Shown here: positions 1 through 43,530 of the stretch, in pieces
Position numbering within the stretch: position 1 is the stretch's first letter
How the letters are laid out: every line of letters starts with the position of its first letter
Position numbers and translations under genes: made by a program
The notes under the pieces: model-generated
Database searches by the model: none
What the model saw: only the letters and a program-made list of their open reading frames with translations
Told to the model about the DNA's origin: nothing
Source: a virus
Taxonomy: Duplodnaviria > Heunggongvirae > Uroviricota > Caudoviricetes
IMG/VR virus record: IMGVR_UViG_2734482773_000003
Span: 1 to 43,530 of that record
Length of the DNA stretch: 43,530 nucleotides
Reading direction: 5' to 3' (one strand)

Positions 1-216
1 TTATTGGGTATCCCCTTTAGCAAAGTTGACCTTGTCTTCCCATGACTTGATTTCTGACTCACGCCAGCGCTTCGGATTTCCGGGGATGGTTGGTTTCGGG
101 AATGGGCATGAAAAGCTGGATGGCATACGTGCGGGAGTGCTCCAGAAATAGAGCGTGCTGCGCGATATTTTGTAGCGCGCAAGGATTTCGCTTGTAACCA
201 GGATGCTGTCATTCAT
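1..216 (-). CDS. AlpA-like phage HTH regulator / excisionase-like protein (71 aa)
   Basis: ORF 1..306(-); internal ATG at 216 with GGAG about 7 nt upstream; MNDSILVTSEILARYKISRSTLYFW...KRWRESEIKSWEDK shows the HTH followed by RWxESEI pattern of AlpA/Xis-type regulators; the upstream extension to 306 runs into the IS end hairpin and is unlikely to be coding. Confidence 0.5.
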   Translation of the reverse strand: MNDSILVTSEILARYKISRSTLYFWSTPARMPSSFSCPFPKPTIPGNPKRWRESEIKSWEDKVNFAKGDTQ

Positions 217-219
217 CTG

Positions 220-1520
220 TGATCTCCAGAAAAAGAGCGCCCGGCGCGGGGCCGGGCAAAATGGGGGATAACTGAGCAGTGCTTTCGCACCCAATAGCCA
301 GCTCATAACTGGCTATCAGTTGCTTGACATCCTCCCCGTCCTAAAGGAAGGGGATTCCTACAGCTAGACGGCGATGCCCCGCCGCGAGAATGTTCTTTGC
401 GGCGTTCACGTCGCGGTCATGAGTGGTTCCGCACTCACAACAAGTCCATTCTCTTATTCGCAGGCCTGCTCTACCTTTCGGACTGTTGGCGGAGATAGCC
501 CCGCAACACGAACAAGCTTGGGTGGAATAACTTTCGTTGACCACTTCAAACACCACTGACCGCGCAATCGCTTTATATTCCAGTTGTGTTTTGAGCATGA
601 ACCAGCCAGCGTCCAAAATGCTTTTTGCCATTTTGGTTTTAACCAGTTTCTTACTGCTCGCGTCGCCTACGAATATTGCCGCATGGCTGTTAACCAGCGC
701 CGTGCTGTACTTGTGCAGGGCATCTTTGCGGCGGTTCTTAATTTTGGCGTGTATGGCGCGTACACGGGCTTTTTTGTTTGCACGCTGTGCCTTTCCTAAT
801 GCAGGCTCCAGATCTCGATAGAATCTACCGGCAATCAGCGGATCACCTTCTGACGGGGTGGCGTAGTCTTTCAGCCCTAAATCGATACCCACGGCGGAAG
901 TGGCCGTTGATGGGACAGTTTCGACCTCTACGCAAACATTGAAGTACCAGCGTCCACGGCTGTCTTCTGAAAAGCTTCCAGCACGGAATTTAAATCCTCC
1001 CAAGCCGTAGCTATCCCAGACATTAAAAATCCTGCCAGCGAACCGCACCGCGCCATTTTTCCAGACAGCGCTGCCTATTTTAAACGGCACCCAACCCAAC
1101 GAACGGCGAGATCCCCCACTGACTCGCCAGCGTAAGCGAGAGCGTTTAAATTGCTTCCGTGCCTTGCCGTGAATTGCTGCGATTTCCTGTACGGTATGGC
1201 TGGGGATGGTATACCCGCGCTCTTTTCGCTCTTTAAGGAGCGGTTTCTGAACATCAAACGCCGATAGCCATTGCGGTTTTTGCGCGCCAAAAAAGCCAGC
1301 GTTGCCGTATGCTGCGCTGGTTATCTCGTTTGCCAGATTAAAGATCTGATTGACCTCAAAGGCCATCTGCCGCAAAACGGCTGCGTGCTTGTCTTTAATT
1401 CGGACAGATAGTGTTTTGATCTGAATGTTCATGGTCGTATGTACATATAATGTGTTGATGTTCAGTTGATCGTCGTTATTTGGCGGGATGTCACCCGCCA
1501 CACGGCGATGCGCTGATGCT
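220..1520 (-). mobile_element. TnpB-only IS200/IS605-like insertion sequence (ends approximate)
   Basis: tnpB with no tnpA; subterminal hairpins on both sides of the gene: ggcgggatgtcacccgcc at 1482..1499 (left-end side) and cccggc-gcggg-gccggg at 240..256 (right-end side); exact termini not determined. Confidence 0.45.
341..1432 (-). CDS. tnpB: IS200/IS605-family TnpB (RuvC-like RNA-guided endonuclease), 363 aa
   Basis: ORF 341..1501(-); ATG at 1432 (MNIQIKTLSVRIKDKHA... typical TnpB N-terminus); C-terminal zinc finger CSCCG...CCECG and RuvC-III-like DRDVNAAKNI motif. Confidence 0.8.
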   Translation of the reverse strand: MNIQIKTLSVRIKDKHAAVLRQMAFEVNQIFNLANEITSAAYGNAGFFGAQKPQWLSAFDVQKPLLKERKERGYTIPSHTVQEIAAIHGKARKQFKRSRLRWRVSGGSRRSLGWVPFKIGSAVWKNGAVRFAGRIFNVWDSYGLGGFKFRAGSFSEDSRGRWYFNVCVEVETVPSTATSAVGIDLGLKDYATPSEGDPLIAGRFYRDLEPALGKAQRANKKARVRAIHAKIKNRRKDALHKYSTALVNSHAAIFVGDASSKKLVKTKMAKSILDAGWFMLKTQLEYKAIARSVVFEVVNESYSTQACSCCGAISANSPKGRAGLRIREWTCCECGTTHDRDVNAAKNILAAGHRRLAVGIPFL

Positions 1521-1522
1521 GT

Positions 1523-1864
1523 TTACTTCCGCCAGGCGAAGCTAATTGGCTCCGGCGTAATCCACAGGTGGCGCATGTTCGCCACGTTCACCACATCATA
1601 ATCCCGCGGGTAAATCTCCACGGCATCCCGATCCCCATAGCCAACGGCTGACTTTATCTCCTGCAATGCATCCCAACTGATGCCATCCTTCCACCGGCCA
1701 GAGCTGCCAATGCTGGTGGTGTTCACCGTCAGGCGAATAACACCGTTCTCTTCCTGAAACTCCTGAACAAGAAAGTAAGAGTTAGCCCACACGTTGCTCC
1801 GCTTGGGGCCGTGGCATCGTACCGGCCATTGCGATTCCGGTACCGGCTTGAGTATTCCGATCAC
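1523..1864 (-). CDS. hypothetical phage early protein
   Basis: ORF 1523..1864(-); start is GTG at 1864 with AAGGAG 8 nt upstream; overlaps the upstream gene by 83 nt in another frame, so the start is uncertain (alternative GTG at 1792). Confidence 0.45.
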   Translation of the reverse strand: MIGILKPVPESQWPVRCHGPKRSNVWANSYFLVQEFQEENGVIRLTVNTTSIGSSGRWKDGISWDALQEIKSAVGYGDRDAVEIYPRDYDVVNVANMRHLWITPEPISFAWRK

Positions 1865-2096
1865 GTCTCATGCTCCTTAATTTTTCGATGTGCTTTGCTG
1901 TTTCGATTTCTTCGGCGATCCGCTCAGCCTGTGCTTTGGTCAGCGGCTCGAATTCATGTTGAAAGCGGCCAATGCTGGCGATGCAGGTGCGACCGTTGCG
2001 GATGTAGTGGATTACTTCGTGGGTAGCGCGGAGGATTTTGCAGGACGCGCCGTGGGGATCGGCGTACCAGGTATTAGGCTGGATTATCCTGAACAT
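1782..2096 (-). CDS. hypothetical phage early protein (104 aa)
   Basis: ORF with ATG at 2096 preceded by AAGGTGG 6 nt upstream; co-oriented in the leftward operon. Confidence 0.5.
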   Translation of the reverse strand: MFRIIQPNTWYADPHGASCKILRATHEVIHYIRNGRTCIASIGRFQHEFEPLTKAQAERIAEEIETAKHIEKLRSMRRDRNTQAGTGIAMAGTMPRPQAEQRVG

Positions 2097-2742
2097 TGGG
2101 CACCACCTTAAATTCGATTACCCAGACCCAGGGGTTGGCCTGCCAGTTTTCTTCGCCGTAGATGGACTTCCACAGTTCTTCCCACACCTGAAAGCCATAA
2201 GTAGCAGGGCGGAAGTCGTAAAGACCGCAGCCGATTTCCTTACAGATATCCCCAAGGGTAATGGCCTGCAATCGCTCAACTCGCACTCCGGTAATCTCCA
2301 GAGTTAGACGACTAGCCCAGCGCGGCATGTGAATCGAAGGCGTCCAGCGTATTTCATCAGCCAGCGGCACATTCTCGTAATGAGTTGGAACATGCTCAGG
2401 GTAATCCGCGCGATAAAGTTTCAGGTCCGGCGCGCCAGCACCAGCTTCAGCCCACGTTTCGCGCACCCAGATGCGATCGCCGACGGCACCGAACGGGCAG
2501 GTATAGCCTTCATTCTCATCAGCAACGCCAAATGCATCTTTCTTTGCAGGTTGCAGGTATCCGTTTTTATCGATCACGCCAGGTGTGTACCAGTGTGCGT
2601 TTAAATCCAGATCGTAACCGTTATGCGTTGGGTGGAAACCATCAGACGGCTGAACCTTCATGATGCGCCGCGTCTGCGTCTTTTTGCCGTCGAGGATGGC
2701 GCGCACCATCTCGCCGTTGAAAATCATTCCGCGCTCTTTCAC
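2074..2742 (-). CDS. conserved prophage protein, possible ASCH/PUA-like N-terminal domain
   Basis: ORF 2074..2742(-), GTG start with AGGGGG 5 nt upstream; N-terminal MIFNGEMVRAILDGKKTQTRR resembles the ASCH GxKxxExR-type motif (from memory, weak). Confidence 0.55.
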   Translation of the reverse strand: MKERGMIFNGEMVRAILDGKKTQTRRIMKVQPSDGFHPTHNGYDLDLNAHWYTPGVIDKNGYLQPAKKDAFGVADENEGYTCPFGAVGDRIWVRETWAEAGAGAPDLKLYRADYPEHVPTHYENVPLADEIRWTPSIHMPRWASRLTLEITGVRVERLQAITLGDICKEIGCGLYDFRPATYGFQVWEELWKSIYGEENWQANPWVWVIEFKVVPNVQDNPA

Positions 2743-2957
2743 TGCAACCCCCTTTGCTTATTCTTCAGCTCGATGACGGATTGGCACTCTGCACACGTCT
2801 GGCAGCCGGGAACGGCAGCGCGCCGCGGTTCGGGAATTGGTTCGTCGCATTCTTCGCAATGCTCCGCTGAAACGGCATTACGGTCGATGCGGTGAGCGGA
2901 AAGGGCAGCGTTACGCTGAAGCTCTTCAATCTCTGCTGCGGTATCGATGATGTCCAT
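2739..2957 (-). CDS. TraR/DksA-family C4 zinc-finger protein
   Basis: ORF 2739..2963(-); ATG at 2957 with GGGAG upstream; CEECDEPIPEPRRAAVPGCQTCAECQ is the C4 zinc finger of phage TraR/DksA-like proteins. Confidence 0.65.
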   Translation of the reverse strand: MDIIDTAAEIEELQRNAALSAHRIDRNAVSAEHCEECDEPIPEPRRAAVPGCQTCAECQSVIELKNKQRGLQ

Positions 2958-3010
2958 GGTCAATGCTCCCGGAACTGTCGGTTAATTCGGTTGAAGGTGA
3001 ACGCCAGCAA

Positions 3011-3036
3011 TAAAAAAGGAGCTTTAAGCTCCCGGG
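3011..3036 (-). terminator. intrinsic terminator inside the leftward operon
   Basis: hairpin ggagc-tttaa-gctcc (3018..3032) followed on the minus strand by a U6 run (A-run 3012..3017 on plus); lies just downstream of the exonuclease gene. Confidence 0.5.
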
Positions 3037-3048
3037 TGATGAGTGCCT

Positions 3049-3666
3049 TCATGCTGCACGCTCTGTGATTTTCTGAATTTCAGATTCCAGATCTGCAAGG
3101 AAGGTCTTAACCTCAGACTCGATTTCGCGCGCCAGCTCTTCATCGAAATGAATACGCTTCTTGAAATAGGCGAGGTCAGGCGGCAGGCGATCATCGAAAC
3201 TAACGAAATCACACCATTTCCGCCCGGTGCACATCATCTGTGCATGCATTTGCAGCATGTACTGGCGCTTTGGTTCACCGGTTTTCAGCGTTTCGATATG
3301 GGTCCAGGTATTGGGGCATTTGATTTCGATAAGCCCGTCGTCGTTTACAAGTCCGTCCGGGCTGGCTGCGAATCCGGGTATGGTTGGGTGATCGATGAGT
3401 CCAACTTCAGTGATTTCCGCATTGAACTCATTCAGCGCGTACATTTCGCGTGCCACTGGCTCAAGTTCAGTGCCGCGCATCATCGCGGCATTCGAAAACC
3501 CTTCCTCCAGCTTCCCGGTCAGCCGTTGGCAAATCAGCTCGGCCATGTAGTTCTGGCGGCTGGTGGAGTAGCCCGACTTAGTCCGGGCCATGACATCAGC
3601 CAGGCGACTGGCTGTGACCTTGCCGCAGCGCGCAGCAAACCATTCAGGGGTGCGTTGCTCTATCAT
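3049..3666 (-). CDS. YqaJ-like phage exonuclease (lambda Exo-type recombination nuclease)
   Basis: 205-aa ORF, ATG at 3666 with GGAGG upstream; MIEQRTPEWFAARCGKVTASR...IEIKCP matches YqaJ/viral recombinase-exonuclease motifs; adjacent to recT. Confidence 0.8.
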   Translation of the reverse strand: MIEQRTPEWFAARCGKVTASRLADVMARTKSGYSTSRQNYMAELICQRLTGKLEEGFSNAAMMRGTELEPVAREMYALNEFNAEITEVGLIDHPTIPGFAASPDGLVNDDGLIEIKCPNTWTHIETLKTGEPKRQYMLQMHAQMMCTGRKWCDFVSFDDRLPPDLAYFKKRIHFDEELAREIESEVKTFLADLESEIQKITERAA

Positions 3667-4409
3667 TCAGCCTCCGTCTCTGCGACATTGACAGGTTCGG
3701 CGTTGTCGACAGCAAGACTCATGTCATACATGCGTCGTTTCTCAACTGCGCCGATCACCTGCTTCTCTTCGGCGCTCAGCGCCACCCAGAACTCCTGATA
3801 CTTAACGGTTCCAAGGCGCGCGGCGGACTCACCTTTTGCGATCAGTTCCGGGCGGCGGCTATCTGATTCATGGCCCGCATGAACCTCTGCCGTTGTTCCT
3901 TCAATTACTCGCTCTGCCTCGTCCTGGTCGAAGATGCCAGCGAAACCAAAGGCCAGACGCGCGCACTGGATCAGCGTCTTGTGGCGAAGCATGCGGGTAG
4001 GGTGGGACTGCCATGGCTGAGTGTTGCGTTTGCACTCTCCCATGTACTCGGTGACGATGGTCGGGTGCTTACGGTCTTTGCGGTAAATCTTGCAGGTACA
4101 CGCGCCTTCCTCCTTGTCGTAAGAGAACTCCATGCCGTCAAACTGAGGATGCTCGTTGATAATGCGAGCCCATCCATCAACGCCGACGACCGGGACAATC
4201 CCGCCTTTATCTGGGAATGCGTAAATCTCTTTGGTCCATGGGTTCAGGCCGTACTGGTTGGCGACGATCAACAGGGCTGTAAACTGCTCGTCCGTGACGT
4301 TGCCACCTTTGAACGCTGTATTCTTCAGCGTATTCATCAGGTCTGTACCGGCATCCATGCCGAGGCGTGCGGCCAGTTTCCCGGCCATGGTGGAAAGTGC
4401 AGTACTCAT
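3663..4409 (-). CDS. recT: RecT-family single-strand annealing recombinase
   Basis: ORF 3663..4424(-); ATG at 4409 with GAGGGA 7 nt upstream (ORF-table start is TTG); sequence such as TALLIVANQYGLNPWTKEIYAF is RecT-like; paired with the YqaJ exonuclease. Confidence 0.8.
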   Translation of the reverse strand: MSTALSTMAGKLAARLGMDAGTDLMNTLKNTAFKGGNVTDEQFTALLIVANQYGLNPWTKEIYAFPDKGGIVPVVGVDGWARIINEHPQFDGMEFSYDKEEGACTCKIYRKDRKHPTIVTEYMGECKRNTQPWQSHPTRMLRHKTLIQCARLAFGFAGIFDQDEAERVIEGTTAEVHAGHESDSRRPELIAKGESAARLGTVKYQEFWVALSAEEKQVIGAVEKRRMYDMSLAVDNAEPVNVAETEAE

Positions 4410-4427
4410 TGTTAAATCCCTCAAAAA

Positions 4428-4712
4428 TTAAAACGGGCAGCCGGTACGGTGTTCCCAGTCGTATTCCGCCTGGGCGTAAGCAACTACCGAAATGAAATCG
4501 TTGTAGGCCTCGCCAGCTTTATCGCTGCGAAGCCCTTCGTATGGGCTGGAGTCTATCGGGATCGTGAAGTGGAAGAGGCCGGACGGCTCTTTAGGCATCA
4601 TGTCGATGATTTTCTGCGCCCGGTCGTCGATCCACTTCTCTTTCTCGTCGGTGATCTGCTGCTCAGCCCAGCGCCGATCTTCGATGCGGTCGTAAGTGAG
4701 GTATGCGTTCAT
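4428..4712 (-). CDS. hypothetical phage protein (94 aa)
   Basis: ORF with ATG at 4712 and GAGG upstream; tightly packed in the leftward operon. Confidence 0.5.
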   Translation of the reverse strand: MNAYLTYDRIEDRRWAEQQITDEKEKWIDDRAQKIIDMMPKEPSGLFHFTIPIDSSPYEGLRSDKAGEAYNDFISVVAYAQAEYDWEHRTGCPF

Positions 4713-4719
4713 GGTTGCC

Positions 4720-5691
4720 TCAGTAATGAATTTTCGCGCAGGGGATCAGGTCATCTTTCAGAGCGGTAAGCACTTCGATAGCCTGCTCGCGGGTTAAGCT
4801 GGTTTGGCTGGTGAGCGCGTTAACGATGTTGGTGCCGACCGTCTTGCGGTGCTTAACGTCAGCTTCACGCTTTGCCTGCTCATCGGCGAGGCGCTTCTCT
4901 TCGGCCAGGCGGGCATCTTCGGCCTGTTTGGCCTTCAGGCGCTCGGCTTCAACCGCCGCGGCTTTTTCGCGTTCCGCCCGGGCTTCCGCTTCCTGCTTCT
5001 CGCGAGCTGCACGCTGTTCCGCTTCGACGCGCTGGCGCTCCGCCAGTTCAGCGCGGGCTTTCTCTTCGGCTTCACGGCGCGCTGCGGCTTCAATCTCCGC
5101 TTTGTGCTTCGCTTCGGCATCGCGGCGGGCTTGTTCTGCCGCTTCCTGTTTCAGCCGCTCATCACGTTCACGCTGAGCCTGTTCCGCCAGACGGCGCTGC
5201 TCTTCGCGGTCACGGTCAAAATCCTTGTTCATCAGTAGAGCCATTTCGTGGTCCGCTTCGAACTTGGCAGCCAGTTCCTGATCGAACCTGATGTTCATCT
5301 CCAGCGCTTCGGCGTGCATCGCGTTCATGGCTTCTTCAGCCTTAATGCGTTCCTGCTCGGCTTCCCATTCGGTGAGTGGGCGGCGGGTCGCATCGCGCAG
5401 CTCGTCGCAGGCATCAACGAATCGCTTAATTTCGGCCTCAGCCGGACGCACAGCCTCTTTCAGGCGCTTCAGGTACTCACGGCCCGGCTTTTCGATTGCC
5501 GTCTTGCTGCGGGACACCTGCGCTGCCAGAGAGGCAACACGGTCACGGCCTTTCTTCGTGGACAGGTCCGGCACTTCGTTTACAGCCTGGCGGATTTGCT
5601 CAAGGTACGCGTCAAGGCCGCCCGCTACGTAAAGCACTGGGGCCTGTTCCGGCTTGATTTCGATGACAGTTAAGTCCGTTACTTCGCTCAT
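4720..5691 (-). CDS. phage protein with long charged E/R/K/A-rich coiled-coil segment
   Basis: ORF 4720..5805(-); ATG at 5691 with GGAG upstream; central roughly 150 aa is highly repetitive (EAEARAEREKAAAVEAERLKAKQAE...). Confidence 0.55.
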   Translation of the reverse strand: MSEVTDLTVIEIKPEQAPVLYVAGGLDAYLEQIRQAVNEVPDLSTKKGRDRVASLAAQVSRSKTAIEKPGREYLKRLKEAVRPAEAEIKRFVDACDELRDATRRPLTEWEAEQERIKAEEAMNAMHAEALEMNIRFDQELAAKFEADHEMALLMNKDFDRDREEQRRLAEQAQRERDERLKQEAAEQARRDAEAKHKAEIEAAARREAEEKARAELAERQRVEAEQRAAREKQEAEARAEREKAAAVEAERLKAKQAEDARLAEEKRLADEQAKREADVKHRKTVGTNIVNALTSQTSLTREQAIEVLTALKDDLIPCAKIHY

Positions 5692-5761
5692 GGTTTCTCC
5701 TGAAATTTGGATGTGCAGATCCCGCCCGCGTAATGCCAGGCCGAACGGTTGAATAGGGTGG

Positions 5762-5971
5762 TTAGTGCTGGATAGGGTTGCCGTGACCGTCAAGAAGGAC
5801 GTCAATCACGCAGTCACTGAGTCGGATTATTTCTGCGTCAGTGTGCAGGTATACCCATTTGCGCTCCTGAATGACTGCTGAGACGCGATATGTGCGGCCT
5901 TCATGCAATGCCATCATGCCGGGCGTGACGCACTGGCGAATGAGCGGGGTGGTGTCGTAGTGGTTGATCAT
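5762..5971 (-). CDS. hypothetical small phage protein (69 aa)
   Basis: ATG at 5971 with GAGGTGAAGG upstream; ATGA overlap with the stop of the upstream gene. Confidence 0.45.
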   Translation of the reverse strand: MINHYDTTPLIRQCVTPGMMALHEGRTYRVSAVIQERKWVYLHTDAEIIRLSDCVIDVLLDGHGNPIQH

Positions 5972-6126
5972 GCCTTCACCTCAACCTGTTCCAGGAGGCC
6001 AGCCAGCTTCATATGCCAGCGGTTCATCGTCAGCTTTTCACGCGGGTTAGATACCGACGTCAGCTGCCACTCGTTATCGTTGAGCTTTTTGGCGGTGTAC
6101 TGCTTGCCGTTGTGGGTGACTGTCAT
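5968..6126 (-). CDS. hypothetical small phage protein (52 aa)
   Basis: ORF 5968..6168(-); internal ATG at 6126 with AAGGTGG 6 nt upstream; start adjacent to the stop of the upstream gene. Confidence 0.4.
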   Translation of the reverse strand: MTVTHNGKQYTAKKLNDNEWQLTSVSNPREKLTMNRWHMKLAGLLEQVEVKA

Positions 6127-6127
6127 C

Positions 6128-6337
6128 TCACACCACCTTGAATAAGAACCAGCCCATACCGCACACAATCAGGCCCACAATGGTTATTGCGGAAGACATG
6201 CGTACATGGTCAATGGCTAGTTTTGAAAGTGGCTGGCGATGTTCTTTTTTCGTCAGCGAGTTGATTGCTATGCCGAGCAGAAACGTCCCGACAAACCATA
6301 ATGCGTATATCTTTAAGCCCAACTCCAAATCACTCAT
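6128..6337 (-). CDS. small hydrophobic membrane protein (69 aa)
   Basis: ATG at 6337 with AGAGGA upstream; two predicted transmembrane stretches (LKIYALWFVGTFLLGIAI ... AITIVGLIVCGMGWFLF). Confidence 0.45.
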   Translation of the reverse strand: MSDLELGLKIYALWFVGTFLLGIAINSLTKKEHRQPLSKLAIDHVRMSSAITIVGLIVCGMGWFLFKVV

Positions 6338-6470
6338 AAATCCTCTTGGCCTTATCGCGGCGAACGGAACGGTTAATACAAGACTTCAACGCATTTATTC
6401 AGTGTTTCAATGGGCGGTGGATGGCCGCCGGTTGTCATAACTTGAGCCACTCGTAAATGACTCCAGGTAT

Positions 6471-6494
6471 GAAAAAGCCGCTGGTTAGGCGGCT
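6471..6494 (-). terminator. intrinsic terminator (minus strand)
   Basis: hairpin agccgc-tggttag-gcggct 6476..6494 followed on the minus strand by a U-run (A-run 6472..6476 on plus); overlaps the stop of the upstream gene. Confidence 0.45.
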
Positions 6495-6789
6495 ATTGAG
6501 GTTCGCGCGGCTTGTGGTCGAATCGGTGCCACCCGTCAGTTAATTCAAATGGAGCATAACTTTCCCGGCGCTCAGCGAACCCAAGCTCAACAGACAGAGC
6601 GTGCAGCTCATGCCGACGCTTAATCTGTTCCATCGCAATCCAGTCAGCATCGGCATTGCGCTTTTGAGCTTGCTTCGGCGACAGGTCTAAACTGTTTATT
6701 TCACTTAGTTTCTGCTGACGCTTGATGTCCTGTTTCATATTGCGAAGCGCATTTATCATTGAGTCGATGCGCTTGATGTCGTCGATCAT
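6493..6789 (-). CDS. hypothetical phage protein (98 aa)
   Basis: ORF 6493..6885(-); ATG at 6789 (MIDDIKRIDSMINALRNMKQ...); position corresponds to the kil/cIII region of lambdoid phages, but no sequence-based assignment. Confidence 0.45.
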   Translation of the reverse strand: MIDDIKRIDSMINALRNMKQDIKRQQKLSEINSLDLSPKQAQKRNADADWIAMEQIKRRHELHALSVELGFAERRESYAPFELTDGWHRFDHKPREPQ

Positions 6790-6978
6790 CCCCTTACCCT
6801 CTGTCGTTACCCGCTGATGCGGGAGAAATGCTTTGTGGTGCAGCGCCGGGTGCTTATCTTCCGGTTGCCGTCGATGCAGCTGCAATTCACTGCACTACAA
6901 AACATTCCAGTTATTGCCGGGGTATTTATCCGCGCCCGGCGCGCGCTTTCCCGCTATTCCCCAACAGCAAGAAATCGC

Positions 6979-7320
6979 TTACTCTTTAAGCTCCCCAACA
7001 GTAGAAAGGATATGTTCATGCAAACCATGCGGACCGTGTGCCCTGACTGCGGAAGTGAGATGTTCAACCAGCCCGATGATTTTGACTTTGAGACAAATTT
7101 CACCGGCGTCAGTTGTGCTGACTGTGGTCGCGAAATCACTAAGGACGATGTTGTCAATCAGGCCACGGACACGGTCAAAAAACAGATCGACGACATGCTC
7201 AGGAATTCCCTGAAAGGAGCTGGCTGGAAGTTCAAGTAACTTTAAAAGCTCCCCGGTCTGGGTAAGCACTTCGCTGGCGTCTACATTGAGCAGTAGTGGC
7301 GCCATTTTTTTATCTGACAT
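6979..7320 (-). CDS. hypothetical protein, first gene downstream of the pL-type region (113 aa)
   Basis: ATG at 7320 with GAGGGG 5 nt upstream; acidic protein, not arginine-rich like lambda N; overlaps antisense with the zinc-ribbon ORF 7018..7239(+). Confidence 0.35.
   Translation of the reverse strand: MSDKKMAPLLLNVDASEVLTQTGELLKLLELPASSFQGIPEHVVDLFFDRVRGLIDNIVLSDFATTVSTTDAGEICLKVKIIGLVEHLTSAVRAHGPHGLHEHILSTVGELKE
7018..7239 (+). CDS. small zinc-ribbon protein (74 aa), oppositely oriented in the leftward operon
   Basis: ATG at 7018 with AAGGA 7 nt upstream; CPDCG...(22 aa)...CADCG double CxxC motif; overlaps antisense with 6979..7320(-), so the two calls compete. Confidence 0.4.
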   Translation: MQTMRTVCPDCGSEMFNQPDDFDFETNFTGVSCADCGREITKDDVVNQATDTVKKQIDDMLRNSLKGAGWKFK

Positions 7321-7515
7321 ATACACCCCTCTGATTGTTTACCGTCAGCCCCTCGCAAAGAGCTGCTGGTAAATCGTTTAGCCATAATTGCCGCTCTTCC
7401 TGAGCCCGCCTATGGTCCGACGCATGGTTTACTGTCGCGCCGTTCGACTGACCGAATCTCCACTTCGCCGCTGGCTAACTTCGCTCAGCTGTCGATGTTT
7501 CGTTTCGATGGGGTG

Positions 7516-7560
7516 AATTTAGCGTGATGCTAAATTATGCGCAATAGCAAAATGCTAAAT
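7516..7560. promoter_or_regulatory. OL-type repressor operators (pL region)
   Basis: perfect palindrome aatttagc-gtgat-gctaaatt at 7516..7536 and tagca-aaa-tgcta at 7545..7557 (within 7544..7560); same TTTAGC/GCTAAA half-site as in the cI-cro intergenic region. Confidence 0.55.
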
Positions 7561-7630
7561 TGTTGAATGGTTTTATTTAGCGTATTGATTAATAAGCGAT
7601 TAAAAATTTACAGCGAAGGAATTCGGGACG

Positions 7631-7656
7631 TAAAAAAGCCCGCGCGATGGCGGGCT
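7631..7656 (-). terminator. intrinsic terminator downstream of the repressor gene
   Basis: hairpin agcccgc-gcgatg-gcgggct 7637..7656 followed on the minus strand by U6 (A-run 7632..7637 on plus). Confidence 0.55.
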
Positions 7657-7675
7657 TGAGGGGTTTTGCGTGAGG

Positions 7676-8353
7676 TTATGGGATGTTTAGTATTTTGGCA
7701 TCAACCACAACGCCGATGATTTTGCAGTTTCCATTAATTTCTAGCATTGGATATGCGGGGTTAAGGGGCTTTAGGAAGCGTCTGCCGGCATCGATTACAA
7801 GCTTCTTAAAGGTCGCTTCGTTATCGCCTTCTAGCTTCGCGACAACCAGCTTTCCGTTGCGCGGCTCGACTTCAGGATCAACAAGTATCGCTGCTCCCTC
7901 AGGTATGCTCAGTCCAGCCGGGGAGGTCATAGAATCCCCTTTAACGTCCAGCCAGAATGAATCTTCTGAGCAGTCAACAGTCGTGTCATACCAGCGATCT
8001 ATCGCTCTTCGGTGATAAGGTTCTACAGCTTCCATCCATTGCCCCGCGCTTACCCAGCTGATTACAGGATAACTTCCTTTTGTCTCGTTCAGTCCTCGAA
8101 ATGCAACGTTCGAAGGTTCTTCACTGGCGTGTAAAACATCCATCCAGCCAAAAGGCAGATCAAGCGCAGTTTCAATTTTGCGAGCCATCTTATCGCCGAT
8201 ATTGCGATGAGGGTTTGGTCCCAGTAGCTGGCTAAGCGCAGCCGGACTTGTCTCGATGAGCTCGGCAAACTGCGCTTTGGTCATTCCAGACTCGTGCTGA
8301 CGCTTCTCGTACAGCGCTTCCAGGTTGGCTTTTCTGATTTCTTTATTTTCCAT
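7676..8353 (-). CDS. cI: CI-like prophage repressor (HTH N-terminus plus S24 LexA-like autopeptidase C-terminus)
   Basis: ORF 7676..8470(-); ATG at 8353; N-terminal HTH (MTKAQFAELIETSPAALSQLL); C-terminal S24 motifs GDSM (Ser) and KLVV...K (Lys); divergent from the cro-like gene. Confidence 0.85.
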   Translation of the reverse strand: MENKEIRKANLEALYEKRQHESGMTKAQFAELIETSPAALSQLLGPNPHRNIGDKMARKIETALDLPFGWMDVLHASEEPSNVAFRGLNETKGSYPVISWVSAGQWMEAVEPYHRRAIDRWYDTTVDCSEDSFWLDVKGDSMTSPAGLSIPEGAAILVDPEVEPRNGKLVVAKLEGDNEATFKKLVIDAGRRFLKPLNPAYPMLEINGNCKIIGVVVDAKILNIP

Positions 8354-8371
8354 ACCTGCATTGTTACTGCT

Positions 8372-8439
8372 TTTAGCAAAATGATAAATGTGCAAATTGC
8401 TAAATGATGCTTGCGTAGTATTTAGCATAACGCTAAACT
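8372..8439. promoter_or_regulatory. OR-type operators with candidate pR promoter
   Basis: tttagc-aaaat-gataaa 8372..8388 and tttagc-ataac-gctaaa 8421..8437, plus a weaker site near 8388..8404; candidate rightward promoter TTGCGT (8411..8416) - 17 nt - TAAACT (8434..8439) overlapping the last operator. Confidence 0.55.
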
Positions 8440-8469
8440 CCAAATCAAACGACTCACCCGGAGACACCA

Positions 8470-8703
8470 ATGAGCACTGAACTACACCGCTGGCGCAAGG
8501 CCGCCACTACCGACGAATGGGCGCAGCTCGCAAAGTTGGCTAACACGACGCCAGGTTACCTGGACCAGATCGCCTACGGAAATCGCCGGGCATCTCCAGA
8601 AATGGCATCTGCTATCGAGAAAGGCACGAAGAATTTTCACCGCCAGGCTCCGGTCCTAAAAGAAAGCCTGGTATTCGCATCGCCGCGTGATACTGCGGCC
8701 TAA
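8470..8703 (+). CDS. cro: Cro-like HTH regulator (YdaS/Cro type)
   Basis: ATG 8470 with GGAG upstream; HTH-like segment EWAQLAKLANTTPGYLDQIAYGNRRASPEMASAIEKGT; first rightward gene divergent from cI. Confidence 0.7.
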   Translation: MSTELHRWRKAATTDEWAQLAKLANTTPGYLDQIAYGNRRASPEMASAIEKGTKNFHRQAPVLKESLVFASPRDTAA

Positions 8704-8720
8704 CCACGAAAGGGAAAGCA

Positions 8721-9263
8721 ATGCATTCACTTGCGTATCAACACAATACCGGAATACACCCGGGAGCGATGATAAACCGCGCTCAACCTAAGGCGGCGCC
8801 TGACCACGAAAAGATCCGCGATGCGGTCCGGGCATGGTCTTCGGCGCTGGACAATCAGGACGTCGTTTCGGCACTGATCATCAACGAATACCGGGAGCAG
8901 GGCGGGACCGCCATCAGCTTTCCTGACGACATCAGCCGTGCGCGCCAGAAGCTGTTCCGCTTCCTGGATAACCGTTTCGACTCCGAACAGTACCGCGAGA
9001 ACGTGCGCCAGCTGACACCCGCAATCATGTCCGTATTGCCGCTGGAGTACCGCAACCGCCTGGCGCCGCAGAACGACACGATGTCGCTGATCGCTTCTGC
9101 GATGAAAGAGTGTGCTGAAGCTAAACAGGCCGTGCTTTTGGACGCCCCAGAGCATCAGAAGCTGAAAGAGGTAAGCGAGGGTATAGCTTCGCTGTTCCGC
9201 CTCATGCCGGAGCAGGTAGGCCCACTGATGACGATGGTCACGTCGATGCTGGGGGTTATGTGA
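8721..9263 (+). CDS. YdaT-like regulatory protein (CII-position analogue)
   Basis: ATG 8721 with AAGGGA upstream; LTPAIMSVLPLEYRNRL region resembles Rac-prophage YdaT (from memory); sits immediately after cro. Confidence 0.55.
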   Translation: MHSLAYQHNTGIHPGAMINRAQPKAAPDHEKIRDAVRAWSSALDNQDVVSALIINEYREQGGTAISFPDDISRARQKLFRFLDNRFDSEQYRENVRQLTPAIMSVLPLEYRNRLAPQNDTMSLIASAMKECAEAKQAVLLDAPEHQKLKEVSEGIASLFRLMPEQVGPLMTMVTSMLGVM

Positions 9264-9352
9264 TGGGAAGTATCAAAAATGGCGAAAGCCAGTCTGCGCG
9301 AACAGAACTGGCCTTCAGATGCAAATCGTGTGCACTCATTGCAGGAGGAATA

Positions 9353-9499
9353 ATGGCAAAAAATCCACGCTATTACCATACCGCTGTACATAAAAACATA
9401 GCCCGCGACCGCTTCATCCGCTCGGTTAACCCGATTGTGGCAGAGAAGATGCGCGCCATCCTGGAAGAATTGAAACGTAAGGAGAGTGGCCGTGGGTAA
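9353..9499 (+). CDS. small basic protein (48 aa)
   Basis: ORF 9260..9499; internal ATG at 9353 preceded by AGGAGG 6 nt upstream; the earlier in-frame starts lack a Shine-Dalgarno match. Confidence 0.4.
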   Translation: MAKNPRYYHTAVHKNIARDRFIRSVNPIVAEKMRAILEELKRKESGRG

Positions 9500-10391
9500 C
9501 GTATCCAATTTAGCCGAAGCCAGAGAGGCCAGAAGGCTCCAGAAACCGCGCACGAATGACGGTAAGGGGTTTGCCTTGCTGCACCGTAAAATTATGGATG
9601 TGCCGTTCTACAAGGACGCTGAGGCGGCTCATTTATGGGTTCACCTGCTCCTGCGCGCTAATCACGAACAGACACTGGTATCGACTGATGTTGGCGATGT
9701 GATCTGCGAGCGCGGCGAGTTCATCACCGGGCGTAACACGCTGGCAATGGAAACGGGTTTGACCGCTGATCGCGTTAAATCACTGCTCCGTAAATTCCAG
9801 AATCTGGGCATGATCACCACCAAATCGAACAACCGTTTTACTGTTCTAAAAGTGGTCAAATATGACGAATATCAGTCAAATTTTTGTCCAGCCGATGTCC
9901 AGCCAGTGTCCAGCGCAAACGCAGTAATAACAATGCCTGTGGAGGATGTGTGTCCAGCCGATGTCCAGCCGGTGTCCACAGATAACAATATATTAAATAA
10001 CTTACTACCTAAAGGTAGTAAGTATGTCGCAAATGACCAGAACCCCGCTGAAGAGAAAAAGTCCCGTTTGTCATGCGATGAAGTATGGCAATGCCTGAAA
10101 GACGAACTGCCTGAAGCCCGGGGATGGAGATGCCTCACTGATGAGCGACGCAATCTGATCCGCACCTTCTGGGGTAAGGCTAACAAGATTGCCCGCAACC
10201 TGGACGGCAAGCCGATGGATATGGACGGTTTCAGAAGCTATCTGCGATATATCGCTCAAAACTGCCGCTGGATGCTTGAAGACCGACCAGACCAGAAATC
10301 CGGGAAAACCTGGCGCCGCATGAAATTCGATAAGTTCCTGACCGAAAAGCTCTACATCGAAGTGCGCGAGGGGGATCGTGATGACCGCTGA
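9486..10391 (+). CDS. phage replication initiator (O-like)
   Basis: N-terminal GFALLHRKIMDVPFYKDAEAAHLWVHLL matches the phage replication-protein-O N-terminal pattern; iteron array lies inside the gene; stop overlaps the helicase start; start may be GTG 9486 or GTG 9492. Confidence 0.7.
   Translation: MAVGNVSNLAEAREARRLQKPRTNDGKGFALLHRKIMDVPFYKDAEAAHLWVHLLLRANHEQTLVSTDVGDVICERGEFITGRNTLAMETGLTADRVKSLLRKFQNLGMITTKSNNRFTVLKVVKYDEYQSNFCPADVQPVSSANAVITMPVEDVCPADVQPVSTDNNILNNLLPKGSKYVANDQNPAEEKKSRLSCDEVWQCLKDELPEARGWRCLTDERRNLIRTFWGKANKIARNLDGKPMDMDGFRSYLRYIAQNCRWMLEDRPDQKSGKTWRRMKFDKFLTEKLYIEVREGDRDDR
9885..10025. repeat. replication origin: six 9-bp iterons (TGTCCAGCC, 11-bp period) plus AT-rich segment
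   Basis: TGTCCAGCC-like repeats at 9885, 9896, 9907 and 9951, 9962, 9973, followed by AT-rich ataacaatatattaaataacttactacctaaaggtagtaagtat with an inverted repeat; encoded as the duplicated CPADVQPVS peptide. Confidence 0.6.
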
Positions 10392-11814
10392 ATTCATGGC
10401 TGTGCCACAAAACCTCGAAGCGGAGCAGAGCGTTATCGGTGGCCTGCTGCTGGATGATGACAACAGCGAGCGAGTCCAGAAGGTTCTGGCGATGCTCAAG
10501 CCTGAGTCGTTCTACAGCCGACCTCACCAGCTGATCTTTGCCGAGATGCGCCAGATGTTCCGCGACAACAAGCCAGTCGATGGTCTGACATTGTTCGACG
10601 CGCTTGAAGGAAAAGGGCTCGCGGAGCAGGTAGGTGGCTTTGCTTACCTGGCGGAGATAGCCAAGAACACTCCAAGCGCAGCAAACATCGTGGCATACGC
10701 AGAATCAGTCCGGGAAGCCGCAATGGAGCGCTACGGTATCAACCGTCTGACCAAAGCTACTGAGCTGCTGTATTCCCGCAACGGTATGAGCGCTACGCAG
10801 AAGTATGAGGCCATTCAGGGTATCTTCACCCAGCTCGCAGATCATTCAAAAACCGGAAATCGTCGTGGGTTGCGGTCGTTCGGCGAGGTTATGGATGACT
10901 GGGTAGCAGATCTGGAAAAACGATTTGACCCCTCAGGCGAACAGCGCGGCATGAGTACCGGTATCCCGTCACTCGACCGGCTGCTGGCGCCGAAAGGTCT
11001 GGTTAAAGGCTCTCTGTTCGTAATTGGCGCAAGGCCAAAAATGGGCAAAACAACCCTGTACGGGCAGATGGCGATCAACTGCGCGGTTCGTGAGAAAAAG
11101 CCGGCGCTGATGTTCAGCCTGGAAATGCCAGGCGACCAGATCCTCGAAAAACTGGTTGGTCAGAAGTCGGGCATTAACCCGAGCATTTTTTACATGCCCG
11201 CCACGGATGATGCCGATGACCAGTATCAGGGCGACTACGACGGCGACTTTAAGAAGGCGATCGCAACAGCCGGGCGGCTGAGTGAAATCGACATGCTGTA
11301 CATCGACGACACTCCTGGCCTGTCACTGGCGCATATCGTTACCGAATGCCGTCGAATTAAGCGCGAGAAAGGCTGCGTAGGCATGATTCTGGTTGACTAC
11401 CTGACGCTGATGACCGCCGAAAAAGCAGACCGTAATGACCTGGCCTACGGGATGATCACCAAAGGGTTGAAGAACCTGGCCAAAGAGCTTGGCTGCGTCG
11501 TCGTGCTGCTGACTCAGCTCAACCGCGAACTGGAGAAGCGAGTGAATAAACGCCCGTTGCCGAGTGATTCCCGCGACACAGGACAGATTGAGCAGGACTG
11601 CGACTACTGGGTTGGTATCCACCGGGAAGGTGCTTTCGATGACAGCGTGCCGCCGGGCGAAACCGAGTTAATCCTGCGACTCAACCGCCACGGCAGTACC
11701 GGAACGGTTTATTGCAATCAGATTAACGGGGCAATTTACGACACAGACCAGCATGCCGCCGCCGCAGAACGTCGCGGGCGCGAGCAGCAGCCGAAAAAGA
11801 AAGGGGGCTTCTGA
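10381..11814 (+). CDS. replicative DNA helicase (DnaB-like)
   Basis: ORF 10378..11814 (GTG then ATG at 10381, GAGGGGG upstream); N-terminal DnaB domain (LEAEQSVIGGLL), Walker A GARPKMGKTT, helicase C-terminal motifs. Confidence 0.9.
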   Translation: MTAEFMAVPQNLEAEQSVIGGLLLDDDNSERVQKVLAMLKPESFYSRPHQLIFAEMRQMFRDNKPVDGLTLFDALEGKGLAEQVGGFAYLAEIAKNTPSAANIVAYAESVREAAMERYGINRLTKATELLYSRNGMSATQKYEAIQGIFTQLADHSKTGNRRGLRSFGEVMDDWVADLEKRFDPSGEQRGMSTGIPSLDRLLAPKGLVKGSLFVIGARPKMGKTTLYGQMAINCAVREKKPALMFSLEMPGDQILEKLVGQKSGINPSIFYMPATDDADDQYQGDYDGDFKKAIATAGRLSEIDMLYIDDTPGLSLAHIVTECRRIKREKGCVGMILVDYLTLMTAEKADRNDLAYGMITKGLKNLAKELGCVVVLLTQLNRELEKRVNKRPLPSDSRDTGQIEQDCDYWVGIHREGAFDDSVPPGETELILRLNRHGSTGTVYCNQINGAIYDTDQHAAAAERRGREQQPKKKGGF

Positions 11815-12113
11815 TGAAAGGCAAACAGGCAATTCTGCGTTATCTCGAAACGCACCGGACCTTCACTGCGAAGGATGTGGCCACAGAGTGCGTCATGACC
11901 ATCAACTGCATCACCAAGAACGCTATCGATCTGGAGCGGGCCAGGAAGATTGTGCGCGTGAGCAAGGTCTGGCGAACGGTGACTTACCGCCTGGCGACGC
12001 CGGAAGAGCAAGATGGTACCGCGCGCAGCTGCACCAACGGAATATTTCAGGAGTGCCGCAACAGCGCGGCGATGAAGCGAGTATTGATGGTTTGGGGGAG
12101 GGTAGGGGTATGA
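11814..12113 (+). CDS. hypothetical phage protein (99 aa)
   Basis: ATG 11814 overlapping the helicase stop (TGATG), AGGGGG upstream. Confidence 0.5.
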   Translation: MKGKQAILRYLETHRTFTAKDVATECVMTINCITKNAIDLERARKIVRVSKVWRTVTYRLATPEEQDGTARSCTNGIFQECRNSAAMKRVLMVWGRVGV

Positions 12114-12544
12114 GCAACAAATACGAAGATCTGATTAAAAACGCCAGGGTGAATGCAGAATGTGGTGAGCACATGTCACCGGCAGAAGTTACGACTCTGC
12201 TTAACGTGTTTGAAACCACATTCGCTGCGCTGGCTGCGGAGAATGCGGGGCTGAAGCAGTTCCCTGACCAAATCGTTAGCTTCATCGGAAAGTTGGGCTC
12301 AAGCGAAATCGGCAGAGACACGAAAGAAAAAATTGAGTTCGCTGCGAATAAGGTCAAAACCCCAGCCACCGACGCTTTCCTGGCTGAAGTGCGGGCGCAG
12401 GGTGTGGAGATGTTTGCCGCACATAAGCGAGAACGACAGCAGGCTCTGCGTAGCCGAAGCATGAGGATGTCTGAAGAGGCTGCTGGCATGGCCGCAGATG
12501 CTGAGAACTTCGCCGACGAGCTTCGCAAAGGAGTGCAGTCATGA
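12110..12544 (+). CDS. hypothetical phage protein (144 aa)
   Basis: ATG 12110 overlapping the previous stop (ATGA) with G-rich Shine-Dalgarno; the longer ORF 11753..12544 is an out-of-frame read through the helicase 3' end. Confidence 0.5.
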   Translation: MSNKYEDLIKNARVNAECGEHMSPAEVTTLLNVFETTFAALAAENAGLKQFPDQIVSFIGKLGSSEIGRDTKEKIEFAANKVKTPATDAFLAEVRAQGVEMFAAHKRERQQALRSRSMRMSEEAAGMAADAENFADELRKGVQS

Positions 12545-13188
12545 GCGATAGATTTTACATGCTTTGTACTCGCGAAACGGTTGGCAGTAACGCGTCATTC
12601 CACTGCCACAACGGCAACGGATATAGCTCCAATATAGACCGCGCCCACGTGTACACCCGTGAAGAAGCTCAAAGAAGCTGGGAATTGGGTAGAGAGATTG
12701 ATCAGCCGGTTTGCGCTGACAGTGTTGATTCCATGGCTGTCTGGCATGTCGATTGTCAGTACATACCTACCGAAAGTGTTATTGAGCCTGGCTGTGAGTC
12801 CTATGTGGCCTACAAAAAAGGCAGTTGGAACGGTAACGATGTGTACTGGTTGCAACATGGAGGCCTTCCAACTGACGACTTCAGTAAGGCATTCGTTTTT
12901 GTATCCGCCAACACGGCAGAGCCTGGCATTGTCTGGATTCCTTTTGCTTTAGCTGACAAGGCTAAGCGCCGCACGTTCAGCATCAATGAGTTTAACCGAC
13001 GCACCATGGTTCAGGCGGCAGGGCTTGTCATGCCTGAGTGGCTGAAAAAGCACAACCGAAAAAAATCACGCAGCGGTAAGGTTCGCTGGAATTGCCCTTG
13101 CTGCGGAAAGATTAGCTGGCAGCTAAATCCATACGATTTCGATGGCTGCAGTGACATTGAATGTGAAGGTTGGAGGACCGCCCAATGA
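12541..13188 (+). CDS. hypothetical phage protein with C-terminal Cys cluster (215 aa)
   Basis: ATG 12541 overlapping the upstream stop; C-terminal WNCPCCGK...CSDIECEGW suggests a metal-binding module. Confidence 0.5.
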   Translation: MSDRFYMLCTRETVGSNASFHCHNGNGYSSNIDRAHVYTREEAQRSWELGREIDQPVCADSVDSMAVWHVDCQYIPTESVIEPGCESYVAYKKGSWNGNDVYWLQHGGLPTDDFSKAFVFVSANTAEPGIVWIPFALADKAKRRTFSINEFNRRTMVQAAGLVMPEWLKKHNRKKSRSGKVRWNCPCCGKISWQLNPYDFDGCSDIECEGWRTAQ

Positions 13189-13889
13189 GCAACATCGACA
13201 AACGCGATATTCACAATCAGCAATTGAAGGCGTTTATTACTGGCTTCCTTACCGACCCAGCGCATGACAATCAGTCGCCTCGCAGCATGACTGCAGAGGT
13301 GTTTCGTATCGCGCTGGCATCTCTCGAAGCGGATCCTGTGGCGTGGCGATCGCTTTATTACGAGAATCACGGCCTTCTGACAGATTCAAAAAATGTCCTG
13401 GCATCCTGGCAAAAGCAAGGCTGGGAATGTGAGCCGCTTTACACCGCCCCGCCAGCACCGATATCTGATTCGCTCCTGTCAGATCTCTTGACGATTGCGA
13501 AAACTGCCGCCAATGCGGCAGACGAGTGCGCACATGCTGAGTTTGGCGACGACTCGATGGAACATTCAGCCGCAATAGCTGACTGGGAGCGCCGCGCCGC
13601 CATGCTTCAGGGTGCCGATGGCAACTCTCCTGTGATTGCGAAAGCATACGACATTGAAGCGTTCGGCGTATTCAGTGCAACTGAAGGCAAAAATGGTCTG
13701 CTGCTGCAGATCGAGCAATTTTGGTTCGGTACCGAAAACTGCCCGCAGATAGGTAAGGAAAATATGGTTCCGAAGTTTGCTCTTCAGGCAATCATCAATA
13801 GGCTTCAGGCTCATTGCAATAGCATGGGAGAAGATACGCTGATTGATATTTTTGCATCTTCAGCAGCACCTCAGCAGGAGGATAAATGA
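13185..13889 (+). CDS. hypothetical phage protein (234 aa)
   Basis: ORF 13170..13889; ATG at 13185 overlaps the previous stop (ATGA). Confidence 0.5.
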   Translation: MSNIDKRDIHNQQLKAFITGFLTDPAHDNQSPRSMTAEVFRIALASLEADPVAWRSLYYENHGLLTDSKNVLASWQKQGWECEPLYTAPPAPISDSLLSDLLTIAKTAANAADECAHAEFGDDSMEHSAAIADWERRAAMLQGADGNSPVIAKAYDIEAFGVFSATEGKNGLLLQIEQFWFGTENCPQIGKENMVPKFALQAIINRLQAHCNSMGEDTLIDIFASSAAPQQEDK

Positions 13890-14185
13890 CTCCACTACTC
13901 TGCCCATTTTGCGAATCGACAGCGCTTGGTATTGGCTACTCATTCAGTATTATGGGAAAGAAGCGCTACGTCCACTGCAAATGTGGTGCTCATGGGCCAT
14001 TAAAGCGCAATAAGGCTGAAGCAATTTCTGCATGGAATAGCCGAATGAAGGTGTGGTTTTACGACCCAGAAACGCTGGCATGTGCTGGCGAGCGCAGGAG
14101 AACTGCGGCTTACATTGATAGTCTTAAGCAAGACGGCTTCACGCTAGAACTAATTGCAGCACCGCAGCAGGAGGTACAGCCGTGA
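13886..14185 (+). CDS. lar: Lar-family restriction-alleviation protein
   Basis: N-terminus MTPLLCPFCESTALGIG...HCKCGAHGP...AISAWNSR fits the Lar/RalR pattern CPFCG...C.C...GP...A.AWN.R (from memory). Confidence 0.6.
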   Translation: MTPLLCPFCESTALGIGYSFSIMGKKRYVHCKCGAHGPLKRNKAEAISAWNSRMKVWFYDPETLACAGERRRTAAYIDSLKQDGFTLELIAAPQQEVQP

Positions 14186-14397
14186 GTAATCACATCATCA
14201 AATATGACTATCGTGACGGCGTAAAACTTGCGAAGCATGAAACAGAAACATGGTGCGGACATAAGCCTCAATTTTCTGACTGGTTGTTTCAGGACGCTCA
14301 GCATGCACTGTTGAGCATTGAGCAGGGTTCATTGCAGGTTCCATGCAAGAAGTGCCTCGCTGCAATCGTCAAAACGGCTAAGGAGGTGAAGCCGTGA
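14182..14397 (+). CDS. hypothetical phage protein (71 aa)
   Basis: ATG 14182 overlapping the lar stop; co-oriented. Confidence 0.45.
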   Translation: MSNHIIKYDYRDGVKLAKHETETWCGHKPQFSDWLFQDAQHALLSIEQGSLQVPCKKCLAAIVKTAKEVKP

Positions 14398-14519
14398 TTA
14401 CAGCGCTGGCGTGGCATTTCAATGACAGCATTTATGGTTGGATGCTGGCAATAACAGCAATTCAGGATTTGGCTGTAGCGGCTTATATTTTCAGCTCGTG
14501 TAGAGGTCGCCATGCCTAA
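14394..14519 (+). CDS. small hydrophobic peptide (41 aa), GTG start
   Basis: not in the ORF table (under 60 aa); GTG at 14394 overlapping the upstream stop, preceded by AAGGAGGT 7 nt upstream; translated VITALAWHFNDSIYGWMLAITAIQDLAVAAYIFSSCRGRHA. Confidence 0.35.
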   Translation: MITALAWHFNDSIYGWMLAITAIQDLAVAAYIFSSCRGRHA

Positions 14520-14663
14520 CCCATTCGACGCAGCAAGGCTGTAAGAAAAATAGCAAACTATTTTAACTCATTGATATATACACATGTTTTACAATTTAAC
14601 TGCTTCATTTCCTCTTGCATGGTGGTACATTCATTTGGCGATGTAAAACCAACAGGAGGCGTT

Positions 14664-14945
14664 ATGAGTATCGATCAACTTTGCATGAAACAAGAGTGTT
14701 GGGCATTGGAGATGCTTGGTAGGGTTGGCGCTTTAACGCAGTGCCCTCATCATGAGGGCACTTATGTTGATGAGGGCATAGAAGAGTCCGACATCTACAA
14801 ATACGCAGCCGGAGCTTATAAAAAAAGCAACGGTAGTCATCTATTCGAAAGCTTTAAAGAGATGACTGATGCTGTTAAAAGCGCATACGAAGAACACGGT
14901 GGAAATGATGTTTGCCCGCAGTGCTTTAAACGCGTGGACGACTAA
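14664..14945 (+). CDS. hypothetical phage protein (93 aa) with Cys/His pairs
   Basis: ORF 14571..14945; internal ATG at 14664 preceded by AGGAGG 6 nt upstream; contains CPHH and CPQC motifs. Confidence 0.5.
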   Translation: MSIDQLCMKQECWALEMLGRVGALTQCPHHEGTYVDEGIEESDIYKYAAGAYKKSNGSHLFESFKEMTDAVKSAYEEHGGNDVCPQCFKRVDD

Positions 14946-14951
14946 CTCATT

Positions 14952-14975
14952 GGCCTCTCCGGAGGCCTTTCTCTT
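14952..14975 (+). terminator. intrinsic terminator
   Basis: hairpin ggcctc-tccg-gaggcc 14952..14967 followed by tttctctt. Confidence 0.5.
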
Positions 14976-14977
14976 CA

Positions 14978-15131
14978 GTTGATTTTGTTGAATCAACCGT
15001 CCATACTTTCTTTGCTGATGGTCTGAACACCCATTGGTGACTTCTGCGCATTTAAGGGGACTTAAATGCGACCACAATCTGAACTCCTCACATTGTCACA
15101 GATGCAGAAATGCACCTGCGATTTTCTGCAT
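14978..15131. promoter_or_regulatory. cluster of three inverted repeats upstream of ninB
   Basis: gttgatt-ttgttg-aatcaac 14978..14997; gcatttaag-ggga-cttaaatgc 15048..15069; atgcagaaa-(12 nt)-tttctgcat 15102..15131; function unknown. Confidence 0.4.
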
Positions 15132-15157
15132 TCTGCGGTTTCCGTTAAGGAGGCCGT

Positions 15158-15613
15158 ATGACTCTGCCAGTAGACGGTATCAAACTCCATCGTGGCAACT
15201 TCGCGGCCATCGGCCAGCAGATTCAGCCATTGCTGGATGCCGGGCAGTGCTTCCGCCTGCAGGTTAAGCCGTGGCGAGAGAAGCGCAGCCTGTCACAGAA
15301 CGCGCTCAGCCACATGTGGTACACGGAAATCAGCGAGTACCTCATCGCCCGCGGCAAGACCTTCGCTACGCCTGAGTGGGTCAAAGACGCGATGAAGCAC
15401 ACCTATCTCGGCTACGAAAGCAAAGACCGTGTAGACGTCGTGTCCGGCGAGGTCACCACCGTCCAATCCCTCCGCCATACGTCTGATCTGGAAACTGGCG
15501 AAATGTACATCTTCCTGTGCAAGGTCGAAGCCTGGGCGATGAATATCGGCTGCCACCTGACCATTCCGCAGAGCTGTGAATACCAGCAGCTGCGCGATAA
15601 GCAGGAGGCCTGA
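15158..15613 (+). CDS. ninB: NinB-like recombination protein
   Basis: AAGGAGG upstream of ATG 15158; REKRSLSQNALSHMW resembles the lambda NinB RNRSLDQNRKLWA segment (from memory). Confidence 0.6.
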   Translation: MTLPVDGIKLHRGNFAAIGQQIQPLLDAGQCFRLQVKPWREKRSLSQNALSHMWYTEISEYLIARGKTFATPEWVKDAMKHTYLGYESKDRVDVVSGEVTTVQSLRHTSDLETGEMYIFLCKVEAWAMNIGCHLTIPQSCEYQQLRDKQEA

Positions 15614-15783
15614 TGTCTACTCCACTTTCCCGCATCATCACAAACGAAATATTCCGCGTTCCTGCGCGCCGCCAGCGTAAGCCTGCGGTTAAGCCGTCCG
15701 ACATCCCGACACTGAAGGGCTACACCGCCCGTCTGGTGGATCAGAAATGGCTGCGTCTCGCGGCGAGGAGAAAATCTGCATGA
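15613..15783 (+). CDS. ninE: NinE-like small basic protein (56 aa)
   Basis: not in the ORF table; ATG 15613 overlaps the ninB stop and its stop overlaps the phosphatase start; tail [19 protein letters not shown] parallels lambda NinE ...YTAHLWDIRWLRRRARK (from memory). Confidence 0.5.
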
Positions 15784-16448
15784 GCATGTATCAACGCATT
15801 AATGGCGCTGAATGGCGCAATATTTTCGTCGTCGGCGATCTGCATGGGTGCTACACGCTGCTGATGAATGAGCTCGAAAAAGTTTCGTTCGACCCTGCGT
15901 GTGATTTGCTGATTTCGGTTGGAGACCTTGTTGACCGCGGCGCGGAAAACGTCGAGTGCCTGGAGTTGATTACTATGCCTTGGCTCCGGGCTGTGCGAGG
16001 AAACCATGAGCAGATGATGATTGATGGGCTGTCGGAGTATGGAAACGTCAATCACTGGCTGGTAAATGGTGGCGGTTGGTTCTTCAATCTCGACTATGAC
16101 AAAGAAGTGCTGGCTAAGGCTCTGGTTCACAAAGCGGCTGAGTTACCACTCATCATCGAGTTGGTTACCTCCGATCGAAAAATAGTCATCTGTCACGCTG
16201 ACTACCCGCACAACGAATATGAATTTGATAAGCCAGTGCCGAAAGAAATGGTCATCTGGAATCGTGAGCGGGTTAGCGACGCTCAGGACGGCATTGTCTC
16301 GCCGATATCCGGTGCTGATCTGTTTATCTTCGGACACACCCCAGCGCGCCAGCCCCTGAAGTATGCCAACCAGATGTACATCGATACCGGTGCCGTGTTC
16401 TGCGGAAACCTCACGCTGGTACAGGTTCAAGGTGGTGCCCATGCGTAA
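15780..16448 (+). CDS. ninI: lambda-type Ser/Thr protein phosphatase (metallophosphoesterase)
   Basis: ORF 15747..16448; ATG 15780 with GAGGAG upstream; GDLHG, GDLVDRG, GNHE motifs; near-collinear with the lambda phosphatase. Confidence 0.85.
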
Positions 16449-17073
16449 ACCATCCCGCCGTAAGTGCAAAGTATGCGGTGAATACTTCGTGCCGAAATTC
16501 CACGACATCCGGATCCGCTGGTGCTGTCCGGAGCACGGCGCAATCCTCGCGATGGAGGAGCGCGAAAAGGAGAAGGTTAAAGCCGCGGCTAAGCGCATCA
16601 AGGAGCGCAAAGAGAAAGAGCGCGCGGAACGCCGGGATCTGAAAGCGAGAAAGGTGGCGCTAAAAACGAAACCGCAGTGGAGATCGGAAGCGCAGGCGGC
16701 ATTCAACCGGTACGTCCGTCTGAGGGATGCAGGTAAGCCGTGCATCAGCTGCGGCAGGCTGCCAGAGCAGAAGTTTGGCGGAACCATGGACTGCGGACAC
16801 TATCGCACCCGTGGCGCTGCCGCGCATCTGGCTTTCAACCTTCACAATACCGCTGCCCAGTGTGTCTATTGCAACCGGGATCGGGACGGCGCGCAAAAGG
16901 CATTTGAACAGGGCCTTATCGAGCGCATCGGTGCCGAAAAAGTTGAGGCGATAAACAACGATAACTCCGTCCGCCGGTTCGACATCCAATACCTGCAACG
17001 CATCAAATCCATTTTCACCCGTAAAGCCCGCGCGCTGGAGAAGCGCCGCGCCCGTCAACAGGAGGCAGCATGA
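16441..17073 (+). CDS. ninG: NinG-like protein
   Basis: ORF 16363..17073; ATG 16441 with AGGTGG upstream; conserved [28 protein letters not shown] motifs matching lambda NinG. Confidence 0.75.
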
Positions 17074-17282
17074 TAAAGCCAGTTTTCGGCATAGGTGGCC
17101 CGCTGACGGACGCCGATTTTAACGCTATCAGGATGAGCAAGAGGCAGGCACAACACGCGGCTGACAGGCTAGCAAGGAAGACGGTATCTGATGGGCTATC
17201 CACTTACGCAAAAGGATTCGTATTTGATGCAGGTGAGCATTACCGAATTTCTGTGTGCGTAACTAGGCCGAGGGCGATTTGA
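17070..17282 (+). CDS. hypothetical nin-region protein (70 aa)
   Basis: ATG 17070 overlapping the ninG stop. Confidence 0.45.
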   Translation: MIKPVFGIGGPLTDADFNAIRMSKRQAQHAADRLARKTVSDGLSTYAKGFVFDAGEHYRISVCVTRPRAI

Positions 17283-17394
17283 TGACCAGTGACCAGATAG
17301 CCAGATACCAGGCCGAAAGCGTTAAGCGCGCCAGTCTGCCGCCAATAGCAAAGCACAGCCAGACCAAAACCAACCAGCCAAAGAAGGAGGCCGC

Positions 17395-17895
17395 ATGAAA
17401 CTGGAATTAACCAACGAGCAGCATCAGTGGATTGATCAGTGGCTCCAGTTGTGGGGTGCATGGTCGCAGACCGGGAAGATAGACAAGGCGATGATCAACA
17501 TGATTGCCAAGTTTATGGCGACCGTCGAACCGCAGCAGGCATCTCGCCCGGTATGTAGCGACGACGACGGTATGCTGATTGACGCAGTGCTGCGCCATTA
17601 CCTGAAAAATATCGACGAGAACGCCTGGCGTGTTGTCTTCGCCTATTACGTCTGCAACTCCAGTGAGATCCGCATCGCCAGCTGGCAGCACGCTGTGAGC
17701 AAACCTCGAGTGATGAAGACGCGTGGCGGGAATCAGTATAAGCACCCGAGCATATCCACCATACGCCGGGAGGTGAAGGAAACACTTAACGCGGCACTGT
17801 TCTGCCTGTATCAACCGCTGCAAAATGCCTTTATCAGCCGCGATAATGTGAACAAAGTTGCAAAAAATGTTCACAACGTGCTTGCTTTTCAATGA
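17395..17895 (+). CDS. putative late-gene antiterminator (Q position)
   Basis: AAGGAGG upstream of ATG 17395; last early gene before the terminator/tRNA/lysis region; assignment is by position, no motif-level match claimed. Confidence 0.45.
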   Translation: MKLELTNEQHQWIDQWLQLWGAWSQTGKIDKAMINMIAKFMATVEPQQASRPVCSDDDGMLIDAVLRHYLKNIDENAWRVVFAYYVCNSSEIRIASWQHAVSKPRVMKTRGGNQYKHPSISTIRREVKETLNAALFCLYQPLQNAFISRDNVNKVAKNVHNVLAFQ

Positions 17896-17957
17896 ACAAA
17901 TGAGCAGAATAATTCGTATATGTTGCCATTGTTGTGTGTGACATGAATGAATAACCA

Positions 17958-17984
17958 GCCTCGCCATCGTGCGGGGCTTTTTTA
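17958..17984 (+). terminator. intrinsic terminator (tR'-like) immediately downstream of the Q-position gene
   Basis: hairpin gcctcgc-catcgt-gcggggc (one G-U) 17958..17977 followed by tttttt. Confidence 0.5.
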
Positions 17985-17987
17985 TTG

Positions 17988-18063
17988 GCTGATTTAGCTC
18001 AGTAGGTAGAGCGCCTGCCTTGTAAGCAGGATGTCGGCGGTTCAACTCCGTCAATCAGCACCA
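17988..18063 (+). tRNA. tRNA-Thr (anticodon UGU)
   Basis: 76-nt cloverleaf folded by hand: 7-bp acceptor stem GCTGATT/AATCAGC, D-arm GCTC/GAGC, anticodon stem CCTGC/GCAGG with loop CTTGTAA (U33, anticodon TGT, A37), T-arm GGCGG/CCGTC with TTCAACT loop, encoded CCA. Confidence 0.8.
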
Positions 18064-18117
18064 GAATCCCGCCAGCTGGGATAGGCCGTAGAGCCGACAT
18101 TGCCTTACCCTCATCTT

Positions 18118-18142
18118 CCCGGCCTGTCGCCGGGTTTTTTAT
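18118..18142 (+). terminator. intrinsic terminator downstream of the tRNA
   Basis: hairpin cccggc-ctgtc-gccggg 18118..18134 followed by ttttttatt. Confidence 0.55.
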
Positions 18143-18242
18143 TCAGGCCGCAGACAATCACTTTCAGATGCCCCGTAGCTATCGTGTTTGACGGCCTTTC
18201 CCACTACACGAACAGCACCCGCTAACTACGCGAGGTGAGAGC

Positions 18243-18467
18243 ATGTATCGCATGGAAAAAATAACCACTGGTGCTGCCTATGGCGCTTCAGCCGGGAGCA
18301 TCCTAAACGGCATGCTTAATGCCTACAGCCCCGAGCAGTGGAACGCTATCGGCGTGCTGGTGGGTATCATCATTGCCGTACTGACGTATCTGACGAATCT
18401 CTATTTCAAGATCCGCGAAGACAACCGCCGCAGCAGGAGCCGAGATGAACCCAACGTTGAGGAATAA
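18243..18467 (+). CDS. class II holin (phage 21 S-type pinholin) with dual-start motif
   Basis: [19 protein letters not shown]...[16 protein letters not shown] closely parallels the S21 pinholin (from memory); two in-frame starts M1 (18243) and M4 (18252) separated by Arg. Confidence 0.8.
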
Positions 18468-18939
18468 GCTGGTGGGTGCCATTGTTGGCGGATCCGGAGC
18501 CATCACCATTGCTGCAGTAATGCTGGGCAATGCCGATGGGCTGGAAGGACGGCGCTATTACGCCTATCAGGATGTGGTCGGCGTCTGGACTGTTTGCGAT
18601 GGGCACACCGGAGCGGACATTCGCCGCGGTCACCGATACACCGACAAAGAGTGCGACAACATGCTGAAGGCCGATCTGCGAAAGGTGGCAAATGCTATCG
18701 ACCCGCTGATCAAGGTTCGCATTCCTGAGCCAACCCGCGCCGCGCTTTACTCCTTCACCTATAACGTTGGCTCTGGTGCTTTTGCCAGCTCGACGCTGCT
18801 GAAGAAGCTGAACGCCGGAGACGTGCCGGGGGCATGCAAAGAACTGCAACGCTGGACGTATGCCGGTGGCAAGCAGTGGAAGGGACTGATAACCCGGCGC
18901 GAGATTGAGCGCGAAGTTTGCGAGTGGGGCCAGAAATGA
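18445..18939 (+). CDS. SAR endolysin (T4-lysozyme-type muramidase with N-terminal signal-anchor-release domain)
   Basis: N-terminal weakly hydrophobic Gly/Ala-rich [20 protein letters not shown]; catalytic E...D...T arrangement ([23 protein letters not shown]); start overlaps the holin 3' end. Confidence 0.85.
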
Positions 18940-19397
18940 GCCGATTAACAGCAATCATCTGTGCTGTCGTTATCTGCCTGCTCGTTTCCATGGCCTGGGC
19001 GATTAACCACTACCGCGACAACGCCATCGCTTATAAAGACCAGCGCGATAAAGCCACTGAGAAACTCAGCCTGGCTAACACCACCATAAAAGACATGCAG
19101 GCCCGCCAGCGTGATGTCGCTGCACTGGATGCCAAATACACCGGAGAACTAGCTGATGCGAAAGAAACCATTGAGCGTCTGCATAGCGATGTCATTGCTG
19201 GCCGTAAGCGGCTGCAGCTCAACGCAAACTGTCCCGCGAACGGAACGACCGGCTCCAGCGGCATGGGCGATGCTTCCGGCCCCCGACTTACTGACTCCGC
19301 TGAACGGGATTATTTCACCCTCAGAGAAAGAATCGCCACAGTGATGAAGCAGGTTGGCTATCTTCAGGAATATCTAAGCACTCAGTGCTTGAAGTAA
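18936..19397 (+). CDS. Rz: Rz-like inner-membrane spanin
   Basis: ORF 18918..19397; ATG 18936 overlapping the endolysin stop (ATGA); N-terminal TM helix [20 protein letters not shown] then coiled coil. Confidence 0.75.
19156..19344 (+). CDS. Rz1: Rz1-like outer-membrane lipoprotein spanin, embedded in Rz in the +1 frame
   Basis: signal peptide with lipobox LAVSGC, Pro-rich mature region, C-terminal [10 protein letters not shown] resembling lambda Rz1; fully nested inside Rz. Confidence 0.7.
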
Positions 19398-19465
19398 AGG
19401 TTTTCTTAATAGTTGCATCTGGTTGTATTGTAGGCTCTGTCTACAACAAAATAAGGTGCTCATAT

Positions 19466-20047
19466 ATGCAACAGTTGCTGAGTGGAATAGATGATTGCTT
19501 GTCTAAAAAGAATTGGTTTGGTGCTTTATTCATAGCAATATCACTTCCTGACATCTGTGGCGCGACAGAGGATAAAATCAAAGGAAATGGCGCGAGGTAC
19601 AAGGACTGGTTTAATCGCTATCTTAAGCCAAGATATAACGCTGATAACATGTATGACTATTTAAGTCTCACCAGCCCTGCAATGGTTCAGAGCATGCCTG
19701 AAGGAATAAAGCAAAGCTTAAGGGCGCAAAAACCCGTAGTCTCATTCACTGCAGAAGACTGTTGGAGTTTAAGGAATGCATGTTTGCATGAAGGCGTTGA
19801 TGAAACGAAGCTAAGGAAGTTTAAGATAACGACCCCTGCGCGAGAAAACCTTCATGCACATATGAATGCTTTTAATGGTGTTCTGCAATTAGATGTTATT
19901 GAGTTATGTAATGATATAGCTAATGGCGTGAGGAGATGGCTTGTTGATATGCAAGAAAATCCTGAGGTTATGGAAAAACTTACGAAAATGATGACCATCG
20001 ATAGTCTGATTTTTGACGGGTTTATTGAATACAAAACTGCAAAATAA
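19466..20047 (+). CDS. AT-rich inserted gene: HEPN-motif protein (candidate RNase / abortive-infection-type toxin)
   Basis: ORF 19385..20047; ATG 19466 with AAGGTG 7 nt upstream; visibly AT-rich against GC-rich flanks; contains RNACLH (Rx4H, HEPN-type); own terminator downstream; sits between Rz and the terminase genes. Confidence 0.5.
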   Translation: MQQLLSGIDDCLSKKNWFGALFIAISLPDICGATEDKIKGNGARYKDWFNRYLKPRYNADNMYDYLSLTSPAMVQSMPEGIKQSLRAQKPVVSFTAEDCWSLRNACLHEGVDETKLRKFKITTPARENLHAHMNAFNGVLQLDVIELCNDIANGVRRWLVDMQENPEVMEKLTKMMTIDSLIFDGFIEYKTAK

Positions 20048-20070
20048 TACAGCCATATTATTGAATTGTA

Positions 20071-20100
20071 ATGCCATCACCATGCTGATGGCATTTTCTT
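20071..20100 (+). terminator. intrinsic terminator after the inserted HEPN-motif gene
   Basis: hairpin atgccatca-ccatgc-tgatggcat 20071..20094 followed by tttctt. Confidence 0.55.
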
Positions 20101-20124
20101 CAACAGTGGCTTGTGAGGGTCTTC

Positions 20125-20343
20125 ATGTCCGACATCTACCAAATCACGCTAACCACTCAAACAGGCGAAACCTTCACGGGCAAGATGTCACGACGTCAGC
20201 CTGAGTTGGTTAATGGCTTTGTGCCGCTGGCGACAGAGACGGGCGAGTGGCTTTATTTCGCTCCGGCCGATGTGAAGCGCGTGCAGTTTACGCCAGTACC
20301 GGCAGAGCAGACCGAACAGCCAGCAGGACAAACAACGGAGTAA
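20125..20343 (+). CDS. hypothetical small protein (72 aa)
   Basis: ORF 20113..20343; ATG 20125 with GAGGGT upstream; immediately precedes the terminase small subunit. Confidence 0.45.
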   Translation: MSDIYQITLTTQTGETFTGKMSRRQPELVNGFVPLATETGEWLYFAPADVKRVQFTPVPAEQTEQPAGQTTE

Positions 20344-20346
20344 CGA

Positions 20347-20997
20347 ATGAGCAAACCGGACTGGGAGGCCATCGAGACGGCGTACCGGGCCGGAGTGATG
20401 TCCCTCCGAGAAATTGCTTCACAGCACGGTATTAGCGAAGGCGCTATCCGTAAGCGTGCCAAGCGTGACGACTGGTCGCGTGACCTCAATGCGAAGATTC
20501 AGCAAAAGGCTGATGATCTGGTACGCAAACAGGAGGTACGCAAACAGGTACGCAACGAAAGCACTTTGACCGAGCGCGTACTGATAGAGGCGACTGCCGA
20601 GGTAATTGCCACGGTACGCATGGAGCACCGGGGAGACATCCGCCGGGCTCGTGAACTGACCAACACGCTATTCGATGAACTTGGTGCGCAGTGCGCAGAT
20701 GTAAGCGCGCTCGAGCAGTTGGGCGACATCATGTTTGACCCCGACGATAAAGGGCGGGACCGGCTCAATGAAATTTATCAGAAAGTGATCAGCCTGCCTT
20801 CCCGCGTTAAATCCATGAAAGACCTGAGCGACAGCCTAAAGACGCTGATCGGCCTCGAGCGTGAGGCATACAGCATCGAGAATAAGGCTGAAACGAAAGA
20901 GGTCACCCATAACGTCATGCTGGTGCCAACCAGTGACAACGTGGATGACTGGGAGGCGGCAGCGCAGAAACATCAGGACGGGGTGCTCGGTGGATGA
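20347..20997 (+). CDS. terminase small subunit (HTH-containing)
   Basis: GGAG upstream; N-terminal HTH (MSLREIASQHGISEGAIRKRAKRDDW); directly precedes and overlaps the large terminase. Confidence 0.7.
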   Translation: MSKPDWEAIETAYRAGVMSLREIASQHGISEGAIRKRAKRDDWSRDLNAKIQQKADDLVRKQEVRKQVRNESTLTERVLIEATAEVIATVRMEHRGDIRRARELTNTLFDELGAQCADVSALEQLGDIMFDPDDKGRDRLNEIYQKVISLPSRVKSMKDLSDSLKTLIGLEREAYSIENKAETKEVTHNVMLVPTSDNVDDWEAAAQKHQDGVLGG

Positions 20998-22556
20998 ATT
21001 ACAAAGCTGTATGGAAGCCACTGCCTGGATCTCAGTCCCTGGCGCTGAGCTGCCCGTGTAACGAAATCCTGTTCGAGGGCACTCGCGGACCGGGCAAGAC
21101 AGCTGCGCAGTTAGCCAGGTTCAGGCGTAATGTCGGCGTGGGTTATGGCTCGTTCTGGCGCGGCGTCATTTTCGACACCGAATATAAGAACCTTGCCGAC
21201 ATCATCACTCAGTCGAAGCGTATGTTTCGCCTATTCAACGACGGTGCGCGCTATCTGTCATCTGCGAGCGAATTGCGATGGGTATGGCCCACAGGCGAGG
21301 AACTTCTCTTCCGCTTCGGCAAAGAGGCAGACGACTACTGGGATTTCCACGGGCAGGAATTCCCGTTTATCGGCTTTAACGAGCTGACTAAACAGCAGTC
21401 CCCGGAATTCTACGAAATGATGTTCTCGTGCCGACGTTCATCGTTCAGGCCGGAAAACTACCCGCTGGAGAATGGCAAGTTACTGAGGCCAATCCCGCTA
21501 GAGACATTCAGCACGACCAACCCGTTTGGCATCGGGCATACCTGGGTGAAGAAGCGCTTCATTGAGCCAGCGCCGCGCGGAACCGTACAGCGCGACCGGC
21601 AAATGGTATTCAACCCTCAGACTGAGCGAGAAGAGGAAATCACGCTGACCCGCGTGGCAATCCACGGCTCGTTTAAAGAAAACCCGTACCTCGACCCGCA
21701 GTACATCGCGACCCTGATGGCCATCAAAGACCCTAACCGACGCAAGGCCTGGGTAGAGGGCTCCTGGGATGTGACCAGTGGCGGACGATTTGACCACCTG
21801 TGGAATGAAGCGCTGCACGTCATTAAGCCGTTCCGCATACCGGATAGTTGGACCGTCGACCGCTCCCATGACTGGGGTGAGTCGAAGCCGTTCTCTAACC
21901 TCTGGTGGGCCCAAGCTGACGGCACTGCCGCCGAGCTGCCAGATGGTCGACAGTTCTGCCCGCCGGCTGGTTCGATAATCCTGATCGGAGAATGGTACGG
22001 CTGCCCGCCTGACGAGCTGAACAAAGGCCTGAACATGTCATCCACCAACGTCGCGAAAGGCGTGGCGTGGATTGACAAGCGGCTTGTGGGCGAAGACGTC
22101 GACGAGCCGGAAGAGATTCAAATCGACGGGGTCACGCAGGGCCAACTCAACATTGTGCCGGGAATTTGCTCGGAGGTTATTCCTGGCCCAGCTGATAGCG
22201 CCATTTTCAACACTGGCGACGATGAGTTATCGATCGGTCAGAAAATGGAAAATCAGGGTGTTGAATGGCTTGAGGCCAATAAGAAGCCAGGCTCTCGAGT
22301 CAACGGGGCTTCGGTATTCGCCGACATGCTTGAGGCGGTGGTTGAGGGTAAGAAGCTGGAATCTGGAATTCCTGAGAAGCCTGCTTTTTACGTGTTGGAG
22401 CATTGCCGTGGCTGGATTAGCCGCATACCCGTGCTGGTTCGCGACAGCAAAAACCCGGATGACGTAGATACCCAGCAGGAAGACCACGACTGGGATGCTA
22501 CCCGTTACCGCGTGCTGCACTCACCTCGCCGTTCAGGGGCGATATTCTTCACATAA
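20994..22556 (+). CDS. terminase large subunit
   Basis: 520 aa; Walker A-like GTRGPGKT; nuclease-domain acidic residues in the C-terminal half; canonical position. Confidence 0.9.
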   Translation: MNYKAVWKPLPGSQSLALSCPCNEILFEGTRGPGKTAAQLARFRRNVGVGYGSFWRGVIFDTEYKNLADIITQSKRMFRLFNDGARYLSSASELRWVWPTGEELLFRFGKEADDYWDFHGQEFPFIGFNELTKQQSPEFYEMMFSCRRSSFRPENYPLENGKLLRPIPLETFSTTNPFGIGHTWVKKRFIEPAPRGTVQRDRQMVFNPQTEREEEITLTRVAIHGSFKENPYLDPQYIATLMAIKDPNRRKAWVEGSWDVTSGGRFDHLWNEALHVIKPFRIPDSWTVDRSHDWGESKPFSNLWWAQADGTAAELPDGRQFCPPAGSIILIGEWYGCPPDELNKGLNMSSTNVAKGVAWIDKRLVGEDVDEPEEIQIDGVTQGQLNIVPGICSEVIPGPADSAIFNTGDDELSIGQKMENQGVEWLEANKKPGSRVNGASVFADMLEAVVEGKKLESGIPEKPAFYVLEHCRGWISRIPVLVRDSKNPDDVDTQQEDHDWDATRYRVLHSPRRSGAIFFT

Positions 22557-22566
22557 GGACAACTCA

Positions 22567-24042
22567 GTGAGTAACGATACAGAAATGCAAGTCCTCGCTG
22601 GGCTGATTGTGAATAGCCTCAACGAGGTATCGCGATCTCGACAGCTTTATGCGGCTGGCTTCAATAAATCAGGCAACACCAAGCGACATCATCTGTGGTG
22701 TGAATTTGGCTATCCTGAGCGCCTCGACTTTGACCACTTCTACAACATGTATGAGCGCAACGGTGCCGCGTTCGGTGCTGTTCATAAGTTGCTCGATGCA
22801 TGCTGGACTGATACCCCGGTGATCGTCGACGGCGATGAGACGAAGAAGTCTAAAAAGTCGACGCCATGGGAAAAGAAAGTCACCAAGCTCATGAAGAAAT
22901 ACTGGGCCAAGGTGAAGGACGCTGATAGACGTAACCTTGTCGGTCACTACTCAGCCCTAATTCTTCAGTTTGCCGATAGTCGTGAATGGTCTGAGCCAGT
23001 TAATCGTGACGTAATGCGTAATTCGCGCGAGCGTGGCCTGGTGAAGATGATTCCTGCATGGGAATCGCAGGTAAAGCCTGGCGAATTAGAGCAGGATCAG
23101 AAGTCCCCTGATTACGCCATGCCGAAGTTTTATTATTTTCAGGAGCAACCTGTAGGGGACAACGGCAGTATTGTTGGTCCTATGCGCTCAATCAAAATTC
23201 ATCCTGAGCGCATCATTATTTTTTGCGAGGGTTCAGAAGATGAATCCTCACAGGCTGGCATCCCGTTCTTGCGTGCAGGCTATAACGACCTGCTGGATAT
23301 GGCTAAAACCTCCGGCGGCAGCGCTGAGGGGTTCCTGAAAAACGCCAGCAGGCAGCTCGGCATTAACATGTCGAAAGACACCAAGATTGACAAAATCATG
23401 GAGGATGCCAAGAAGGCTGGTTACTCGGGGCTGGCTGAGGCGCTTAACGCTGCTATCCAGAAGCTTAACTCTGGTACAGATTCGGCCCTGGTGACGCAGG
23501 ACGGAGAGGCTAAAGTGCTTTCCGTTGCCGCTGCCGATCCGAGTCCAACGTGGACAGTGTCAGCTAACCAGTTTTCATCTTCAGTCCAGATGCCATTCAC
23601 CATCTTGTTTGGTCAGCAGACAGGAAGGCTTGCTTCAGATCAGGACAAAAACGACTTTGCCAAGCGCTGTAATGGTCGCCGCAACGGGTTCCAGACTGAC
23701 CGGGCAAGTGCAGTTATAGAACGGCTTTGGACTGTGGAGGTTATCGAACCACCTAAATCTGGCGAAATCACGTTAACCTGGTCTGATCTACTCGCTCCAA
23801 GCGAGAAAGAGAAGATTGCCAACATGAAGGAAATGGCTGCGGTGGCGAAGGATACCCAGCAAGCCTACGGCACACCTGCTGTTGATGAGAACGAGGTCAG
23901 GGAAGCGGGAGAACTTGAGCCGCGTGAAGATGTTAAGCCGCCTGATCCAAATAAAAAGGTAACGACCGATGATCCTCTTTCCGATGACGCCGGAGCAAAA
24001 GACGAAAGTCGGGACACCGGTAGTTCCGCGCAGCAAGGTTGA
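22567..24042 (+). CDS. portal protein
   Basis: ORF 22495..24042; GTG 22567 with AAGGA 7 nt upstream, just after the terminase stop (alternative ATG 22585); about 490 aa with acidic C-terminus, directly downstream of the terminase. Confidence 0.7.
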   Translation: MSNDTEMQVLAGLIVNSLNEVSRSRQLYAAGFNKSGNTKRHHLWCEFGYPERLDFDHFYNMYERNGAAFGAVHKLLDACWTDTPVIVDGDETKKSKKSTPWEKKVTKLMKKYWAKVKDADRRNLVGHYSALILQFADSREWSEPVNRDVMRNSRERGLVKMIPAWESQVKPGELEQDQKSPDYAMPKFYYFQEQPVGDNGSIVGPMRSIKIHPERIIIFCEGSEDESSQAGIPFLRAGYNDLLDMAKTSGGSAEGFLKNASRQLGINMSKDTKIDKIMEDAKKAGYSGLAEALNAAIQKLNSGTDSALVTQDGEAKVLSVAAADPSPTWTVSANQFSSSVQMPFTILFGQQTGRLASDQDKNDFAKRCNGRRNGFQTDRASAVIERLWTVEVIEPPKSGEITLTWSDLLAPSEKEKIANMKEMAAVAKDTQQAYGTPAVDENEVREAGELEPREDVKPPDPNKKVTTDDPLSDDAGAKDESRDTGSSAQQG

Positions 24043-24973
24043 CCCAACCCTATCGGCAAAGCAGGTAACCGCGATGTTCCGGGATATCGAGAAGCGATAT
24101 ATCGGCATCAAGCGAGCGCTGAAATCTCTGTTCGACCAGCGCCTTACCGGGCGTGAGCGCGAGGTTAACAGCCATAACTGGCACTTCCTTTGTCATGACC
24201 ACGGCGCGGATATGCGCCTCTACCAGGTAAACGCCGGCAAGTTCATCTACGACATGTCGGCGCAGGAACTGGCGGACCTGCTGGAAGCGGTGCAGGCCAT
24301 TCTCGACGATTACCTGCTGGATGGTGGCGAGCAAAATCTCTGGGCGAAGGATTACGTCGTCGCAGAAGCGCAGCGCGGCACGCTTGAGGCATTCAATAAC
24401 CTCTCGCAACAGTCGCAGGTGTATGCCAGTCAGACGACGCTGCAGCAGCTTTTAAGCAGTCCCGGTCATCTTAATCAGGTGGCAGCGGCAAGGCTGACAA
24501 CGTTCAGTGACTGGAAGGTCATCAGCGATACAGCCCGCGGCGACCTGACCAACATCATCACCGATGCGGTCGCGCGCGGGGTGAACCCTCGCGAGACGGC
24601 CAGCGTAATCAGCAAGCGCCTCGATGTGTCGATGTCGAAGGCAAAGACCATCGCTCAGACTGAGCAGGTCGGCGCACTGCGGCAGGCACAATGGAACGAA
24701 ACCGACTGGGCTGCTGACCGGCTGGGGCTGAATACCGGCCTACTGTGGTTGTCAGCGCTAAAACCAACGACGCGAACCTGGCATGCCAGCCGCCACGGCA
24801 AGGTCTACACCACCGAAGAGATTCGGGACTTCTACGCCGAGAACGGCAACCGGTACAACTGCTACTGCAGCCAGATCCCAGTGCTGCTCAACGACGACGG
24901 CAGCATCTTCAATGAGGGGCTGGCTGAGAAACTGGCGAAAGAGAGGAAAGCTTGGAAATCCGAGTCGGAGTGA
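23969..24973 (+). CDS. head morphogenesis protein (Mu F / SPP1 gp7-like minor head protein)
   Basis: 334 aa; conserved C-terminal region (WHASRHGKVYTTEEIRDF...NCYCSQIP) typical of minor head proteins; start uncertain (23969 overlaps the portal by 74 nt; alternative 24074). Confidence 0.65.
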   Translation: MILFPMTPEQKTKVGTPVVPRSKVDPTLSAKQVTAMFRDIEKRYIGIKRALKSLFDQRLTGREREVNSHNWHFLCHDHGADMRLYQVNAGKFIYDMSAQELADLLEAVQAILDDYLLDGGEQNLWAKDYVVAEAQRGTLEAFNNLSQQSQVYASQTTLQQLLSSPGHLNQVAAARLTTFSDWKVISDTARGDLTNIITDAVARGVNPRETASVISKRLDVSMSKAKTIAQTEQVGALRQAQWNETDWAADRLGLNTGLLWLSALKPTTRTWHASRHGKVYTTEEIRDFYAENGNRYNCYCSQIPVLLNDDGSIFNEGLAEKLAKERKAWKSESE

Positions 24974-25012
24974 TATCATCATGTAAATGATAAAGTTGCT
25001 TAAGGGTGAGCA

Positions 25013-25528
25013 ATGAGCAGTGTAACTCCGGCAGAAGTCGGTTCATTCTTTTTATCTCTAGTTGTTCCAATCACCACTGGGGTTGTGGCAGCAGGATTTA
25101 CTGCATTTTTCGCTCTGAATCGATTTTACAAAGAAAAATGGTGGGAGAAGAAACATGCTGCGTACAATCAATTAATTGATAAATTATTTGAAATCAAAGC
25201 AATTTATTCCCACGCCTCAGATTTTTACGAGGCTGAATACAATGCTGGTATGTATGATAGGCCGCCGCCGAAAGGGTCTGTTGATTGGAATACATTCCAT
25301 CAAATAAAAGCGCAACTCCATCGGTTTTATGTGCTCGCACCAATCTCTCTAAGCAATAATACAAGGGATTTGCTCAATAATTTCTTCAAGCAGGACGCTG
25401 ATTCCGATCATAGTGTTTACGAAGAGGGTTACCCAGATTTTGTGGCATACAATGATATGACGATTGCGACCCAGCAACTTATTGATGCCATTGTCTTGGA
25501 CGCTGAAAAAGAACTTAAATTTAAATAA
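25013..25528 (+). CDS. AT-rich inserted gene: membrane-anchored protein of unknown function (candidate exclusion/defence protein)
   Basis: 171 aa; AAGGGTGAG upstream; single N-terminal TM helix FFLSLVVPITTGVVAAGFTAFFAL then soluble domain; visibly AT-rich versus flanking head genes; own terminator downstream. Confidence 0.5.
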   Translation: MSSVTPAEVGSFFLSLVVPITTGVVAAGFTAFFALNRFYKEKWWEKKHAAYNQLIDKLFEIKAIYSHASDFYEAEYNAGMYDRPPPKGSVDWNTFHQIKAQLHRFYVLAPISLSNNTRDLLNNFFKQDADSDHSVYEEGYPDFVAYNDMTIATQQLIDAIVLDAEKELKFK

Positions 25529-25544
25529 CCTCAGAGCTCCTGAA

Positions 25545-25567
25545 GGTCGCTACGGCGGCCTTTTTTA
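25545..25567 (+). terminator. intrinsic terminator after the inserted membrane-protein gene
   Basis: hairpin ggtcgc-tacg-gcggcc (one G-U) 25545..25560 followed by ttttttatt. Confidence 0.5.
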
Positions 25568-25597
25568 TTGCCAGATATCCAATAACGAGGACCCAGC

Positions 25598-26986
25598 ATG
25601 AAACGCAACCGCGTTAACGTGCTGACCGTCGTCAACTCCGCTTCAAACATCACCACTGAAACCATCGACGGCAAGCCACATATCGTGGTTCGCGGCATCA
25701 CGCCTGTCGTGGACGATATTGTGATGAACCGGAAGTTGTACCCGGCAGCCGAAATCGAAAAGGCCTACAACACACTCGAGCGCAACCCGATGCCGCTGGG
25801 CCATCCGAAAGTGGACGGCAAGCATGTTTCGGCGCGCGATGTCCGGGCGGTGAATGAGTATCACGTCGGGGCATGGCTGCAGAACGTCAGCCACAAAGAC
25901 GGGAAAGTGACGGGCGATATGTACGTTAACCGCCAGTACGCCGAATCCAGCGACAAGGGCAAGCGCCTGATTAACCGTCTGGATGAGATGTTGGCTGGTA
26001 CCAACTCCGACCCGATCCACATCTCAACCGGTCTGCTGTATTCCGGCATCGCCGCCAATGGTGAGTCGAAGGGCAAGAAGTACAACGAGATCGCCACCAA
26101 CATGATGTTTGACCATGTGGCGGTGCTGCTCGATGAGCCTGGCGCGGGTACGCCGGAGGATGGCGTGGGCATCTTCGTTAACTCTGAAGGTGATGAGCAG
26201 CAGATTGAAGTTGCCCGTCTGGCTGATGGCATCGACTGTACCCGAGACGGCCTGCTCAACAAGACCAAATTCTTCTTCACCAATGCCTCTAATTTCTCTT
26301 TCGACGATATCTCCCGCGCTATCAGCGACAAGCTGCGCGAGGGTGACACCGAAGATAAGTGGCTTTGGCCTGAAACGGTGTGGCCGGACAGCTTCATCTA
26401 CCGCAATGACACCAAATACCTGAAACAGAAGTACCTCATCGATGATGACGGCAAGGCCGTGTTCGTCGGCGAACCTGTAGAAGTCGTGCGCAAACCCACT
26501 GAGTACGAGATTAAAACCAACGGAGAGAACGATCCGATGAAAGAACTGATTATCAATGCGCTGCAAGCCGCTGGTAAGCCGACTGAAGGCAAGTCCGACG
26601 CCGAGCTGATGGACGCATACAACCAGATGAAGGCCGAAGAAGCCACCGCCAAGAAAAAAGGCGATGAAGAAATCGACCCGGAAACCGGCAAGCCCAAGAA
26701 AAAAGAGCAGGCCGCCAATAACGAAGAGATGCCAGCGTGGGCGCAGAAACTCGCCGATCGCGTGGACGTCGTTTTCAACAGCCTGAGCGCTAACGCCGAT
26801 AAAGAGAAAGGCGAAAAGCGCGCGGCTGTGAAGCTGGCGATGAACATGAGCGACGACGAAGTCGCGGATCTGGACGGTAAGGCGCTCGACGCCATGTACG
26901 CCAAGTGCCAGACATCTTTCGGCCTGAACGGTGCATTCCGCCATCAGGCAACCAACACCCAATCAGTCAGCGAAATGCCGGAGTAA
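25598..26986 (+). CDS. head scaffolding / prohead-protease-like protein
   Basis: 462 aa, acidic and Lys/Glu-rich C-terminal half typical of scaffolds; located between the morphogenesis gene and the capsid genes; assignment by position and composition. Confidence 0.5.
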   Translation: MKRNRVNVLTVVNSASNITTETIDGKPHIVVRGITPVVDDIVMNRKLYPAAEIEKAYNTLERNPMPLGHPKVDGKHVSARDVRAVNEYHVGAWLQNVSHKDGKVTGDMYVNRQYAESSDKGKRLINRLDEMLAGTNSDPIHISTGLLYSGIAANGESKGKKYNEIATNMMFDHVAVLLDEPGAGTPEDGVGIFVNSEGDEQQIEVARLADGIDCTRDGLLNKTKFFFTNASNFSFDDISRAISDKLREGDTEDKWLWPETVWPDSFIYRNDTKYLKQKYLIDDDGKAVFVGEPVEVVRKPTEYEIKTNGENDPMKELIINALQAAGKPTEGKSDAELMDAYNQMKAEEATAKKKGDEEIDPETGKPKKKEQAANNEEMPAWAQKLADRVDVVFNSLSANADKEKGEKRAAVKLAMNMSDDEVADLDGKALDAMYAKCQTSFGLNGAFRHQATNTQSVSEMPE

Positions 26987-26989
26987 AAA

Positions 26990-27424
26990 ATGGCTAAAGA
27001 CGGAAAGCATATTATCCACGCCGGCGGCGTGTTCCCTAATCCGCTGCTTAACCGCGAAGGCGGGGCGGCTGCATCGACTCTGCCTGGTACTGTTGGCTTC
27101 TTCAGTACTGCTGACAAGTTCACGGCCTCTGTGGTCGGGGCAGAATCCGCCATCAAGTATGTGGCAAACAAAGACTACCTGCGCTGCCTGAGTGTTGATG
27201 ACGCAATCCCAGCCAATGAATTGGTTGTTGGTATTCATCCGCTGCCTGGCATGTTCCTAAATGTGCGAGCAGCAGCGGGCACTTACACCAAAGGCCAGCC
27301 GGTTGCAGTAGCCAACGGTCAGATCACTGCGGTTGTAGATGATGTCGCCGTATTCGCTTATGTCGAAGAAGATAAAGCAGTCACTGCGGTGGCGGGCGAT
27401 CTGATTCGCGTTGTGTTCAAATAA
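26990..27424 (+). CDS. head decoration / capsid accessory protein
   Basis: 144 aa, Gly/Ala/Val-rich beta-type sequence directly upstream of the major capsid gene. Confidence 0.5.
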   Translation: MAKDGKHIIHAGGVFPNPLLNREGGAAASTLPGTVGFFSTADKFTASVVGAESAIKYVANKDYLRCLSVDDAIPANELVVGIHPLPGMFLNVRAAAGTYTKGQPVAVANGQITAVVDDVAVFAYVEEDKAVTAVAGDLIRVVFK

Positions 27425-27434
27425 GGAGCACTGA

Positions 27435-28532
27435 ATGTTTGTATTCTCCAAGTCTATCGGCGAGAAGACCGGTAACCTCGCGGTAAACCAGGCGCAATGG
27501 CGCGCTCTCGAACTTGAGCGAAACGCCAGTGCTCAGGCAGCAGCTGATTTTCTGGCGCGCACTCAGTTCCGTGGTGATGCAGAAAACGCCCCTTATCTCG
27601 ACGCGGTGAACGCAGTTGACGATATCCGCCGCCTGTATCGCGCTTTCGACACAACTGTGCTTCAGCAGTTCGAGCCAAATACCGAATTCACCCTGCTGAA
27701 CGATCTGATGCCGCTCTCTCGCTCCGTGCGAATTGAGCAGTCTCGTTACGATTACGCTCGTACCGGCGGCCGCGGCTGGGCTCATACTTCCATGTCCGGT
27801 CAGGTTGGTGCGGCGCTGGATGCTCGCAGCTATTCCTTCGATGGCACCATGGTACCTATTCACGACTCGGGCTTTAAGTTCGAATGGCGTGATCCAATCT
27901 TCAACAGCCCACAGGCATTGCAGTCGCAGGCTGATGCGCAGCGTGGTTCGGTTGAAGACGTTCAGCGTCGTTACGTTGACTACATCTTCAACGGCTTCCG
28001 CGACAAAGCTGGCAACTTCGCAGTGTTTGACGGTCTGACCTGGAAAGGGTTGCGTGACGATGAGCGCGTAGCGCAGATCGACCTTGGCGCTTCAGGCCTG
28101 AACATCGATTTTACCTCTGGCACAGCAACGTCTCAGGACATCCGCGCCGGGGCAATCGTGCTTCGTGATCAGATGCGTCGCGTAAACAACCAGTATGCAG
28201 AGCAGACCTGGTATGTATCCGGCGAAATCATCTCCAACCTGGAACGCTACTTCTCCGACAACTTCCAGTCCGGAACGATCATGGATGAAATCCTGAAGCT
28301 GACCGGTGTAGCGGCGATTAAAGAAGACAGCCAACTGTCAGGTAACGAAATCGTCATCGTTCCACTGAGTGCAGGTGTCATTGCTCCAATCGTCGGCCAG
28401 GCTATCGGTACCGTTGCATCTCCGCGTCCTGAGTACAACAGCGACTACATCTGGCGCACCTGGGGTGCAATGGGGTTGATGGTCAAGCAGGACATCAACA
28501 ACAAATACTCCGTAATTCACGCATCAAGCTAA
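27435..28532 (+). CDS. major capsid protein
   Basis: 365 aa, position after scaffold/decoration genes; GGAG upstream; assignment by size and position. Confidence 0.65.
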   Translation: MFVFSKSIGEKTGNLAVNQAQWRALELERNASAQAAADFLARTQFRGDAENAPYLDAVNAVDDIRRLYRAFDTTVLQQFEPNTEFTLLNDLMPLSRSVRIEQSRYDYARTGGRGWAHTSMSGQVGAALDARSYSFDGTMVPIHDSGFKFEWRDPIFNSPQALQSQADAQRGSVEDVQRRYVDYIFNGFRDKAGNFAVFDGLTWKGLRDDERVAQIDLGASGLNIDFTSGTATSQDIRAGAIVLRDQMRRVNNQYAEQTWYVSGEIISNLERYFSDNFQSGTIMDEILKLTGVAAIKEDSQLSGNEIVIVPLSAGVIAPIVGQAIGTVASPRPEYNSDYIWRTWGAMGLMVKQDINNKYSVIHASS

Positions 28533-28541
28533 GGATAAATC

Positions 28542-28907
28542 ATGGCACTGGTAGAAATCGTGGCAAGTAACCTGCACGCCGGTGCCAATCTCCGCAAACT
28601 GGAGGTTGGTTCGGTGGTGGATGTTGACGACGCAACGGCTGAGCGCTGGATCAGCGCTGGCAAGGCGAAGCAAACCGACAAGAAGAAAGGCGAGAAGCTT
28701 ACCTTCGAAGTGGCAACTCCGTCCGCGCAGGCGGCAGACCTTTCTGGCCTGCAAAAGCAACTCGCCGACGCGCTGGAGCAGAACCAAAAGCTAATCGCCG
28801 ATGGTGAAGCAAAAGACAAGGCTCACGCCGACGCACTGGCAGCAGAAACAAAACGCGCTGACGAAGCCGAAGCGGCATTGGCGGAAGCAACCAAGAAGGC
28901 GAAATAA
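28542..28907 (+). CDS. hypothetical head-associated protein (coiled-coil C-terminus)
   Basis: ATG 28542 with AAGGA upstream; Ala/Lys/Glu-rich C-terminus. Confidence 0.45.
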   Translation: MALVEIVASNLHAGANLRKLEVGSVVDVDDATAERWISAGKAKQTDKKKGEKLTFEVATPSAQAADLSGLQKQLADALEQNQKLIADGEAKDKAHADALAAETKRADEAEAALAEATKKAK

Positions 28908-28909
28908 CC

Positions 28910-29290
28910 ATGGCTGACCCAATCACAGCGGCAGACGTGCAGGCGTACCTCGGTGAATTGGGTTACACCATTCCCATGGCGTTGCTGGATCCAATTCTCT
29001 GCGCGGTCAACAAAATTATCCCGTGCCTCGATGGTGCGGGGTATGACGAGTGCACTGCAAAGCTGATTCTGATGTACGCCGCCGCGCTTATGGCTACGTC
29101 GTCTGGTGCGCGCCGCATCAAATCACAGGGTGCGCCGTCTGGCGCGTCCCGCTCGTTTGAATATGGTGACGACAGCATTACCTGGCTGCGCGACTCGTTG
29201 GCTCGTCTCGATACCAGCGGATGCACCGGTGAGTTACCGATCAGCGCTGGTAATAGTGTCGGCCTGTTCATGGTGGTCGGGGGCTGCTGA
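28910..29290 (+). CDS. putative head-tail connector protein
   Basis: position between capsid and tail genes; begins 3 nt after the previous stop. Confidence 0.45.
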   Translation: MADPITAADVQAYLGELGYTIPMALLDPILCAVNKIIPCLDGAGYDECTAKLILMYAAALMATSSGARRIKSQGAPSGASRSFEYGDDSITWLRDSLARLDTSGCTGELPISAGNSVGLFMVVGGC

Positions 29291-29463
29291 TGACGTACAA
29301 ATCAGTTAAGCACGGCCTGCCGCGCTCATTCACCCGCGTCTGGGTGATGACCGACACAGGGCGGGAGACAACCGGTTACGTTAAGTCGGACGGCGAGTGG
29401 TTCATCAACTGCCCGCGCATCCGGGCGACTGGCGCCGCTGTGCTGCGATGGAGGGATGACTGA
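29290..29463 (+). CDS. small translationally coupled protein (57 aa)
   Basis: not in the ORF table; ATG 29290 overlaps the upstream stop (TGATG) and its stop overlaps the next ATG at 29463; MTYKSVKHGLPRSFTRVWVMTDTGRETTGYVKSDGEWFINCPRIRATGAAVLRWRDD. Confidence 0.4.
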   Translation: MTYKSVKHGLPRSFTRVWVMTDTGRETTGYVKSDGEWFINCPRIRATGAAVLRWRDD

Positions 29464-29810
29464 TGTCGTCAACCGCTAATTGGTCATACACCGCGACGGC
29501 GACAATCTGGCGCAATCTCGGTAACGATGAATACGGTGACTCGCTCGGCTTCTCTGCCCCTGAGTCGATTCTCTGTGATTACGAAGGTGGCCTGTCAAAG
29601 CGCATCGGCAATATCGGATCTGAAATCGTCGTGAAGAATACCGTTTGGACTGAGTATGCACTGGCAGCGGCGGGTGATTACCTGCTGATTGGCCAGTCAA
29701 CCGAATCCGATCCGGTTGTCGCCGGAGCAGACGAGGTGCGGCAGGTTATCCGCTACGCCGACACGTTCGAGCGCCTAGTGGATGATTACGCCATCCTGAC
29801 GGGGGTGTAG
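29463..29810 (+). CDS. putative head-tail adaptor / head closure protein
   Basis: 115 aa, translationally coupled within the head-tail joining gene block. Confidence 0.45.
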   Translation: MSSTANWSYTATATIWRNLGNDEYGDSLGFSAPESILCDYEGGLSKRIGNIGSEIVVKNTVWTEYALAAAGDYLLIGQSTESDPVVAGADEVRQVIRYADTFERLVDDYAILTGV

Positions 29811-29812
29811 CC

Positions 29813-30277
29813 ATGGGCATCAAAGTGAAGGGCGTTAGCCAGGCGAAAAAGCACCTGAACGATGTCATCAACGACGTGAAGTGGCGCAAGGTGATTCGCG
29901 CGCTGCAGTCGGCGATGATTCTCATCGGGGCACGGGCAGCCTATTACACCCCGATCGACACCTCTACGCTGATTAACAGCCAGTTTCGCGAAATTGACGC
30001 TGGCGGCGTGTTCATCACCGGGCGCATCGGTTACTCAGCAAACTATGCCGCGTACGTTCATGAGGCGTCAGGCAAGCTGAAAGGTCAGCCGCGCGCGCAC
30101 TTTGGTATAACCAGCAACCGATCTGAGTTCGGTCCGCAGAAACCGAAAGAGTTCGGCGGCGGCACCGGAAAGGGCAACTACTGGGATCCGCACGGTGAAC
30201 CGCAATTCCTGACCAAAGGCGCGAATGATGAGCGCGATAACGTTGATGCGGTGATGCGCAAGGAGCTTTCGCTATGA
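29813..30277 (+). CDS. HK97 gp10-like tail-component protein
   Basis: 154 aa; MGIKVKGVSQAKKHLNDV... resembles the HK97 gp10 family (from memory); position in head-tail joining block. Confidence 0.55.
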   Translation: MGIKVKGVSQAKKHLNDVINDVKWRKVIRALQSAMILIGARAAYYTPIDTSTLINSQFREIDAGGVFITGRIGYSANYAAYVHEASGKLKGQPRAHFGITSNRSEFGPQKPKEFGGGTGKGNYWDPHGEPQFLTKGANDERDNVDAVMRKELSL

Positions 30278-30657
30278 CACCCATGATGCACGAGCGGGTG
30301 CGCAACATGTTCGGCGACGCCGGGCTAACTACCGGTTTCACGGTGCAGCAGCTGATGTACGACGACCCGGGAGACCTGTCGAAGGCGATCATGGTGTTCA
30401 GGCCTAACGGCGGGTCGTATATTCGGACTGACCTCGGCTCTGAGTATCACGTCCTGGTCGACGTCGTAGGCGCAAAAGATAAGCGCAAAGACGCACTCAA
30501 TGCCGTACAGCGCATCGTCGATTACGTCCAGGCCAACCCCATGGCTGACGAGTGCGTCGGCTACATCCAGAACATGGGCGCAATTCCCGCGCCGGTGCTC
30601 ACAGAAGAAGGGCGAATAGTCTTCAGACTCCAGTTCGCCTGCACTTACGGCGAATAG
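30274..30657 (+). CDS. putative tail completion / tail terminator protein
   Basis: 127 aa, start overlaps the previous stop; last gene before the terminator and major tail gene. Confidence 0.45.
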   Translation: MTPMMHERVRNMFGDAGLTTGFTVQQLMYDDPGDLSKAIMVFRPNGGSYIRTDLGSEYHVLVDVVGAKDKRKDALNAVQRIVDYVQANPMADECVGYIQNMGAIPAPVLTEEGRIVFRLQFACTYGE

Positions 30658-30674
30658 CCATCCCAACCAAATAA

Positions 30675-30699
30675 CCCGCTTCGGCGGGTTTTCTTTTTA
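30675..30699 (+). terminator. intrinsic terminator/attenuator before the major tail gene
   Basis: hairpin acccgc-ttcg-gcgggt 30675..30690 followed by tttctttttat. Confidence 0.55.
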
Positions 30700-30720
30700 T
30701 ACGTCAAAGAGGAGTTTCAA

Positions 30721-31464
30721 ATGGCTAATTGCCAGAACTCGAACGAACGCCTGTTCGGCGGTGCGGTCGTGCTGGAAGTCGCCGATGGCTGCCCGGATGT
30801 CAAACCACTCGAATCTGAGTGGAAGGCGCTGGCTGCTGGTACGTCGAAAGGCTTCGACTTCAACCCTAACTCGGTTACCTCTGATGCGGATGACGGCGGC
30901 GGCTATGTCGAGACCATCATCACCAACAGTGACTTCACCCTGAGCTTTGAAGGTGAAGTGCGCAAGAAGGACAAACTGGACCAGTACGGTGTCGGCAAGT
31001 TCATCAAGTATTTCGCTGATGAGCTGAAGGCTAAGCGCCAGCCAGGTATCTGGGTGCGCATGGACTACGGTCCGATTGAATTCATCGGCTACATGAACAT
31101 TAACGCGTTGAGTTCTGACGGTGGCACTAACGATATCGTCACGTTCTCTACTGAGTTCAAGGTCGGTGACGCGAGCACTATCGAAGTGAACGAAATCACT
31201 GCGGTAGCAGTGACTGGTGTGACGGTAACCCCGACTACCAGCACTGGCGCGGCTGGCGGTACCAGCACCTTCACGGTGAATATCGCACCAACCGGCGCAA
31301 CAAATACTGGCTTCACCGTCGCTTCAACCGATCCCACCAAAGCCACTGCCACGGCATCAGGTACTACCGTCACGGTTAACCGTGTGGCGACCGGCAGCGC
31401 GCAGATCATCATCAACACCGAAGACGGCAACTTTGTGGCCGTGCATACGGTAACAGTTACTTAA
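30721..31464 (+). CDS. major tail tube protein with C-terminal Ig-like domain
   Basis: AAGAGGAG upstream; C-terminal Thr/Val-rich beta segment (VTGVTVTPTTSTGAAGGTSTFTVNIAPTGATNTGFTV...) typical of Ig-like domains on lambda V-type tail tubes. Confidence 0.65.
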   Translation: MANCQNSNERLFGGAVVLEVADGCPDVKPLESEWKALAAGTSKGFDFNPNSVTSDADDGGGYVETIITNSDFTLSFEGEVRKKDKLDQYGVGKFIKYFADELKAKRQPGIWVRMDYGPIEFIGYMNINALSSDGGTNDIVTFSTEFKVGDASTIEVNEITAVAVTGVTVTPTTSTGAAGGTSTFTVNIAPTGATNTGFTVASTDPTKATATASGTTVTVNRVATGSAQIIINTEDGNFVAVHTVTVT

Positions 31465-31521
31465 CGGACATTCCAAAGGGTGGCGTGCCGCCCTTGATAA
31501 TGACCGTTTACTGGAAGGCCT

Positions 31522-32193
31522 ATGACCGCTTTAACAGATATTGGCGAACTCTCTATCAGCGACAGCCGCGAAGGCGGGAAAGATTACCTGTTACGGCCGT
31601 CATTCGAGGCTATGGCGAGAATCGGCACTCCGGAAGAGATTGTGCAGGCGTATGCCACCATCCACGGGAATGATGTCGCTCAACTCATTGAGGTGTGCAC
31701 CGGCGGGCTGGGCCGCTTTCCTGAATGGCTATCACCTTCATTCAACCGCGCCGCTGAGAAGCTGTTATCAACGTGCATGCTTGTGCTGCAGGCGTGTTGT
31801 GATGATGACCTGACGCCAATGATTGGCGAATGGAAAGGGTGGCGACATTGTGTCGTCTACCGCCCGGGCCAGATGCCGAAGAACGACATCATCGTACTGG
31901 CGCAGCACCTCATGCAGCACGGGGTCGTAGGTAAAGCCAAAGTTCGACAGTTGCAGCGTCACGAGACTGACGAGCGCACTACCGAGTTTAAAGCCTTCGA
32001 CTACATCAGCGCGGCACGAAGTCACTTCGGCATGAATCGCGCCGAAGCTTCGCAGCTAACGATGACCGAATTTCAGATGCTGCTGGCCACGAAATACCCG
32101 GACCAGAAAGGTTTCACTCGCGAAGAGTACGACAGCATCGCCGACGAATACCTGGCTAAACAGGCCGCGCGCAGGGCACAAGTTAGTAGTTAA
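31522..32193 (+). CDS. putative tail assembly chaperone
   Basis: position between major tail and tape-measure genes; 223 aa; no obvious frameshift partner identified. Confidence 0.5.
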   Translation: MTALTDIGELSISDSREGGKDYLLRPSFEAMARIGTPEEIVQAYATIHGNDVAQLIEVCTGGLGRFPEWLSPSFNRAAEKLLSTCMLVLQACCDDDLTPMIGEWKGWRHCVVYRPGQMPKNDIIVLAQHLMQHGVVGKAKVRQLQRHETDERTTEFKAFDYISAARSHFGMNRAEASQLTMTEFQMLLATKYPDQKGFTREEYDSIADEYLAKQAARRAQVSS

Positions 32194-32239
32194 TAAAATG
32201 AAATTTACAAAATTACCTTTTATTTTGCACTAGCCATAC

Positions 32240-32268
32240 TTGCAGGGTTATTGAGTAGGAGTTATAGT
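32240..32268 (+). promoter_or_regulatory. candidate sigma70 promoter for the inserted NYN-domain gene
   Basis: TTGCAG (32240..32245) - 17 nt - TATAGT (32263..32268), in an AT-rich tract directly after the chaperone stop. Confidence 0.45.
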
Positions 32269-32281
32269 TCGCAACAATGAT

Positions 32282-32335
32282 GTGGGCGGCTCGCACCCCA
32301 TACAAGTGAGGTTTACCTCCGCGAGCCTAACCCAC
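32282..32335 (+). other. structured 5' leader element upstream of the NYN-domain gene
   Basis: nested complementarity gtggg/cccac (32282..32286 with 32331..32335) and ggctcgc/gcgagcc (32288..32294 with 32321..32327) enclosing an inner gaggt/acctc hairpin; followed by a C/U-rich tract; the ATG at 32373 lacks a clear Shine-Dalgarno. Confidence 0.35.
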
Positions 32336-32372
32336 CACTCTCCCTCTAATTCCCCGAATTCGGTTAATAAAA

Positions 32373-33005
32373 ATGGAAAGACAGTACGCAGTACTTCTTG
32401 ACGCAGGGTTCTTGCGCCGAAAATTAGGTACTCAGGCAGCACCAATGACAGCTCAAAATGTCGAAGATTTAGTTAATAAAATTAAAGCACGAGCTGAGTT
32501 ATTAGGGATGCGGTTGTATCGTGTGTTTTATTACGACGCTGAGCCTTTCACGGGTACTAAGACACATCCTATATCCAACGCTGTTATTAACTTTGGCGCT
32601 ACACAAATGGCCATTGATTGTAATACATTGTTAGATGAGCTTAAGGTCAAGCCTTTTTTTGCTGTGCGCCTAGGGGAACTCAATTTTAGAGGGTGGAAGG
32701 TTTCTGATGCTGCTCTTCAGTCAGGTGCAGGAGGGACGGCAACAATTAATGCTCATAATGTTTCTCCCAATCTTCAGCAGAAAGGTGTGGATATGAGGAT
32801 CGCATTAGATATCTCATCTATGACTTTAAAAAACCAAGCAGACGTTTTTTGCTTGGTAACAGGTGACTCAGATTTTGCACCCATCATCAAATTTGCGAGA
32901 TCTGAAGGAAAGCAAGTATTCACTTATACTCTCGGTCATAGAGTCAAACCATCTTTGCCTATTCATTCTGACCTCCATATCCCTGAAACGTACGCTAATT
33001 TGTAA
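32373..33005 (+). CDS. AT-rich inserted gene: NYN/LabA-like (PIN-fold) nuclease-domain protein
   Basis: 210 aa; motifs AVLLDAGFL, KGVDMRIALD and LVTGDSDFAPIIKFARSEGKQV match the NYN/LabA acidic-residue signature (from memory); visibly AT-rich; flanked by its own promoter and terminator inside the tail module. Confidence 0.6.
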   Translation: MERQYAVLLDAGFLRRKLGTQAAPMTAQNVEDLVNKIKARAELLGMRLYRVFYYDAEPFTGTKTHPISNAVINFGATQMAIDCNTLLDELKVKPFFAVRLGELNFRGWKVSDAALQSGAGGTATINAHNVSPNLQQKGVDMRIALDISSMTLKNQADVFCLVTGDSDFAPIIKFARSEGKQVFTYTLGHRVKPSLPIHSDLHIPETYANL

Positions 33006-33023
33006 ACTTTAATCATTTCTTAA

Positions 33024-33047
33024 AACCCGCTTCGGCGGGTTTTTTTA
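33024..33047 (+). terminator. intrinsic terminator after the NYN-domain gene
   Basis: hairpin aacccgc-ttcg-gcgggtt 33024..33041 followed by tttttt; same hairpin core as at 30675. Confidence 0.55.
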
Positions 33048-33062
33048 TGTCCGGAGAACGAC

Positions 33063-35993
33063 ATGGCAGGTGAGAAAAACGCCGGTAGCATCGTTTATGA
33101 AGTCAGCGCCAATATTGAGCCGCTGCTGCAGGGCGGTAAACAGGCCATTGATGCTCTGGATAAACTGGATGCTGCAGCCCAGCAGTCCGGGAAGGGAATG
33201 GATAACCTCGACCAGAGCACGTCTCAAACCGGATCCGCTTTTACTGAACTGGCTGGTTATGCCAATTCCATGGATAACCAGCTGCGCAAGCTGAACACCA
33301 ACGTGAGCGGAATTGCCCGCGCTATGGAAGAGGCCCGCAGCGGTACCGGCGGCGCGAGCAGTGAATTCAGTCGCGCAGAATCAATCATCGAGGCGCTGGG
33401 TAACCAGCTGGCTGTGCTGGACGAAGCGCAGGAGAATGGCGCGCGTAGTGCCGCGGTTCTGGCAGCCCAGCTCCGAGCCGGGTCAAAAGCTACAGACGAA
33501 GAGAAGCAGAAGATCGGCGAATTGACTGGGCGGCTCTTCGACATGAAAGGCGCTGCTGATACCTCGATGGGCAGTAATAAAGGCTGGAAGGCCAGCATGC
33601 AGCAGGCTGGTTATCAGGTTCAGGATTTCATAGTACAGGTGCAGGGCGGCCAGTCTGCGCTGGTGGCGTTCGCTCAGCAGGGGTCTCAACTCGCTGGTGC
33701 ATTCGGTCCCGGCGGCGCAGTCGTTGGTGCCATAATCGCGCTTGGTTCGGTGCTGGCTGGCGTGCTGATTACTTCGCTGAATGGCGGCAAGAATGCCATG
33801 GATGCGCTGAAAGACGCAGCTGAAGCGATGGATAAGGTTATCACCATTTCATCGCAAGGCGTGGCCGCGCTTTCCGACAAGTATGCTGCCCTGGCGCGCG
33901 TAAATGCCGACGTGGCTACTTTGCTGAGAAATCAGGCACTGCTCGAGTATAACCAGGCGATCTCAAAGATTCCTAAAGCCATTAGTGACGCGTCTGATGC
34001 TTTCATTACGTTAGGCGATCGCGCACTGGCGGCTGTTGGCGGTGCGTCTCCAAGCATCAAAAAGTTCAACGATGAGCTTTCTGCGCTTGGCGTTACCACA
34101 AATGACTGGAGCCAGGCCATTCAACAGGCCAACAGTCAGGGGCAATATGCCTCTGGCATTGTGAACTCTTTATCTTCAACGGTCAGCACGCTTTCTTCAC
34201 GCCTCGGCATCAGCAAGCAATCAGCGTTTGATCTTGCAAGAGAGTTATCAGACCTGAGCAACAACCCGTCGCCTGAAGCACTTCAGGAACTGGCGAAAAA
34301 GCTCCAGGAAATGAAGTCCTCCTCCAAAGATGGGCAGTCAGCCATTGCTGAGCTGGCTGGTAAACTTGTCGATCTGGCAAGAGAGGCAGCCAATGCGAAG
34401 ATCAATGTAGACAGCCTGAATAAGTCCACGGATAACCTTACCGCCGGACAGAAGAACCTGATCAAACAGTCCGAGCGCAACCTGGCACTCTCGAAGTTGC
34501 AGGGCGAGGCTCGCGCACGGTTGCAGGCGCAATACGCTGCCGAAGATGCTGGATTTGCGAAGGATGATCCGCATGCCAAGCAGATGGAAGATGATGCTGC
34601 CGCTACGTACAAAAATACGGAAGAGCAAAAGAAGCTTAAATCGGAGCAGAAAAAAGGAGCATCTCAGGCAGAAACCATTGCTCAGAAGCTGGCGAACCTG
34701 AAACAGCAGTCAGAACTCGCTGCCTATTCAACGAATAAGCTGAGCCGAGAGCAGGCTATTCTGAATGCGCAGCAGTCGCTCGGGAAAGGTGCCACCAAAG
34801 AGCAGATAGCACTTGCCGGTCAGTATGCGGCCAAAAAATGGGACACCGCCAACGCCATTAAGGCTCAGGCTGCAGCGGAGAAACTTCTTCCTGAGGCCCG
34901 CGAGAACGCCAGCTACAGGCAGGATGTTGAGGACCTGAATACCGCTCTGGCTGCGAAGAAAATCAGTCAGGAGCAGTTCAATCAGACATCCGAGCGACTG
35001 GAAGCAACTCACCAGGCCAACCTTGCGAAAATCCGTGCCGATCAGGCTGTCAGCCCACTGCAGGAAGCTGCTGGCGGTGTGGATCCGGTGCAGCAACTGG
35101 CGAATGAAAATGCCCGAAAACTCGCGCTTATTCAGGCTTACGAGCAGCAGGGGATTATTACTCACCAGAACGCGCTTATGCTGCGCGCATCAGCTGACAG
35201 GGAGTACGAGCAGGCTCGCATCGCGGCGCAATGGGAGATTTTCCGTAACCAGAGCGCAGGCAATGAAGCGCTGGCGGCGTCCTTTGATGCACTGGCCGGT
35301 AATGCGTCCAATGCCTTAACCGGCATCATCACCGGGAGCATGTCAGCTTCCGATGCTCTGCGCTCGATCGGGAATACCGTACTGAACAGCCTCATCAACA
35401 CCTTCGTCCAGATGGGCGTTGAGTGGGTTAAATCGGCAATCATGGGGCAGACGGCCACCACTGCAGCGGTTGCAGCATCTACCACGGCGCAGGCAGCAGG
35501 CATTGCCACTACCACGGCGACGTCTACCGCGGCGGCGGCGGCCACAACTGCAGCATGGACGCCAGCGGCCATCATGTCCTCCATTGCGTCATTCGGTGGA
35601 GCGGTGGCGATCGGCATCGGAGCTATGGCTGGCATCCTGGCACTGTCAGGAAAGCGTAAGAACGGCGGGCCGGTTAGTGCAAGCGGAATGTATCAGGTCG
35701 GCGAAGGTGGAATGCCGGAGATTTACCAGGCCAGCACCGGTAAGCAGTACATGATACCGGGCGACAACGGCAAGGTGATCAGCAACAAGGAAATGACTGC
35801 CGGAGGCGGTGGCGGGGTAATTTTGAATATCAACAATTACTCTTCAGCGTCGGTCGATGCACAGGCTACGCAGGGCAGTGACGGCACCTGGACTATCGAT
35901 ACATTCATCGCTGACATGAATAATGGTGGACCAGCAAGCCAGGCTATTACCAGCAATTTGAACGTTAAGCGCACGCCAAGGGGGCAGGGCTGA
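33063..35993 (+). CDS. tail tape measure protein
   Basis: 976 aa, largely alpha-helical Ala/Gln/Leu-rich with hydrophobic Gly/Ala segments; canonical position after the chaperone. Confidence 0.85.
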   Translation: MAGEKNAGSIVYEVSANIEPLLQGGKQAIDALDKLDAAAQQSGKGMDNLDQSTSQTGSAFTELAGYANSMDNQLRKLNTNVSGIARAMEEARSGTGGASSEFSRAESIIEALGNQLAVLDEAQENGARSAAVLAAQLRAGSKATDEEKQKIGELTGRLFDMKGAADTSMGSNKGWKASMQQAGYQVQDFIVQVQGGQSALVAFAQQGSQLAGAFGPGGAVVGAIIALGSVLAGVLITSLNGGKNAMDALKDAAEAMDKVITISSQGVAALSDKYAALARVNADVATLLRNQALLEYNQAISKIPKAISDASDAFITLGDRALAAVGGASPSIKKFNDELSALGVTTNDWSQAIQQANSQGQYASGIVNSLSSTVSTLSSRLGISKQSAFDLARELSDLSNNPSPEALQELAKKLQEMKSSSKDGQSAIAELAGKLVDLAREAANAKINVDSLNKSTDNLTAGQKNLIKQSERNLALSKLQGEARARLQAQYAAEDAGFAKDDPHAKQMEDDAAATYKNTEEQKKLKSEQKKGASQAETIAQKLANLKQQSELAAYSTNKLSREQAILNAQQSLGKGATKEQIALAGQYAAKKWDTANAIKAQAAAEKLLPEARENASYRQDVEDLNTALAAKKISQEQFNQTSERLEATHQANLAKIRADQAVSPLQEAAGGVDPVQQLANENARKLALIQAYEQQGIITHQNALMLRASADREYEQARIAAQWEIFRNQSAGNEALAASFDALAGNASNALTGIITGSMSASDALRSIGNTVLNSLINTFVQMGVEWVKSAIMGQTATTAAVAASTTAQAAGIATTTATSTAAAAATTAAWTPAAIMSSIASFGGAVAIGIGAMAGILALSGKRKNGGPVSASGMYQVGEGGMPEIYQASTGKQYMIPGDNGKVISNKEMTAGGGGGVILNINNYSSASVDAQATQGSDGTWTIDTFIADMNNGGPASQAITSNLNVKRTPRGQG

Positions 35994-36490
35994 TGCCAAT
36001 TATCGACTATCCCGACTGGCTTCCGCTGGCGCAGAAGGCCAGCAAAAATATGACGCTCGATACCGGGTTCCAGACCGACCAGCCAGCGGTCGGCCCGGCT
36101 ATCTTCCAGAACCTTACTCACGACCTGAAAGTGACATGGTCCCTGACATGGATCTTCACTCTGGACCAGGAGCGCGCTTTCCAGCAGTGGCTGCGCAGCC
36201 CGAACTATCTCAACCGGGGCCTGAACTGGTTCCGGATGAATATCAACCTTGGCGGTAGCGGTCTGCAGCTGCAGGAGCTTCACTTCACGCAGATGCCGGT
36301 GCAAACCAGTATTGACGGCGGTGTGGTGACCTGGACAGGGACAGTTATTGCGAACCACCTCTACAACGCCGACGACGAGTTCGACGACATCATTGTAGAG
36401 CTGCCGCCACCGTGGGATTCGTGGCTGGATATCGTGGTTACGGGTTATCCGGACAATAGAGACCCAGAATCACTTCCGAGGGTGCCGTAA
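35993..36490 (+). CDS. minor tail protein
   Basis: 165 aa, ATG overlapping the tape-measure stop; position of lambda M-type distal tail genes. Confidence 0.5.
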   Translation: MPIIDYPDWLPLAQKASKNMTLDTGFQTDQPAVGPAIFQNLTHDLKVTWSLTWIFTLDQERAFQQWLRSPNYLNRGLNWFRMNINLGGSGLQLQELHFTQMPVQTSIDGGVVTWTGTVIANHLYNADDEFDDIIVELPPPWDSWLDIVVTGYPDNRDPESLPRVP

Positions 36491-36960
36491 TGCAGAGCTT
36501 CAGGGAGTACAAGCAGCAACGGCCGACGCGTGGGCTGTACGATACCATTACTTTCTACCATCCATCCTTTGGCTACATCCACCTGGTCGATAAGCAGTTC
36601 TTTCCGAAGACGCTCGGCGGCCAGACGTACACGCCCGCGCGCTTTGAAATCGAGGAGAGTCAGCAGAGCGGCACGCCGGTAATCGACGCGACGGTGAAGT
36701 TAGGGCGGCTTTCGTCGGACATCAAAGCGCTGATGAAGCAGTGGAAGGGCGCGGCCCGGCTGACGGCCATCACGGCCACAAGGCAGATCTTCGACAGCGG
36801 GGACGTGTCTGTGCCGATTAAGTCCTGGCAGTTATACGTCAAGACAGTGGACATCGATGCTGACTCCGCGTCAGTAACCCTGTCCGTCACCAACCCGCTG
36901 AACAACAACATCGGAAGGCTCTATGACCCAACGGAATATACCGGCCTGCAGTACCTCTGA
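36490..36960 (+). CDS. minor tail protein
   Basis: 156 aa, start overlapping the upstream stop. Confidence 0.5.
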   Translation: MQSFREYKQQRPTRGLYDTITFYHPSFGYIHLVDKQFFPKTLGGQTYTPARFEIEESQQSGTPVIDATVKLGRLSSDIKALMKQWKGAARLTAITATRQIFDSGDVSVPIKSWQLYVKTVDIDADSASVTLSVTNPLNNNIGRLYDPTEYTGLQYL

Positions 36961-37339
36961 TTTTGTTCGGAAGGTGATCGGCGTGCCATGGGCTAACCGG
37001 GCCTGTTCGTTCGAGAAGTTGGATTGCTGGGGGCTGGTGGTGCTGTATTACCGGCACGTTCTCGGCATTGAACTGCACCAGACGCCGGACTACGAAGCCG
37101 GTGAGGATTTCTTCACCTGCTATCAGGGAGACGTCGTTTTCTGGCGCAAGCTCGATAAACCGGTCGATGGCGGGATATTCGTCGGGTACCGCGGCGCGCA
37201 ACCTGCGCATGTTGGCCTGGTACTGAACCGGCAGGCGCTGCACTCGCGCGGCGAGAACGGAAGCGTGCGCATGGACTCGTTGCTGGTCATTCAGCGGGCA
37301 TTCACCAAAGTGGAGTTTTTCGAATATGGCGTTGATTGA
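36923..37339 (+). CDS. NlpC/P60-family tail protein (lambda K-like cysteine peptidase domain)
   Basis: catalytic-type Cys in LDCWGLVVLYY and His in AHVGLVL; position after the minor tail genes. Confidence 0.6.
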   Translation: MTQRNIPACSTSDFVRKVIGVPWANRACSFEKLDCWGLVVLYYRHVLGIELHQTPDYEAGEDFFTCYQGDVVFWRKLDKPVDGGIFVGYRGAQPAHVGLVLNRQALHSRGENGSVRMDSLLVIQRAFTKVEFFEYGVD

Positions 37340-39803
37340 GCTTCAGCGTTTCCCGGGGACGCCAAAAGAACGCTACAGGGTGCCAAACGGCACCCTTTTT
37401 TATGACTGGCTGGTGGCAAATGACGCTACCTTTCACCGCGATCTGCTGATTGTCCGGAACGGCGTAAAGCTTTGTGATGATGACGAGCTGGCGTTTGAGC
37501 TGAGCGAACTGGACAACATCCAGATTTTCGACCAGCCAAAGGGCATTGTCAGTGACATCCTGAGCCCGATTTTCAAAGTTGTCGGGTCTGTATTTTCTTT
37601 TCTGGCGCCTAAGCCGGCAATCGCAAATACCGGTGGTAACACTGTCGACTCGCCAAACAATAGCCTGACCGGTCAGACAAACACCGCGCGCGTCTATAAA
37701 GCCAAACCGGACATATACGGGCAGGTGCGTTCTTTCCCAGACCTGATTCAGGAATCACTGTTTGAGTACATCAGCACTGGCGTGCGAGACGGTGGCAAGA
37801 AGTACGTGACGGAATGGATGTGTATCGGGATTGGCAAGTACAATTATGAGTCTGTGCGCTACTCAGAATCGAGCCTTGGAAGCATGGCCGGAGCCGAATA
37901 CCAGTTCATTCAGCCTGGCGAGGTAATCCCGTCGATTAACGAAGGCTACAGCTTCGATGACGTCGATGGGCAGGAAGTCCCGGGTGCGAACCAGGGCGAA
38001 TCGTTCCCTGTTGAAACCGCTACAGCCAACACAGTGGTCAGCGGCACGTATGCCGGCGGTCAGATAGCGGTGAAAATCGTTAAACAGGCGGAATTTGACT
38101 ATTTCATGGGCCTGGTATTGCCGCATGCCGTCTCGTTCGACATAAACGTCACTTACGCGACTGCCTCTGGTTCGGTAACTACTGACGCCACGTTCTCCGG
38201 CACGCTTGTTTCAGCTGTAGAGACAAACGACGGCGCGGTGATAAACCCAGTCCGCTGGTACACCTTCACCATGGGCGACCTGGATGGCCCGCCAGATATC
38301 CCCGCTACCGCAACGATCAACACGACGAAGTTCGTGCTGAACGACAACGAAGCGCTGGTCGTAGGTCCGTTCTTTTCTCCGGTTGAATCAACGCAGTTGT
38401 GGATCCATACCCAAAGTAGCCTCGGTCCGAAGAAGCAGACCAACTGGAAGGTGGTGCTTTGGAAAATTGATGACGACTACAACATGATCCCTGGCACTCA
38501 GCAGACGCTGGTGTTCAAGCAGACAACCTGGCACAAGCAGGATAGCGAGACATTCTATCGGACCGACAAGATAGTGCCGACTGGCGGCTTCGGGAAGTAC
38601 GCCATTAACCTGCAGCGCACCGATAACTCTGGTGATGCGTCGATACTCAAACTTGAGGAAATCCACGCCGTAAACGTGCGAACAAACGTTGTCCATCCAA
38701 CCGATACGCTGGTGCGCGTGAAGGTTAGGGCTACAGAGAACGCGCTGGGCAGCCGCGACCGCAAATACAACGCCCTGGTAACGCGGCACACCATCACGTA
38801 CGATCTGGACACGCAGACGGTAGATTACACGCTGCGTCCGTCGCGTTCATTCGCTGATGCAGTGGCTCACACATGGCTGATTATGGGTGAGCAGCCCGTA
38901 AGCAGCATTGACCTGTATGGGTTGTATTCGATCGCCGAAAGCCTGCCTGATGAGCGCCTTGGTTACTTCGACTATACCTTTGATGATGAGAACGACTCTC
39001 TGGGAGACCGCGTGCAGGCGATCTGCAATGCGGCATCTGTGGTGGCGTACTGGGACGACGGTGTGCTCACGTTTACCCGCGATCAGAAAGTTGACTACCC
39101 GGCGGCGGTATTCAACCGGGCCAACATGAAGACTGACGAGTACAAAATGACGTACGAAGCTACTCTTCCGGGCGGTTATGACGGCGTTCAGGTGTCATAC
39201 GTCCACCCCACAACGAACAACAAGACGTACATCAACTACCGGGTTCTGAACGGCGCCATCGTTGAGCAGGAAGCGGAAAACCCGAACAAGCTGGAGATAG
39301 TCGGCTTCCGTAACGAGTACCAGGCCCCAGAACGAGCTCTGCGAGAAACCAAGCGCCTGATTTACTCTCGGGTGAAGATGAACGCCAAAGTGTTTGAGGA
39401 CGGCATTATCCAGGTCGGTAGCGTCATTCAGATGCCCGACATCTACGACAGCAACCAGCAACAGGGTTACATCACCGGGCGCGCCGGTAATAACTTTGAT
39501 ACCAGCGAGCCGATCACGTTTACCGGTTCGATGTATGTGCTGGTGACAGACAGCCTGGGTAACCCGACACTGCGCTATCCAGCGGCTGCGCGTGGCGACA
39601 CGAAGTACGGATTCACTGCGGCTATCCCCAACATTCAGCTCAATATCTGGAACGGAGACACTGTGCAGCTCCCGTCCCGCTACCTCATCGCGACCGTTGA
39701 GGAACTGGACAGTCAGCTATGGACGGTCAACAGCATCAAACCTAACACAGATAACACCGTATCTCTGACAGTCGCTGAATACAGCGACGCCATCTACCAA
39801 TAA
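37326..39803 (+). CDS. tail tip / host-specificity protein (I/J-position)
   Basis: 825 aa, overlapping start with the upstream gene; position of the central tail fibre/tip assembly genes. Confidence 0.6.
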   Translation: MALIELQRFPGTPKERYRVPNGTLFYDWLVANDATFHRDLLIVRNGVKLCDDDELAFELSELDNIQIFDQPKGIVSDILSPIFKVVGSVFSFLAPKPAIANTGGNTVDSPNNSLTGQTNTARVYKAKPDIYGQVRSFPDLIQESLFEYISTGVRDGGKKYVTEWMCIGIGKYNYESVRYSESSLGSMAGAEYQFIQPGEVIPSINEGYSFDDVDGQEVPGANQGESFPVETATANTVVSGTYAGGQIAVKIVKQAEFDYFMGLVLPHAVSFDINVTYATASGSVTTDATFSGTLVSAVETNDGAVINPVRWYTFTMGDLDGPPDIPATATINTTKFVLNDNEALVVGPFFSPVESTQLWIHTQSSLGPKKQTNWKVVLWKIDDDYNMIPGTQQTLVFKQTTWHKQDSETFYRTDKIVPTGGFGKYAINLQRTDNSGDASILKLEEIHAVNVRTNVVHPTDTLVRVKVRATENALGSRDRKYNALVTRHTITYDLDTQTVDYTLRPSRSFADAVAHTWLIMGEQPVSSIDLYGLYSIAESLPDERLGYFDYTFDDENDSLGDRVQAICNAASVVAYWDDGVLTFTRDQKVDYPAAVFNRANMKTDEYKMTYEATLPGGYDGVQVSYVHPTTNNKTYINYRVLNGAIVEQEAENPNKLEIVGFRNEYQAPERALRETKRLIYSRVKMNAKVFEDGIIQVGSVIQMPDIYDSNQQQGYITGRAGNNFDTSEPITFTGSMYVLVTDSLGNPTLRYPAAARGDTKYGFTAAIPNIQLNIWNGDTVQLPSRYLIATVEELDSQLWTVNSIKPNTDNTVSLTVAEYSDAIYQ

Positions 39804-39825
39804 GAACCGCCCCCGACCAACCAGA

Positions 39826-39850
39826 CCCGGCCGCCGCGCCGGGTTTTTTT
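39826..39850 (+). terminator. intrinsic terminator between tail-tip and tail-fibre genes
   Basis: hairpin cccggc-cgccgc-gccggg 39826..39843 followed by ttttttt. Confidence 0.55.
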
Positions 39851-39861
39851 ATGGAATCAAT

Positions 39862-41730
39862 ATGGCTACGACACCTACCAATCTTCCTGTTCCAAGTGAA
39901 TCACCGCGCGATCTGAAATTTAACGCCGGAAAAATAGACGAGTTTGTAACCTCAGGAAATCATGTTTATGTTGACAGGTTCGGCGATGAACATCGTACAA
40001 TTGCTGGCATAAATTACGATGCAAATCAGGCAATGCTGAATTATGGCTACATCACGAAGAAGTCTTTTGAAATTGGCGCTACCCTCGACACTCCTAACAC
40101 TGTTCTTCAGTGGGAGAGCAATGGCGAATACTACCGCTGGGATGGGGACTGGTCACAGCCCAAAGTAGTTCCCGCTGGTTCTACGCCTGATAGTACCGGT
40201 GGAATTGGGGAAGGGAAATGGGTTGGAGTAGGAGATGCTTCATTAAGGTCTGATTTGGCTGGTGCCGGTGGTTCAGATATGATCGGGACACCTAATGGAA
40301 CTGTGGAAGAAAGGCTTAATCAACTAAAGGATAAGGATGAAGATTTAGGGAAAAAGATAGTAACAACTATCATTCCATGTCCTACACCAACAATCGATAA
40401 TGGTGTAAAGGCTGTTGTGAAATCATCATCTGATGATGATTTTTATATTATCTCTAAAAGAGCCAATGGTAAGTCTGGCTTTATCGCTTTGCGCGTAACC
40501 AATGACGTATCAGTTTCTGATGCGAGCAACTACGGTGGTGCATCACCATTCCGTCCTGGATCTGTTGAGCGAGTGAGAGATGCGATTTATGCGAAGTTAG
40601 CTCCATCCACTAAATCATCTGGTGTTACTTTATCAACCCTAACTGCATCACAAATCGCAACACTTTATGGATTTACAGCAACCGGAAGTTCTATCAACGC
40701 AGTGACTGCAAGTGGCGATTTTTCGCTTATAAGCCCACAGGTATATAACGTTCCTAATGGCGAATCTGTTGTTTATAAGCTTGAAATGTCGAATAAAGCT
40801 ACAATTCGGCTTGGATGCTCTAATGGTGCTTCTACAACTGTAAATATAAGCATCAGTCGAGATGGAACTAACTGGCTTCTTCAGAAAACAGTTAACACAC
40901 AACTTCCTCCATCAGGTCTTGGTCCGCTACCTCTTGATATTGAAGTGAATGGTCTAAGTGGTGTTTGGTATGTTCGTGTATCAAATGGGCACGCCAACCC
41001 TCTGTATCTTGTCGGTCTGAATATTGGCTATATTGGTTCTGATAAAATATATGACTATGATGCATTCATTGCAACGATAGAGCCTGATTTGAGTACTGGA
41101 CCTTCATATTATTTCGGAGGTAATGGAGCTACAGAATTTGCAGCGAAAGAATTATCTACTGGTAAATTCTTCGGAACATTCCATGGTGGTCATAGTAATT
41201 TTCTTCAAAGATTAAGAACCGAATCAGCTTCTTATAACCTGGATAGCTCCACTGCACCAACTCTCTTGCTTACGAAGAATGCCACTTTACACAGCGCTTC
41301 TCTTATCACGGTGCAGTCATCAACATATAACTATGTGGCGTCAACACAGTTTGGTGATGGTGTGACTATCACTAATTTCGCACTTCAGAAGCAATCCGGA
41401 GAGGCAATTTTATGTGAGCGAATTTATACGCACATGGCAACATCTGCGCGAAACTTCGACTGGATACACCTTCCTGTTCTTCTGAATAAGACGGATGATG
41501 GGTATGTTCAGGTTGGTCAGTGCGGATTTATACAGCAATTCAGATCAGACGATGCGGCTTACGTTAACTGCTACTTTTCGCAAGTCAACGTCTCTGAAAA
41601 CGGCTATGGAGGGGCTTATGTTTCCTTCCAAAATAACTATAACAAGCAGTATTATGGGTCAGTATTTTCTTCTTCAGTAGGGGTTCCTCTTTCTGACGGC
41701 TCCTACACAACATGTAAAGAGTTTTTCTGA
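39862..41730 (+). CDS. tail fibre / tailspike protein with conserved N-terminal anchor and divergent AT-rich C-terminal receptor-binding region
   Basis: 622 aa; composition drops to AT-rich after roughly the first 150 codons; Ser/Thr/Asn/Gly/Tyr-rich C-terminus typical of beta-structured receptor-binding/depolymerase domains. Confidence 0.65.
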   Translation: MATTPTNLPVPSESPRDLKFNAGKIDEFVTSGNHVYVDRFGDEHRTIAGINYDANQAMLNYGYITKKSFEIGATLDTPNTVLQWESNGEYYRWDGDWSQPKVVPAGSTPDSTGGIGEGKWVGVGDASLRSDLAGAGGSDMIGTPNGTVEERLNQLKDKDEDLGKKIVTTIIPCPTPTIDNGVKAVVKSSSDDDFYIISKRANGKSGFIALRVTNDVSVSDASNYGGASPFRPGSVERVRDAIYAKLAPSTKSSGVTLSTLTASQIATLYGFTATGSSINAVTASGDFSLISPQVYNVPNGESVVYKLEMSNKATIRLGCSNGASTTVNISISRDGTNWLLQKTVNTQLPPSGLGPLPLDIEVNGLSGVWYVRVSNGHANPLYLVGLNIGYIGSDKIYDYDAFIATIEPDLSTGPSYYFGGNGATEFAAKELSTGKFFGTFHGGHSNFLQRLRTESASYNLDSSTAPTLLLTKNATLHSASLITVQSSTYNYVASTQFGDGVTITNFALQKQSGEAILCERIYTHMATSARNFDWIHLPVLLNKTDDGYVQVGQCGFIQQFRSDDAAYVNCYFSQVNVSENGYGGAYVSFQNNYNKQYYGSVFSSSVGVPLSDGSYTTCKEFF

Positions 41731-41749
41731 TACCCAAGGCTTGGAGAAT

Positions 41750-41773
41750 GGGCAAGGCCGCAATGCCTTGCCC
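41750..41773. terminator. hairpin between convergent tail-fibre and acyltransferase genes (possible bidirectional terminator)
   Basis: gggcaaggc-cgcaat-gccttgccc 41750..41773; no strong U-tract on either strand. Confidence 0.35.
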
Positions 41774-41798
41774 ATATCCTGTTATGAATCAGCAGAGG

Positions 41799-42908
41799 CT
41801 AAATTGCTGGTTTTCTTGTCTTGATTAAATTACCTGCCATATCAACCAAATATTTTCTTAATGCCAAGATAGCAAGGTTTATAATAATAGGGATAACAAT
41901 GCCTGCAACGATATAAACAGGCCAGTACAAAGGATCTGAAAAGTGCGACAAAGCCTTAGCTTTCCCTATTTCATACATTCCCATCCAGCCGAAAATAATA
42001 TCCAACAAAATGAATGCAAGTAAGTGGAAAGACATAATGCATTTGCTTTCCCTCCCTATGTAGAGAATGGTTTTCGACTTTATTGCTTTAGATAGCATGC
42101 AGGATAAGGAAAATACTATATATGAGCAAAGTAATATTTGAACATAAGTCAGCAAAAATCCATGCTTGTAGTTACTCCATGAAACCCCTATATCTCCGCT
42201 TAGCCCCAGTCGGCGCATAGTAATAACCAATAAAAACGCCAAGCACATCCAAAGCAAAGAAGGTGATTTAAATATCAAATCCTTAAATGTTTTTCCTATC
42301 AACATAAAGGCAAGCGCAAAGAGGATTTGAGAACCATAGTTATTTAATATATTCCATTCAGATTTGTATGCCACAGCAAGATAATCGATGGAAACCCAAC
42401 CACATGCTATGATAGTCAGAACGGATAAAATACTTTTCGCGGTTCTATTTAAATGTTTTGTTATGCGCAGATAGCAATATAGAAGGATGGATGCCATTGC
42501 ATATGCGAAAAGAAACCATGATACTAAAAATAAAAAACTAATATGCATATTAGTATTCAAAAAGTAAATGGCATAATCATAGATAGAGCTCTGAGCTTTA
42601 TATAGCCCTGAAATTCCAGTGCTCTCTTGTATAAGATATGAAACTAGCAATAAAAACATATCCACAATTACTATATAAAAAAAGAACTTTCTGATTATTA
42701 TACTAAGGAATTGTAGAGGGTTTTTATTCTCGTTAAATACAATTCCTCCAATCATGAAAAATAGAGGCATATGATACATATACGGCGTCATAACATTAAA
42801 TATGTTATTTGAGTAGTGCCCTATAACGACAACAATAATTCCAAGAGCCTTTGCATAATCAATAGCAGCTCTCCTGTATTGCTGATCATCATTGCTAATC
42901 GTATTCAT
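41799..42908 (-). CDS. acyltransferase-3 family integral membrane protein (putative O-antigen/polysaccharide O-acetyltransferase; lysogenic-conversion candidate)
   Basis: 369 aa with about 10 predicted TM helices; N-terminal RAAIDYAKALGIIVVVIGHY matches the acyltransferase-3 start motif; strongly AT-rich; AGGGTG upstream of ATG 42908; convergent with the tail fibre. Confidence 0.7.
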   Translation of the reverse strand: MNTISNDDQQYRRAAIDYAKALGIIVVVIGHYSNNIFNVMTPYMYHMPLFFMIGGIVFNENKNPLQFLSIIIRKFFFYIVIVDMFLLLVSYLIQESTGISGLYKAQSSIYDYAIYFLNTNMHISFLFLVSWFLFAYAMASILLYCYLRITKHLNRTAKSILSVLTIIACGWVSIDYLAVAYKSEWNILNNYGSQILFALAFMLIGKTFKDLIFKSPSLLWMCLAFLLVITMRRLGLSGDIGVSWSNYKHGFLLTYVQILLCSYIVFSLSCMLSKAIKSKTILYIGRESKCIMSFHLLAFILLDIIFGWMGMYEIGKAKALSHFSDPLYWPVYIVAGIVIPIIINLAILALRKYLVDMAGNLIKTRKPAI

Positions 42909-43183
42909 TCTTCACCCTGCGTAGTTCATTTCACGAATCATTCTGTAGGGATACACGTCGCATCACTACTGACGGCACCGTCACATGAAGCATGATAACT
43001 GCGTAATCAGATCGTGATTAACGCGTTATTGTCAAAAGGATGCGACAGCATACCCGAAGGTAGTTTTTCGATCGAGTAAATCGTTAGTAAGAACAGACGT
43101 CCATAGCAAAAATAAACGCTAAAACATCAACAGCCTATAAATTTCAATCCCTCTAAAACTTGATCAAAGTTAGCTCTTGTGTG

Positions 43184-43203
43184 TACTGTATATATATACA
43201 GTT
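43184..43203 (+). promoter_or_regulatory. LexA (SOS) box overlapping a candidate promoter
   Basis: tactgtatatatatacagtt contains CTGT-(AT)4-ACAG, the LexA-box consensus; candidate -35 TTGATC at 43161..43166 with -10 inside the box. Confidence 0.6.
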
Positions 43204-43224
43204 TTTGTTGTCCTGAGGATGATT

Positions 43225-43530
43225 ATGCAGACAGGGGATAAACGATACAAGCTCGAGCATTTATGTGGGGTTAGCCACTCTTCCTGTCTGGTTGAAACTT
43301 CAGGTGGATACGCGCTTTTTCAGCCTGAACTTGTGCCCACCAACGGAACACGCGTGCTGGTGCATGCGTTCGGACAACTACAGTTCGCGGTCGTTATGGG
43401 CGGTGCGCTCATCACCGAAGACGGTGAAAGCATAGAGGGAGATGCTTTAGATGAAGTCGATGTCATGGGAGTTGTGACCTTTTTTATCAGTGGCGCTGCG
43501 GCGTTCACAGACGACAATCCGGTGATGTGA
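43225..43530 (+). CDS. SOS-regulated small protein of unknown function (101 aa)
   Basis: ORF 43177..43530; ATG 43225 with GAGGA 5 nt upstream, about 22 nt downstream of the LexA box; stop at 43528..43530. Confidence 0.45.
   Translation: MQTGDKRYKLEHLCGVSHSSCLVETSGGYALFQPELVPTNGTRVLVHAFGQLQFAVVMGGALITEDGESIEGDALDEVDVMGVVTFFISGAAAFTDDNPVM

What the first reader, a model, noticed from the sequence alone, without database searches (positions are those of the whole stretch)
24974..25597. AT-rich single-gene insertion inside the head module encoding a membrane-anchored protein with its own terminator
Between the head-morphogenesis and scaffold genes lies a 171-aa gene with one N-terminal transmembrane helix and a soluble domain, clearly AT-richer than its neighbours and followed by a terminator at 25545..25567. 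Structural gene blocks are normally uninterrupted, so this is likely an accessory gene expressed in the lysogen. Small inner-membrane proteins in this situation are often superinfection-exclusion or abortive-infection factors.
Basis: inference. Interest (0 to 1): 0.6.

Follow-up and report, generated by a model that had tools for sequence, protein, structure and literature searches.

The report
Membrane-protein moron in prophage head genes
An AT-rich, self-contained gene cassette for a membrane-anchored protein of unknown family sits in a highly variable accessory-gene slot between two head genes of a temperate phage; it is probably a prophage-borne protection factor, but that function is not shown.

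Summary
ORF 25013..25528 (171 aa) has 39.7% GC against 55-58% in the flanking head genes. It has one N-terminal transmembrane helix and is followed by a strong hairpin plus T-run at 25542..25569. An extended -10 promoter-like site overlaps the stop codon of the upstream gene.

Comparison shows a classic moron in a hypervariable slot. Among 77 viral contigs whose downstream head gene is at least 97% identical, the slot is 122-1304 bp long and holds about 30 different contents. This family fills 13 of them. Other contents include a Lit abortive-infection protease, a Rap1a immunity protein and an HNH endonuclease. Phage ES18 has the slot empty.

Allele identity (34-100%) is uncoupled from the flanks. 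The gene is under purifying selection (dN/dS about 0.1).

The protein is predicted to be a single-pass, N-out/C-in inner-membrane protein with a cytoplasmic four-helix bundle. The membrane-proximal part is conserved (motif RFYxEKWWEKK). The segments inferred to form the distal tip are hypervariable.

It belongs to a large family without annotation (at least 1254 clusters; no Pfam, PADLOC or PDB match). It is not SieA, SieB or Sie2009. A defence or exclusion role is plausible by context only.

The parts
23969..24973 (+). Left flank: Mu-F / SPP1 gp7-like head-morphogenesis gene. Its last codons contain the -35-like hexamer, and its TGA stop forms part of the extended -10.
   Evidence: PF04233 E 1e-11 and phrog_758 E 2e-141. 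Homology with relatives that carry other cargo ends at about 24934-24957.
24952..24979 (+). Promoter-like site: TTGGAA (24952-24957), a 16-nt spacer, then the extended -10 TG-a-TATCAT (24971-24979).
   Evidence: Consensus scan. A strict TGnTAnnnT lies 20-55 nt upstream of the ATG in 26 of 63 unique upstream regions of family members, against 3.2 expected from shuffles (maximum 9). By my own hand count of the printed sequences, about 23 more carry TGnTATAAA-like variants at the same place. Function was not tested.
25002..25010 (+). Shine-Dalgarno-like AAGGGTGAG, 3-4 nt before the start codon.
   Evidence: Read directly from the sequence. An AGGTG-type motif recurs at the same position in the upstream regions of several alleles.
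25013..25528 (+). The 171-aa gene (phrog_17948). N-tail is residues 1-9, the TM helix about 10-35, and the invariant juxtamembrane motif R37-F-Y-x-E-K-W-W-E-K-K47 follows. Residues about 36-168 form a cytoplasmic four-helix bundle.
   Evidence: ORF. phrog_17948 E 1e-30. AF2 model with pLDDT 84.5 and helices 6-81, 92-108, 115-138 and 142-168. Alignments A1 and A2. dN/dS about 0.1. The identical protein is listed in NCBI as 'MULTISPECIES: hypothetical protein [Enterobacteriaceae]' on 85 contigs.
25040..25117 (+). Coding region for the transmembrane helix (residues about 10-35). One helix face carries conserved small residues: G23, A26, A27, T30, A31, A34.
   Evidence: Hydropathy 1.94. Invariant or near-invariant columns in A1. 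No positive charge before the helix and net +3 after it, giving a predicted N-out/C-in topology by the positive-inside rule (inference).
25542..25569 (+). Intrinsic terminator: GAAGGTCGC-UACG-GCGGCCUUU followed by a T-run.
   Evidence: Scan. Fold energy -15.6 kcal/mol, z -2.6. Two stem types across alleles differ by compensatory changes (AAGGTCGC/GCGGCCTT versus GACCCGC/GCGGGT). A hairpin plus T-run lies downstream in 56 of 63 unique cases.
25570..25597 (+). Conserved linker and ribosome-binding region for the next head gene (..ATCCAATAACGAGGACCCAGC). It is the right-hand boundary of the slot.
   Evidence: Shared at 86-93% with relatives that carry other cargos, and with the region after ES18 gene 3. 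It is duplicated where two cassettes are stacked, as in ENT1 (L002).
25598..26986 (+). Right flank: DUF2213-like head gene (phrog_760), a probable scaffold or protease-type protein. It is homologous to ES18 gp7.
   Evidence: PF09979 E 5e-5 and phrog_760 E 7e-199. 36% identity to ES18 gp7 over 193 aa, E 2.5e-34.

Best explanation
The feature is a moron: a self-contained expression cassette made of a promoter-like site, a Shine-Dalgarno motif, one gene and an intrinsic terminator. It sits in a hypervariable accessory-gene slot between the Mu-F-like and DUF2213-like head genes of an ES18-type head module in a lambdoid Enterobacteriaceae prophage.

Shown by the data:
- The cassette is exchanged horizontally, independently of its flanks.
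- It exists as several deeply diverged allele classes, each under purifying selection.
- It is one of about 30 alternative cargos of the slot.

Inferred about the protein:
- It is a single-pass inner-membrane protein with a 9-residue periplasmic N-tail and a cytoplasmic four-helix bundle.
- The transmembrane helix has a conserved small-residue face and probably packs against other helices.
- The bundle end next to the membrane and the RFYxEKWWEKK motif are conserved.
- The membrane-distal tip is hypervariable.

Most likely function, inferred from context only: the gene is transcribed from its own promoter in the lysogen, and by Q-antiterminated read-through late in infection. The protein protects the lysogen against other phages at the cytoplasmic face of the inner membrane. 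The variable tip would set specificity. The conserved membrane part would act as anchor or effector. That action could be either a block on genome entry or establishment, or a loss of membrane integrity in an abortive response.
For: Cassette anatomy:
- Composition, promoter-like site, terminator and hairpin energy are all as described.

Variable slot:
- ES18 has the two flanking genes 2 nt apart.
- Phage relatives with 84-94% identical flanks carry other small genes.
- In 77 IMG/VR loci whose DUF2213 N-terminus is at least 97% identical, the slot is 122-1304 bp, holds about 30 content types, and has this family in 13.

Uncoupling from the flanks:
- In L013 the flanks are 91-97% aa identical but the gene only 38%.
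- In L007 the gene is 87% identical but the flanks only 73-74%.

Real gene:
- Between the window and L007, pS is 0.84 and pN 0.07.
- Pooled dN/dS is 0.10-0.14 over 12 independent close pairs.

Portable module:
- 62 of 80 viral loci have the gene in this slot. The other 18 have it elsewhere; markers place some next to N/cI or xis/int. It is always AT-richer than its surroundings.
- A Salmonella chromosome keeps it alone in a 1.15-kb islet between ycgN and dsbB.

Conflict-related company:
- A Lit homologue (PADLOC E 8e-42) and a Rap1a homologue occupy the same slot in relatives.
- Distant family members lie next to a type III restriction subunit, HerA, IS transposases and integrases.

Protein architecture and conservation:
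-.

Precedents for defence morons in late operons:
- Tab (PMC10884400), Tai (PMC11364771) and P22 SieA, which also occurs as types less than 30% identical at one locus (PMC10883804).
Against: - There is no functional or expression data.
- There is no similarity to any known defence, exclusion or abortive-infection family.
- Fold searches return only generic four-helix bundles.
- No positive selection is seen in the variable tip among close alleles; dN/dS is 0.14. A fast arms race is therefore not visible.
- The strict extended -10 is present in only 26 of 63 unique upstream regions. The variants lack the final T of the hexamer, so promoter strength is uncertain.
- The slot also holds cargos that are not anti-phage: an HNH endonuclease and a T6SS-immunity-like Rap1a. 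Guilt by association is therefore weak.
- With only about 9 periplasmic residues, the protein cannot act like receptor-masking or periplasmic exclusion proteins.
- The model coordinates could not be inspected, so the proximal/distal assignment rests on the order and length of the helices.
Confidence: 0.5

Rival explanations
1. It is a lysogenic-conversion or host-fitness gene unrelated to phage defence. A membrane-tethered cytoplasmic protein could modulate a host envelope, division, transport or stress pathway. The benefit to lysogens would be ecological rather than antiviral.
For: - The moron evidence is the same as for the main reading.
- The gene is retained alone in a Salmonella chromosome beside core genes.
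- Some distant members lie beside housekeeping genes, for example a molybdopterin oxidoreductase in L031.
- The same prophage carries an O-antigen-type acyltransferase.
- Selection is purifying, with no arms-race signal.
- The slot also carries a non-antiviral cargo, Rap1a.
Against: - Very deep allele classes (34-100% identity) are maintained at one locus and shuffled independently of the flanks. This is more typical of specificity or conflict genes than of a housekeeping-like modulator.
- No similarity to any known host-pathway regulator was found.
Confidence: 0.22
2. It is a counter-defence or lytic-cycle helper that benefits the phage itself. It could neutralise a membrane-associated host defence effector, or tune lysis or superinfection behaviour of infected cells. 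It would be expressed mainly by read-through of the early-left or late operons.
For: - Distant homologues lie inside early-left operons, directly after N (24 nt from its stop codon) or before xis/int. Phages keep anti-restriction and anti-defence genes in these regions.
- In the head slot, the gene is co-oriented with the late operon and would be transcribed by antiterminated read-through. This follows from established lambdoid Q biology; a Q-like gene lies at 17395-17895.
Against: - It has promoter-like and terminator signals of its own.
- It occurs as a lone chromosomal islet, and next to IS elements outside any phage.
- It is absent from most of the closest relatives.
Confidence: 0.13
3. 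It is a head-assembly accessory protein, for example a membrane tether for portal or procapsid initiation as with T4 gp40 (comparison from memory). It would belong functionally to the head module.
For: - It lies between the portal/Mu-F genes and the scaffold-like gene.
- 62 of 80 viral loci with a family member have it in exactly this place.
Against: - It is present in only 13 of 77 closest relatives, and ES18 has none.
- It is replaced by unrelated genes, including Lit and an HNH endonuclease.
- Allele type does not co-vary with portal, Mu-F, DUF2213 or capsid type.
- Its composition is foreign.
- Homologues occur in early operons and outside phages.
Confidence: 0.03
4. It is a selfish or toxic membrane peptide gene, such as a toxin of an addiction module, or a non-functional remnant.
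For: - The architecture is a small single-pass membrane protein.
- A profile search gave a very weak hit of the TM region to the PepA1 toxin, E 0.24.
Against: - No partner antitoxin or conserved neighbour was found.
- Rfam found no RNA family in the region at a meaningful score; the only hit had E 0.76.
- Strong purifying selection acts over the whole 171 aa, including the soluble domain.
- The hit to PepA1 is not significant.
Confidence: 0.05

Closest known systems
P22 SieA (superinfection exclusion, inner membrane; PMC10883804)
   Same: - It is a small (about 160 aa) inner-membrane protein encoded by an independently transcribed gene set among virion genes of a temperate enterobacterial phage.
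- It exists as several types less than 30% identical at the same locus.
   Different: - SieA has three predicted TM segments and is on the opposite strand to its neighbours.
- There is no sequence relationship (hhalign probability 0.7%).
- SieA's block of ejection-protein function has been demonstrated. Nothing is demonstrated here.
HK97 gp15 moron (recalled from Cumby et al. 2012; only its reference entry was seen; not tested here)
   Same: - It is a moron inside the late structural operon of a lambdoid phage.
- It encodes a small inner-membrane protein that protects lysogens by blocking genome entry.
   Different: No sequence comparison was made; the region I fetched did not include gp15. 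From memory, its architecture differs and lacks a large cytoplasmic helical domain.
Tab and Tai (defence morons in or beside packaging genes; PMC10884400, PMC11364771)
   Same: They are single small proteins of no known family. They are encoded as morons in or next to the late operon of temperate phages and give anti-phage defence.
   Different: - The Tab paper's main text makes no mention of a transmembrane segment.
- Both act on virion or tail assembly of the invader.
- They sit in other positions: between the terminase genes, or upstream of the packaging module.
Lit (e14 Peptidase U49 abortive-infection protease)
   Same: It occupies exactly the same slot, with the same right-hand terminator-type boundary, in a close relative (L190; PADLOC E 8e-42).
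   Different: It is an unrelated protein (a 291-aa metalloprotease). It shares only the genomic niche.
Lambda/P22 SieB (PF14163) and lactococcal Sie2009
   Same: - Both are membrane-associated prophage exclusion proteins of 170-190 aa.
- Some distant homologues of the window protein sit directly after N, the part of the early-left region where lambda keeps sieB.
   Different: - No homology was found (hhalign probability 0.2% and 0.5%).
- Sie2009 has a positively charged N-terminus, from which I infer the opposite topology with an external domain.
Four-helix-bundle sensor domains of chemoreceptors (Tar/Tsr 4HB_MCP)
   Different: - The resemblance is generic; designed bundles score as well.
- There is no Pfam match, no second TM helix and no signalling domain.
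- The bundle is predicted to be cytoplasmic, not periplasmic.

Membership tests
Moron (Juhala/Hendrix sense) | An extra gene lies between two genes that are adjacent in related phages. | tested here: met
   ES18 gp6 and gp7 are 2 nt apart and gp7 is homologous to the right flank. The family is present in 13 of 77 closest relatives, with about 30 alternative contents.
Moron (Juhala/Hendrix sense) | Nucleotide composition differs from the surrounding genome. | tested here: met
   39.7% GC against 55-58%, and GC3 of 37% against 72-74%. The same holds in all 80 viral loci.
Moron (Juhala/Hendrix sense) | It has its own terminator downstream. | tested here: met
   A hairpin of -15.6 kcal/mol plus a T-run. 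Stem types differ by compensatory changes. Present in 56 of 63 unique cases. This is sequence-level evidence only.
Moron (Juhala/Hendrix sense) | It has its own promoter upstream. | tested here: inconclusive
   TTGGAA-16-TGaTATCAT. The strict motif is enriched, 26 of 63 against 3.2 expected. The other alleles have weaker variants. No transcript data are available.
Moron (Juhala/Hendrix sense) | It is expressed from the repressed prophage. | not testable with these tools
   Needs lysogen RNA-seq, 5' RACE or a reporter fusion.
PHROG phrog_17948 (unknown function) | Significant match to the family profile over its full length. | tested here: met
   E 1.1e-30, residues 11-170 against profile positions 5-167 of 185.
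SieB (PF14163) | Sequence or profile similarity to SieB. | tested here: not met
   No Pfam hit at E <= 0.1. hhalign of family profile A2 against lambda SieB gives probability 0.2%. Lambda SieB itself scores 1e-29 on PF14163.
P22 SieA | Sequence similarity and a three-TM architecture. | tested here: not met
   hhalign probability 0.7%. One hydrophobic segment here against three predicted in SieA.
Lactococcal Sie2009 | Sequence similarity and an N-in signal anchor with an external domain. | tested here: not met
   hhalign probability 0.5%. The charge distribution is opposite.
Known anti-phage defence systems (PADLOC-DB v2) | Match to any defence-protein profile. | tested here: not met
   No family at E <= 10.
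Superinfection exclusion / abortive infection (functional class) | Reduces productive infection by other phages when expressed. | not testable with these tools
   Contextual support only.
4HB_MCP sensor domain | Profile match, a bundle flanked by two TM helices, and a downstream signalling module. | tested here: not met

The most novel reading that the evidence does not exclude
The 171-aa protein would be the first examined member of a large, unrecognised family of one-protein, membrane-anchored anti-phage sensors. The family has at least 1254 clusters at 50% identity, spans many bacterial phyla, and has no Pfam model.

In this reading, the hypervariable tip of the cytoplasmic four-helix bundle recognises a phage component. 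The conserved RFYxEKWWEKK / small-residue TM module then oligomerises to block genome entry or to collapse the membrane.

Separately, the Mu-F | DUF2213 slot would be a defence-gene hotspot of Enterobacteriaceae prophages, comparable to the P2/P4 hotspots. It would be a ready source of new systems.
Probability: 0.2. Interest if true: 0.75.

Novelty: new member of a known kind. Interest (0 to 1): 0.45.

Why it matters
Morons in late operons are a proven source of prophage-encoded defence; SieA, gp15, Tab and Tai are examples.

This protein family is common. The identical protein is on 85 contigs and a close variant on 365, across Enterobacter, Klebsiella, E. coli and Cronobacter. It is found across many phyla and is completely unannotated. 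It is the most frequent single occupant I saw in a slot that also carries Lit.

If it is a defence factor, two things follow. It would add a new single-gene, membrane-based mechanism. It would also mark a cheap-to-mine hotspot, with about 30 cargos among 77 near-identical backbones, in prophages of clinically important Enterobacteriaceae. That bears on phage-therapy host range.

If it is not, the result is still a well-documented example of cassette exchange at conserved promoter and terminator boundaries.

Tried and rejected
Family and structure searches for the 171-aa protein:
- Pfam, NCBIfam and PADLOC gave nothing.
- PDB sequence search with the single protein gave nothing.
- PDB search with the family profile gave only coiled-coil-like gp41 hits (E >= 0.006) and a non-significant PepA1 hit.
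- BFVD gave nothing significant.
- The afdb50 library was unavailable.
- A Pfam scan of 67 diverse family members gave no informative domain or fusion.

Direct comparisons:
- Profile comparison with lambda SieB, P22 SieA and Tuc2009 Sie2009 was negative in each case.
- The HK97 region I fetched did not include gp15, so that comparison was not made.

Other analyses:
- A search for a conserved partner gene around 24 distant homologues found none.
- dN/dS between allele classes could not be used, because synonymous sites are saturated. Close pairs show purifying selection and no excess in the variable tip.
- An Rfam scan of the region gave nothing.
- A search of complete E. coli genomes with the E. 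coli-type allele matched only the DUF2213 gene and part of the intergenic region just before it.

A structural or assembly role was considered and rejected on presence/absence and lack of co-variation.

My first estimate, that the extended -10 is conserved in nearly all alleles, was too generous. The strict motif is found in 26 of 63.

Full report
**1. What is in the sequence**

The window is a lambdoid temperate phage genome. It has a cI-like repressor (7676-8470, minus strand), a CII-like gene, a Q-like antiterminator (17395-17895), a tRNA-Thr, terminase genes (20347-22556), a portal gene (22495-24042) and a Mu-F/SPP1-gp7-like head-morphogenesis gene (23969-24973). After the finding come a DUF2213-like gene (25598-26986), a decoration gene, a DUF6260 major capsid gene and tail genes.

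The ORF at 25013..25528 encodes 171 aa. Its GC content is 39.7% (GC3 36.6%), against 58.2% and 55.5% (GC3 72-74%) for its neighbours. That is 2.3 SD below the window mean and about 3.7 SD below the late-operon mean.

Downstream, a 9-bp hairpin with a UACG loop and six T (25542-25569) folds at -15.6 kcal/mol, z = -2.6. Upstream, TTGGAA-16 nt-TGaTATCAT (24952-24979) is a promoter-like site. Its TGA is the stop codon of the Mu-F-like gene. An SD-like AAGGGTGAG precedes the ATG.

**2. It is a cargo of a hypervariable slot**

- **Phage relatives.** Phages with 84-94% identical flanks lack the gene and carry other small AT-rich genes. These are Enterobacter phage ENT1 and Klebsiella phages ST101-KPC2phi6.1 and 2 LV-2017. 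Homology breaks at about 24934-24957 on the left and about 25521-25578 on the right. The terminator and linker are shared.
- **Shared boundary.** The same terminator and linker (86% over 58 nt) follow gene 3 of Salmonella phage ES18, at a different place in its genome, where the depositors annotated a terminator.
- **Empty site.** ES18 has the corresponding two head genes only 2 nt apart, and its gp7 is homologous to the right flank. This is an empty site.
- **Less biased sample.** I fetched 80 IMG/VR loci whose DUF2213-like N-terminus is at least 97% identical to the window's. Both flanks are present in 77. In these, the slot is 122-1304 bp and falls into about 30 content types. This family occupies 13 (17%), in five divergent allele groups.
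- **Other cargos.** They include an HNH_3 endonuclease (12 loci) and a Lit / Peptidase U49 homologue (PADLOC E 8e-42). They also include a reverse-strand Rap1a-family protein, a two-TM zinc-ribbon protein, a signal-peptide protein and many unknowns.

**3. The cassette moves independently and is a real gene**

All homologues looked up at 87%, 72%, 52% and 38% identity sit in the same slot. Of 80 viral loci found with the family profile, 62 are in the slot, with 34-100% identity.

Allele identity is uncoupled from the flanks. In L013 the Mu-F gene is 91% and DUF2213 97% identical, but the gene only 38%. In L007 the gene is 87% identical but the flanks only 73-74%.

Synonymous sites are saturated between classes (pS 0.84, pN 0.07 against L007). 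Twelve independent close pairs give dN/dS of 0.10 for the conserved parts and 0.14 for the variable parts. So selection is purifying, and no positive selection is visible.

The remaining 18 viral loci lie outside the slot. For some of them, and for related loci, the markers show a position directly after N beside cI, or before xis/int. A Salmonella chromosome carries a 1.15-kb islet with a 76% homologue between ycgN and dsbB. A 29-nt direct repeat bounds the islet, and the downstream hairpin remains.

In every context the gene is AT-richer than its surroundings.

**4. Expression signals across alleles**

A strict extended -10 (TGnTAnnnT) lies 20-55 nt before the ATG in 26 of 63 unique upstream regions. 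Shuffles give 3.2 on average, with a maximum of 9. By my own hand count of the printed sequences, about 23 more have TGnTATAAA, TGCTTAATA or TGCTAAATA at the same position.

A hairpin plus T-run lies downstream in 56 of 63. Two stem types differ by compensatory changes.

The promoter remains a sequence-level inference. The terminator is well supported, but it is a shared boundary of the slot rather than a private feature of this gene.

**5. The protein**

Pfam, NCBIfam, PADLOC and PDB sequence searches find nothing. PHROGs places it in phrog_17948, of unknown function.

The identical protein is in NCBI as 'MULTISPECIES: hypothetical protein [Enterobacteriaceae]' on 85 contigs. A near-identical variant is on 365 contigs. 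Hosts include Enterobacter, Klebsiella, E. coli and Cronobacter.

A profile search of 1.84 billion representatives finds 1254 clusters at E <= 1e-3, nearly all 150-200 aa. Genome hits extend to Deltaproteobacteria, Alphaproteobacteria, Planctomycetota, Omnitrophota and Paenibacillus.

No partner gene is conserved. Neighbours of distant members include IS transposases on both sides, a type III restriction subunit, HerA with an 8xMP membrane protein, an integrase and a terminase. They also include ordinary metabolic genes.

AlphaFold2 (pLDDT 84.5) gives one long helix (6-81) followed by helices 92-108, 115-138 and 142-168. Residues 10-35 are an uncharged hydrophobic stretch. There is no positive charge before it and a net +3 after it. 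By the positive-inside rule I infer N-out/C-in, with a cytoplasmic bundle.

Conservation across the family:
- The invariant or near-invariant residues are G23, A26, A27, T30, A31 and A34 (one small-residue helix face). The others are R37-F-Y-x-E-K-W-W-E-K-K47, P110-I-S112 and D163-A-x-x-E-L-x-F170.
- Across 78 sequences below 90% identity, entropy is lowest in residues 36-50 (0.76 bits) and 109-114 (0.86 bits).
- Entropy is highest in residues 66-100 and 127-154 (2.2-2.7 bits).
- In an up-down bundle, the conserved segments lie at the end next to the membrane and the variable ones at the distal tip. This is inferred from helix order; I could not inspect coordinates.

**6. Interpretation**

The first part of the explanation, a moron cassette in an accessory-gene hotspot, is shown by comparison. 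I hold it at about 0.9.

The function is inferred. Five points fit a prophage-encoded protection factor acting at the cytoplasmic face of the inner membrane:
- The slot holds a bona fide abortive-infection gene (Lit) in a relative.
- The family occurs in the accessory regions where temperate phages keep exclusion and defence genes.
- It travels as a single gene with its own signals.
- It survives alone in a chromosome.
- It is kept as deeply diverged types, as SieA is.

Published precedents are Tab, Tai and SieA. HK97 gp15 is a further precedent recalled from memory. I put this reading at about 0.45-0.5, and I cannot separate an entry block from an abortive mechanism.

Against it:
- There is no homology to anything known.
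- No positive selection is seen.
- The slot also carries non-antiviral cargos (HNH, Rap1a).
- There is no expression evidence.

Rivals are a non-antiviral conversion function (about 0.2), a counter-defence or lytic helper (about 0.13), a toxin or remnant (about 0.05) and a head-assembly protein (about 0.03). The last is contradicted by presence/absence and by the lack of co-variation.

**7. Verdict**

The finding is real and correctly read as an accessory insertion. It is a new, uncharacterised member of a well-known kind of element. Interest is moderate. The most useful by-products are the hotspot itself and the size of the unannotated protein family.

Noticed in passing
window 32373-33005 (+): This looks like a second moron inside the structural operon. 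A 210-aa NYN-domain protein (PF01936 E 1e-12; phrog_5783; weak PADLOC HEC-09/NYN hits) with about 42% GC sits between the tail-chaperone region and the tape-measure gene. It may be a nuclease-type accessory or defence gene.
   Followed up: partly
window 39862-42908: The tail-fibre/spike gene (39862-41730) has an AT-rich C-terminal part. It is followed on the minus strand by a 369-aa Acyl_transf_3 protein (41799-42908, 32-38% GC), probably an O-antigen acetyltransferase for lysogenic conversion.
   Followed up: partly
window 341-1501 (-); L052 1506-2663: This ORF is a TnpB-type protein (Cas12f1-like TNB plus OrfB_IS605 domains), not an integrase. A 100% identical copy in another viral contig lies directly upstream of the Mu-F-like gene, where the portal gene should be. 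The IS200/IS605-type element therefore appears to have moved recently among these prophages.
   Followed up: partly
window 25543-25601; ES18 (L003) 2081-2138: The terminator plus ribosome-binding linker to the right of the slot is about 86-90% identical to the sequence after moron gene 3 of Salmonella phage ES18. There it lies between the terminase and portal genes. It is duplicated where two cassettes are stacked (ENT1, L002). It looks like a portable boundary sequence at which cassettes recombine.
   Followed up: partly
L134, L136, L145, L150 (slot of 122 bp); also after the gene in L024: The shortest version of the slot has no terminator. It encodes a 37-44-aa cysteine-rich mini-protein (..VYWCCCCGR..PWCCRAP..) of unknown function.
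   Followed up: no
L190 2063-2938; L193 1942-2298 (-); L155 2053-2745: Alternative cargos of the same slot in near-identical backbones are a Lit / Peptidase U49 homologue, a reverse-strand Rap1a (T6SS-immunity family) protein and an HNH_3 endonuclease. A similar reverse-strand signal-peptide ORF fills the slot of Cronobacter phage ENT47670.
   Followed up: partly
L021 3367-4575 (Salmonella enterica strain s1 chromosome): A 1.15-kb islet bounded by a 29-nt direct repeat lies between ycgN and dsbB. It carries a 76% homologue of the gene with a different N-terminal tail and an eroded copy of the terminator. Nine upstream codons weakly resemble a Mu-F 3' end (E 0.15, not significant). It is a lone copy outside any prophage.
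   Followed up: partly
window 19385-20047 (+) and 14571-14945 (+): Two further AT-rich islands. One is a 220-aa protein of phrog_18591 (unknown function, 39% GC) just upstream of the small terminase gene. The other is a lambda ea8.5-like gene (PF20735, 44% GC).
   Followed up: no
L057, L063, L064, L074, L088, L091 (between the gene and the DUF2213-like gene): In several viral contigs, 200-700 bp of extra sequence lies between the family member and the next head gene. The slot can therefore hold two cassettes in tandem.
   Followed up: no

Follow-up and report, generated by a model that had tools for sequence, protein, structure and literature searches.

Does the short interval between the adaptor gene and the next gene in the neck operon of an enterobacterial siphovirus hold a gene of its own, and what might its product do there? 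The question was raised by the window analysed here, the whole stretch of 43,530 nucleotides of IMG/VR virus record IMGVR_UViG_2734482773_000003, in which an earlier note had pointed to a 57-codon open reading frame (ORF) joined by TGATG to the genes on both sides.

An ORF that overlaps both of its neighbours

Enterobacter phages ENT1 and BHUENT3/6 match the late region of the window with 87% identity over 60% of its length, and the window represents a temperate siphovirus or prophage of the ES18 type from Enterobacteriaceae. Its morphogenesis genes follow one another in the order Mu-F-like, low-GC ORF, DUF2213, decoration, DUF6260 capsid, 121-aa and DUF7370 genes. The small gene comes next, followed by the genes for a PHROG 797 protein, an HK97 gp10-like Neck1 protein, the tail terminator and the Big_2 major tail protein, and then by the DUF6246 chaperone gene, an NYN-domain gene and the tape measure protein gene. 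The features of the small gene and its surroundings are the following.

28910..29290, plus strand: upstream neighbour, 126-aa DUF7370 / PHROG 786 protein, HK97 gp6-like head-to-tail adaptor by fold
29279..29283, plus strand: putative Shine-Dalgarno-like GGGGG, 6 nt 5' of the small-gene ATG
29288..29292, plus strand: 5' junction TGATG, in which the adaptor-gene stop and the small-gene start have A29290 in common
29290..29463, plus strand: small-gene CDS, 57 codons and stop, full-length PHROG 1261 match
29450..29455, plus strand: putative Shine-Dalgarno-like GGAGGG, 7 nt 5' of ATG 29463
29461..29465, plus strand: 3' junction TGATG, in which the small-gene stop and the start of the 115-aa gene have A29463 in common
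29463..29810, plus strand: downstream neighbour, 115-aa PHROG 797 protein, presumed head-closure/stopper

The ORF starts with ATG 29290-29292, contains 57 sense codons and ends in TGA 29461-29463. The upstream ORF (28910-29290) terminates in TGA 29288-29290 and the downstream ORF begins with ATG 29463-29465, so that the TGATG described for both junctions is borne out by the sequence. The small gene also fits the tight packing of the module, as had been proposed. When it is omitted a gap of 172 bp is left, while every other gap from 26986 to 30657 measures -4 to +10 bp. The 115-aa product is presumed from gene order to be the head-closure or stopper protein, and its homologue in phage mEp021 is labelled virion structural protein.

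Both putative ribosome binding sites are embedded in coding sequence. GGGGG at 29279..29283 lies within the conserved C-terminal Gly-Gly codons of the adaptor gene, where relatives have GGAGG or GGTGG. GGAGGG at 29450..29455 lies within the small-gene codons W54-R55-D56, and TGGAGGGA or TGGAAGGAGGG is kept in relatives at this Shine-Dalgarno-like site of the next gene. The overlaps themselves are also kept. By a nearest-stop and nearest-ATG classification of 54 loci, in which the gene calls were not all individually checked, a 1-nt or 4-nt overlap is found at the 5' junction in ~50 loci, and at the 3' junction the next ATG is overlapped in ~46. The start and stop overlaps of the small gene are retained even where the neighbour is a different gene. 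On the plus strand around the ORF, no promoter-like or terminator-like sites beyond chance were found.

Several other elements of the window were recorded. A gene at 32373-33005 (plus strand, 210 aa), which follows the DUF6246 tail-assembly-chaperone-like gene and precedes that of the tape measure protein, has 41.7% GC compared to ~56% in its neighbours and an atypical codon usage. Its product contains an NYN domain of the LabA-like nuclease type (PF01936, E 1e-12), and PADLOC matches it weakly to HEC-09 and NYN. It looks like a classical moron and is possibly defence-related. A 171-aa ORF at 25013-25528 (plus strand; 39.7% GC, atypical codon usage), between the Mu-F-like head gene and the DUF2213 gene, is likely a second moron in the head module; it had no match in Pfam or PADLOC. 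A tRNA-Thr gene (anticodon TGT) is located at 17988-18063 (plus strand) upstream of the lysis/terminase region. A sub-threshold Rfam rsmX match at 30568-30694 (plus strand; 25 bits, where the gathering score is 56; E 0.06) is probably due to chance. It includes the 3' end of the tail terminator gene together with the 63-bp spacer that precedes the major tail gene.

The small ORF is a gene under purifying selection

An open frame of 57 codons is in itself weak evidence for a gene, because at the stop-codon frequency of the window it is expected by chance with a probability of ~0.11 per random frame; the excess over chance is shown by conservation. One genome per species was scanned, which yielded 49 related enterobacterial loci from ~25 genera with 53-95% identity. 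The small-gene frame is open in 48 of the 49 loci, while any other frame is open in 15 at most. The median pairwise dN/dS was 0.19 in the small-gene frame compared to 1.5 and 2.1 in two shifted frames. Likewise, the entropy of the small-gene alignment is concentrated at third codon positions (63.7 bits, versus 32.0 and 23.4 bits at positions 1 and 2). The frame conservation among relatives that had been suggested as a check is thus present. Two of the 49 loci appear damaged: L013 has CTG in place of the start codon, and in L036 the frame is cut short by a premature stop near codon 49.

Further support is provided by composition and by homologues. The GC3 of the small gene is 0.78, and its codon usage scores as high as that of the neighbouring late genes. 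Its translation matches phrog_1261 with an E value of 2.1e-34, residues 1-57 aligning to profile positions 1-57 of 57. Homologues of 55-59 aa form 163 clusters from Enterobacteriaceae genomes, prophages and phages; the best cluster is 95% identical and represents 1283 member sequences. The small ORF is therefore a real coding gene under purifying selection, and the earlier call was correct. The finding is an ordinary one, as the gene family is already contained in PHROGs, GenBank and RefSeq; the window copy is an additional member with no assigned function.

The product is related to the DUF551 superfamily

The small protein has 57 residues (6.6 kDa, pI 9.85), is basic and consists of a single domain. 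An AF2 model predicts a small SH3/Tudor-like beta-barrel with a pLDDT of 95. The window protein carries all residues that are invariant in a 116-sequence alignment of the family (W18, T21, W37, I39, V51 and W54). Its N-terminal pattern M-x-W-I-S-V-x-x-R-L-P ... V-W-V ... G-Y-V-x-x-D-G-E-W recalls DUF551. A Pfam search of the 57-aa protein at E <= 10 gave no match, the DUF551 model (PF04448) included, which places any relation to DUF551 at the superfamily level. NCBIfam and PDB-chain sequence searches of the protein returned nothing meaningful.

More sensitive comparisons all point to DUF551. An exhaustive search of 1.8 billion representatives with the family profile found only ~15 true family clusters, together with weak full-length matches (E ~1e-4) inside the longer proteins P0142 and P0146. 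Exactly at the matched positions of these two proteins Pfam places PF04448, with E values of 6e-14 and 6e-10. Comparison of the small family with a DUF551-domain alignment by hhalign gave a probability of 97.9% (E 4e-13, residues 2-41), and an HMM built from our DUF551-domain alignment matched the small ORF alone among the six-frame ORFs of the window (E 1.5e-6); for both results the alignment was seeded from the DUF551 subfamily nearest to the query. In a Foldseek search of BFVD, which compares predicted structures only, most of the top 20 hits were named DUF551 (prob 1.00, TMq 0.73-0.81, E 7e-3 to 7e-2). A search for a solved DUF551 structure found none. RefSeq uses the name 'DUF551 domain-containing protein' for 50%-identical homologues in ES18 (gene 12), SPN3UB and Oslo. 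The C-terminus does not follow the (V)THWMPLP motif: the DUF551 alignment consensus ends in VTHWMPLPxPP, while the small family ends in VLRW[KR][ED] and has only the Trp in common. As judged from profile comparison and predicted fold, the small protein is a minimal, free-standing and remote member of the DUF551 superfamily. DUF551 has been described as a portable domain without assigned function, occurring in YfdS, an Ea22 variant and other fusions, and these other DUF551 proteins have been placed in early or accessory regions rather than virions (PMC10834534, PMC4776307).

A hairpin of the small protein, RETTGYVKSDGEWFI (window 29362-29406, residues 25-39), resembles the T4 fibritin foldon, RDGQAYVRKDGEWVL (E 0.07-2), and also the GYIKSDG repeats of beta-flower proteins found by profile search. 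Homology to the foldon was considered and rejected, since the matches in PDB were 15-residue profile matches without significance that reflect a common hairpin motif. The likeness is probably a convergent beta-hairpin motif.

A fixed slot with sporadic occupancy

Every family member examined is located between the DUF7370 gene and a gene of 115-127 aa. This sample consisted of 47 full genome loci, ES18, mEp515 and the most divergent members P0135, P0129 and P0134, which derive from unrelated metagenomes, are ~30-45% identical and occupy the same slot. Presence in the slot is sporadic. In the phage collection the small gene was found in 41 records, compared to 300 for DUF7370 and 253 for the 115-aa gene. 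In Mannheimia phage 587AP2 and Salmonella phage LPST10 (Skatevirus) the adaptor and 115-aa genes overlap directly. Cronobacter phage ENT47670 carries an unrelated 90-codon ORF in the slot, overlapped at both ends, and Klebsiella phage VLCpiS13e a 44-codon ORF. The adaptor/stopper junction is a recurrent slot for small accessory genes.

In relatives, the interval from adaptor to stopper is also a hotspot for insertions. Upstream of the small gene the inserts are HNH endonucleases (168-181 aa) or a 93-94-aa ORF; downstream of it they are a Cys-rich DUF6527 protein (105-108 aa) or ORFs of 77 or 112 aa. The loci concerned, with coordinates within each locus where assigned, are listed here.

L005, 2450-2956
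L015, 645-1190
L006, 3159-3485
L035, L044 and L045
L003, 3167-3400
L039, 3168-3506
L020, 477-761
L046, 2723-3004

In L013 (3159-3335) and L034 (3159-3323) the small gene is followed by a 54-58-aa ORF with ...VTVVLRWKEG at its end, which resembles a second small-gene C-terminus, as if an insertion had split and duplicated the 3' end.

The small gene has a recombination history separate from that of either neighbour. Compared to the window, adaptor, small protein and 115-aa protein are 39, 95 and 77% identical in L003 and 92, 66 and 62% identical in L038, and one N-terminal variant of the small protein is combined with adaptors that have only 35-41% identity among themselves. This lack of co-variation makes a tight physical partnership with one of the neighbours less probable. 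The proposal that the small gene is the best-conserved gene of the block was discarded: its mean identity is 77.5% compared to 74% and 72% for its neighbours, in loci that had been chosen through the small gene itself, and it ranks first in only 4 of 32.

Annotation of the block varies between relatives. In L002 (NC_071003.1, Enterobacter phage CobraSix, 8204-9528) RefSeq shows five mutually overlapping CDSs, gp11-gp15. In CobraSix the counterpart of the 115-aa gene bears the label 'tail length tape measure protein', which is also found in Erwinia phage Midgardsormr38; these annotations are likely mis-calls or mis-names. In L058 (MH706966.1, phage mEp021, 34412-34591) the small-gene homologue is unannotated and falls into a gap between mEp021_57 and mEp021_58, and in the sister phage mEp515 the homologue is annotated as mEp515_77.

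A possible role in head completion

We consider it likely that this genuine late gene encodes a DUF551-like barrel that is a lineage-specific accessory of head completion and does not belong to the core of the connector. Homologous adaptor and stopper genes occur in many phages in which the small gene is missing or replaced by another one, which argues for a lineage-specific accessory rather than a core component. The small protein would be translated from the morphogenesis mRNA by coupling, having no promoter, terminator or spacer of its own. Its start would consist of the ATG overlapping the adaptor stop and the G-rich Shine-Dalgarno site in the last adaptor codons. In turn, the last codons of the small gene would hold the Shine-Dalgarno site of the next gene, whose ATG overlaps the small-gene stop. 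With coupled translation, the small protein is expected to be made late, simultaneously with the neck proteins and in similar amounts. Its function may be that of a small binding module, at the time of head completion or shortly thereafter, and candidate partners are those conserved across head and tail types, for example the adaptor/stopper surface, the portal or a DNA end. We tentatively suggest a more specific version of this role, which we hold to be possible rather than probable. A branch of DUF551 might have come to serve the siphovirus neck as an assembly factor or a small accessory subunit, made in step with adaptor and stopper and binding a conserved surface or DNA end at head completion.

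Published work on this point is sparse. For mEp021, the sole virion proteomics set with a homologue (PMC11893012), bands were cut from a 10% gel, and the small ORF, being missing from the mEp021 GenBank record, was possibly not searchable in these data. A literature search on DUF7370, DUF6260 and phrog_1261 found nothing relevant, and the ES18 / HepS paper deals with the J tail tip and not with gp12. 80alpha gp44 was considered as a precedent and dropped, since the place of its gene in the connector block was not confirmed.

The main rival to a head-completion accessory is late-expressed cargo, i.e. a host-directed or anti-defence binding module that occupies a permissive slot of the late operon and has no part in assembly. 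The sporadic distribution relative to the neighbours would agree with cargo, as would a slot whose edges form an insertion hotspot with unrelated small ORFs, HNH endonucleases and DUF6527 genes in other phages, and the independent recombination of the small gene. DUF551 is moreover a portable domain that is fused to diverse early or accessory proteins (PMC10834534). However, the GC content and codon usage of the small gene are native, and it lacks a promoter or terminator of its own; in this it stands apart from the two low-GC morons of the window. The family was found in no other slot even at ~30-45% identity, and a PADLOC search of the small protein gave no match. We regard cargo as possible but not probable.

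If the protein were instead an essential connector subunit, forming an extra ring between adaptor and stopper, its invariant position between the adaptor and the presumed stopper and its coupling at both ends to structural genes would be readily explained. We nevertheless regard such a role as unlikely. Homologous adaptor and stopper proteins function without the small gene in Mannheimia phages and in Skatevirus LPST10, and it is missing from most of the 250-300 phage records that carry the adaptor or stopper genes. The small protein has no fold similarity to known (solved) neck proteins and does not co-vary with its neighbours, and the gene appears damaged in two of the 49 loci (the CTG start of L013 and the premature stop of L036).

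Far less probable still is that the ORF yields no independent protein and serves as a C-terminal extension of the adaptor through programmed frameshifting. Such an extension would fit the offset between the small-gene and adaptor frames, the run of five G residues 7-11 nt before the junction and a few database proteins in which adaptor and small protein are fused (P0005, P0126). However, the G-run is not conserved, as relatives have GGAGG or GGTGG in its place, and a canonical slippery heptamer is missing. The ATG with its Shine-Dalgarno-like site is conserved, and the start of the small gene is retained also in loci where its upstream neighbour is not the adaptor gene but, for example, an HNH endonuclease gene or a 93-aa ORF. 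The fused database proteins have the appearance of sequencing frameshifts.

A chance ORF in a non-coding spacer, which the ~0.11 probability of an open 57-codon frame might have allowed, or a cis-acting RNA or DNA element is refuted by the dN/dS of 0.19, the coding-like third-position pattern, the frame open in 48 of 49 loci across ~25 genera and the confidently predicted fold, with no Rfam family matched over the ORF and a minus-strand terminator-like hairpin at the small ORF no better than chance level. Equally refuted is the identity as 50S ribosomal protein L13: this name is borne by many homologues in GenBank, NCBI nr and UniRef (e.g. MK448231.1 QBP28398.1), but the gene is located in a phage neck operon, the protein has 57 aa while bacterial L13 has ~140 aa, Pfam (E <= 10, the L13 family included) and NCBIfam gave no L13 match, and no PDB chain, many ribosomes included, was matched by sequence or profile, so that the label is a propagated mis-annotation.

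For annotators, these results mean that the small gene should be called rather than a 172-bp gap left, and we propose the name 'DUF551-like protein (ES18 gp12 family)' in place of '50S ribosomal protein L13'. The practical value is modest. A minimal DUF551-type barrel appears to be kept in a fixed neck-operon slot across many enterobacterial temperate phages, which would make ES18 gene 12 a convenient entry point to the binding partners of DUF551. If recruitment to the neck is true, ES18 gp12 would be the first tractable functional handle on DUF551, a domain with >6000 homologue clusters.

Comparison with known systems

The window gene belongs to the ES18 gp12 family (PHROG 1261), members of which are ES18 gene 12 (YP_224150.1), QBP28398.1 of Klebsiella phage ST101-KPC2phi6.1 and mEp515_77. 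It shares with this family (56-61 aa) the slot and the overlapping junctions, and nothing essential is different. ES18 gp12 and the window copy have 50% identity, and copies in Enterobacter prophages and phages reach 93-95% identity to the latter.

With Pfam DUF551, as in YfdS of E. coli CPS-53 and the C-terminal domain of the Ea22 V2 variant, the small protein has in common the N-terminal W-I-S-V..R-L-P, the V-x-V, a G-rich hairpin, the G-x-W, the predicted fold and the phage-borne origin. It differs in being free-standing, not fused to an N-terminal domain, and in having V-L-R-W-[KR]-[ED] in place of T-H-W-M-P-L-P. Moreover, while DUF551 genes are found in early or accessory regions (PMC10834534, PMC4776307), the small gene is located in the neck block and coupled to structural genes.

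Phage morons resemble the small gene in their sporadic distribution, in a slot that can hold different small genes and in recombination independent of the neighbours. The own promoter or terminator and the atypical composition by which morons are recognised are missing here: GC content and codon usage show no anomaly, and the position is strictly fixed. In this the small gene is unlike the real morons of the window (25013-25528 and 32373-33005), which have ~40% GC. A core connector gene would be expected in every phage that carries the module; the small gene differs in this, being found in only 41 records while its neighbours are found in 300 and 253.

The gpW protein of phage lambda is a late head-completion protein of 68 aa, the gene of which lies at the head/tail boundary and adjoins head-tail joining genes. 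Like gpW, the small protein is a very small late product encoded beside the genes for head-tail joining.

Follow-up and report, generated by a model that had tools for sequence, protein, structure and literature searches.

An NYN-fold nuclease gene and its conserved leader RNA in a moron of a Cobrasixvirus-like temperate siphophage

In the DNA analyzed here (IMG/VR record IMGVR_UViG_2734482773_000003, Caudoviricetes, positions 1 to 43,530; henceforth, the window, 43,530 nucleotides), the interval between the gene in the tail assembly chaperone position and the tape-measure gene is a phage moron of the classical type, carried by a Cobrasixvirus-like temperate siphophage. The insert encodes an NYN-fold protein with conserved acidic residues and, directly upstream of it, a three-helix RNA hairpin that shows strong covariation, strictly adjoins genes of this one protein family, and has no conserved partner protein beside it. 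Morons and the NYN fold are known kinds; the uncatalogued, obligatory leader RNA is the new part. The initial annotation had described a self-contained cassette (promoter, structured leader, NYN-type nuclease gene and terminator), and this core reading, with the promoter taken as putative and the cassette as independently mobile, is borne out. The features are as follows.

31522-32193, plus strand: DUF6246 gene, upstream flank (Pfam DUF6246, E 7e-72)
32178-33050, no strand assigned: inserted moron segment (divergence from CobraSix and drop in GC)
32240-32268, plus strand: putative sigma-70 promoter (-35 TTGCAG at 32240-45, 17-nt spacer, -10 TATAGT at 32263-68)
32282-32335, plus strand: conserved 5' leader RNA, three-helix hairpin (CM R1, fold, covariation)
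32282-86 paired with 32331-35, plus strand: leader helix P1 (fold and CM)
32288-94 paired with 32321-27, plus strand: leader helix P2 (fold and CM)
32295-32305, plus strand: 11-nt 5' bulge of the leader, aCCCCAUACAA (fold and CM)
32306 and 32308-11 paired with 32316-20, plus strand: leader helix P3, loop UUUA (fold and CM)
32336-32372, plus strand: spacer that lacks a Shine-Dalgarno sequence, pyrimidine-rich and then A/U-rich, CACUCUCCCUCUAAUUCCCCGAAUUCGGUUAAUAAAA (sequence)
32373-33005, plus strand: NYN-fold nuclease gene, 210 aa (ORF, Pfam NYN, fold comparison)
33022-33049, plus strand: intrinsic terminator of the cassette (9-bp stem, UUCG loop, U-run)
33063-35993, plus strand: tape-measure protein gene, downstream flank, 976 aa (PGAP: tail protein, tape measure)

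Relative to the Enterobacter phage CobraSix, positions 32178-33050 form an 873-nt insert of low GC content (boundaries drawn by eye). Homology between the window and CobraSix stops at ...CAGGGC (32177) and restarts at 33051 (CCGGAGAAyGACATG / CCGGAGAACGACATG); the last 5 DUF6246 codons are swapped out by the insert, the end of which lies just 5' of the tape-measure ribosome-binding site. CobraSix itself lacks the insert and has 12 nt from the DUF6246 stop codon to the tape-measure ATG, and in phage ENT1 and its relatives the place of the NYN cassette is taken by an unrelated minus-strand ORF of 98 aa. The GC content is 0.40-0.43 over 32200-33050 vs. 0.55-0.60 on both flanks, so that the gene is indeed AT-rich, as first noted, and its composition foreign. 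Thus, absence from relatives and deviant composition, two of the criteria of a moron, both apply, and comparison with relatives lacking the insert (CobraSix empty, ENT1 with a different gene) agrees with the proposed insertion between the chaperone-position gene and the tape-measure gene. The assignment of the chaperone position is by synteny only: the DUF6246 gene sits between a Big_2/tail-tube-like gene and the tape-measure gene, and a structure and literature search found neither a structure nor relevant literature for DUF6246. For the tape-measure protein, TMP_3 is detected in the Serratia homologues.

The initial annotation considered this insertion site unusual, which does not stand: HK97 gene 15, the element for which the term 'moron' was coined, occupies the same tail-chaperone/tape-measure slot (Juhala et al. 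2000; Cumby et al. 2012; reviewed in PMC3594210), and the position is therefore archetypal. The two elements are alike in the slot, in having their own promoter (putative in our case) and their own terminator, in deviant GC content, and in their absence from relatives (PMC3594210). They differ in cargo, HK97 gp15 being a small inner-membrane superinfection-exclusion protein, whereas the element in the window comprises an NYN-fold nuclease (cytoplasmic) and a conserved leader RNA. The slot is also used by other elements. In Serratia prophages and a metagenomic relative, the NYN gene lies directly 3' of the DUF6246 gene, with additional accessory genes (Arc, P22_AR_N, KilA-N, HTH and small ORFs) between it and the tape-measure gene; several other morons occupy this slot in Serratia prophages and in locus L004. 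The 'AACCCACC' repeats found downstream in the Serratia loci were considered as second copies of the leader motif and rejected, being ordinary terminators of neighboring morons.

Outside this slot, the NYN module is found in the nin region of a Klebsiella lambdoid prophage and, in E. coli EC6563, beside torI in a P22-like accessory region. A 100% identical copy is present in a prophage of E. coli A14 that has lost part of its sequence; a detectable relative is present in only 7 of the 5426 complete E. coli genomes. In many environmental proteobacteria, the module is chromosomal, with diverse neighbors that are mostly housekeeping genes, together with a few restriction-modification genes. The module is thus independently mobile, both among beta- and gamma-proteobacterial chromosomes and in other prophage accessory regions. 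These settings bear on the proposal that the gene belongs to tail assembly or the lytic program and is no moron at all or, in a variant, that the palindrome is a DNA recombination site like integron attC, which we regard as extremely improbable. The orientation is that of the late operon, and the place right after the DUF6246 gene recurs in diverged Serratia phages, both in keeping with such a role; however, it is missing from CobraSix, replaced by the minus-strand ORF in ENT1, and the same module occurs in the lambdoid nin region, in the P22-like accessory region and among housekeeping genes.

No neighbor gene is conserved: across 80 genomic loci, any cluster beyond NYN is shared by at most 4, so that the NYN protein is the only constant candidate partner of the hairpin. 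A distant NYN relative (26% identity), with its own promoter, hairpin and U-run, lies between the cI-like repressor and N-like genes of the lambdoid phage ev099, and is also present in 48 records of Stx2a-converting phages; we take the slot between these two genes to be the rexAB position of lambda. The moron anatomy, together with the distant relative in ev099 and the Stx2a phages, makes a benefit to the lysogen plausible.

The putative promoter matches the consensus at 3/6 and 5/6 positions (8/12) and is not called by a consensus scan, such that its previous description as near-consensus overrates the -35 box, in which only 3/6 positions agree; its key bases, however, are conserved in homologs. 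When seven upstream regions (of which four or five are distinct) from loci encoding proteins with 60-86% identity to the window protein are aligned, CTTG in the -35 box and TA...T in the -10 box prove invariant, and the neighboring bases vary. Transcription is predicted to start near 32274-32277. Among 66 distinct leaders, a TANNNT box most often ends 16-21 nt 5' of P1, and a -10-like box at such a fixed distance puts the hairpin at the transcript's 5' end.

No GGAG-type motif precedes the NYN ATG in the window sequence, and an SD-like 4-mer is present in only 13 of the 66 distinct leaders, about the estimated chance rate; hence, there is no enrichment, in agreement with the earlier remark that no Shine-Dalgarno sequence is evident. 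At least 8 of the 10 nucleotides after P1 are pyrimidines in 39/66 leaders. At the other end of the cassette, the terminator scan detects a canonical intrinsic terminator (AAAACCCGC-TTCG-GCGGGTTTT followed by a T-run, at 33022-33043), confirming that the cassette ends in a terminator of its own, and one is present in all examined tail-slot copies of the NYN gene.

The 210-aa product contains LLDAGF, KGVDMRIALD and GDSDF, the acidic signature on which the NYN-type assignment of this ORF was originally based. It matches Pfam NYN (PF01936) with E 1.3e-12 over residues 131-186 only, and PHROG 5783 (function not assigned) with E 1e-67; NCBIfam yields weak or sub-threshold matches only, and PADLOC-DB v2 weak partial ones (HEC-09, E 4e-4, and an NYN model, E 8e-4, ~50 residues each). 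Given these weak PADLOC matches and the mostly housekeeping neighbors, a defense role, which was first suggested as a candidate function alongside a toxin and a regulator, has no contextual support outside prophages. Neither single-sequence nor profile searches detected a relative in the PDB, and the relation becomes visible only by fold comparison: the AlphaFold2 model, built on 38 homologs (pLDDT 92.3), recovers the NYN fold, in line with the NYN/PIN-like structure suggested at the outset. In the alignment of the 38 homologs (41-86% identity), D140, D165 and D167 are invariant and D10 is at least 90% conserved. A long beta-hairpin insertion (residues ~96-137, ~40 residues) extends beyond the coverage of the 150-162-residue NYN structures, and R99, W108, Q136 and K137 within it are conserved in the homologs as well.

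The protein has a single NYN-fold domain and is a predicted metal-dependent nuclease, most likely an endoribonuclease. Compared with the characterized NYN/LabA-like proteins (PF01936; the MARF1 NYN domain, 5yaa/6fdl; VPA0982, 2qip), it differs in the lack of sequence-detectable PDB relatives, in the conserved ~40-residue beta-hairpin, and in consisting of a single domain with no LOTUS or OST-HTH partner. The family comprises 596 representatives (50% clustering, E <= 1e-10), nearly all of them stand-alone proteins of ~200-225 aa. The N-termini of the homologs support the long start at 32373. The RefSeq model WP_052322663.1 (E. coli A14) starts 24 codons later and, accordingly, loses the first catalytic aspartate, D10; the homologs correct this start codon.

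The leader was initially described as a set of nested helices at 32282-32335, and these helices are real: the fold of 32278-32340 has a free energy of -24.8 kcal/mol (z = -3.6), and 0/200 shuffles are as good. The description nevertheless understates the case, because the helices form a conserved, covarying motif that is tied to the NYN clade well beyond phages. On the window with filters off, CM R1 has a sole significant match (61.4 bits, E 5e-16), and the same architecture is found in the upstream regions of homologs at 40-86% protein identity. From 5' to 3', the motif consists of a purine-rich tail of ~10 nt, P1 (5-7 bp), a small internal loop, P2 (6-7 bp), a 9-11-nt 5' bulge, and P3 (4-5 bp, usually tetraloop-capped), the 3' strand of which runs directly into P2; then follows a U-run or a CU-rich tract, and the start codon lies 7-44 nt after P1. 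The length of the hairpin is 52-58 nt across the family. The bulge core A-U-N-N-A-A is conserved across subtypes (UACAAUCCAAG, GACAUAUAACAG; CCCCAUACAAG in the window). A U-run of at least 5 directly follows P1 in 25/66 leaders, mostly of the second (beta-proteobacterial) subtype, where it resembles a terminator; in the window and in the enterobacterial copies, P1 is followed by a CU-rich tract in place of the U-run.

On a further account, the hairpin would be a generic 5' stabilizer, insulator or terminator that is not specifically recognized; 5'-terminal stem-loops protect mRNAs, and this hairpin is GC-rich and very stable. We find this account quite unlikely, however, because a generic stem would keep neither the fixed 52-58-nt three-helix geometry nor the 11-nt bulge with its invariant A-U..A-A at 40-60% protein identity. 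Two other candidates were rejected. The ATG at 32279 opens a 10-codon ORF, but this putative leader peptide differs in length and sequence in Serratia and Klebsiella, and other clades have no AUG. A tRNA-like element was considered on account of a 3' CCCACCA, which is present in the enterobacterial copies only, and ARAGORN finds nothing there.

Two CMs, R1 for the gamma-proteobacterial type that includes the window and R2 for the second subtype (beta-proteobacterial and others), together identify one hairpin directly 5' of the NYN gene in ~130 loci of beta- and gamma-proteobacteria and their phages. CM R1 matches 58 of the 88 mostly genomic loci and 24 of the 76 viral loci, each exactly once and invariably right in front of the gene, with no further match elsewhere in the ~1.2 Mb searched; CM R2 adds ~50 loci. 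Exact-pattern scans of the viral collection likewise place the motif beside NYN genes only, the exceptions being chance matches that have no structure.

In the R1 alignment, 87.7% of the cells are paired compared to 72.3% in shuffles, and 16 of the 18 pairs show double-sided changes. The covariation score is 0.442 vs. 0.167 in shuffled alignments, a value reached by 0/500 shuffles, and slid controls do not exceed 0.153. Pairing reaches 97% in P2 and P3; it is lower in P1 only because one subgroup is shifted by one register. For the second subtype, RNAalifold recovers the same architecture unaided from a sequence-only MAFFT alignment, with 96.8% of the cells paired and compensatory changes in 11/18 pairs. 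Thus, the covariation analysis that had been proposed for the leader reveals strong compensatory changes in both subtypes. When all 61 leaders were put into one global MAFFT alignment, the RNAalifold consensus was almost empty, since the subtypes are not in register with each other; splitting the leaders into two subtypes remedied this.

G.U pairs account for ~10% of the cells in the second-subtype alignment. These would be A.C on the opposite strand, which favors the sense RNA as the folded species. The G.U pairs and the putative promoter upstream indicate a transcribed sense-strand RNA and, thus, disfavor an attC-like or other DNA-level site.

No family in Rfam 15 matches the leader in the window at E up to 10, and there is no leader match in 20 homologous loci at the gathering threshold, nor in two of these at E up to 10. 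A literature search, which did not extend to most subscription journals, found no description of an NYN-linked RNA motif, type III TA, defense system or DUF88 riboswitch. The leader is thus in no RNA catalogue and strictly accompanies the NYN family, which points to an RNA-protein control pair not yet described. Rfam already includes structured RNAs that are linked to a single protein family and associated with mobile elements or prophage accessory genes, for example the DUF3800-I to X RNAs; the NYN leader resembles these in its specificity for the upstream region of one family and differs from them in that no Rfam 15 model matches it. In locus L017, DUF3800-IX lies ~450 nt upstream of the NYN leader.

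The explanation we favor, with a little more than even confidence, is that the hairpin is a cis-acting control element of a potentially harmful RNase, recognized or cut by the NYN protein itself in a negative feedback loop, with attenuation in addition where a U-run is present. The cargo is a module of two parts, an NYN-fold nuclease and, right at the start of its SD-less mRNA, a bulged hairpin of 52-58 nt; as an operator, the hairpin would hold the RNase at a low, controlled level. The conserved 11-nt bulge on the coaxial P2/P3 stack would be recognized, and possibly cut, by the NYN protein, resulting in negative feedback as in RNase E, RNase III and Regnase-1; in the lineages with a U-run, the hairpin would additionally attenuate transcription. 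Because the copy in the window has no U-run, attenuation is not the universal mechanism. On this account, the NYN protein is a presumed RNase that would recognize the hairpin, and the module would be expressed in the lysogen to the benefit of the host, probably through exclusion of, or defense against, other phages.

Autoregulation of this kind is known for RNases: the E. coli rne 5'UTR contains the hp2 hairpin, rnc has a regulatory leader, and the mammalian Regnase-1 mRNA carries a stem-loop. The NYN module is similar in that an RNase gene (here predicted) has a conserved hairpin in its own mRNA, with a sequence-specific internal loop as the candidate feedback target; it differs in the position of the hairpin at the extreme 5' end, in the terminator-like form of the hairpin in many lineages, and in the putative status of its recognition by NYN.

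The same conserved internal-loop sequence, set on a covarying scaffold, would also suit a sensor for a signal other than NYN, namely, a riboswitch-like aptamer or an Hfq or RNA polymerase site that switches termination or translation of the nuclease. In many lineages, P1 doubles as a terminator stem, and the tail 5' of the hairpin is purine-rich (ARN-like) whereas that on its 3' side is rich in U or pyrimidines, both compatible with such switching. However, the only genes with which the motif is associated belong to one protein family, which lacks a metabolic link; there is no evident alternative pairing that could act as an antiterminator, the copy in the window is without a terminator, and no Rfam riboswitch family matches. 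We therefore hold a sensor of this kind to be improbable.

To follow the RNA beyond intact loci, metagenomes were scanned with a 22-base pattern for the gamma-type hairpin, which biases the sample towards intact RNAs. Of the 12 loci found, only three have an NYN ORF that is intact or cut by the contig end. In the remaining loci, the NYN gene has an internal deletion or a frameshift or is reduced to its first 15-29 codons, a VapB-like ORF has taken its place, or NYN sequence is missing altogether. An intact hairpin thus accompanies a truncated, frameshifted or deleted NYN gene in ~7 independent loci, and the hairpins of the broken-NYN loci score 69-80 bits, as well as the rest; in L185/L189, the deletion boundary lies directly after the U-run. 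The nuclease gene is thus often lost while the RNA persists, the pattern expected of a costly or toxic gene. Some of the NYN losses look recent. A purely cis-regulatory leader should decay along with its gene unless the losses are recent, and the ~7 loci that keep the hairpin count against the operator. Similarly, a U-run after the hairpin (25/66) would release a discrete small RNA, which fits an RNA acting in trans and speaks against the operator.

The loss of NYN with persistence of the RNA keeps alive a different reading, namely, that of a type III-like RNA antitoxin or abortive-infection module, in which excess hairpin RNA from a promoter-proximal transcript would bind and neutralize the NYN RNase until a shut-off of transcription, for example by an infecting phage, lets the labile RNA decay and frees the nuclease. 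We consider this reading unlikely, although it deserves the most attention after the operator. The layout is suggestive, with a promoter, a structured RNA, a terminator-like U-run (25/66) and an SD-less nuclease gene, an order that we take to match that of ToxIN. There is no conserved protein partner; the hairpins are intact at full CM score where NYN is broken or deleted, with the L185/L189 boundary right after the U-run; the distribution is sporadic and mobile, as the 7/5426 complete E. coli genomes illustrate; and the position of the distant relative in the lambdoid and Stx2a phages, between the cI-like repressor and N-like genes, also fits.

Against these points, TRF finds no tandem repeats in 32000-33200 and there is one CM match per locus; the NYN fold differs from the ToxN/AbiQ fold; and no terminator separates the RNA from the gene in the window and in all enterobacterial copies, so that RNA and mRNA would be made 1:1. 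Furthermore, one Acidovorax MAG contains two paralogous modules (L028, L085) with near-identical P1 and bulge, which gives no sign of cognate-pair specificity, and the metagenome sample is biased because the search pattern demands an intact RNA. Compared with type III TA systems (ToxIN, CptIN, TenpIN), the module is thus alike in its succession of promoter, structured RNA, optional terminator and (predicted) endoribonuclease gene, in lacking a protein partner, and in being mobile and sporadic, and unlike them in its single hairpin in place of tandem repeats, its NYN in place of a ToxN-like fold, and the absence from the window copy of an RNA-gene terminator. Accordingly, of the features of type III TA, both the tandem-repeat RNA and the RNA-toxin terminator are absent from the window, the latter being present in 25/66 leaders elsewhere.

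More broadly, the hairpin and the NYN protein might form a two-component RNA-protein system, in which a single, non-repeated RNA, made as the leading part of the nuclease transcript itself and, in many lineages, released by termination, directly gates the RNase as an antitoxin or a sensor. This would be a portable one-gene-plus-one-RNA device for abortive infection or exclusion, acquired as a moron; we offer it tentatively, as a possibility with a modest chance of being right.

Whichever mechanism applies, morons and NYN domains are the familiar parts of this element, and the new one is a structured RNA that is carried along with a single nuclease family, in chromosomes as well as in prophage slots unrelated to one another. 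This RNA is a candidate new family for Rfam. It suggests a hypothesis as to how a stand-alone RNase is kept harmless, either by a feedback operator or by an RNA antitoxin, and offers a possible role for PHROG 5783 and the hundreds of proteins that carry the annotation 'NYN domain-containing protein'. Possibly, the same logic extends to the distant NYN genes of Stx2a-converting phages, located between the repressor and N-like genes.

The prophage of E. coli A14 (L001), compared with the window over positions 1-1214 and 23472-43530, is a deleted derivative of a phage resembling the window phage. Approximately 22 kb (window 1215-23471) are gone from this prophage, and the scar of the deletion holds a truncated pseudogene of the Acb1 family next to a gene of the TnpB family; the tail region and the NYN cassette within it remain, 98-100% identical to the window. 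The RefSeq/PGAP model of the NYN gene in E. coli A14 (WP_052322663.1, NZ_CP028760.1) begins at an internal ATG, yielding 186 aa. Alignments of homologues place the true start 24 codons upstream; the short model lacks β-1 and the first putative catalytic Asp (D10).

L001 20252-20812 (window 32445-33005): NYN gene, short model, RefSeq/PGAP annotation
Window 17988-18063: tRNA-Thr gene, anticodon TGT, carried by the window prophage
Window 31522-32193: DUF6246 gene
Window 32192-32224: AT-rich 15-nt inverted repeat

The inverted repeat (AATAAAATGAAATTT / AAATTACCTTTTATT) lies directly 3' of the DUF6246 stop codon, at the insert's left edge, and could either be left over from the junction or act as a weak terminator. 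In CobraSix-type phages, related to the window phage, DUF6246 is the sole ORF between the tail-tube-like and tape-measure genes, and no obvious G/GT-type frameshift partner ORF for DUF6246 was seen in this interval; the designation of DUF6246 as a putative chaperone comes from its position alone.

Among metagenome contigs (within L184-L195), the leader hairpin is intact despite damage to, or loss of, the NYN gene. The gene carries an internal deletion in L184 and a frameshift in L192, is reduced to its first codons in L186 and L194, is replaced by a VapB-like antitoxin ORF in L187 and L193, and is absent from L185/L189 and L190; in L185/L189, the breakpoint is immediately 3' of the U-run of the hairpin. 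An Acidovorax MAG encompasses two diverged NYN modules on two contigs of one genome (L028 and L085), whose proteins share 44% and 42% identity with the query, and a separate hairpin for each module. The two hairpins are nearly identical in P1 and in the bulge, and their P2 and P3 are distinguished by compensatory changes. In another MAG contig (L017), a second gene-associated structured RNA, DUF3800-IX, precedes the NYN leader by approximately 450 nt.

L017 2398-2460: DUF3800-IX RNA, Rfam match, 43.1 bits (above the gathering score)
L183 2998-3855: distant NYN relative, annotated 285-aa CDS, phage ev099 (NC_049953.1)

The distant relative in the lambdoid phage ev099 (26-27% identity) is flanked by a cI-like repressor gene and an N-like gene, and it is also present in 48 records of Stx2a-converting phages. 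Equally distant are the relatives in IMG/VR loci L151-L163, where the gene is preceded by a promoter (TTGACA-N17-TATAAT), a long hairpin of a different kind, and a U-run.

In Serratia prophages and in a metagenomic relative, the NYN slot has expanded into an accessory island of several genes.

L006-L009 5800-9300: accessory island in the NYN slot, Serratia prophages
L004 1500-5230: accessory island in the NYN slot, metagenomic relative
L002 3707-4003, minus strand: unrelated 98-aa ORF, Enterobacter phage ENT1

In these islands, NYN is followed by small ORFs, by an antirepressor-like gene of the KilA-N or P22_AR_N type and by Arc/HTH genes, along with an ORF bearing a lipoprotein-like N-terminus; in the one Serratia locus read for this feature (L006), each unit has its own terminator. 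The unrelated ORF occupies this chaperone/tape-measure junction, on the opposite strand, in ENT1 as well as in BHUENT3 and BHUENT6. Thus, this junction is a recurrent cargo site in this phage group.

Follow-up and report, generated by a model that had tools for sequence, protein, structure and literature searches.

The tailspike gene at 39,862..41,730 (+ strand) most probably encodes a mosaic protein in which an anchor of the Sf11 type is joined to an exchangeable, glycan-recognising C-terminal module, with new modules acquired by cassette swapping and the gene transcribed by read-through from upstream. We put the probability of this reading, taken as a whole, at roughly three in four. The gene lies in a window of 43,530 nucleotides (the whole stretch of DNA analysed here) and is an intact open reading frame that begins with ATG and encodes 622 amino acids. 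Its product, entered as the exact protein (P0001) in the protein collection used here, is 100% identical to WP_240755362.1 of Escherichia coli A14, and the source of the window is a temperate Cobrasixvirus-like siphophage integrated in that strain, with the open reading frame as its tailspike. WP_240755362.1 is annotated in RefSeq as a "head-binding protein", but identity as a P22 head-binding tailspike was rejected because PF09008 is absent from the protein; the label probably stems from relatives of the C-terminal module that do carry PF09008. A Pfam scan of the tailspike returned nothing besides PF18668 (no PF09008, SGNH/GDSL, or Aldose_epim), and an NCBIfam scan of the tailspike, the neighbouring acyltransferase, and the umuD-like open reading frame gave zero matches.

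The N-terminal anchor is made up of residues 1 to 135 (39,862..40,266, + strand) and includes the Tail_spike_N domain PF18668 at residues 64 to 125 (40,051..40,236, + strand), which scores 66.9 bits in Pfam against a gathering threshold of 25. By phmmer against the PDB, residues 1 to 155 match gp13, the tailspike of Shigella siphophage Sf11, with an E-value of 2.4e-50, and sequence comparison identifies residues 1 to about 160 as a widely shared anchor. The Sf11 virion carries six tailspike trimers on its tail tip; the N-terminal helices of gp13 span residues 4 to 59, and three of them form a bundle with gp17's adaptor helix, which is acidic (E129, E136, E147, and E152), while R16 and K19 of gp13 form salt bridges (PMC12724387). 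R16 and K19 are identical between gp13 and the window tailspike. They lie in a near-invariant 5' end, codons 1 to 31 (39,862..39,954, + strand; MATTPTNLPVPSESPRDLKFNAGKIDEFVTS), whose residues are almost unchanged across six relatives and which forms part of a conserved left flank.

The likely docking partner of the anchor is a distal tail protein of 165 amino acids encoded at 35,993..36,490 (+ strand), which matches Sf11 gp17 (9occ_C) over residues 1 to 150 with an E-value of 8.6e-64 (phmmer against the PDB). The docking interface is conserved in part only, because of the gp17 adaptor-helix residues E129 and E136 are kept, while E147 is replaced by Ile and residues 138 to 140 read PPP; E152 falls outside the alignment. 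Between this gene and the tailspike lie a homologue of baseplate hub 1 (36,490..36,960, + strand; 156 amino acids), which matches Sf11 gp16 (9occ_F) over residues 1 to 154 with an E-value of 1.6e-44, and a baseplate hub 2 or TipJ-family tail tip protein (37,326..39,803, + strand; 825 amino acids), which matches Sf11 gp14 (9occ_E) over its full length with an E-value of 1.3e-253. The latter also matches phrog_469 "tail protein" (E 3.6e-250) and is named "host specificity factor TipJ family" in RefSeq. Sf11 (PDB 9OCC) thus resembles the phage described here in its homologous anchor, in a hinge at about residues 160 to 165, and in having the distal tail, hub 1, and hub 2 genes upstream of the tailspike. 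The two differ in the distal tail protein, which has 457 amino acids in Sf11 and lacks the large C-terminal appendage here, and in what follows the hinge, described as Sf6/P22-like in gp13 and predicted as an all-β, non-helix module in the window tailspike. Other PF18668 tailspikes, including TSP1, TSP3, and TSP4 of CBA120 and those of Escherichia, Salmonella, and Shigella siphophages, also have receptor-binding parts unlike this one. O-antigen is used for entry by the Sf11 tailspike (PMC12724387), and by analogy with that homologue a role of the window tailspike in host range is plausible.

The junction between anchor and module falls at a predicted helix, residues 148 to 166, and a hinge at residues 165 to 167 (40,303..40,359, + strand), where the pLDDT of the AlphaFold2 model drops below 50 at the end of the helix. 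The hinge of Sf11 gp13 is near residue 162 (PMC12724387), and in alignments the conserved part of the C-terminal module begins at about residues 168 to 170.

Modular tailspikes are textbook knowledge, and a mosaic as such is ordinary. An earlier note on this DNA had proposed a conserved anchor with a swappable C-terminal receptor region, and homology, rather than composition, bears this out. Compared domain by domain, the two parts of the protein have separate distributions: 469 cultured-phage records match the anchor (residues 1 to about 146), none of which covers 80% of the protein, while the C-terminal module is matched in 3 phage records only. The module is found behind at least four other types of Pfam N-terminal domain. 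Its relatives carry PF18668, PF09008, PF12571, PF18454, or no recognisable Pfam domain at their N-termini, and the domains that precede it elsewhere include those of the P22 head-binding, tail-collar-fibre, and Mtd types, among others. PF09008 is present in the relatives P0008 to P0010. One of them, P0010, is a P22-like prophage tailspike of 615 amino acids from E. coli: its C-terminal module is 60% identical over the full length, whereas it begins, unlike the window anchor, with a Head_binding domain of P22 (PF09008, E 8e-66), and it sits among the podovirus genes gp16, Mnt/Arc, and Ant. In sister E. coli prophages, protein alignments follow the same anchor to about residue 130, after which come GDSL-esterase or β-helix proteins. 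The mosaic reading is supported because the module sits on other N-termini and the anchor carries other modules.

Nucleotide comparisons place the edges of the exchange. Identity to a prophage of Enterobacter hormaechei is 81% at 39,846-39,935, 49 to 62% at 39,936-40,205, 69 to 87% at 40,206-41,735, and 98 to 100% from 41,736 onward, and homology to CobraSix extends from the TipJ gene across the upstream hairpin as far as 39,953 and restarts at 43,244. Vertical inheritance of one fibre gene that has simply diverged faster toward its C-terminus is extremely improbable. The internal GC breakpoint described below is not significant, as such a gene would have it, yet the module stands behind unrelated N-termini, including a P22 head-binding domain in a P22-like prophage, unrelated GDSL and β-helix modules are fused to the same anchor, and identity to the E. 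hormaechei relative steps rather than grades. Under the mosaic reading, the cassette would be replaced by recombination in conserved flanks and at the hinge, with the 3' end of the TipJ gene, the hairpin, and the first 30 codons acting as the left flank and the umuD-like gene as the right.

The base composition of the gene tells a different story from the one expected. A shift in composition had been claimed after about 150 codons, but the internal break is not significant (p ~0.18). Codons 1 to 150 have a GC of 0.473 and a GC3 of 0.387, codons 171 to 622 have values of 0.415 and 0.310, and the best internal breakpoint, at 40,293, has a log-likelihood ratio of 3.1. A within-gene GC breakpoint was rejected as evidence of mosaicism because codon and nucleotide shuffles reach the observed value (104 of 500 and about 18%, respectively). 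What had caught the eye is probably a local contrast between 40,150-40,299 (GC 0.51) and 40,300-40,449 (GC 0.33), which reflects amino acid content, since a stretch rich in Gly, Ala, and Pro gives way there to a helical linker rich in Lys, Asp, and Glu. In binary segmentation of 35,000..43,530, the first break falls at 39,844, the start of the gene, with a log-likelihood ratio of 102. From 0.544 (37,300-39,843), GC passes to 0.427 (39,844-41,799), then to 0.27 to 0.40 across the acyltransferase segment, before rising again to 0.53 from 43,265; GC3 is 0.673 in the TipJ-like gene upstream versus 0.327 in the tailspike gene. With the break at the gene start, the whole tailspike gene, anchor included, therefore belongs to a 3.4-kb low-GC island together with the next gene.

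Upstream of the gene, a hairpin resembling an intrinsic terminator was found by consensus scan at 39,823..39,850 (+ strand), in agreement with a terminator noted earlier at 39,826..39,850. It is made up of a G+C-rich stem of 9 pairs, 6 of them G-C, followed by seven T, and has a predicted free energy of -17.1 kcal/mol with a z-score of only -1.7 against shuffles. Comparison of six relatives, phages and prophages, shows an unchanged T-run, a variable loop, and a stem that differs only by a single G-C to G-U replacement. The earlier suggestion that the hairpin gives the gene independent expression fared less well. The T-run ends 11 nucleotides before the ATG, a gap too short for a promoter and an argument for read-through, and a scan of the + strand from 38,500 to 40,254 found no promoter-like sites. 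A tailspike expressed as a unit of its own, insulated by the terminator from the tail genes upstream, would make sense of a conserved hairpin with its run of seven T, but we regard it as improbable: in addition to the short gap and the empty scan, any promoter farther upstream would still face read-through of the hairpin, the predicted stability of which is unexceptional. More probably, the tailspike gene would be transcribed by read-through of the conserved hairpin and have no promoter of its own.

The C-terminal receptor module is made up of residues 168 to 622 (40,363..41,727, + strand) and is predicted to be all-β with no β-helix. The AlphaFold2 monomer model, which was built from 27 sequences, has an overall pLDDT of 83, which exceeds 90 over most of the module. 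A depolymerase fold of the β-helix type had been expected, but the predicted structure is all-β and Foldseek returned no β-helix; a tailspike of the P22/Sf6/HK620 type was rejected for want of a parallel β-helix domain. The closest solved folds are those of GH174, PL26, and PL4, with CBM6/35/32-like matches for a probable CBM6/35-like β-sandwich at about residues 290 to 395 (40,729..41,046, + strand; boundaries approximate and inferred). The predicted β-supersandwich is shared with the galactose mutarotase/aldose 1-epimerase superfamily, although the Pfam domain Aldose_epim is absent. When folded alone, residues 396 to 622 gave a pLDDT of 44, unusable for fold search, which suggests that the fold also draws on strands from residues 170 to 290 or that the 12 sequences were too few. 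Domain boundaries are uncertain because these C-terminal 227 residues fold poorly by themselves.

The nearest structural neighbours of the module come from GH174, a family of glycoside hydrolases that dates from 2023. The GH174 catalytic-domain fold is shared with the predicted module, but its sequence is not: the module has no sequence match to GH174 even at an E-value of 10, and the 5 to 11% identity to the endo-α-1,3-L-fucanases (PDB 9K1G and 8JD7) makes this a fold-level likeness only. GH174 enzymes are soluble proteins from marine bacteria that act on sulfated fucans. In Fun174A, a GH174 enzyme, the critical residues are D119, E120, and E218 (PMC11943901). When PDB sequences were searched with one profile for the full protein and another for the module, the anchor alone was recovered; the module had no meaningful match, its best being to a 115-residue phage gp30 at an E-value of 0.0096. 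In the literature covered, mostly outside subscription journals, no prior account of a phage tailspike with a galactose-mutarotase or supersandwich fold was found. The module is, in sum, a confidently predicted, non-β-helix domain that has no sequence match in Pfam, NCBIfam, or the PDB; it contains a polar motif under strict conservation, and tail anchors of five or more kinds carry it.

Two signatures stand out in the module, one at residues 420 to 452 (41,119..41,217, + strand; GGNGATEFAAKELSTGKFFGTFHGGHSNFLQRLR), a candidate active or ligand site, and a second, YNKQYYG, at residues 593 to 599 (41,638..41,658, + strand). E425, H441, H444, and R450 are invariant in the alignment of 27 sequences. 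In a set of 92 distant relatives with 17 to 30% identity, H441 and G442 are conserved in 100%, G443, A427, and K595 in 98%, Y597 in 97%, and Y593 in 80%. Position 425, Glu in the window protein, is Asp in 85% of the 92, and position 444, His in the clade of the window protein, is Glu in 86%; because of this difference at position 444, the chemistry may differ in the window clade. H441, K595, Y597, the acidic residue at 425, Glu/His 444, and Q559, a strictly conserved set, are the candidate active-site residues.

The module probably recognises a polysaccharide on the cell surface, O-antigen being the likeliest, for which it would use the CBM6/35-like sandwich together with the galactose-mutarotase/GH174-like β-supersandwich, and it probably also cleaves the polysaccharide it recognises. 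A bolder reading, to which we give a little under even odds, is that the module represents a hitherto undescribed family of phage glycan-degrading enzymes, in which a CBM6/35-like sandwich is inserted into a galactose-mutarotase/GH174-like β-supersandwich. His441, Lys595, and Tyr597 would then act in catalysis with the acidic residue at 425, through a lyase-like or an unusual hydrolase mechanism. Alternatively, the module may be a lectin-like receptor binder that attaches to a surface glycan or protein without cleaving or modifying it. Mutarotase-like domains have an accessory role in β-galactosidases and in GH36 and GH38 enzymes; such domains are often non-catalytic parts of glycosidases, CBM6/35/32-like sandwiches are binding modules, and by sequence the module matches no CAZy-type Pfam family or solved enzyme. 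We nevertheless consider a pure binder somewhat unlikely, as binding residues should vary with the receptor, yet the polar set of His, Lys, Tyr, and acid keeps 85 to 100% conservation even in relatives as distant as 17% identity and in hosts that range from Escherichia to Aeromonas, and the closest solved folds, GH174, PL26, and PL4, use the fold catalytically.

It is also conceivable, though very improbable, that the module is an esterase or deacetylase that modifies polysaccharide rather than a glycanase, as the SGNH tail proteins of sister prophages would be. GDSL/SGNH proteins do occupy the same slot in those prophages, temperate phages commonly have SGNH receptor-binding proteins (PMC13123978), and an acyltransferase gene adjoins the tailspike. 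However, the module has no SGNH/GDSL match in Pfam, its predicted fold is all-β rather than the α/β of SGNH hydrolases, and its main body matched no esterase fold; 6hh9 and 6hfz, the only esterases among the structural matches, align over about 140 to 170 columns, alongside CBM matches. Phage G7C, with its SGNH deacetylase gp63.1, and Klebsiella prophages, with their SGNH tail proteins (PMC13123978), likewise have receptor modules without a pectate-lyase-like β-helix. Proteins of the gp63.1 type have an SGNH domain and the window tailspike does not; the fold, and probably the chemistry, differ from those of the module.

Downstream of the tailspike, and convergent with it, lies a gene for an Acyl_transf_3 membrane acyltransferase of 369 amino acids (41,799..42,908, - strand; Pfam PF01757, E 3.8e-15). 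Its GC is 0.34, and it belongs to the same low-GC island as the tailspike. Between the two genes is a strong hairpin with an 11-bp perfect stem (41,748..41,775); folding of 41,728-41,830 gives -39.6 kcal/mol with a z-score of -3.8, and 0 of 200 shuffles were as stable. Every related prophage examined for which there is downstream sequence has its own convergent Acyl_transf_3 gene at this position, at 16 to 33% mutual identity, while the window acyltransferase has no match among 50,697 phage records at an E-value of 1e-5. The arrangement is like that of tailspikes paired with prophage O-antigen acyltransferases, as for Sf6 Oac and BTP1 GtrC (PMC4413052), with a tailspike beside a membrane acyltransferase at the end of the prophage of a temperate phage. 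The acyltransferase probably modifies a surface polysaccharide, and in lysogens this would probably be the glycan that the tailspike module recognises. A single travelling unit made up of the acyltransferase and the C-terminal module was rejected by discordant identities. In a Citrobacter relative the module is 66% identical and the acyltransferase 17%; in the E. hormaechei relative the acyltransferase is 99% identical while the tailspike is 82% identical (about 76% at the nucleotide level). The E. hormaechei identity steps sharply at the stop codon, at 41,736, and the hairpin lies near the start of the 98 to 100% identical segment. These comparisons indicate that the recent history of the acyltransferase is separate from that of the tailspike.

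Searching by peptide pattern gave 1 locus with the module among 185,579 species genomes and 6 in IMG/VR; these counts depend on exact peptide patterns and are lower bounds, but they are consistent with a rare module. The locus offers a clean natural case of cassette exchange at defined junctions, namely the first 30 codons, the hinge, and the stop codon, and these would be useful for the design of chimeric tailspikes on the Sf11-type tail, whose structure now exists. Phage depolymerases serve in serotyping, in biofilm and capsule removal, and in host-range engineering. Should the module prove to be an enzyme, these depolymerases would gain a fold class, and the screens of prophages now in use, which look for β-helix depolymerases, would miss the module. 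The tailspikes of phages would then have a further depolymerase class beside the β-helix, β-propeller, and SGNH types, carried on anchors of siphovirus, podovirus, and myovirus type.

The tailspike gene is an intact ORF of 622 aa at 39862..41730 on the + strand, beginning with ATG at the position proposed in the earlier note. It lies at the right end of a prophage: nucleotides 39500-43530 are 100% identical to the chromosome of E. coli A14 (NZ_CP028760.1; a strain from opossum faeces, Mexico), in which the prophage adjoins yciB, yciC, and ompW. Over the structural genes, nucleotide identity is ~87% to the Enterobacter phages CobraSix, ENT1, and BHUENT3/6 (genus Cobrasixvirus), whose backbone the prophage shares; genes for a CI-like repressor and a DnaB helicase are also present. 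Upstream of the tailspike, the tail genes run from the tape measure protein (33063..35993) through the distal tail protein (35993..36490, + strand), a 156-aa protein (36490..36960), and an NlpC/P60 protein (36923..37339) to an 825-aa TipJ-family protein (37326..39803). A TnpB-like ORF of 386 aa (341..1501, - strand) with OrfB_IS605 and Cas12f1-like TNB domains precedes the repressor gene, close to the window's left end. At the right end, a umuD-like ORF without a Pfam match (43177..43530, + strand) continues past the window and is followed in E. coli A14 by a Y-family DNA polymerase gene and yciB. CobraSix likewise has a umuDC-like pair at this end, and the equivalent of the umuD-like ORF in the sister E. 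coli prophages examined is annotated as S24 peptidase or UmuD.

The only Pfam match of the tailspike is Tail_spike_N (PF18668; residues 64-125, 66.9 bits against a cut-off of 25 bits). Residues 1 to ~146 match 469 cultured-phage records at no more than 66% identity, mostly phages of Salmonella, Escherichia, and Klebsiella; the best of these have ~45-48-kb genomes and are annotated as tail fibre or tailspike, and none of the 469 covers 80% of the protein. The best solved relative of this N-terminal anchor is gp13, the tailspike of the Shigella siphophage Sf11 (PDB 9OCC; E 2.4e-50, residues 1-155). Residues 4-59 of Sf11 gp13 are helices, three of which form a bundle with a single adaptor helix from gp17, the distal tail protein, and a gp17 hexamer carries six tailspike trimers, or 18 copies (PMC12724387). 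Salt bridges join tailspike R16 and K19 to gp17 E129, E136, E147, and E152, the tailspike has its hinge close to residue 162, and entry of Sf11 depends on O-antigen (PMC12724387). Both R16 and K19 are kept in our tailspike when it is aligned to gp13, and its AlphaFold2 model has a helix at 148-166 whose end lies in a low-confidence stretch at 165-167. In the distal tail protein encoded here, E129 and E136 are kept and E147 is not, and the adaptor-helix region contains a PPP insertion at 138-140. This protein is only 165 aa long and matches the first 150 residues of the 457-aa gp17 (E 8.6e-64), lacking its 290-residue C-terminal appendage of unknown function. As homologues of gp16 (the 156-aa protein, E 1.6e-44) and gp14 (the TipJ-family protein, E 1.3e-253) are also encoded upstream and R16 and K19 are retained, it is a well-founded expectation from these alignments that the anchor attaches to the distal tail protein through a partly conserved interface.

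The remainder of the protein has a different set of relatives. When residues 151-622 were used as a query, 29 proteins were recovered with 34-100% identity across the whole module, from Escherichia, Enterobacter, Citrobacter, Siccibacter, Providencia, Aeromonas, and Symbiopectobacterium. Conservation begins at about residues 168-170 (IIPCPTPTI) and extends to the last residue, while the N-termini cannot be aligned; these are of the Tail_spike_N, P22 Head_binding (E 8e-66), PF12571 (tail-collar fibre N-terminal domain), Mtd_N, or weak BppL_N type, or have no Pfam match. The gene for one E. coli relative has gp16, Mnt/Arc, and Ant as neighbours, as is typical of a P22-like late region. RefSeq names our protein a head-binding protein (WP_240755362.1), but the P22 Head_binding domain PF09008 is absent from it, and the name probably spread from P22-like relatives having only the C-terminal module in common. 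Conversely, sister E. coli prophages share the TipJ gene, the intergenic hairpin, and the anchor up to GVGDASLRS (~residue 130), after which come 861-aa GDSL esterases or a 678-aa β-helix protein. By these comparisons, the C-module has evolved as a unit of its own; the pairing of an Sf11-type anchor with an exchangeable receptor module is an architecture already known in kind. In the sister prophage of E. coli HL15 (5362..9286 of locus L006), an IS3-family insertion splits the tailspike gene, so that the anchor survives as a 364-aa fragment apart from an SGNH/GDSL ORF. In the truncated sister prophage of E. coli XJ5.2 (1468..2124 of locus L004), the quinolone-resistance gene qnrS1 and an IS3 remnant immediately precede the genes for the NlpC/P60 protein, TipJ, and the tailspike.

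Against an E. hormaechei prophage, which is the closest relative, nucleotide identity rises and falls in steps along the locus: 70-100% in the TipJ gene, 81% at 39846-39935, 49-62% at 39936-40205, 69-87% at 40206-41735 (~76% for the tailspike overall), 98-100% at 41736-43175, and 90-96% beyond 43175. At least four segments of differing history therefore meet within 4 kb, with junctions near codons 25-31, near codons 115-130 towards the hinge, and at the stop codon. The mosaic of anchor and receptor module claimed in the earlier note is thus borne out by stepwise identity and by module reshuffling, but not by composition. The composition change that it placed after ~150 codons is present only as a small drop (GC 0.473 in codons 1-150 vs 0.415 in codons 171-622; GC3 0.387 vs 0.310), and the best internal breakpoint is not significant, being reached by 104 of 500 codon shuffles and ~18% of nucleotide shuffles. 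A local fall in GC from 0.51 to 0.33 near 40300 lies where a Gly/Ala/Pro-rich stretch gives way to a Lys/Asp/Glu-rich linker. Within 35000-43530 the main break is at 39844, just 5' of the start codon (LLR 102), with GC of 0.544 before it and 0.427 after it (GC3 0.673 and 0.327); backbone composition is regained at 43265. These limits nearly coincide with those of CobraSix nucleotide homology, which stops at 39953 and restarts at 43244, so the compositional outlier is the entire tailspike gene together with the gene after it rather than the C-terminal part of the tailspike.

That next gene encodes a 369-aa Acyl_transf_3 membrane protein (41799..42908, - strand, GC 0.34). A convergent Acyl_transf_3 gene follows the tailspike directly in all related prophages examined with downstream sequence (loci L003-L007 and L010), whether the tailspike module is a GDSL esterase, a β-helix, or the C-module described here, and the proteins in this slot are only 16-33% identical to each other. 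CobraSix, in contrast, has an unrelated forward ORF there, and none of 50,697 cultured-phage records matches our acyltransferase. In the E. hormaechei relative the acyltransferase is 99% identical and the tailspike 82%; the near-identical segment, 41736..43175, is 1.44 kb long, holds the acyltransferase gene and its flanks, and begins with a sharp step at the tailspike stop codon. It looks like a recently exchanged moron, and exchange of the acyltransferase is uncoupled from that of the tailspike module. On the model of Sf6 Oac and BTP1 GtrC (PMC4413052), the enzyme probably modifies the receptor glycan in lysogens. The occurrence of esterase tailspikes beside acyltransferases in sister prophages is an intriguing pairing.

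The hairpin upstream of the tailspike was confirmed at 39826..39850. Its stem (ACCCGGC/GCCGGGT) is followed by T7, and it is kept in CobraSix and four E. coli prophages with an invariant T-run, a variable loop, and a stem unchanged save for one G-C to G-U substitution; its predicted stability is unremarkable (z -1.7). Independent expression of the tailspike, suggested earlier on the basis of this hairpin, is unlikely. The T-run ends at 39850, leaving 11 nt to the ATG, and a scan found no promoter-like site on the + strand upstream of the gene, so transcription of the tailspike would have to rely on read-through, whether partial or through antitermination. Possible roles of the hairpin are to adjust expression or to stabilise the mRNA upstream of it. 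The convergent tailspike and acyltransferase genes are separated by a second hairpin (41748..41775), which is much stronger (region z -3.8) and has a perfect G+C-rich 11-bp stem with no good T-run on either side; it may terminate transcription in both directions or stabilise RNA. The left boundary of the near-identical segment is nearby, with the identity step at ~41736.

The C-module belongs to a rare family, for which we found no description in the sources that could be searched. A profile search returned 210 cluster representatives at E ≤1e-3 among 1.84 billion, 34 of them at 1e-30 or better; most of the matches listed reach or approach the protein C-terminus, with N-terminal extensions of ~0 to ~480 residues. 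Only three of the 50,697 cultured-phage records contain it (Aeromonas phages PhAER-3 and PhAER-4 and Vibrio phage vB_VpM-PP270), and pattern scans found at least one locus in the species-genome set and at least six in IMG/VR. Across 92 relatives of 17-30% identity, the best-kept positions are H441 (100%), K595 (98%), and Y597 (97%), along with G442, G443, A427, G438, P538, N387, Q559, and Y593. At two positions our protein departs from the majority of these relatives, with Glu at 425 (Asp in 85%) and His at 444 (Glu in 86%). Because this His/Lys/Tyr/acid constellation is kept while the rest drifts, across hosts likely differing in surface glycans, it is a candidate catalytic or core sugar-binding site rather than a set of specificity contacts.

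The module sequence has no match in Pfam or NCBIfam and none that is meaningful in the PDB, although the middle part of distant relatives has weak CBM_35 and DUF6805 matches. From 27 sequences, AlphaFold2 predicts an all-β module of long antiparallel strands, with model pLDDT averaging 83 and exceeding 90 across most of residues 171-520. Domain boundaries are approximate, as the last 227 residues, folded alone, are not confident. Foldseek matches in the PDB are β- and α-galactosidases and CBM6/35/32 (target-normalised TM 0.5-0.6), with no β-helix, a fold for which the earlier note proposed to look; in BFVD, the matches with the highest query-normalised TM (0.36-0.37, 12% identity) are to an unnamed protein of 669 aa and to the tail fibre of a Pseudoalteromonas phage. 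The GH174 fold is unusual among glycoside hydrolases and dominated by β-sheet (PMC12534559). Together, the predicted GH174/mutarotase-like, non-β-helix fold and the conserved polar motif point to a putative new structural class of tailspike enzyme.

Follow-up and report, generated by a model that had tools for sequence, protein, structure and literature searches.

A stand-alone acyltransferase-3 gene convergent with the tail spike gene of a lambdoid prophage, a candidate for lysogenic conversion

The phage genome analyzed here (the window, 43,530 nucleotides in all), that of a temperate lambdoid siphovirus with phi80, HK639 and Enterobacter phage CobraSix among its relatives, carries beside its tail spike gene an acyltransferase-3 (AT3) gene that is, on balance, rather likely to serve lysogenic conversion, its product modifying the surface polysaccharide that the phage's own spike recognizes. 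By analogy with Oac of Sf6, PhiV10 and OafB of BTP1, the target would most likely be the O-antigen. This reading builds on what can be observed directly, namely the gene, its family and fold class, its motifs, its position and its recurrent linkage to receptor-binding proteins. It is also that of the original prediction, whose computationally testable parts were all borne out. The argument turns on the following two genes.

41799..42908, minus strand: gene for a stand-alone AT3 integral membrane protein of 369 aa (ATG-to-stop ORF, Pfam match, family alignments, AlphaFold model).
39862..41730, plus strand: tail spike gene, 622 aa (PF18668 Tail_spike_N, many PHROG tail-fibre and tail-spike matches).

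The original prediction had described an AT-rich gene for a multi-pass membrane protein at 41799-42908, and an ORF runs exactly from ATG to stop between these positions on the minus strand, with a GC content of 33.9%; the window averages 52.5% and the neighbouring TipJ gene 54%. Because it extends over 1.1 kb in such AT-rich DNA, this ORF is not a chance event; low GC is typical of polysaccharide genes gained horizontally. Its product matches the Pfam profile PF01757 (Acyl_transf_3) with 56.2 bits (gathering score 31; E=3.8e-15), aa 14-344 covering profile positions 2-325 of 326, and is thus confirmed by profile comparison as a full-length member of the superfamily foreseen in the prediction. 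Hydropathy and an AlphaFold model (pLDDT 90.2, pTM 0.89) both point to about 10 transmembrane helices (TMHs), as expected of a multi-pass protein, with positively charged N- and C-termini; the modelled helices span residues 6-30, 46-56, 64-97, 130-149, 155-184, 187-207, 218-233, 250-275, 288-308 and 329-364, and a periplasmic helix is modelled at 109-118. The architecture is AT3-only: the single Pfam domain (aa 14-344) accounts for most of the 369 residues, the model stops after TMH10, and neither the Pfam scan nor the model contains an SGNH/GDSL domain or an 11th TMH. In Foldseek comparisons against the PDB, the first-ranked match, itself weak, was GWT1 with palmitoyl-CoA (E=0.06, probability 0.98, TM 0.39), followed by one to HGSNAT (E=0.59), also weak; both are acyl-CoA-dependent transmembrane acyltransferases with solved structures, so that the ranking agrees with the AT3 assignment and does not decide it. 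A search of viral folds in BFVD with the same model returned only noise.

The predicted N-terminal AT3 motif is present in TMH1 as K20-X10-H31, a form of the R/K-X10-H motif in which the two residues are separated by exactly 10 others. Both are invariant across an alignment of 23 relatives, and in a joint alignment they line up with Arg and His in Sf6 Oac and in two further AT3 proteins introduced below, those of a Citrobacter portucalensis prophage (L015) and of Escherichia coli 2452 (L172). Other invariant residues in the 23-relative alignment include H46-M-P, F50-F51, G55, W131-F132 and H295, the corresponding motifs of the window protein being H46-M-P-x-F-F, W131-F132, S288 and H295, and the catalytic-site residues remain invariant in relatives as distant as 25% identity. 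The RxxR motif of TMH3, located at its cytoplasmic end and said to be essential and highly conserved in AT3 proteins, is by contrast degenerate: the window protein reads I70-I-I-R73-K74, so that the first Arg is replaced by Ile and only the second Arg is kept, followed by a mostly conserved Lys, and the canonical form is thus absent. The subfamily as a whole is variable at both Arg positions. The AT3 literature, for its part, holds the R/K-X10-H of TMH1 to be essential (Arg14 and His25 of OafB; PMC9558356, PMC9833829).

Where in the AT3 family does this protein belong? Its subfamily is small: when 1.84 billion representative proteins were scanned in full with HMMER, 44 relatives reached E<=1e-30 and 98 reached E<=1e-10; the gene itself is present in one of 5,426 complete E. 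coli genomes. PHROGs and PADLOC hold no model matching it, NCBIfam has no family for it at E<=0.1, a sequence search of the PDB gave no match, and tblastn against 50,697 phage records, which we expect to include PhiV10 and phages of the OacB/C/D type, gave none at E<=1e-5. In a large protein database, the relatives carry only the name 'acyltransferase family protein'. Housekeeping AT3 proteins such as WecH and OpgC can be set apart via models only, in that no named NCBIfam model matches the window protein. Judged by these searches, it belongs to an uncharacterized branch of the AT3 family.

The proposed likeness to phage O-antigen acetylases holds for superfamily membership and for an Sf6-like geometry, and fails where orthology to Oac is concerned. 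Like Oac (OacA) of Sf6, a serotype-converting O-antigen 2-O-acetyltransferase, the window protein is a stand-alone AT3 (369 versus 333 aa) with about 10 TMHs, a basic residue-X10-His in TMH1 and an FF-x-x-G motif. Both genes are prophage-borne and share the same order, i.e. tail spike on the plus strand, a hairpin or terminator, AT3 on the minus strand with its own upstream region, near the prophage end; a separate transcription unit at this location matches the Sf6 annotation, where oac has a promoter of its own, the window promoter being a candidate only. Yet BLASTP between the two proteins gives E=1.5, and hhalign a probability of 1.4% with only the N-terminal 70 columns aligned, although in register. 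To judge from this lack of pairwise similarity, the window protein, which has Ile in place of the first Arg of RxxR, is not an Oac orthologue and resembles it at superfamily level only. The phages differ as well, since the lambdoid siphovirus of the window has a spike that is no beta-helix, whereas Sf6 is a P22-like podovirus with an endorhamnosidase; and while the activity of Oac is established, that of the window protein is putative.

Other known systems fall on either side of this comparison. PhiV10 of E. coli O157:H7 and OacB/C/D of Shigella represent phage- or island-borne, AT3-only O-antigen acetylases that confer immunity to the carrying phage (PMC9558356), but these are described as oac homologues, in contrast to the window gene with its blank result among the phage records. 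OafA of Salmonella and OafB (GtrC of prophage BTP1), the latter prophage-encoded and protective against the BTP1 tail spike, have the AT3 membrane domain with its R/K-X10-H in common with the window protein; they differ from it by one more TMH, the 11th, and by an SGNH domain in the periplasm, which carries out the final transfer. The principle of a seroconversion gene lying beside the tail spike is already textbook for P22-like phages, where such genes sit between the tail spike and int/att (PMC8787464, PMC9558356).

The neighbour, too, is as predicted a receptor-binding protein in convergent position: the spike gene at 39862..41730 is preceded by a gene for an 825-aa TipJ-like protein (phrog_469), and a spacer of 68 bp separates it from the AT3 gene. 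The spike is built of two parts.

39862..40311, plus strand: N-terminal anchor of the Tail_spike_N (TSP1/gp66) type, for virion attachment (PF18668; PDB sequence matches limited to aa 1-155).
40312..41730, plus strand: receptor-binding domain, aa 151-622, modular and all-beta, with a galactose-mutarotase-like/GH174-like fold.

The anchor is common to spikes with other receptor domains, at 54-85% identity, and the receptor domain for its part is a mobile module, which in Enterobacterales occurs on several anchors. Its fold resembles that of carbohydrate-active enzymes, and it is presumed to be the part that binds or cleaves the glycan proposed to be modified by the AT3 protein; Pfam and fold comparison found no esterase domain in the window spike.

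Between and beyond the two genes lie two further elements.

41750..41773, no strand assigned: GC-rich inverted repeat with perfect 9-bp arms, GGGCAAGGC-cgcaat-GCCTTGCCC, lying between the stop codons of the two convergent genes.
42909..43224, minus strand: intergenic region upstream of AT3, shared divergently with the next gene (sequence and promoter scans).

With fold energies of -26.7 and -26.5 kcal/mol on the two strands (z -2.9 and -2.4), the repeat is a candidate bidirectional terminator, a function that is only inferred because the hairpin is followed by no clear U-tract. It may have a second meaning. Compared with the copy in Enterobacter hormaechei, the spike gene has a DNA identity of 65-80%, but from about 41826, a short way 3' of the hairpin, the figure is 99-100%; the hairpin therefore coincides with a candidate recombination boundary, possibly the left edge of a recently exchanged DNA block. 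Within the spike gene, near 40000 and just past the anchor, GC content drops from about 55% to 40-45%, and in the AT3 gene it is down to 30-36%. Upstream of AT3, a standard promoter and terminator scan found nothing above shuffled background; the best candidate from a relaxed scan is a non-canonical promoter consisting of TTGACA (43035-43030), an 18-nt spacer and TCTGAT (43011-43006), and a weak Shine-Dalgarno sequence, AGGGTGA, lies ahead of the ATG. The region 42909..43224 is nearly identical in E. hormaechei and unalignable with distant homologues, and the aligned homologue upstream regions contain no conserved promoter. Nor is there a distinctive phase-variation signature of paired GATC sites, three GATC occurring in 330 bp.

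Is the company of a spike gene peculiar to this phage? Among IMG/VR viral contigs, 19 loci carry clear members of the AT3 subfamily, and in all 19 the immediate 3' gene lies on the opposite strand and encodes a tail fibre, a tail spike or a P2-type fibre-assembly chaperone (18 of these neighbours were profile-scanned, the remaining one, L099, being the window's own arrangement). The anchors of these neighbours are of phrog_1640, Tail_spike_N, P2 and P22 type, and in one case (L117) the subfamily member adjoins a spike with a best PHROG match that bears the label 'colanic acid degradation'. Further relatives repeat the pattern: one with 61% identity (P0002) lies in the same siphovirus tail module; one with 31% (P0017) lies between the fibre chaperone and sheath genes of a P2-like prophage; another with 31% (P0021) adjoins a beta-helix spike in Escherichia albertii; and a Citrobacter murliniae homologue (29%) sits between a Tail_spike_N spike and a UmuD-like gene. 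Some relatives in the subfamily are stand-alone chromosomal genes without phage context. The link between this AT3 gene and receptor-binding proteins is recurrent, not accidental, and it is worth noting, beyond the single gene, that an AT3 branch missed by phage protein libraries is always found beside a receptor-binding gene in these viral loci.

The same slot can, moreover, be filled by unrelated AT3 lineages, which is again worth noting beyond the single gene. In the C. portucalensis prophage (L015), whose spike has a receptor domain 66% identical to that of the window, the slot holds a canonical AT3 that aligns over its full length with Sf6 Oac (25% identity, E=3e-6) and has no similarity to the window protein. 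In E. coli 2452 (L172, 5050-8756), a spike on the same anchor, this time with a GDSL esterase domain, is followed by a convergent gene of yet another AT3 lineage. These two proteins occupy the same position as the window AT3, convergent with a Tail_spike_N spike after the same TipJ/NlpC-P60 tail module, and differ from it in their Pfam scores (111.9 and 78.4 bits, respectively), a canonical RxxR and the lack of BLAST similarity to it. In E. coli XJ55 (L173, 5063-10154), an esterase-domain spike on the same anchor is likewise followed by a convergent acyltransferase gene; here the slot contains a 227-aa SGNH fragment and an acyltransferase gene with an IS5 element between them, which suggests an AT3-SGNH gene disrupted by IS5. 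A puzzling feature of 2452 and XJ55 is that an acetyl-removing spike lies beside an enzyme that adds acetyl groups.

That the AT3 strictly co-evolves with the receptor domain was considered and rejected. In E. hormaechei, the AT3 protein in the slot is 98.6% identical to that of the window while the spike is 81% identical overall (86% in the receptor domain), from which it follows that AT3 and spike have separate recent histories; the homologue with 61% identity is paired with an unrelated receptor domain; and the receptor domain occurs without any AT3 in a P22-type E. coli prophage and a Providencia phage. Because of these last cases, the pairing is not obligatory. As a separate observation, the P22-type E. 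coli prophage (L017) bears the receptor domain, at 60% identity, on a Head_binding anchor, and a 650-bp gene-free gap (6848-7498) between its spike and a host dacC-like gene might be a former AT3 site.

E. coli A14 shares with the window the right half only (window 24218-43530, 99.5% identity), the stretch with spike and AT3 reaching 99.9% over window 39800-43530, in a 24.6-kb remnant between yciA and yciB (NZ_CP028760.1, 2100504-2124712). The left half is closest to a prophage of E. coli 23CRST004 (98.8% identity over 79% of the query), so that an identity of the window with the A14 prophage was ruled out. In the remnant, the integrase is followed almost at once by head and tail genes, the window's early and lysis region being absent, and spike, AT3 and umuDC-like genes are kept at 99.5-99.9% identity. 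In A14 and E. hormaechei alike, a 101-aa ORF and then a Y-family polymerase gene stand between AT3 and the host genes, and AT3 therefore lies near the right prophage end. As for possible acceptors, two clusters are intact in A14, one of the Wzx/Wzy type for O-antigen, with wzzB, and one for colanic acid, while no group 1/4 capsule cluster is seen at galF-gnd. The O-antigen cluster of A14 is common to NCTC9008 and two other genomes and carries the label 'O8 family O-antigen polymerase'; naming the A14 serogroup from wzx/wzy was attempted and not established, and A14 is not necessarily the host of the window.

Three further features of the prophage deserve mention in their own right. A perfect LexA-box palindrome, CTGTATATATATACAG, at 43186-43201 is the sole CTGT-N8-ACAG site in the window and lies just upstream of the 101-aa ORF (43225-43530), which has no Pfam match, overlaps the start of the Y-family DNA polymerase gene in A14 and E. 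hormaechei, and has a Peptidase_S24 protein as its counterpart in C. murliniae and E. coli 2452; box, ORF and polymerase look like an SOS-regulated umuD'C-like moron at the right prophage end. An NYN-domain gene (210 aa, 32373-33005, plus strand) lies in the tail operon between a DUF6246 tail gene and the tape-measure gene and, with weak PADLOC matches to HEC-09 (E=4e-4) and an NYN nuclease (E=8e-4), may be a defence or counter-defence moron. Finally, a tRNA-Thr gene (anticodon TGT) occupies 17988-18063 on the plus strand, in the late-regulatory or lysis region.

How might the AT3 protein act? We infer its acyl donor, its glycan acceptor, its expression in the lysogen and the resulting phenotype (serotype change and exclusion) along the following lines. 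The gene would be a moron, i.e. a lysogenic-conversion gene, at the right end of a lambdoid (phi80/CobraSix-like) prophage, and it should be expressible in the lysogen because it is transcribed against the direction of the late operon, with an upstream region of its own and a hairpin after it. Its product of about 10 helices, residing in the inner membrane, would bind cytoplasmic acyl-CoA, most likely acetyl-CoA, via the basic residues K20 and R73/K74 and would present the thioester to His31 near the periplasmic face, a mechanism borrowed from the AT3 family. The acyl group would then pass to a hydroxyl on a sugar of a surface polysaccharide that is being assembled in the periplasm, most probably an undecaprenyl-linked O-antigen repeat or polymer. 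We propose that the glycan so altered is the one recognized by the phage's own spike, and that the alteration would therefore change the serotype and reduce adsorption of the same or similar phages.

Support for conversion by surface acylation comes from the full-length AT3 domain with its aligned K20 and H31, the confident model, the Sf6-like gene order, the linkage in 19/19 loci, the refilling of the slot, the carbohydrate-enzyme fold of the spike and a carrier, A14, with an intact Wzx/Wzy O-antigen cluster. What speaks against it, as far as sequence comparison goes, is that no orthology to characterized O-antigen acetylases is detectable, that RxxR is degenerate and that no promoter is convincing; the receptor domain is also seen without AT3, the histories of AT3 and spike are separate, and some relatives are chromosomal.

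A less probable reading, possible but doubtful, keeps the AT3 protein active and gives it an acceptor other than the O-antigen (K antigen, colanic acid, enterobacterial common antigen, LPS core or periplasmic glucans) or a group other than acetyl, succinyl being an example, as for OpgC and IcaC. AT3 proteins do also acylate capsules, enterobacterial common antigen, periplasmic glucans and secreted products, and AT3-only enzymes are known for all the acceptors just listed (PMC9558356). Colanic acid is brought to mind by the spike label at one of the IMG/VR loci and by the intact cluster in A14, and capsule by Klebsiella, where prophage acetyltransferases and esterase spikes track the capsule type (PMC13123978); the window spike, moreover, is characterized, as regards its glycan, at the level of fold class only. 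Set against this are the phage AT3 proteins found in such a position in Enterobacteriaceae (Oac of Sf6, OacD of SfII, PhiV10 and OafB of BTP1), all of which act on the O-antigen, as well as the failure of the window protein to match a named housekeeping AT3 in NCBIfam and the lack of a group 1/4 capsule cluster at galF-gnd of A14.

Does the enzyme have to mask a receptor at all? Because AT3 genes also adjoin esterase-type spikes, receptor masking is not the sole possible logic. In what is a rather unlikely extension of the results, the window AT3 would stand for a dedicated phage clade, missing from PHROGs and from the deposited phage genomes, that has a degenerate RxxR and obligately accompanies receptor-binding proteins, and the 3' slot would combine acyl 'writers' (at least four AT3 lineages) with glycan 'readers' or 'erasers', some prophages not just masking a receptor but writing the very acetyl mark that their own spike needs or removes. 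That masking plays no part, the AT3 protein writing a mark that the spikes of the lineage read or erase, or else acting as a host-fitness moron (immune evasion, barrier) at a permissive site, we regard as unlikely. The sister E. coli prophages, which pair the AT3 of the slot with GDSL/SGNH esterase spikes, fit this idea, as such spikes would use an O-acetylated glycan by analogy with G7C gp63.1 (PMC13123978), and so do the recent history of the AT3 block, separate from that of the spike, and its location, the stretch beside att where the late operon ends being a classic place for morons (PMC8787464). The window's own spike, however, has no esterase domain; the P2-like relative between fibre chaperone and sheath genes is not at a prophage end, yet is still beside the fibre; and a pairing in 19/19 loci over unrelated tail types, with four AT3 lineages in one slot, exceeds what a generic hotspot would predict. 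Very improbable, finally, is a passenger gene that is inactive or in decay and serves no function at present, a view for which the degenerate RxxR, the absence of a clear promoter and the remnant state of the A14 prophage without its early region might be cited, but which is at odds with an intact ORF in AT-rich DNA, catalytic-site residues that are invariant in relatives down to 25% identity, a protein 98.6% identical between E. coli-type and E. hormaechei prophages and a confident, compact model.

For the search for receptor-modifying genes that escape PHROGs-like libraries, the findings offer a genomic rule in two parts: this AT3 subfamily is always convergent to a receptor-binding gene in the viral loci, and unrelated AT3 lineages substitute for each other in that slot. 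Should the preferred reading be correct, i.e. should the AT3 protein acylate the O-antigen or another surface glycan, the prophage would change both the serotype of its host and its susceptibility to phages. Since near-identical copies occur in prophages of both E. coli type and E. hormaechei, this would then be a trait moving between genera, with consequences for serotyping, for the targets of glycoconjugate vaccines and for the choice of therapy phages.

What the first reader, a model, noticed from the sequence alone, without database searches (positions are those of the whole stretch)
43141..43530. Consensus LexA box controlling a small unknown gene at the right edge of the window
CTGTATATATATACAG is a near-perfect SOS box, positioned over the -10 region of a candidate promoter about 22 nt upstream of a 101-aa ORF. 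The product is not a recognisable UmuD, DinI or SulA. Its location beside the prophage end raises the possibility of an SOS-controlled antirepressor-type or prophage-induction factor, or an unrelated host SOS gene.
Basis: partly seen in the sequence, partly recalled or inferred. Interest (0 to 1): 0.5.

Follow-up and report, generated by a model that had tools for sequence, protein, structure and literature searches.

The report
SOS-controlled prophage UmuD'-like/UmuC polymerase operon
The LexA box is real, but the small gene behind it is a stripped-down, non-cleavable relative of UmuD'/P1 HumD. It is the first gene of a prophage-carried error-prone DNA polymerase (UmuC) operon, not an antirepressor or a host gene.

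Summary
**Observation: confirmed.**
- TACTGTATATATATACAGTT (43184-43203) matches 19 of 20 positions of the E. coli LexA consensus. It never arises in shuffles.
- It is conserved, together with an invariant TTGATC 17-18 nt upstream, in eight otherwise diverged relatives.
- It precedes a 101-aa ORF (43225-43530) that is under purifying selection.

**Interpretation: only partly right.**
- The ORF is a divergent UmuD'/HumD homologue. hhalign against UmuD/HumD gives 97% probability and E = 5e-11, and UmuD' and LexA C-terminal domains are the best structural matches.
- It starts 6 residues after the UmuD' N-terminus.
- It lacks the 12-residue loop that carries the Ser60 nucleophile, and it has Ala where UmuD has Lys97.
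- Its stop codon overlaps, by one base at the window's last nucleotide, the start of a full-length UmuC gene. This is seen in every contig read that encodes the identical protein.
- The pair lies inside the prophage, about 230 bp from attR. Enterobacter phage CobraSix carries the same pair.
- Related phages carry a UmuC 91-93% identical to this one, paired with a canonical cleavable UmuD.

**Most likely function:** a LexA-repressed Pol V-like polymerase whose accessory subunit is made ready-processed, so the RecA*-dependent cleavage step is skipped. The function itself is untested.

**Verdict:** a new variant of a known kind, of moderate interest.

The parts
43160..43165 (+). -35-like hexamer TTGATC
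   Evidence: Invariant in all 8 aligned upstream regions although the flanks are unconserved. It lies 17-18 nt upstream of TACTGT. Canonical phage umuDC promoters have the same layout (TTGATT-17-TACTGT in ENT39118, TTGCGC-17-TACTGT in Oslo). Not called by the generic scan.
43184..43203 (+). LexA (SOS) box TACTGTATATATATACAGTT. The left half, TACTGT (43184-43189), is the probable -10 hexamer.
   Evidence: 19 of 20 matches to the consensus, and 0 of 100 shuffles give a match with up to 3 mismatches. It is the only such site in the window. TACTGT and ACAG are invariant across 8 relatives, and a CTGT-N8-ACAG lies upstream of nearly all family members.
43215..43219 (+). Shine-Dalgarno GAGGA
   Evidence: Lies 5 nt before ATG 43225. 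A purine-rich SD is conserved in relatives.
43225..43530 (+). 101-aa UmuD'/HumD-like gene. It is pre-truncated, lacks the Ser60 loop, and has Ala where UmuD has Lys97.
43530..43530 (+). First base of the umuC start codon (TGATG overlap). The 422-aa gene runs off the window.
   Evidence: In E. coli A14 (99.8% identical DNA) the Y-family polymerase CDS starts at the last base of the ORF's stop. The same holds in all 6 places shown for contigs that encode the identical 101-aa protein. That protein scores 860 bits against NCBIfam UmuC NF002955 (cutoff 431) and has IMS, IMS_C and DUF4113 domains.

Best explanation
The region is the regulatory region and first gene of a prophage-borne, LexA-repressed umuD'-like/umuC operon.

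**Proposed mechanism**
1. In the lysogen, host LexA binds the near-consensus box that overlaps the -10 element (TTGATC, 18 nt, TACTGT) and keeps the operon off.
2. DNA damage activates RecA*, LexA cleaves itself, and the two translationally coupled genes are expressed.
3. The 101-aa product has the UmuD'/LexA-C-terminal beta fold and is made already 'processed'. It has no N-terminal arm, no Cys-Gly cleavage site, no Ser60 loop and no Lys97, so it can neither need nor perform RecA*-assisted self-cleavage.
4. It most likely dimerises and binds the co-encoded UmuC to form a Pol V-like translesion polymerase directly. This would skip the cleavage checkpoint that delays Pol V in E. coli, as P1 HumD does for host UmuC.
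5. The probable benefit is lesion bypass on damaged phage or lysogen DNA at the time the prophage, which has an S24-type repressor, is itself induced.

**Shown:** the box, its conservation, the homology and fold, the missing catalytic elements, the coupling to UmuC, the location inside the prophage, and purifying selection.

**Inferred:** LexA binding, complex formation with UmuC, and the polymerase-activating function.
For: **LexA box and promoter:**. Canonical phage umuDC operons use the same promoter/box layout.

**Homology to UmuD'/HumD**
- PHROG 3469.
- Family members starting MGFPSPA hit UmuD in the PDB from Gly25 onward, at E = 2.8e-11 and 2e-3.
- hhalign gives 97.1%, E = 5e-11.
- The C-terminal DDxPV[IM] tail is shared with P1 HumD.

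**Loss of self-cleavage apparatus:**

**Operon with genuine UmuC**
- Seen in A14, CobraSix and the contigs encoding the identical protein.
- The polymerase is 91-93% identical to Oslo and PHB10 UmuC, which pair with canonical UmuD.

**Real gene:** dN/dS 0.09-0.30.

**Inside the prophage:**

**Precedent**
- The P1 record says humD 'functionally complements E. coli UmuD'' and annotates a LexA site next to it.
- PMC7092418 calls HumD an 'already activated' shorter UmuD.
Against: - No experiment exists on any member of this short family.
- The protein scores below every curated UmuD or HumD model.
- It lacks the GFPSPA start of the UmuD' N-terminal arm. PMC13335488 describes that arm as contacting UmuC.
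- The 12-residue deletion removes surface that may matter for RecA or UmuC contacts.
- Close relatives occur without any UmuC (L006, L007, L010, mEp390, phiES15). The protein must therefore also have a role independent of a co-encoded polymerase, either with host UmuC or something else.
- umuC itself is outside the window, so its presence in the window's own genome is inferred from identical-protein contigs.
Confidence: 0.65

Rival explanations
1. The short protein is a regulator or decoy rather than an activator. As a catalytically dead UmuD' mimic it would bind UmuC, host UmuD/UmuD' or RecA* filaments to restrain or time mutagenic synthesis, or to modulate RecA*-dependent cleavage of LexA or CI. 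This would be analogous to UmuD-UmuD' heterodimers or DinI.
For: - It has lost the catalytic loop and part of the N-terminal arm.
- Many relatives are stand-alone genes without UmuC and often sit next to a DinI-like gene.
- The UmuC partner is nearly identical to ones served by canonical UmuD, so the swap might change regulation rather than preserve function.
Against: - The one-base TGATG coupling to umuC copies the arrangement of umuD-type genes directly before umuC.
- The closest characterised relative, HumD, substitutes positively for UmuD'.
- Nothing else in the operon could supply a UmuD' function to the phage polymerase in a host lacking umuD.
Confidence: 0.2
2. The ORF is a functionless relic of umuD, and the prophage UmuC relies on host UmuD'.
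For: - Large deletions relative to UmuD and loss of both catalytic residues.
- No curated family match.
- A frameshifted version exists in Raoultella.
Against: - dN/dS is 0.09-0.30 across six loci, with dS up to saturation.
- Length is conserved at 101 aa, and the motif ITEDGE is invariant.
- The SD, the start and the stop/start overlap are conserved.
- The exact protein is present in 203 blocks of the assembly collection.
- The AF2 fold is confident.
Confidence: 0.07
3. One reading: an SOS-controlled antirepressor or prophage-induction factor (Tum/Ant-like), or an unrelated host SOS gene.
For: It is a LexA-controlled small gene at a prophage end, as tum is in phage 186 (resemblance from memory only).
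Against: - Sequence and fold identify it as UmuD'/HumD-like.
- It is coupled to UmuC.
- The prophage repressor carries its own S24 cleavage domain.
- The gene lies inside attL-attR and in a virion genome, so it is not a host gene.
Confidence: 0.03

Closest known systems
Bacteriophage P1 HumD (and N15 gp26)
   Same: - Phage-encoded and LexA-regulated.
- Made without the cleavable N-terminal arm, so it resembles UmuD' from the start.
- Shares the C-terminal F/E-x-DDxPV[IM] tail that the canonical phage UmuD proteins aligned here lack.
   Different: - HumD is 129 aa, keeps the GFPSPA N-terminus, the (G)DS(H/M) serine loop and the Lys, and matches its own NCBIfam model. The window protein does not.
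- In the P1 region examined, humD is followed by phd/doc, not a umuC. That P1 HumD works with host UmuC is from memory. The window gene is fused into an operon with its own UmuC.
E. coli UmuD'2C (DNA polymerase V) and the umuDC operon
   Same: - A LexA box overlaps the promoter.
- The small-subunit gene overlaps umuC by one base.
- The small subunit has the S24 beta fold.
- The polymerase is a bona fide UmuC.
   Different: - There is no N-terminal 24-30 residues, no Cys24-Gly25 site, no Ser60 loop and no Lys97.
- So the RecA*-mediated UmuD to UmuD' activation step cannot exist.
- The operon is carried by a temperate phage.
Canonical phage-borne umuDC (Salmonella phage Oslo, Escherichia phage PHB10, Cronobacter phage ENT39118)
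   Same: - Same genomic slot: tail fibre, umuD, umuC, attP/integrase.
- Same promoter/LexA-box design.
- UmuC is 75-93% identical.
   Different: Those phages encode full-length, cleavable UmuD (139-145 aa with C/G site, GDSM and K). Here the partner has been replaced by the short loop-deleted type.
Plasmid/ICE Pol V orthologues (MucAB, RumAB) and Bacillus SPbeta YolD-UvrX
   Same: They are mobile-element-borne, SOS-linked pairs of a small accessory gene and a UmuC-family polymerase (PMC8460599, PMC13335488).
   Different: - MucA and RumA still require RecA-mediated cleavage.
- YolD is only a 'potential UmuD-like protein'. Its role is unresolved and no sequence relationship to it was tested here.

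Membership tests
UmuD / UmuD' (Pol V accessory subunit; peptidase S24, NCBIfam NF007621) | LexA/UmuD-type S24 beta-barrel fold | tested here: met
UmuD / UmuD' (Pol V accessory subunit; peptidase S24, NCBIfam NF007621) | Ser60-Lys97 catalytic dyad | tested here: not met
   A 12-residue gap covers GDSMxDxGIxDG, and Ala55 aligns with Lys97.
UmuD / UmuD' (Pol V accessory subunit; peptidase S24, NCBIfam NF007621) | N-terminal arm with Cys24-Gly25 cleavage site | tested here: not met
   The protein starts at the position aligned with UmuD residue 31, and there is no upstream in-frame extension with a C/G site.
UmuD / UmuD' (Pol V accessory subunit; peptidase S24, NCBIfam NF007621) | Score above curated cut-offs (PF00717, NF007621) | tested here: not met
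   No Pfam or NCBIfam hit at E <= 1.
UmuD / UmuD' (Pol V accessory subunit; peptidase S24, NCBIfam NF007621) | Gene immediately upstream of, and overlapping, umuC | tested here: met
   One-base TGATG overlap with a 422-aa UmuC in A14, CobraSix and the identical-protein contigs.
UmuD / UmuD' (Pol V accessory subunit; peptidase S24, NCBIfam NF007621) | Binds UmuC as a dimer and enables translesion synthesis | not testable with these tools
   Needs biochemistry or genetics. No multimer modelling is available.
HumD family (NCBIfam NF051876) | Synthesised without a cleavable arm (UmuD'-like from the start) | tested here: met
   More distant family members start exactly at MGFPSPA.
HumD family (NCBIfam NF051876) | Score above the NF051876 cut-off (120 bits) | tested here: not met
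   The window ORF has no hit. Relatives P0059 and the L024 protein score only 34-36 bits over the first 21-32 residues.
HumD family (NCBIfam NF051876) | Retains the serine loop and Lys of the S24 core | tested here: not met
   HumD keeps A-DSHH...IKR, whereas the window protein has the deletion and Ala.
E. coli-type LexA-regulated (SOS) promoter | CTGT-N8-ACAG palindrome close to the TACTG(TA)5CAGTA consensus | tested here: met
   19 of 20 matches, 0 of 100 shuffles, conserved in relatives.
E. coli-type LexA-regulated (SOS) promoter | Box overlaps core promoter elements | tested here: inconclusive
   TTGATC, 18 nt, TACTGT is conserved, but the generic promoter scan reported nothing and no TSS data exist.
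E. coli-type LexA-regulated (SOS) promoter | LexA binding and damage inducibility | not testable with these tools
   Needs EMSA or a reporter assay.
LexA-controlled phage antirepressor (Tum/Ant type) | Homology to antirepressor families, and a prophage repressor that lacks self-cleavage | tested here: not met
   No antirepressor family hit in Pfam, PHROGs or NCBIfam. The prophage repressor at 7676-8470 has HTH plus Peptidase_S24.

The most novel reading that the evidence does not exclude
Temperate enterobacterial phages have evolved a minimal UmuD' that has discarded the whole self-cleavage machinery (arm, Ser loop, Lys) yet still serves a canonical UmuC. Lysogens or induced phage would then get a Pol V that is armed as soon as LexA is cleaved, with no RecA*-cleavage timer. 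Alternatively, the loop-deleted protein is a new kind of UmuC/RecA* modulator. Either way, the natural partner swap on a UmuC 91-93% identical to canonical ones would define which parts of UmuD' are really needed for Pol V.
Probability: 0.4. Interest if true: 0.6.

Novelty: new variant of a known kind. Interest (0 to 1): 0.4.

Why it matters
In E. coli, Pol V activity is held back by several layers, one of which is the slow RecA*-dependent cleavage of UmuD. A phage-borne operon that pairs an ordinary UmuC with an accessory subunit that cannot be, and need not be, cleaved would remove that layer.

Three consequences would follow:
- A natural minimal UmuD' for structure-function work.
- A possible source of faster or higher damage-induced mutagenesis in lysogens. 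The identical protein is found in many E. coli assemblies, and relatives are found in Enterobacter, Cronobacter and Klebsiella (pro)phages.
- A phage self-supplied route to reactivating damaged phage genomes after induction.

It also shows that the PHROG/RefSeq label 'UmuD-like protein' hides a distinct, uncharacterised subfamily that no curated UmuD or HumD model captures.

Tried and rejected
- **Direct searches against PDB sequences.** Neither the single sequence nor the 18-sequence profile found UmuD. The link needed intermediate family members, profile-profile comparison and structure.
- **An earlier by-eye alignment.** I first placed Ala30 opposite Ser60. MAFFT and hhalign instead show a 11-12-residue deletion of the whole serine loop. 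Either way no nucleophile remains.
- **Promoter and terminator scan.** The generic scan of 42850-43530 found nothing, so the promoter was inferred from conservation instead.
- **att core.** An exact-repeat search for a core of 10 nt or more found none. Aligning both junctions with an empty yciA-yciB site solved it, giving the core TCTTCCTG.
- **Assumption that the window equals the A14 prophage.** This is wrong. A14 matches only the two ends, and its prophage is about 24.6 kb.
- **Literature.** Nothing is held on CobraSix, no paper describes the short variant, and McLenigan et al. 1999 is not held.
- **Rfam.** A scan of 42700-43530 found nothing.
- **First coordinates.** The start I first used for the ORF (43226) was off by one.

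Full report
**1. Observation**

The sequence at 43141-43530 is as described. CTGTATATATATACAG occupies 43186-43201 and is the only CTGT-N8-ACAG in the 43.5-kb window. That loose pattern is not significant on its own: 0.52 copies are expected, and 40 of 100 shuffles contain one. The 20-mer TACTGTATATATATACAGTT (43184-43203) matches the E. coli LexA consensus TACTG(TA)5CAGTA at 19 of 20 positions. No shuffle of the window gave a match with up to 3 mismatches. The next-best CTG-N10-CAG site has 7 mismatches.

The ORF starts at ATG 43225, with the SD GAGGA at 43215-43219, and ends with TGA at 43528-43530, giving 101 aa. RefSeq annotates the same start in E. coli A14.

**2. The box is conserved with a promoter**

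I aligned the upstream regions of eight relatives whose flanks have diverged beyond recognition. Only four elements are conserved: TTGATC (window 43160-43165), a 17-18 nt spacer, TACTGT...ACAG, and the SD/ATG. So the left LexA half-site very probably serves as the -10 hexamer.

The canonical phage umuDC operons use the same design:
- ENT39118: TTGATT, 17 nt, TACTGTATAAATACACAGTA.
- Oslo: TTGCGC, 17 nt, TACTGTATATAAAAACAGTA.

The generic sigma-70 scan did not call a promoter, so the promoter assignment is an inference from conservation. No Rfam family matches the region.

**3. What the ORF is**

Pfam and NCBIfam give no hit. PHROG 3469 'UmuD-like protein' matches end to end at E = 2.3e-33.

The family is small:
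- The word-indexed search found 61 clusters, all Enterobacteriaceae, all named 'hypothetical' or unnamed.
- About 216 cluster representatives were found among 1.84 billion proteins, nearly all 100-110 aa long.

Neither the single sequence nor the family profile found UmuD among PDB sequences. More distant members, however, start MGFPSPAxDYxExR:
- An Erwinia member hits E. coli UmuD (8gmt, 1umu) at E = 2.8e-11, aligned from Gly25, the first residue of processed UmuD'.
- P0059 hits UmuD at E = 2e-3.

A profile-profile comparison of the short family with Oslo UmuD, ENT39118 UmuD and P1 HumD gives 97.1% probability and E = 5e-11 over 106 columns.

An AlphaFold2 model (pLDDT 82.8, core at or above 90, last 10 residues disordered) supports this:
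- Foldseek's best match is UmuD' (1umu, TM 0.63), followed by LexA, lambda CI and 186 CI C-terminal domains.

**4. How it differs from UmuD**

The alignments show five differences:
- The protein begins at the position of UmuD residue 31. The cleavable arm and the Cys24-Gly25 site are absent, and even the GFPSPA start of UmuD' is missing.
- An 11-12-residue deletion removes GDSMxDxGIxDG, the loop that carries the Ser60 nucleophile.
- Ala55, invariant in the family, aligns with Lys97.
- A second short deletion follows Lys97.
- The C-terminus carries a tail, AFTDDNPVM, that resembles P1 HumD (EFDDCPVI) and is absent from the canonical phage UmuD proteins (Oslo, ENT39118).

The identity of Ser60/Lys97 as the dyad and Cys24/Gly25 as the cleavage site is established knowledge. 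It is consistent with the invariant S60 and K97 and with the K97A structure.

The gene is not a relic. Pairwise dN/dS is 0.09-0.30 with dS up to saturation, the length is fixed at 101 aa, and ITEDGE is invariant.

**5.

The window ends on the stop codon. In E. coli A14, which is 99.8% identical over 42900-43530, a 422-aa Y-family polymerase CDS starts on the last base of that stop, a TGATG overlap. The same is true in Enterobacter phage CobraSix, gp29 and gp30. It is also true in all six places shown for contigs that encode exactly the window's 101-aa protein; 24 contigs were read, and the index lists the protein in 203 blocks.

The polymerase has IMS, IMS_C and DUF4113 domains. It scores 860.5 bits, full length, against NCBIfam NF002955 'DNA polymerase V subunit UmuC', whose cutoff is 431.

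**6. Inside or outside the prophage**

In A14 the element lies between yciA and yciB. I aligned both junctions with an empty yciA-yciB site from NCTC86. This shows integration into the 3' end of yciB at the core TCTTCCTG. The right junction is about 230 bp beyond the umuC stop, and the integrase is at the left end.

CobraSix, a sequenced virion genome, has the order tail spike ... UmuD-like, UmuC, integrase. The identical gene pair is also found with the same tail-spike and acyltransferase neighbours at a second chromosomal site, next to TolA-like and SRAP genes. The pair is therefore phage cargo next to attP, not a host gene.

The window is not simply the A14 prophage. Only the two ends match.

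**7. Evolutionary context**

Only 27 of 50,697 phage records encode a UmuC homologue. Among the enterobacterial ones, the partner in front of UmuC divides as follows:

| Phage | Partner | UmuC identity to the window-type UmuC |
|---|---|---|
| PHB10 | full-length, cleavable UmuD | 92.7% |
| Oslo | full-length, cleavable UmuD | 90.5% |
| ST846-phi9.2 | full-length, cleavable UmuD | 83.6% |
| ENT39118 | full-length, cleavable UmuD | 74.9% |
| IME1369_01 | full-length, cleavable UmuD | 59% |
| CobraSix | short partner | 98.6% |

In Oslo and ENT39118, whose contexts were examined, the pair sits in the same slot between tail fibre and integrase. So the accessory gene has been exchanged in front of an essentially unchanged polymerase and promoter.

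The short family also exists as a stand-alone, LexA-boxed gene at the same prophage end:
- L006, L007 and L010 have the box next to the gene.
- mEp390, phiES15 and many Klebsiella and Enterobacter prophages often have an extra 79-aa ORF between box and gene, and a DinI-like gene nearby.

These are documented. The mEp390 depositors noted similarity to HumD. One database protein, P0081, keeps a UmuD-like arm and C/G site on a loop-deleted core and is a possible intermediate.

**8. Mechanism**

The best-supported reading is a LexA-repressed Pol V-like operon whose accessory subunit is synthesised in a form equivalent to UmuD' or beyond. Once LexA is cleaved, a (short protein)2-UmuC complex can form without the RecA*-dependent UmuD to UmuD' step.

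Precedent and background:
- The P1 record states that HumD 'functionally complements E. coli UmuD'' and annotates a LexA site 20 nt upstream.
- PMC7092418 describes HumD as an already activated, shorter UmuD and as the exception to the cleavage rule.
- Active Pol V is UmuD'2-UmuC-RecA-ATP (PMC13335488), so RecA would probably still be needed.

The prophage repressor (7676-8470, minus strand) is an HTH plus S24 protein. The same RecA* signal therefore induces the phage, and a self-supplied translesion polymerase would help replicate damaged templates. The link to Weigle reactivation is my own inference from memory.

The caveats are real:
- There are no experiments on any member.
- The GFPSPA arm start is missing, and PMC13335488 describes the arm as contacting UmuC.
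- Stand-alone relatives exist.

A decoy or modulator role is therefore kept as a rival at 0.2, a functionless relic at 0.07, and the antirepressor or host-gene reading at 0.03.

**9. Verdict**

The element is a new variant of a known kind, the UmuD'/HumD-UmuC systems. It is currently labelled only by automated annotation as 'UmuD-like' or 'hypothetical', fails every curated UmuD and HumD membership criterion except fold, context and regulation, and is uncharacterised. Interest is moderate, at 0.4.

Noticed in passing
window 341-1501 (-), with 1-306 (-): A 386-aa TnpB / IS605 OrfB-type RNA-guided endonuclease gene (Cas12f1-like_TNB plus OrfB_IS605) sits inside the prophage. It lies next to an AlpA/excisionase-like HTH ORF at the left edge. 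No TnpA was seen, and its omega-RNA was not examined.
   Followed up: partly
window 41799-42908 (-) and 39862-41730 (+): An Acyl_transf_3 acyltransferase gene with very low GC (0.30-0.36, against 0.55 in the tail genes) lies directly after a tail spike with a TSP1/Gp66 N-terminal domain. It is probably an O-antigen-modifying (serotype-converting) moron. It has no PHROG or NCBIfam match.
   Followed up: partly
window 7676-8470 (-) and 8721-9263 (+): A CI-like repressor (HTH_3 plus Peptidase_S24) lies divergent from a gene with a YdaT_toxin domain. This looks like the immunity region of the prophage.
   Followed up: no
L015 3741-3980 and 3980-4300; L028 (phiES15 gp51/gp52); P0143: In many relatives the LexA box lies about 300 nt upstream. 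A conserved 79-aa ORF of unknown function (no Pfam hit) is inserted between the box and the HumD-like gene. The two are fused into one 187-aa protein in P0143, which suggests a functional link.
   Followed up: partly
L015 3388-3654 (-); L027 (mEp390 gp24): A DinI-family gene sits divergently next to the stand-alone HumD-like genes. These prophage ends therefore collect several RecA*/SOS-related small genes.
   Followed up: no
P0081 (141 aa, database protein): This protein keeps a UmuD-like N-terminal arm and a C-G site (…FSDSMQCGFTSPAADY…) on a core that already has the serine-loop deletion. It is a possible evolutionary intermediate between UmuD and the short family.
   Followed up: no
L026 3828-4117 and 4114-5382 (Raoultella ornithinolytica): A more divergent short partner, split over two reading frames by a frameshift or assembly error, precedes an overlapping 422-aa UmuC. 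The LexA box lies 207 nt upstream of the matched segment, which would put it about 18 nt before the first frame's ATG (3828).
   Followed up: partly
L001 / L030 (E. coli A14) versus window: The A14 prophage is only about 24.6 kb and shares just the two ends with the 43.5-kb window (1-1214 at 100%, 42900-43530 at 99.8%). It has a truncated anti-CBASS Acb1 gene where the window differs, so the prophage is mosaic or deleted in A14.
   Followed up: partly
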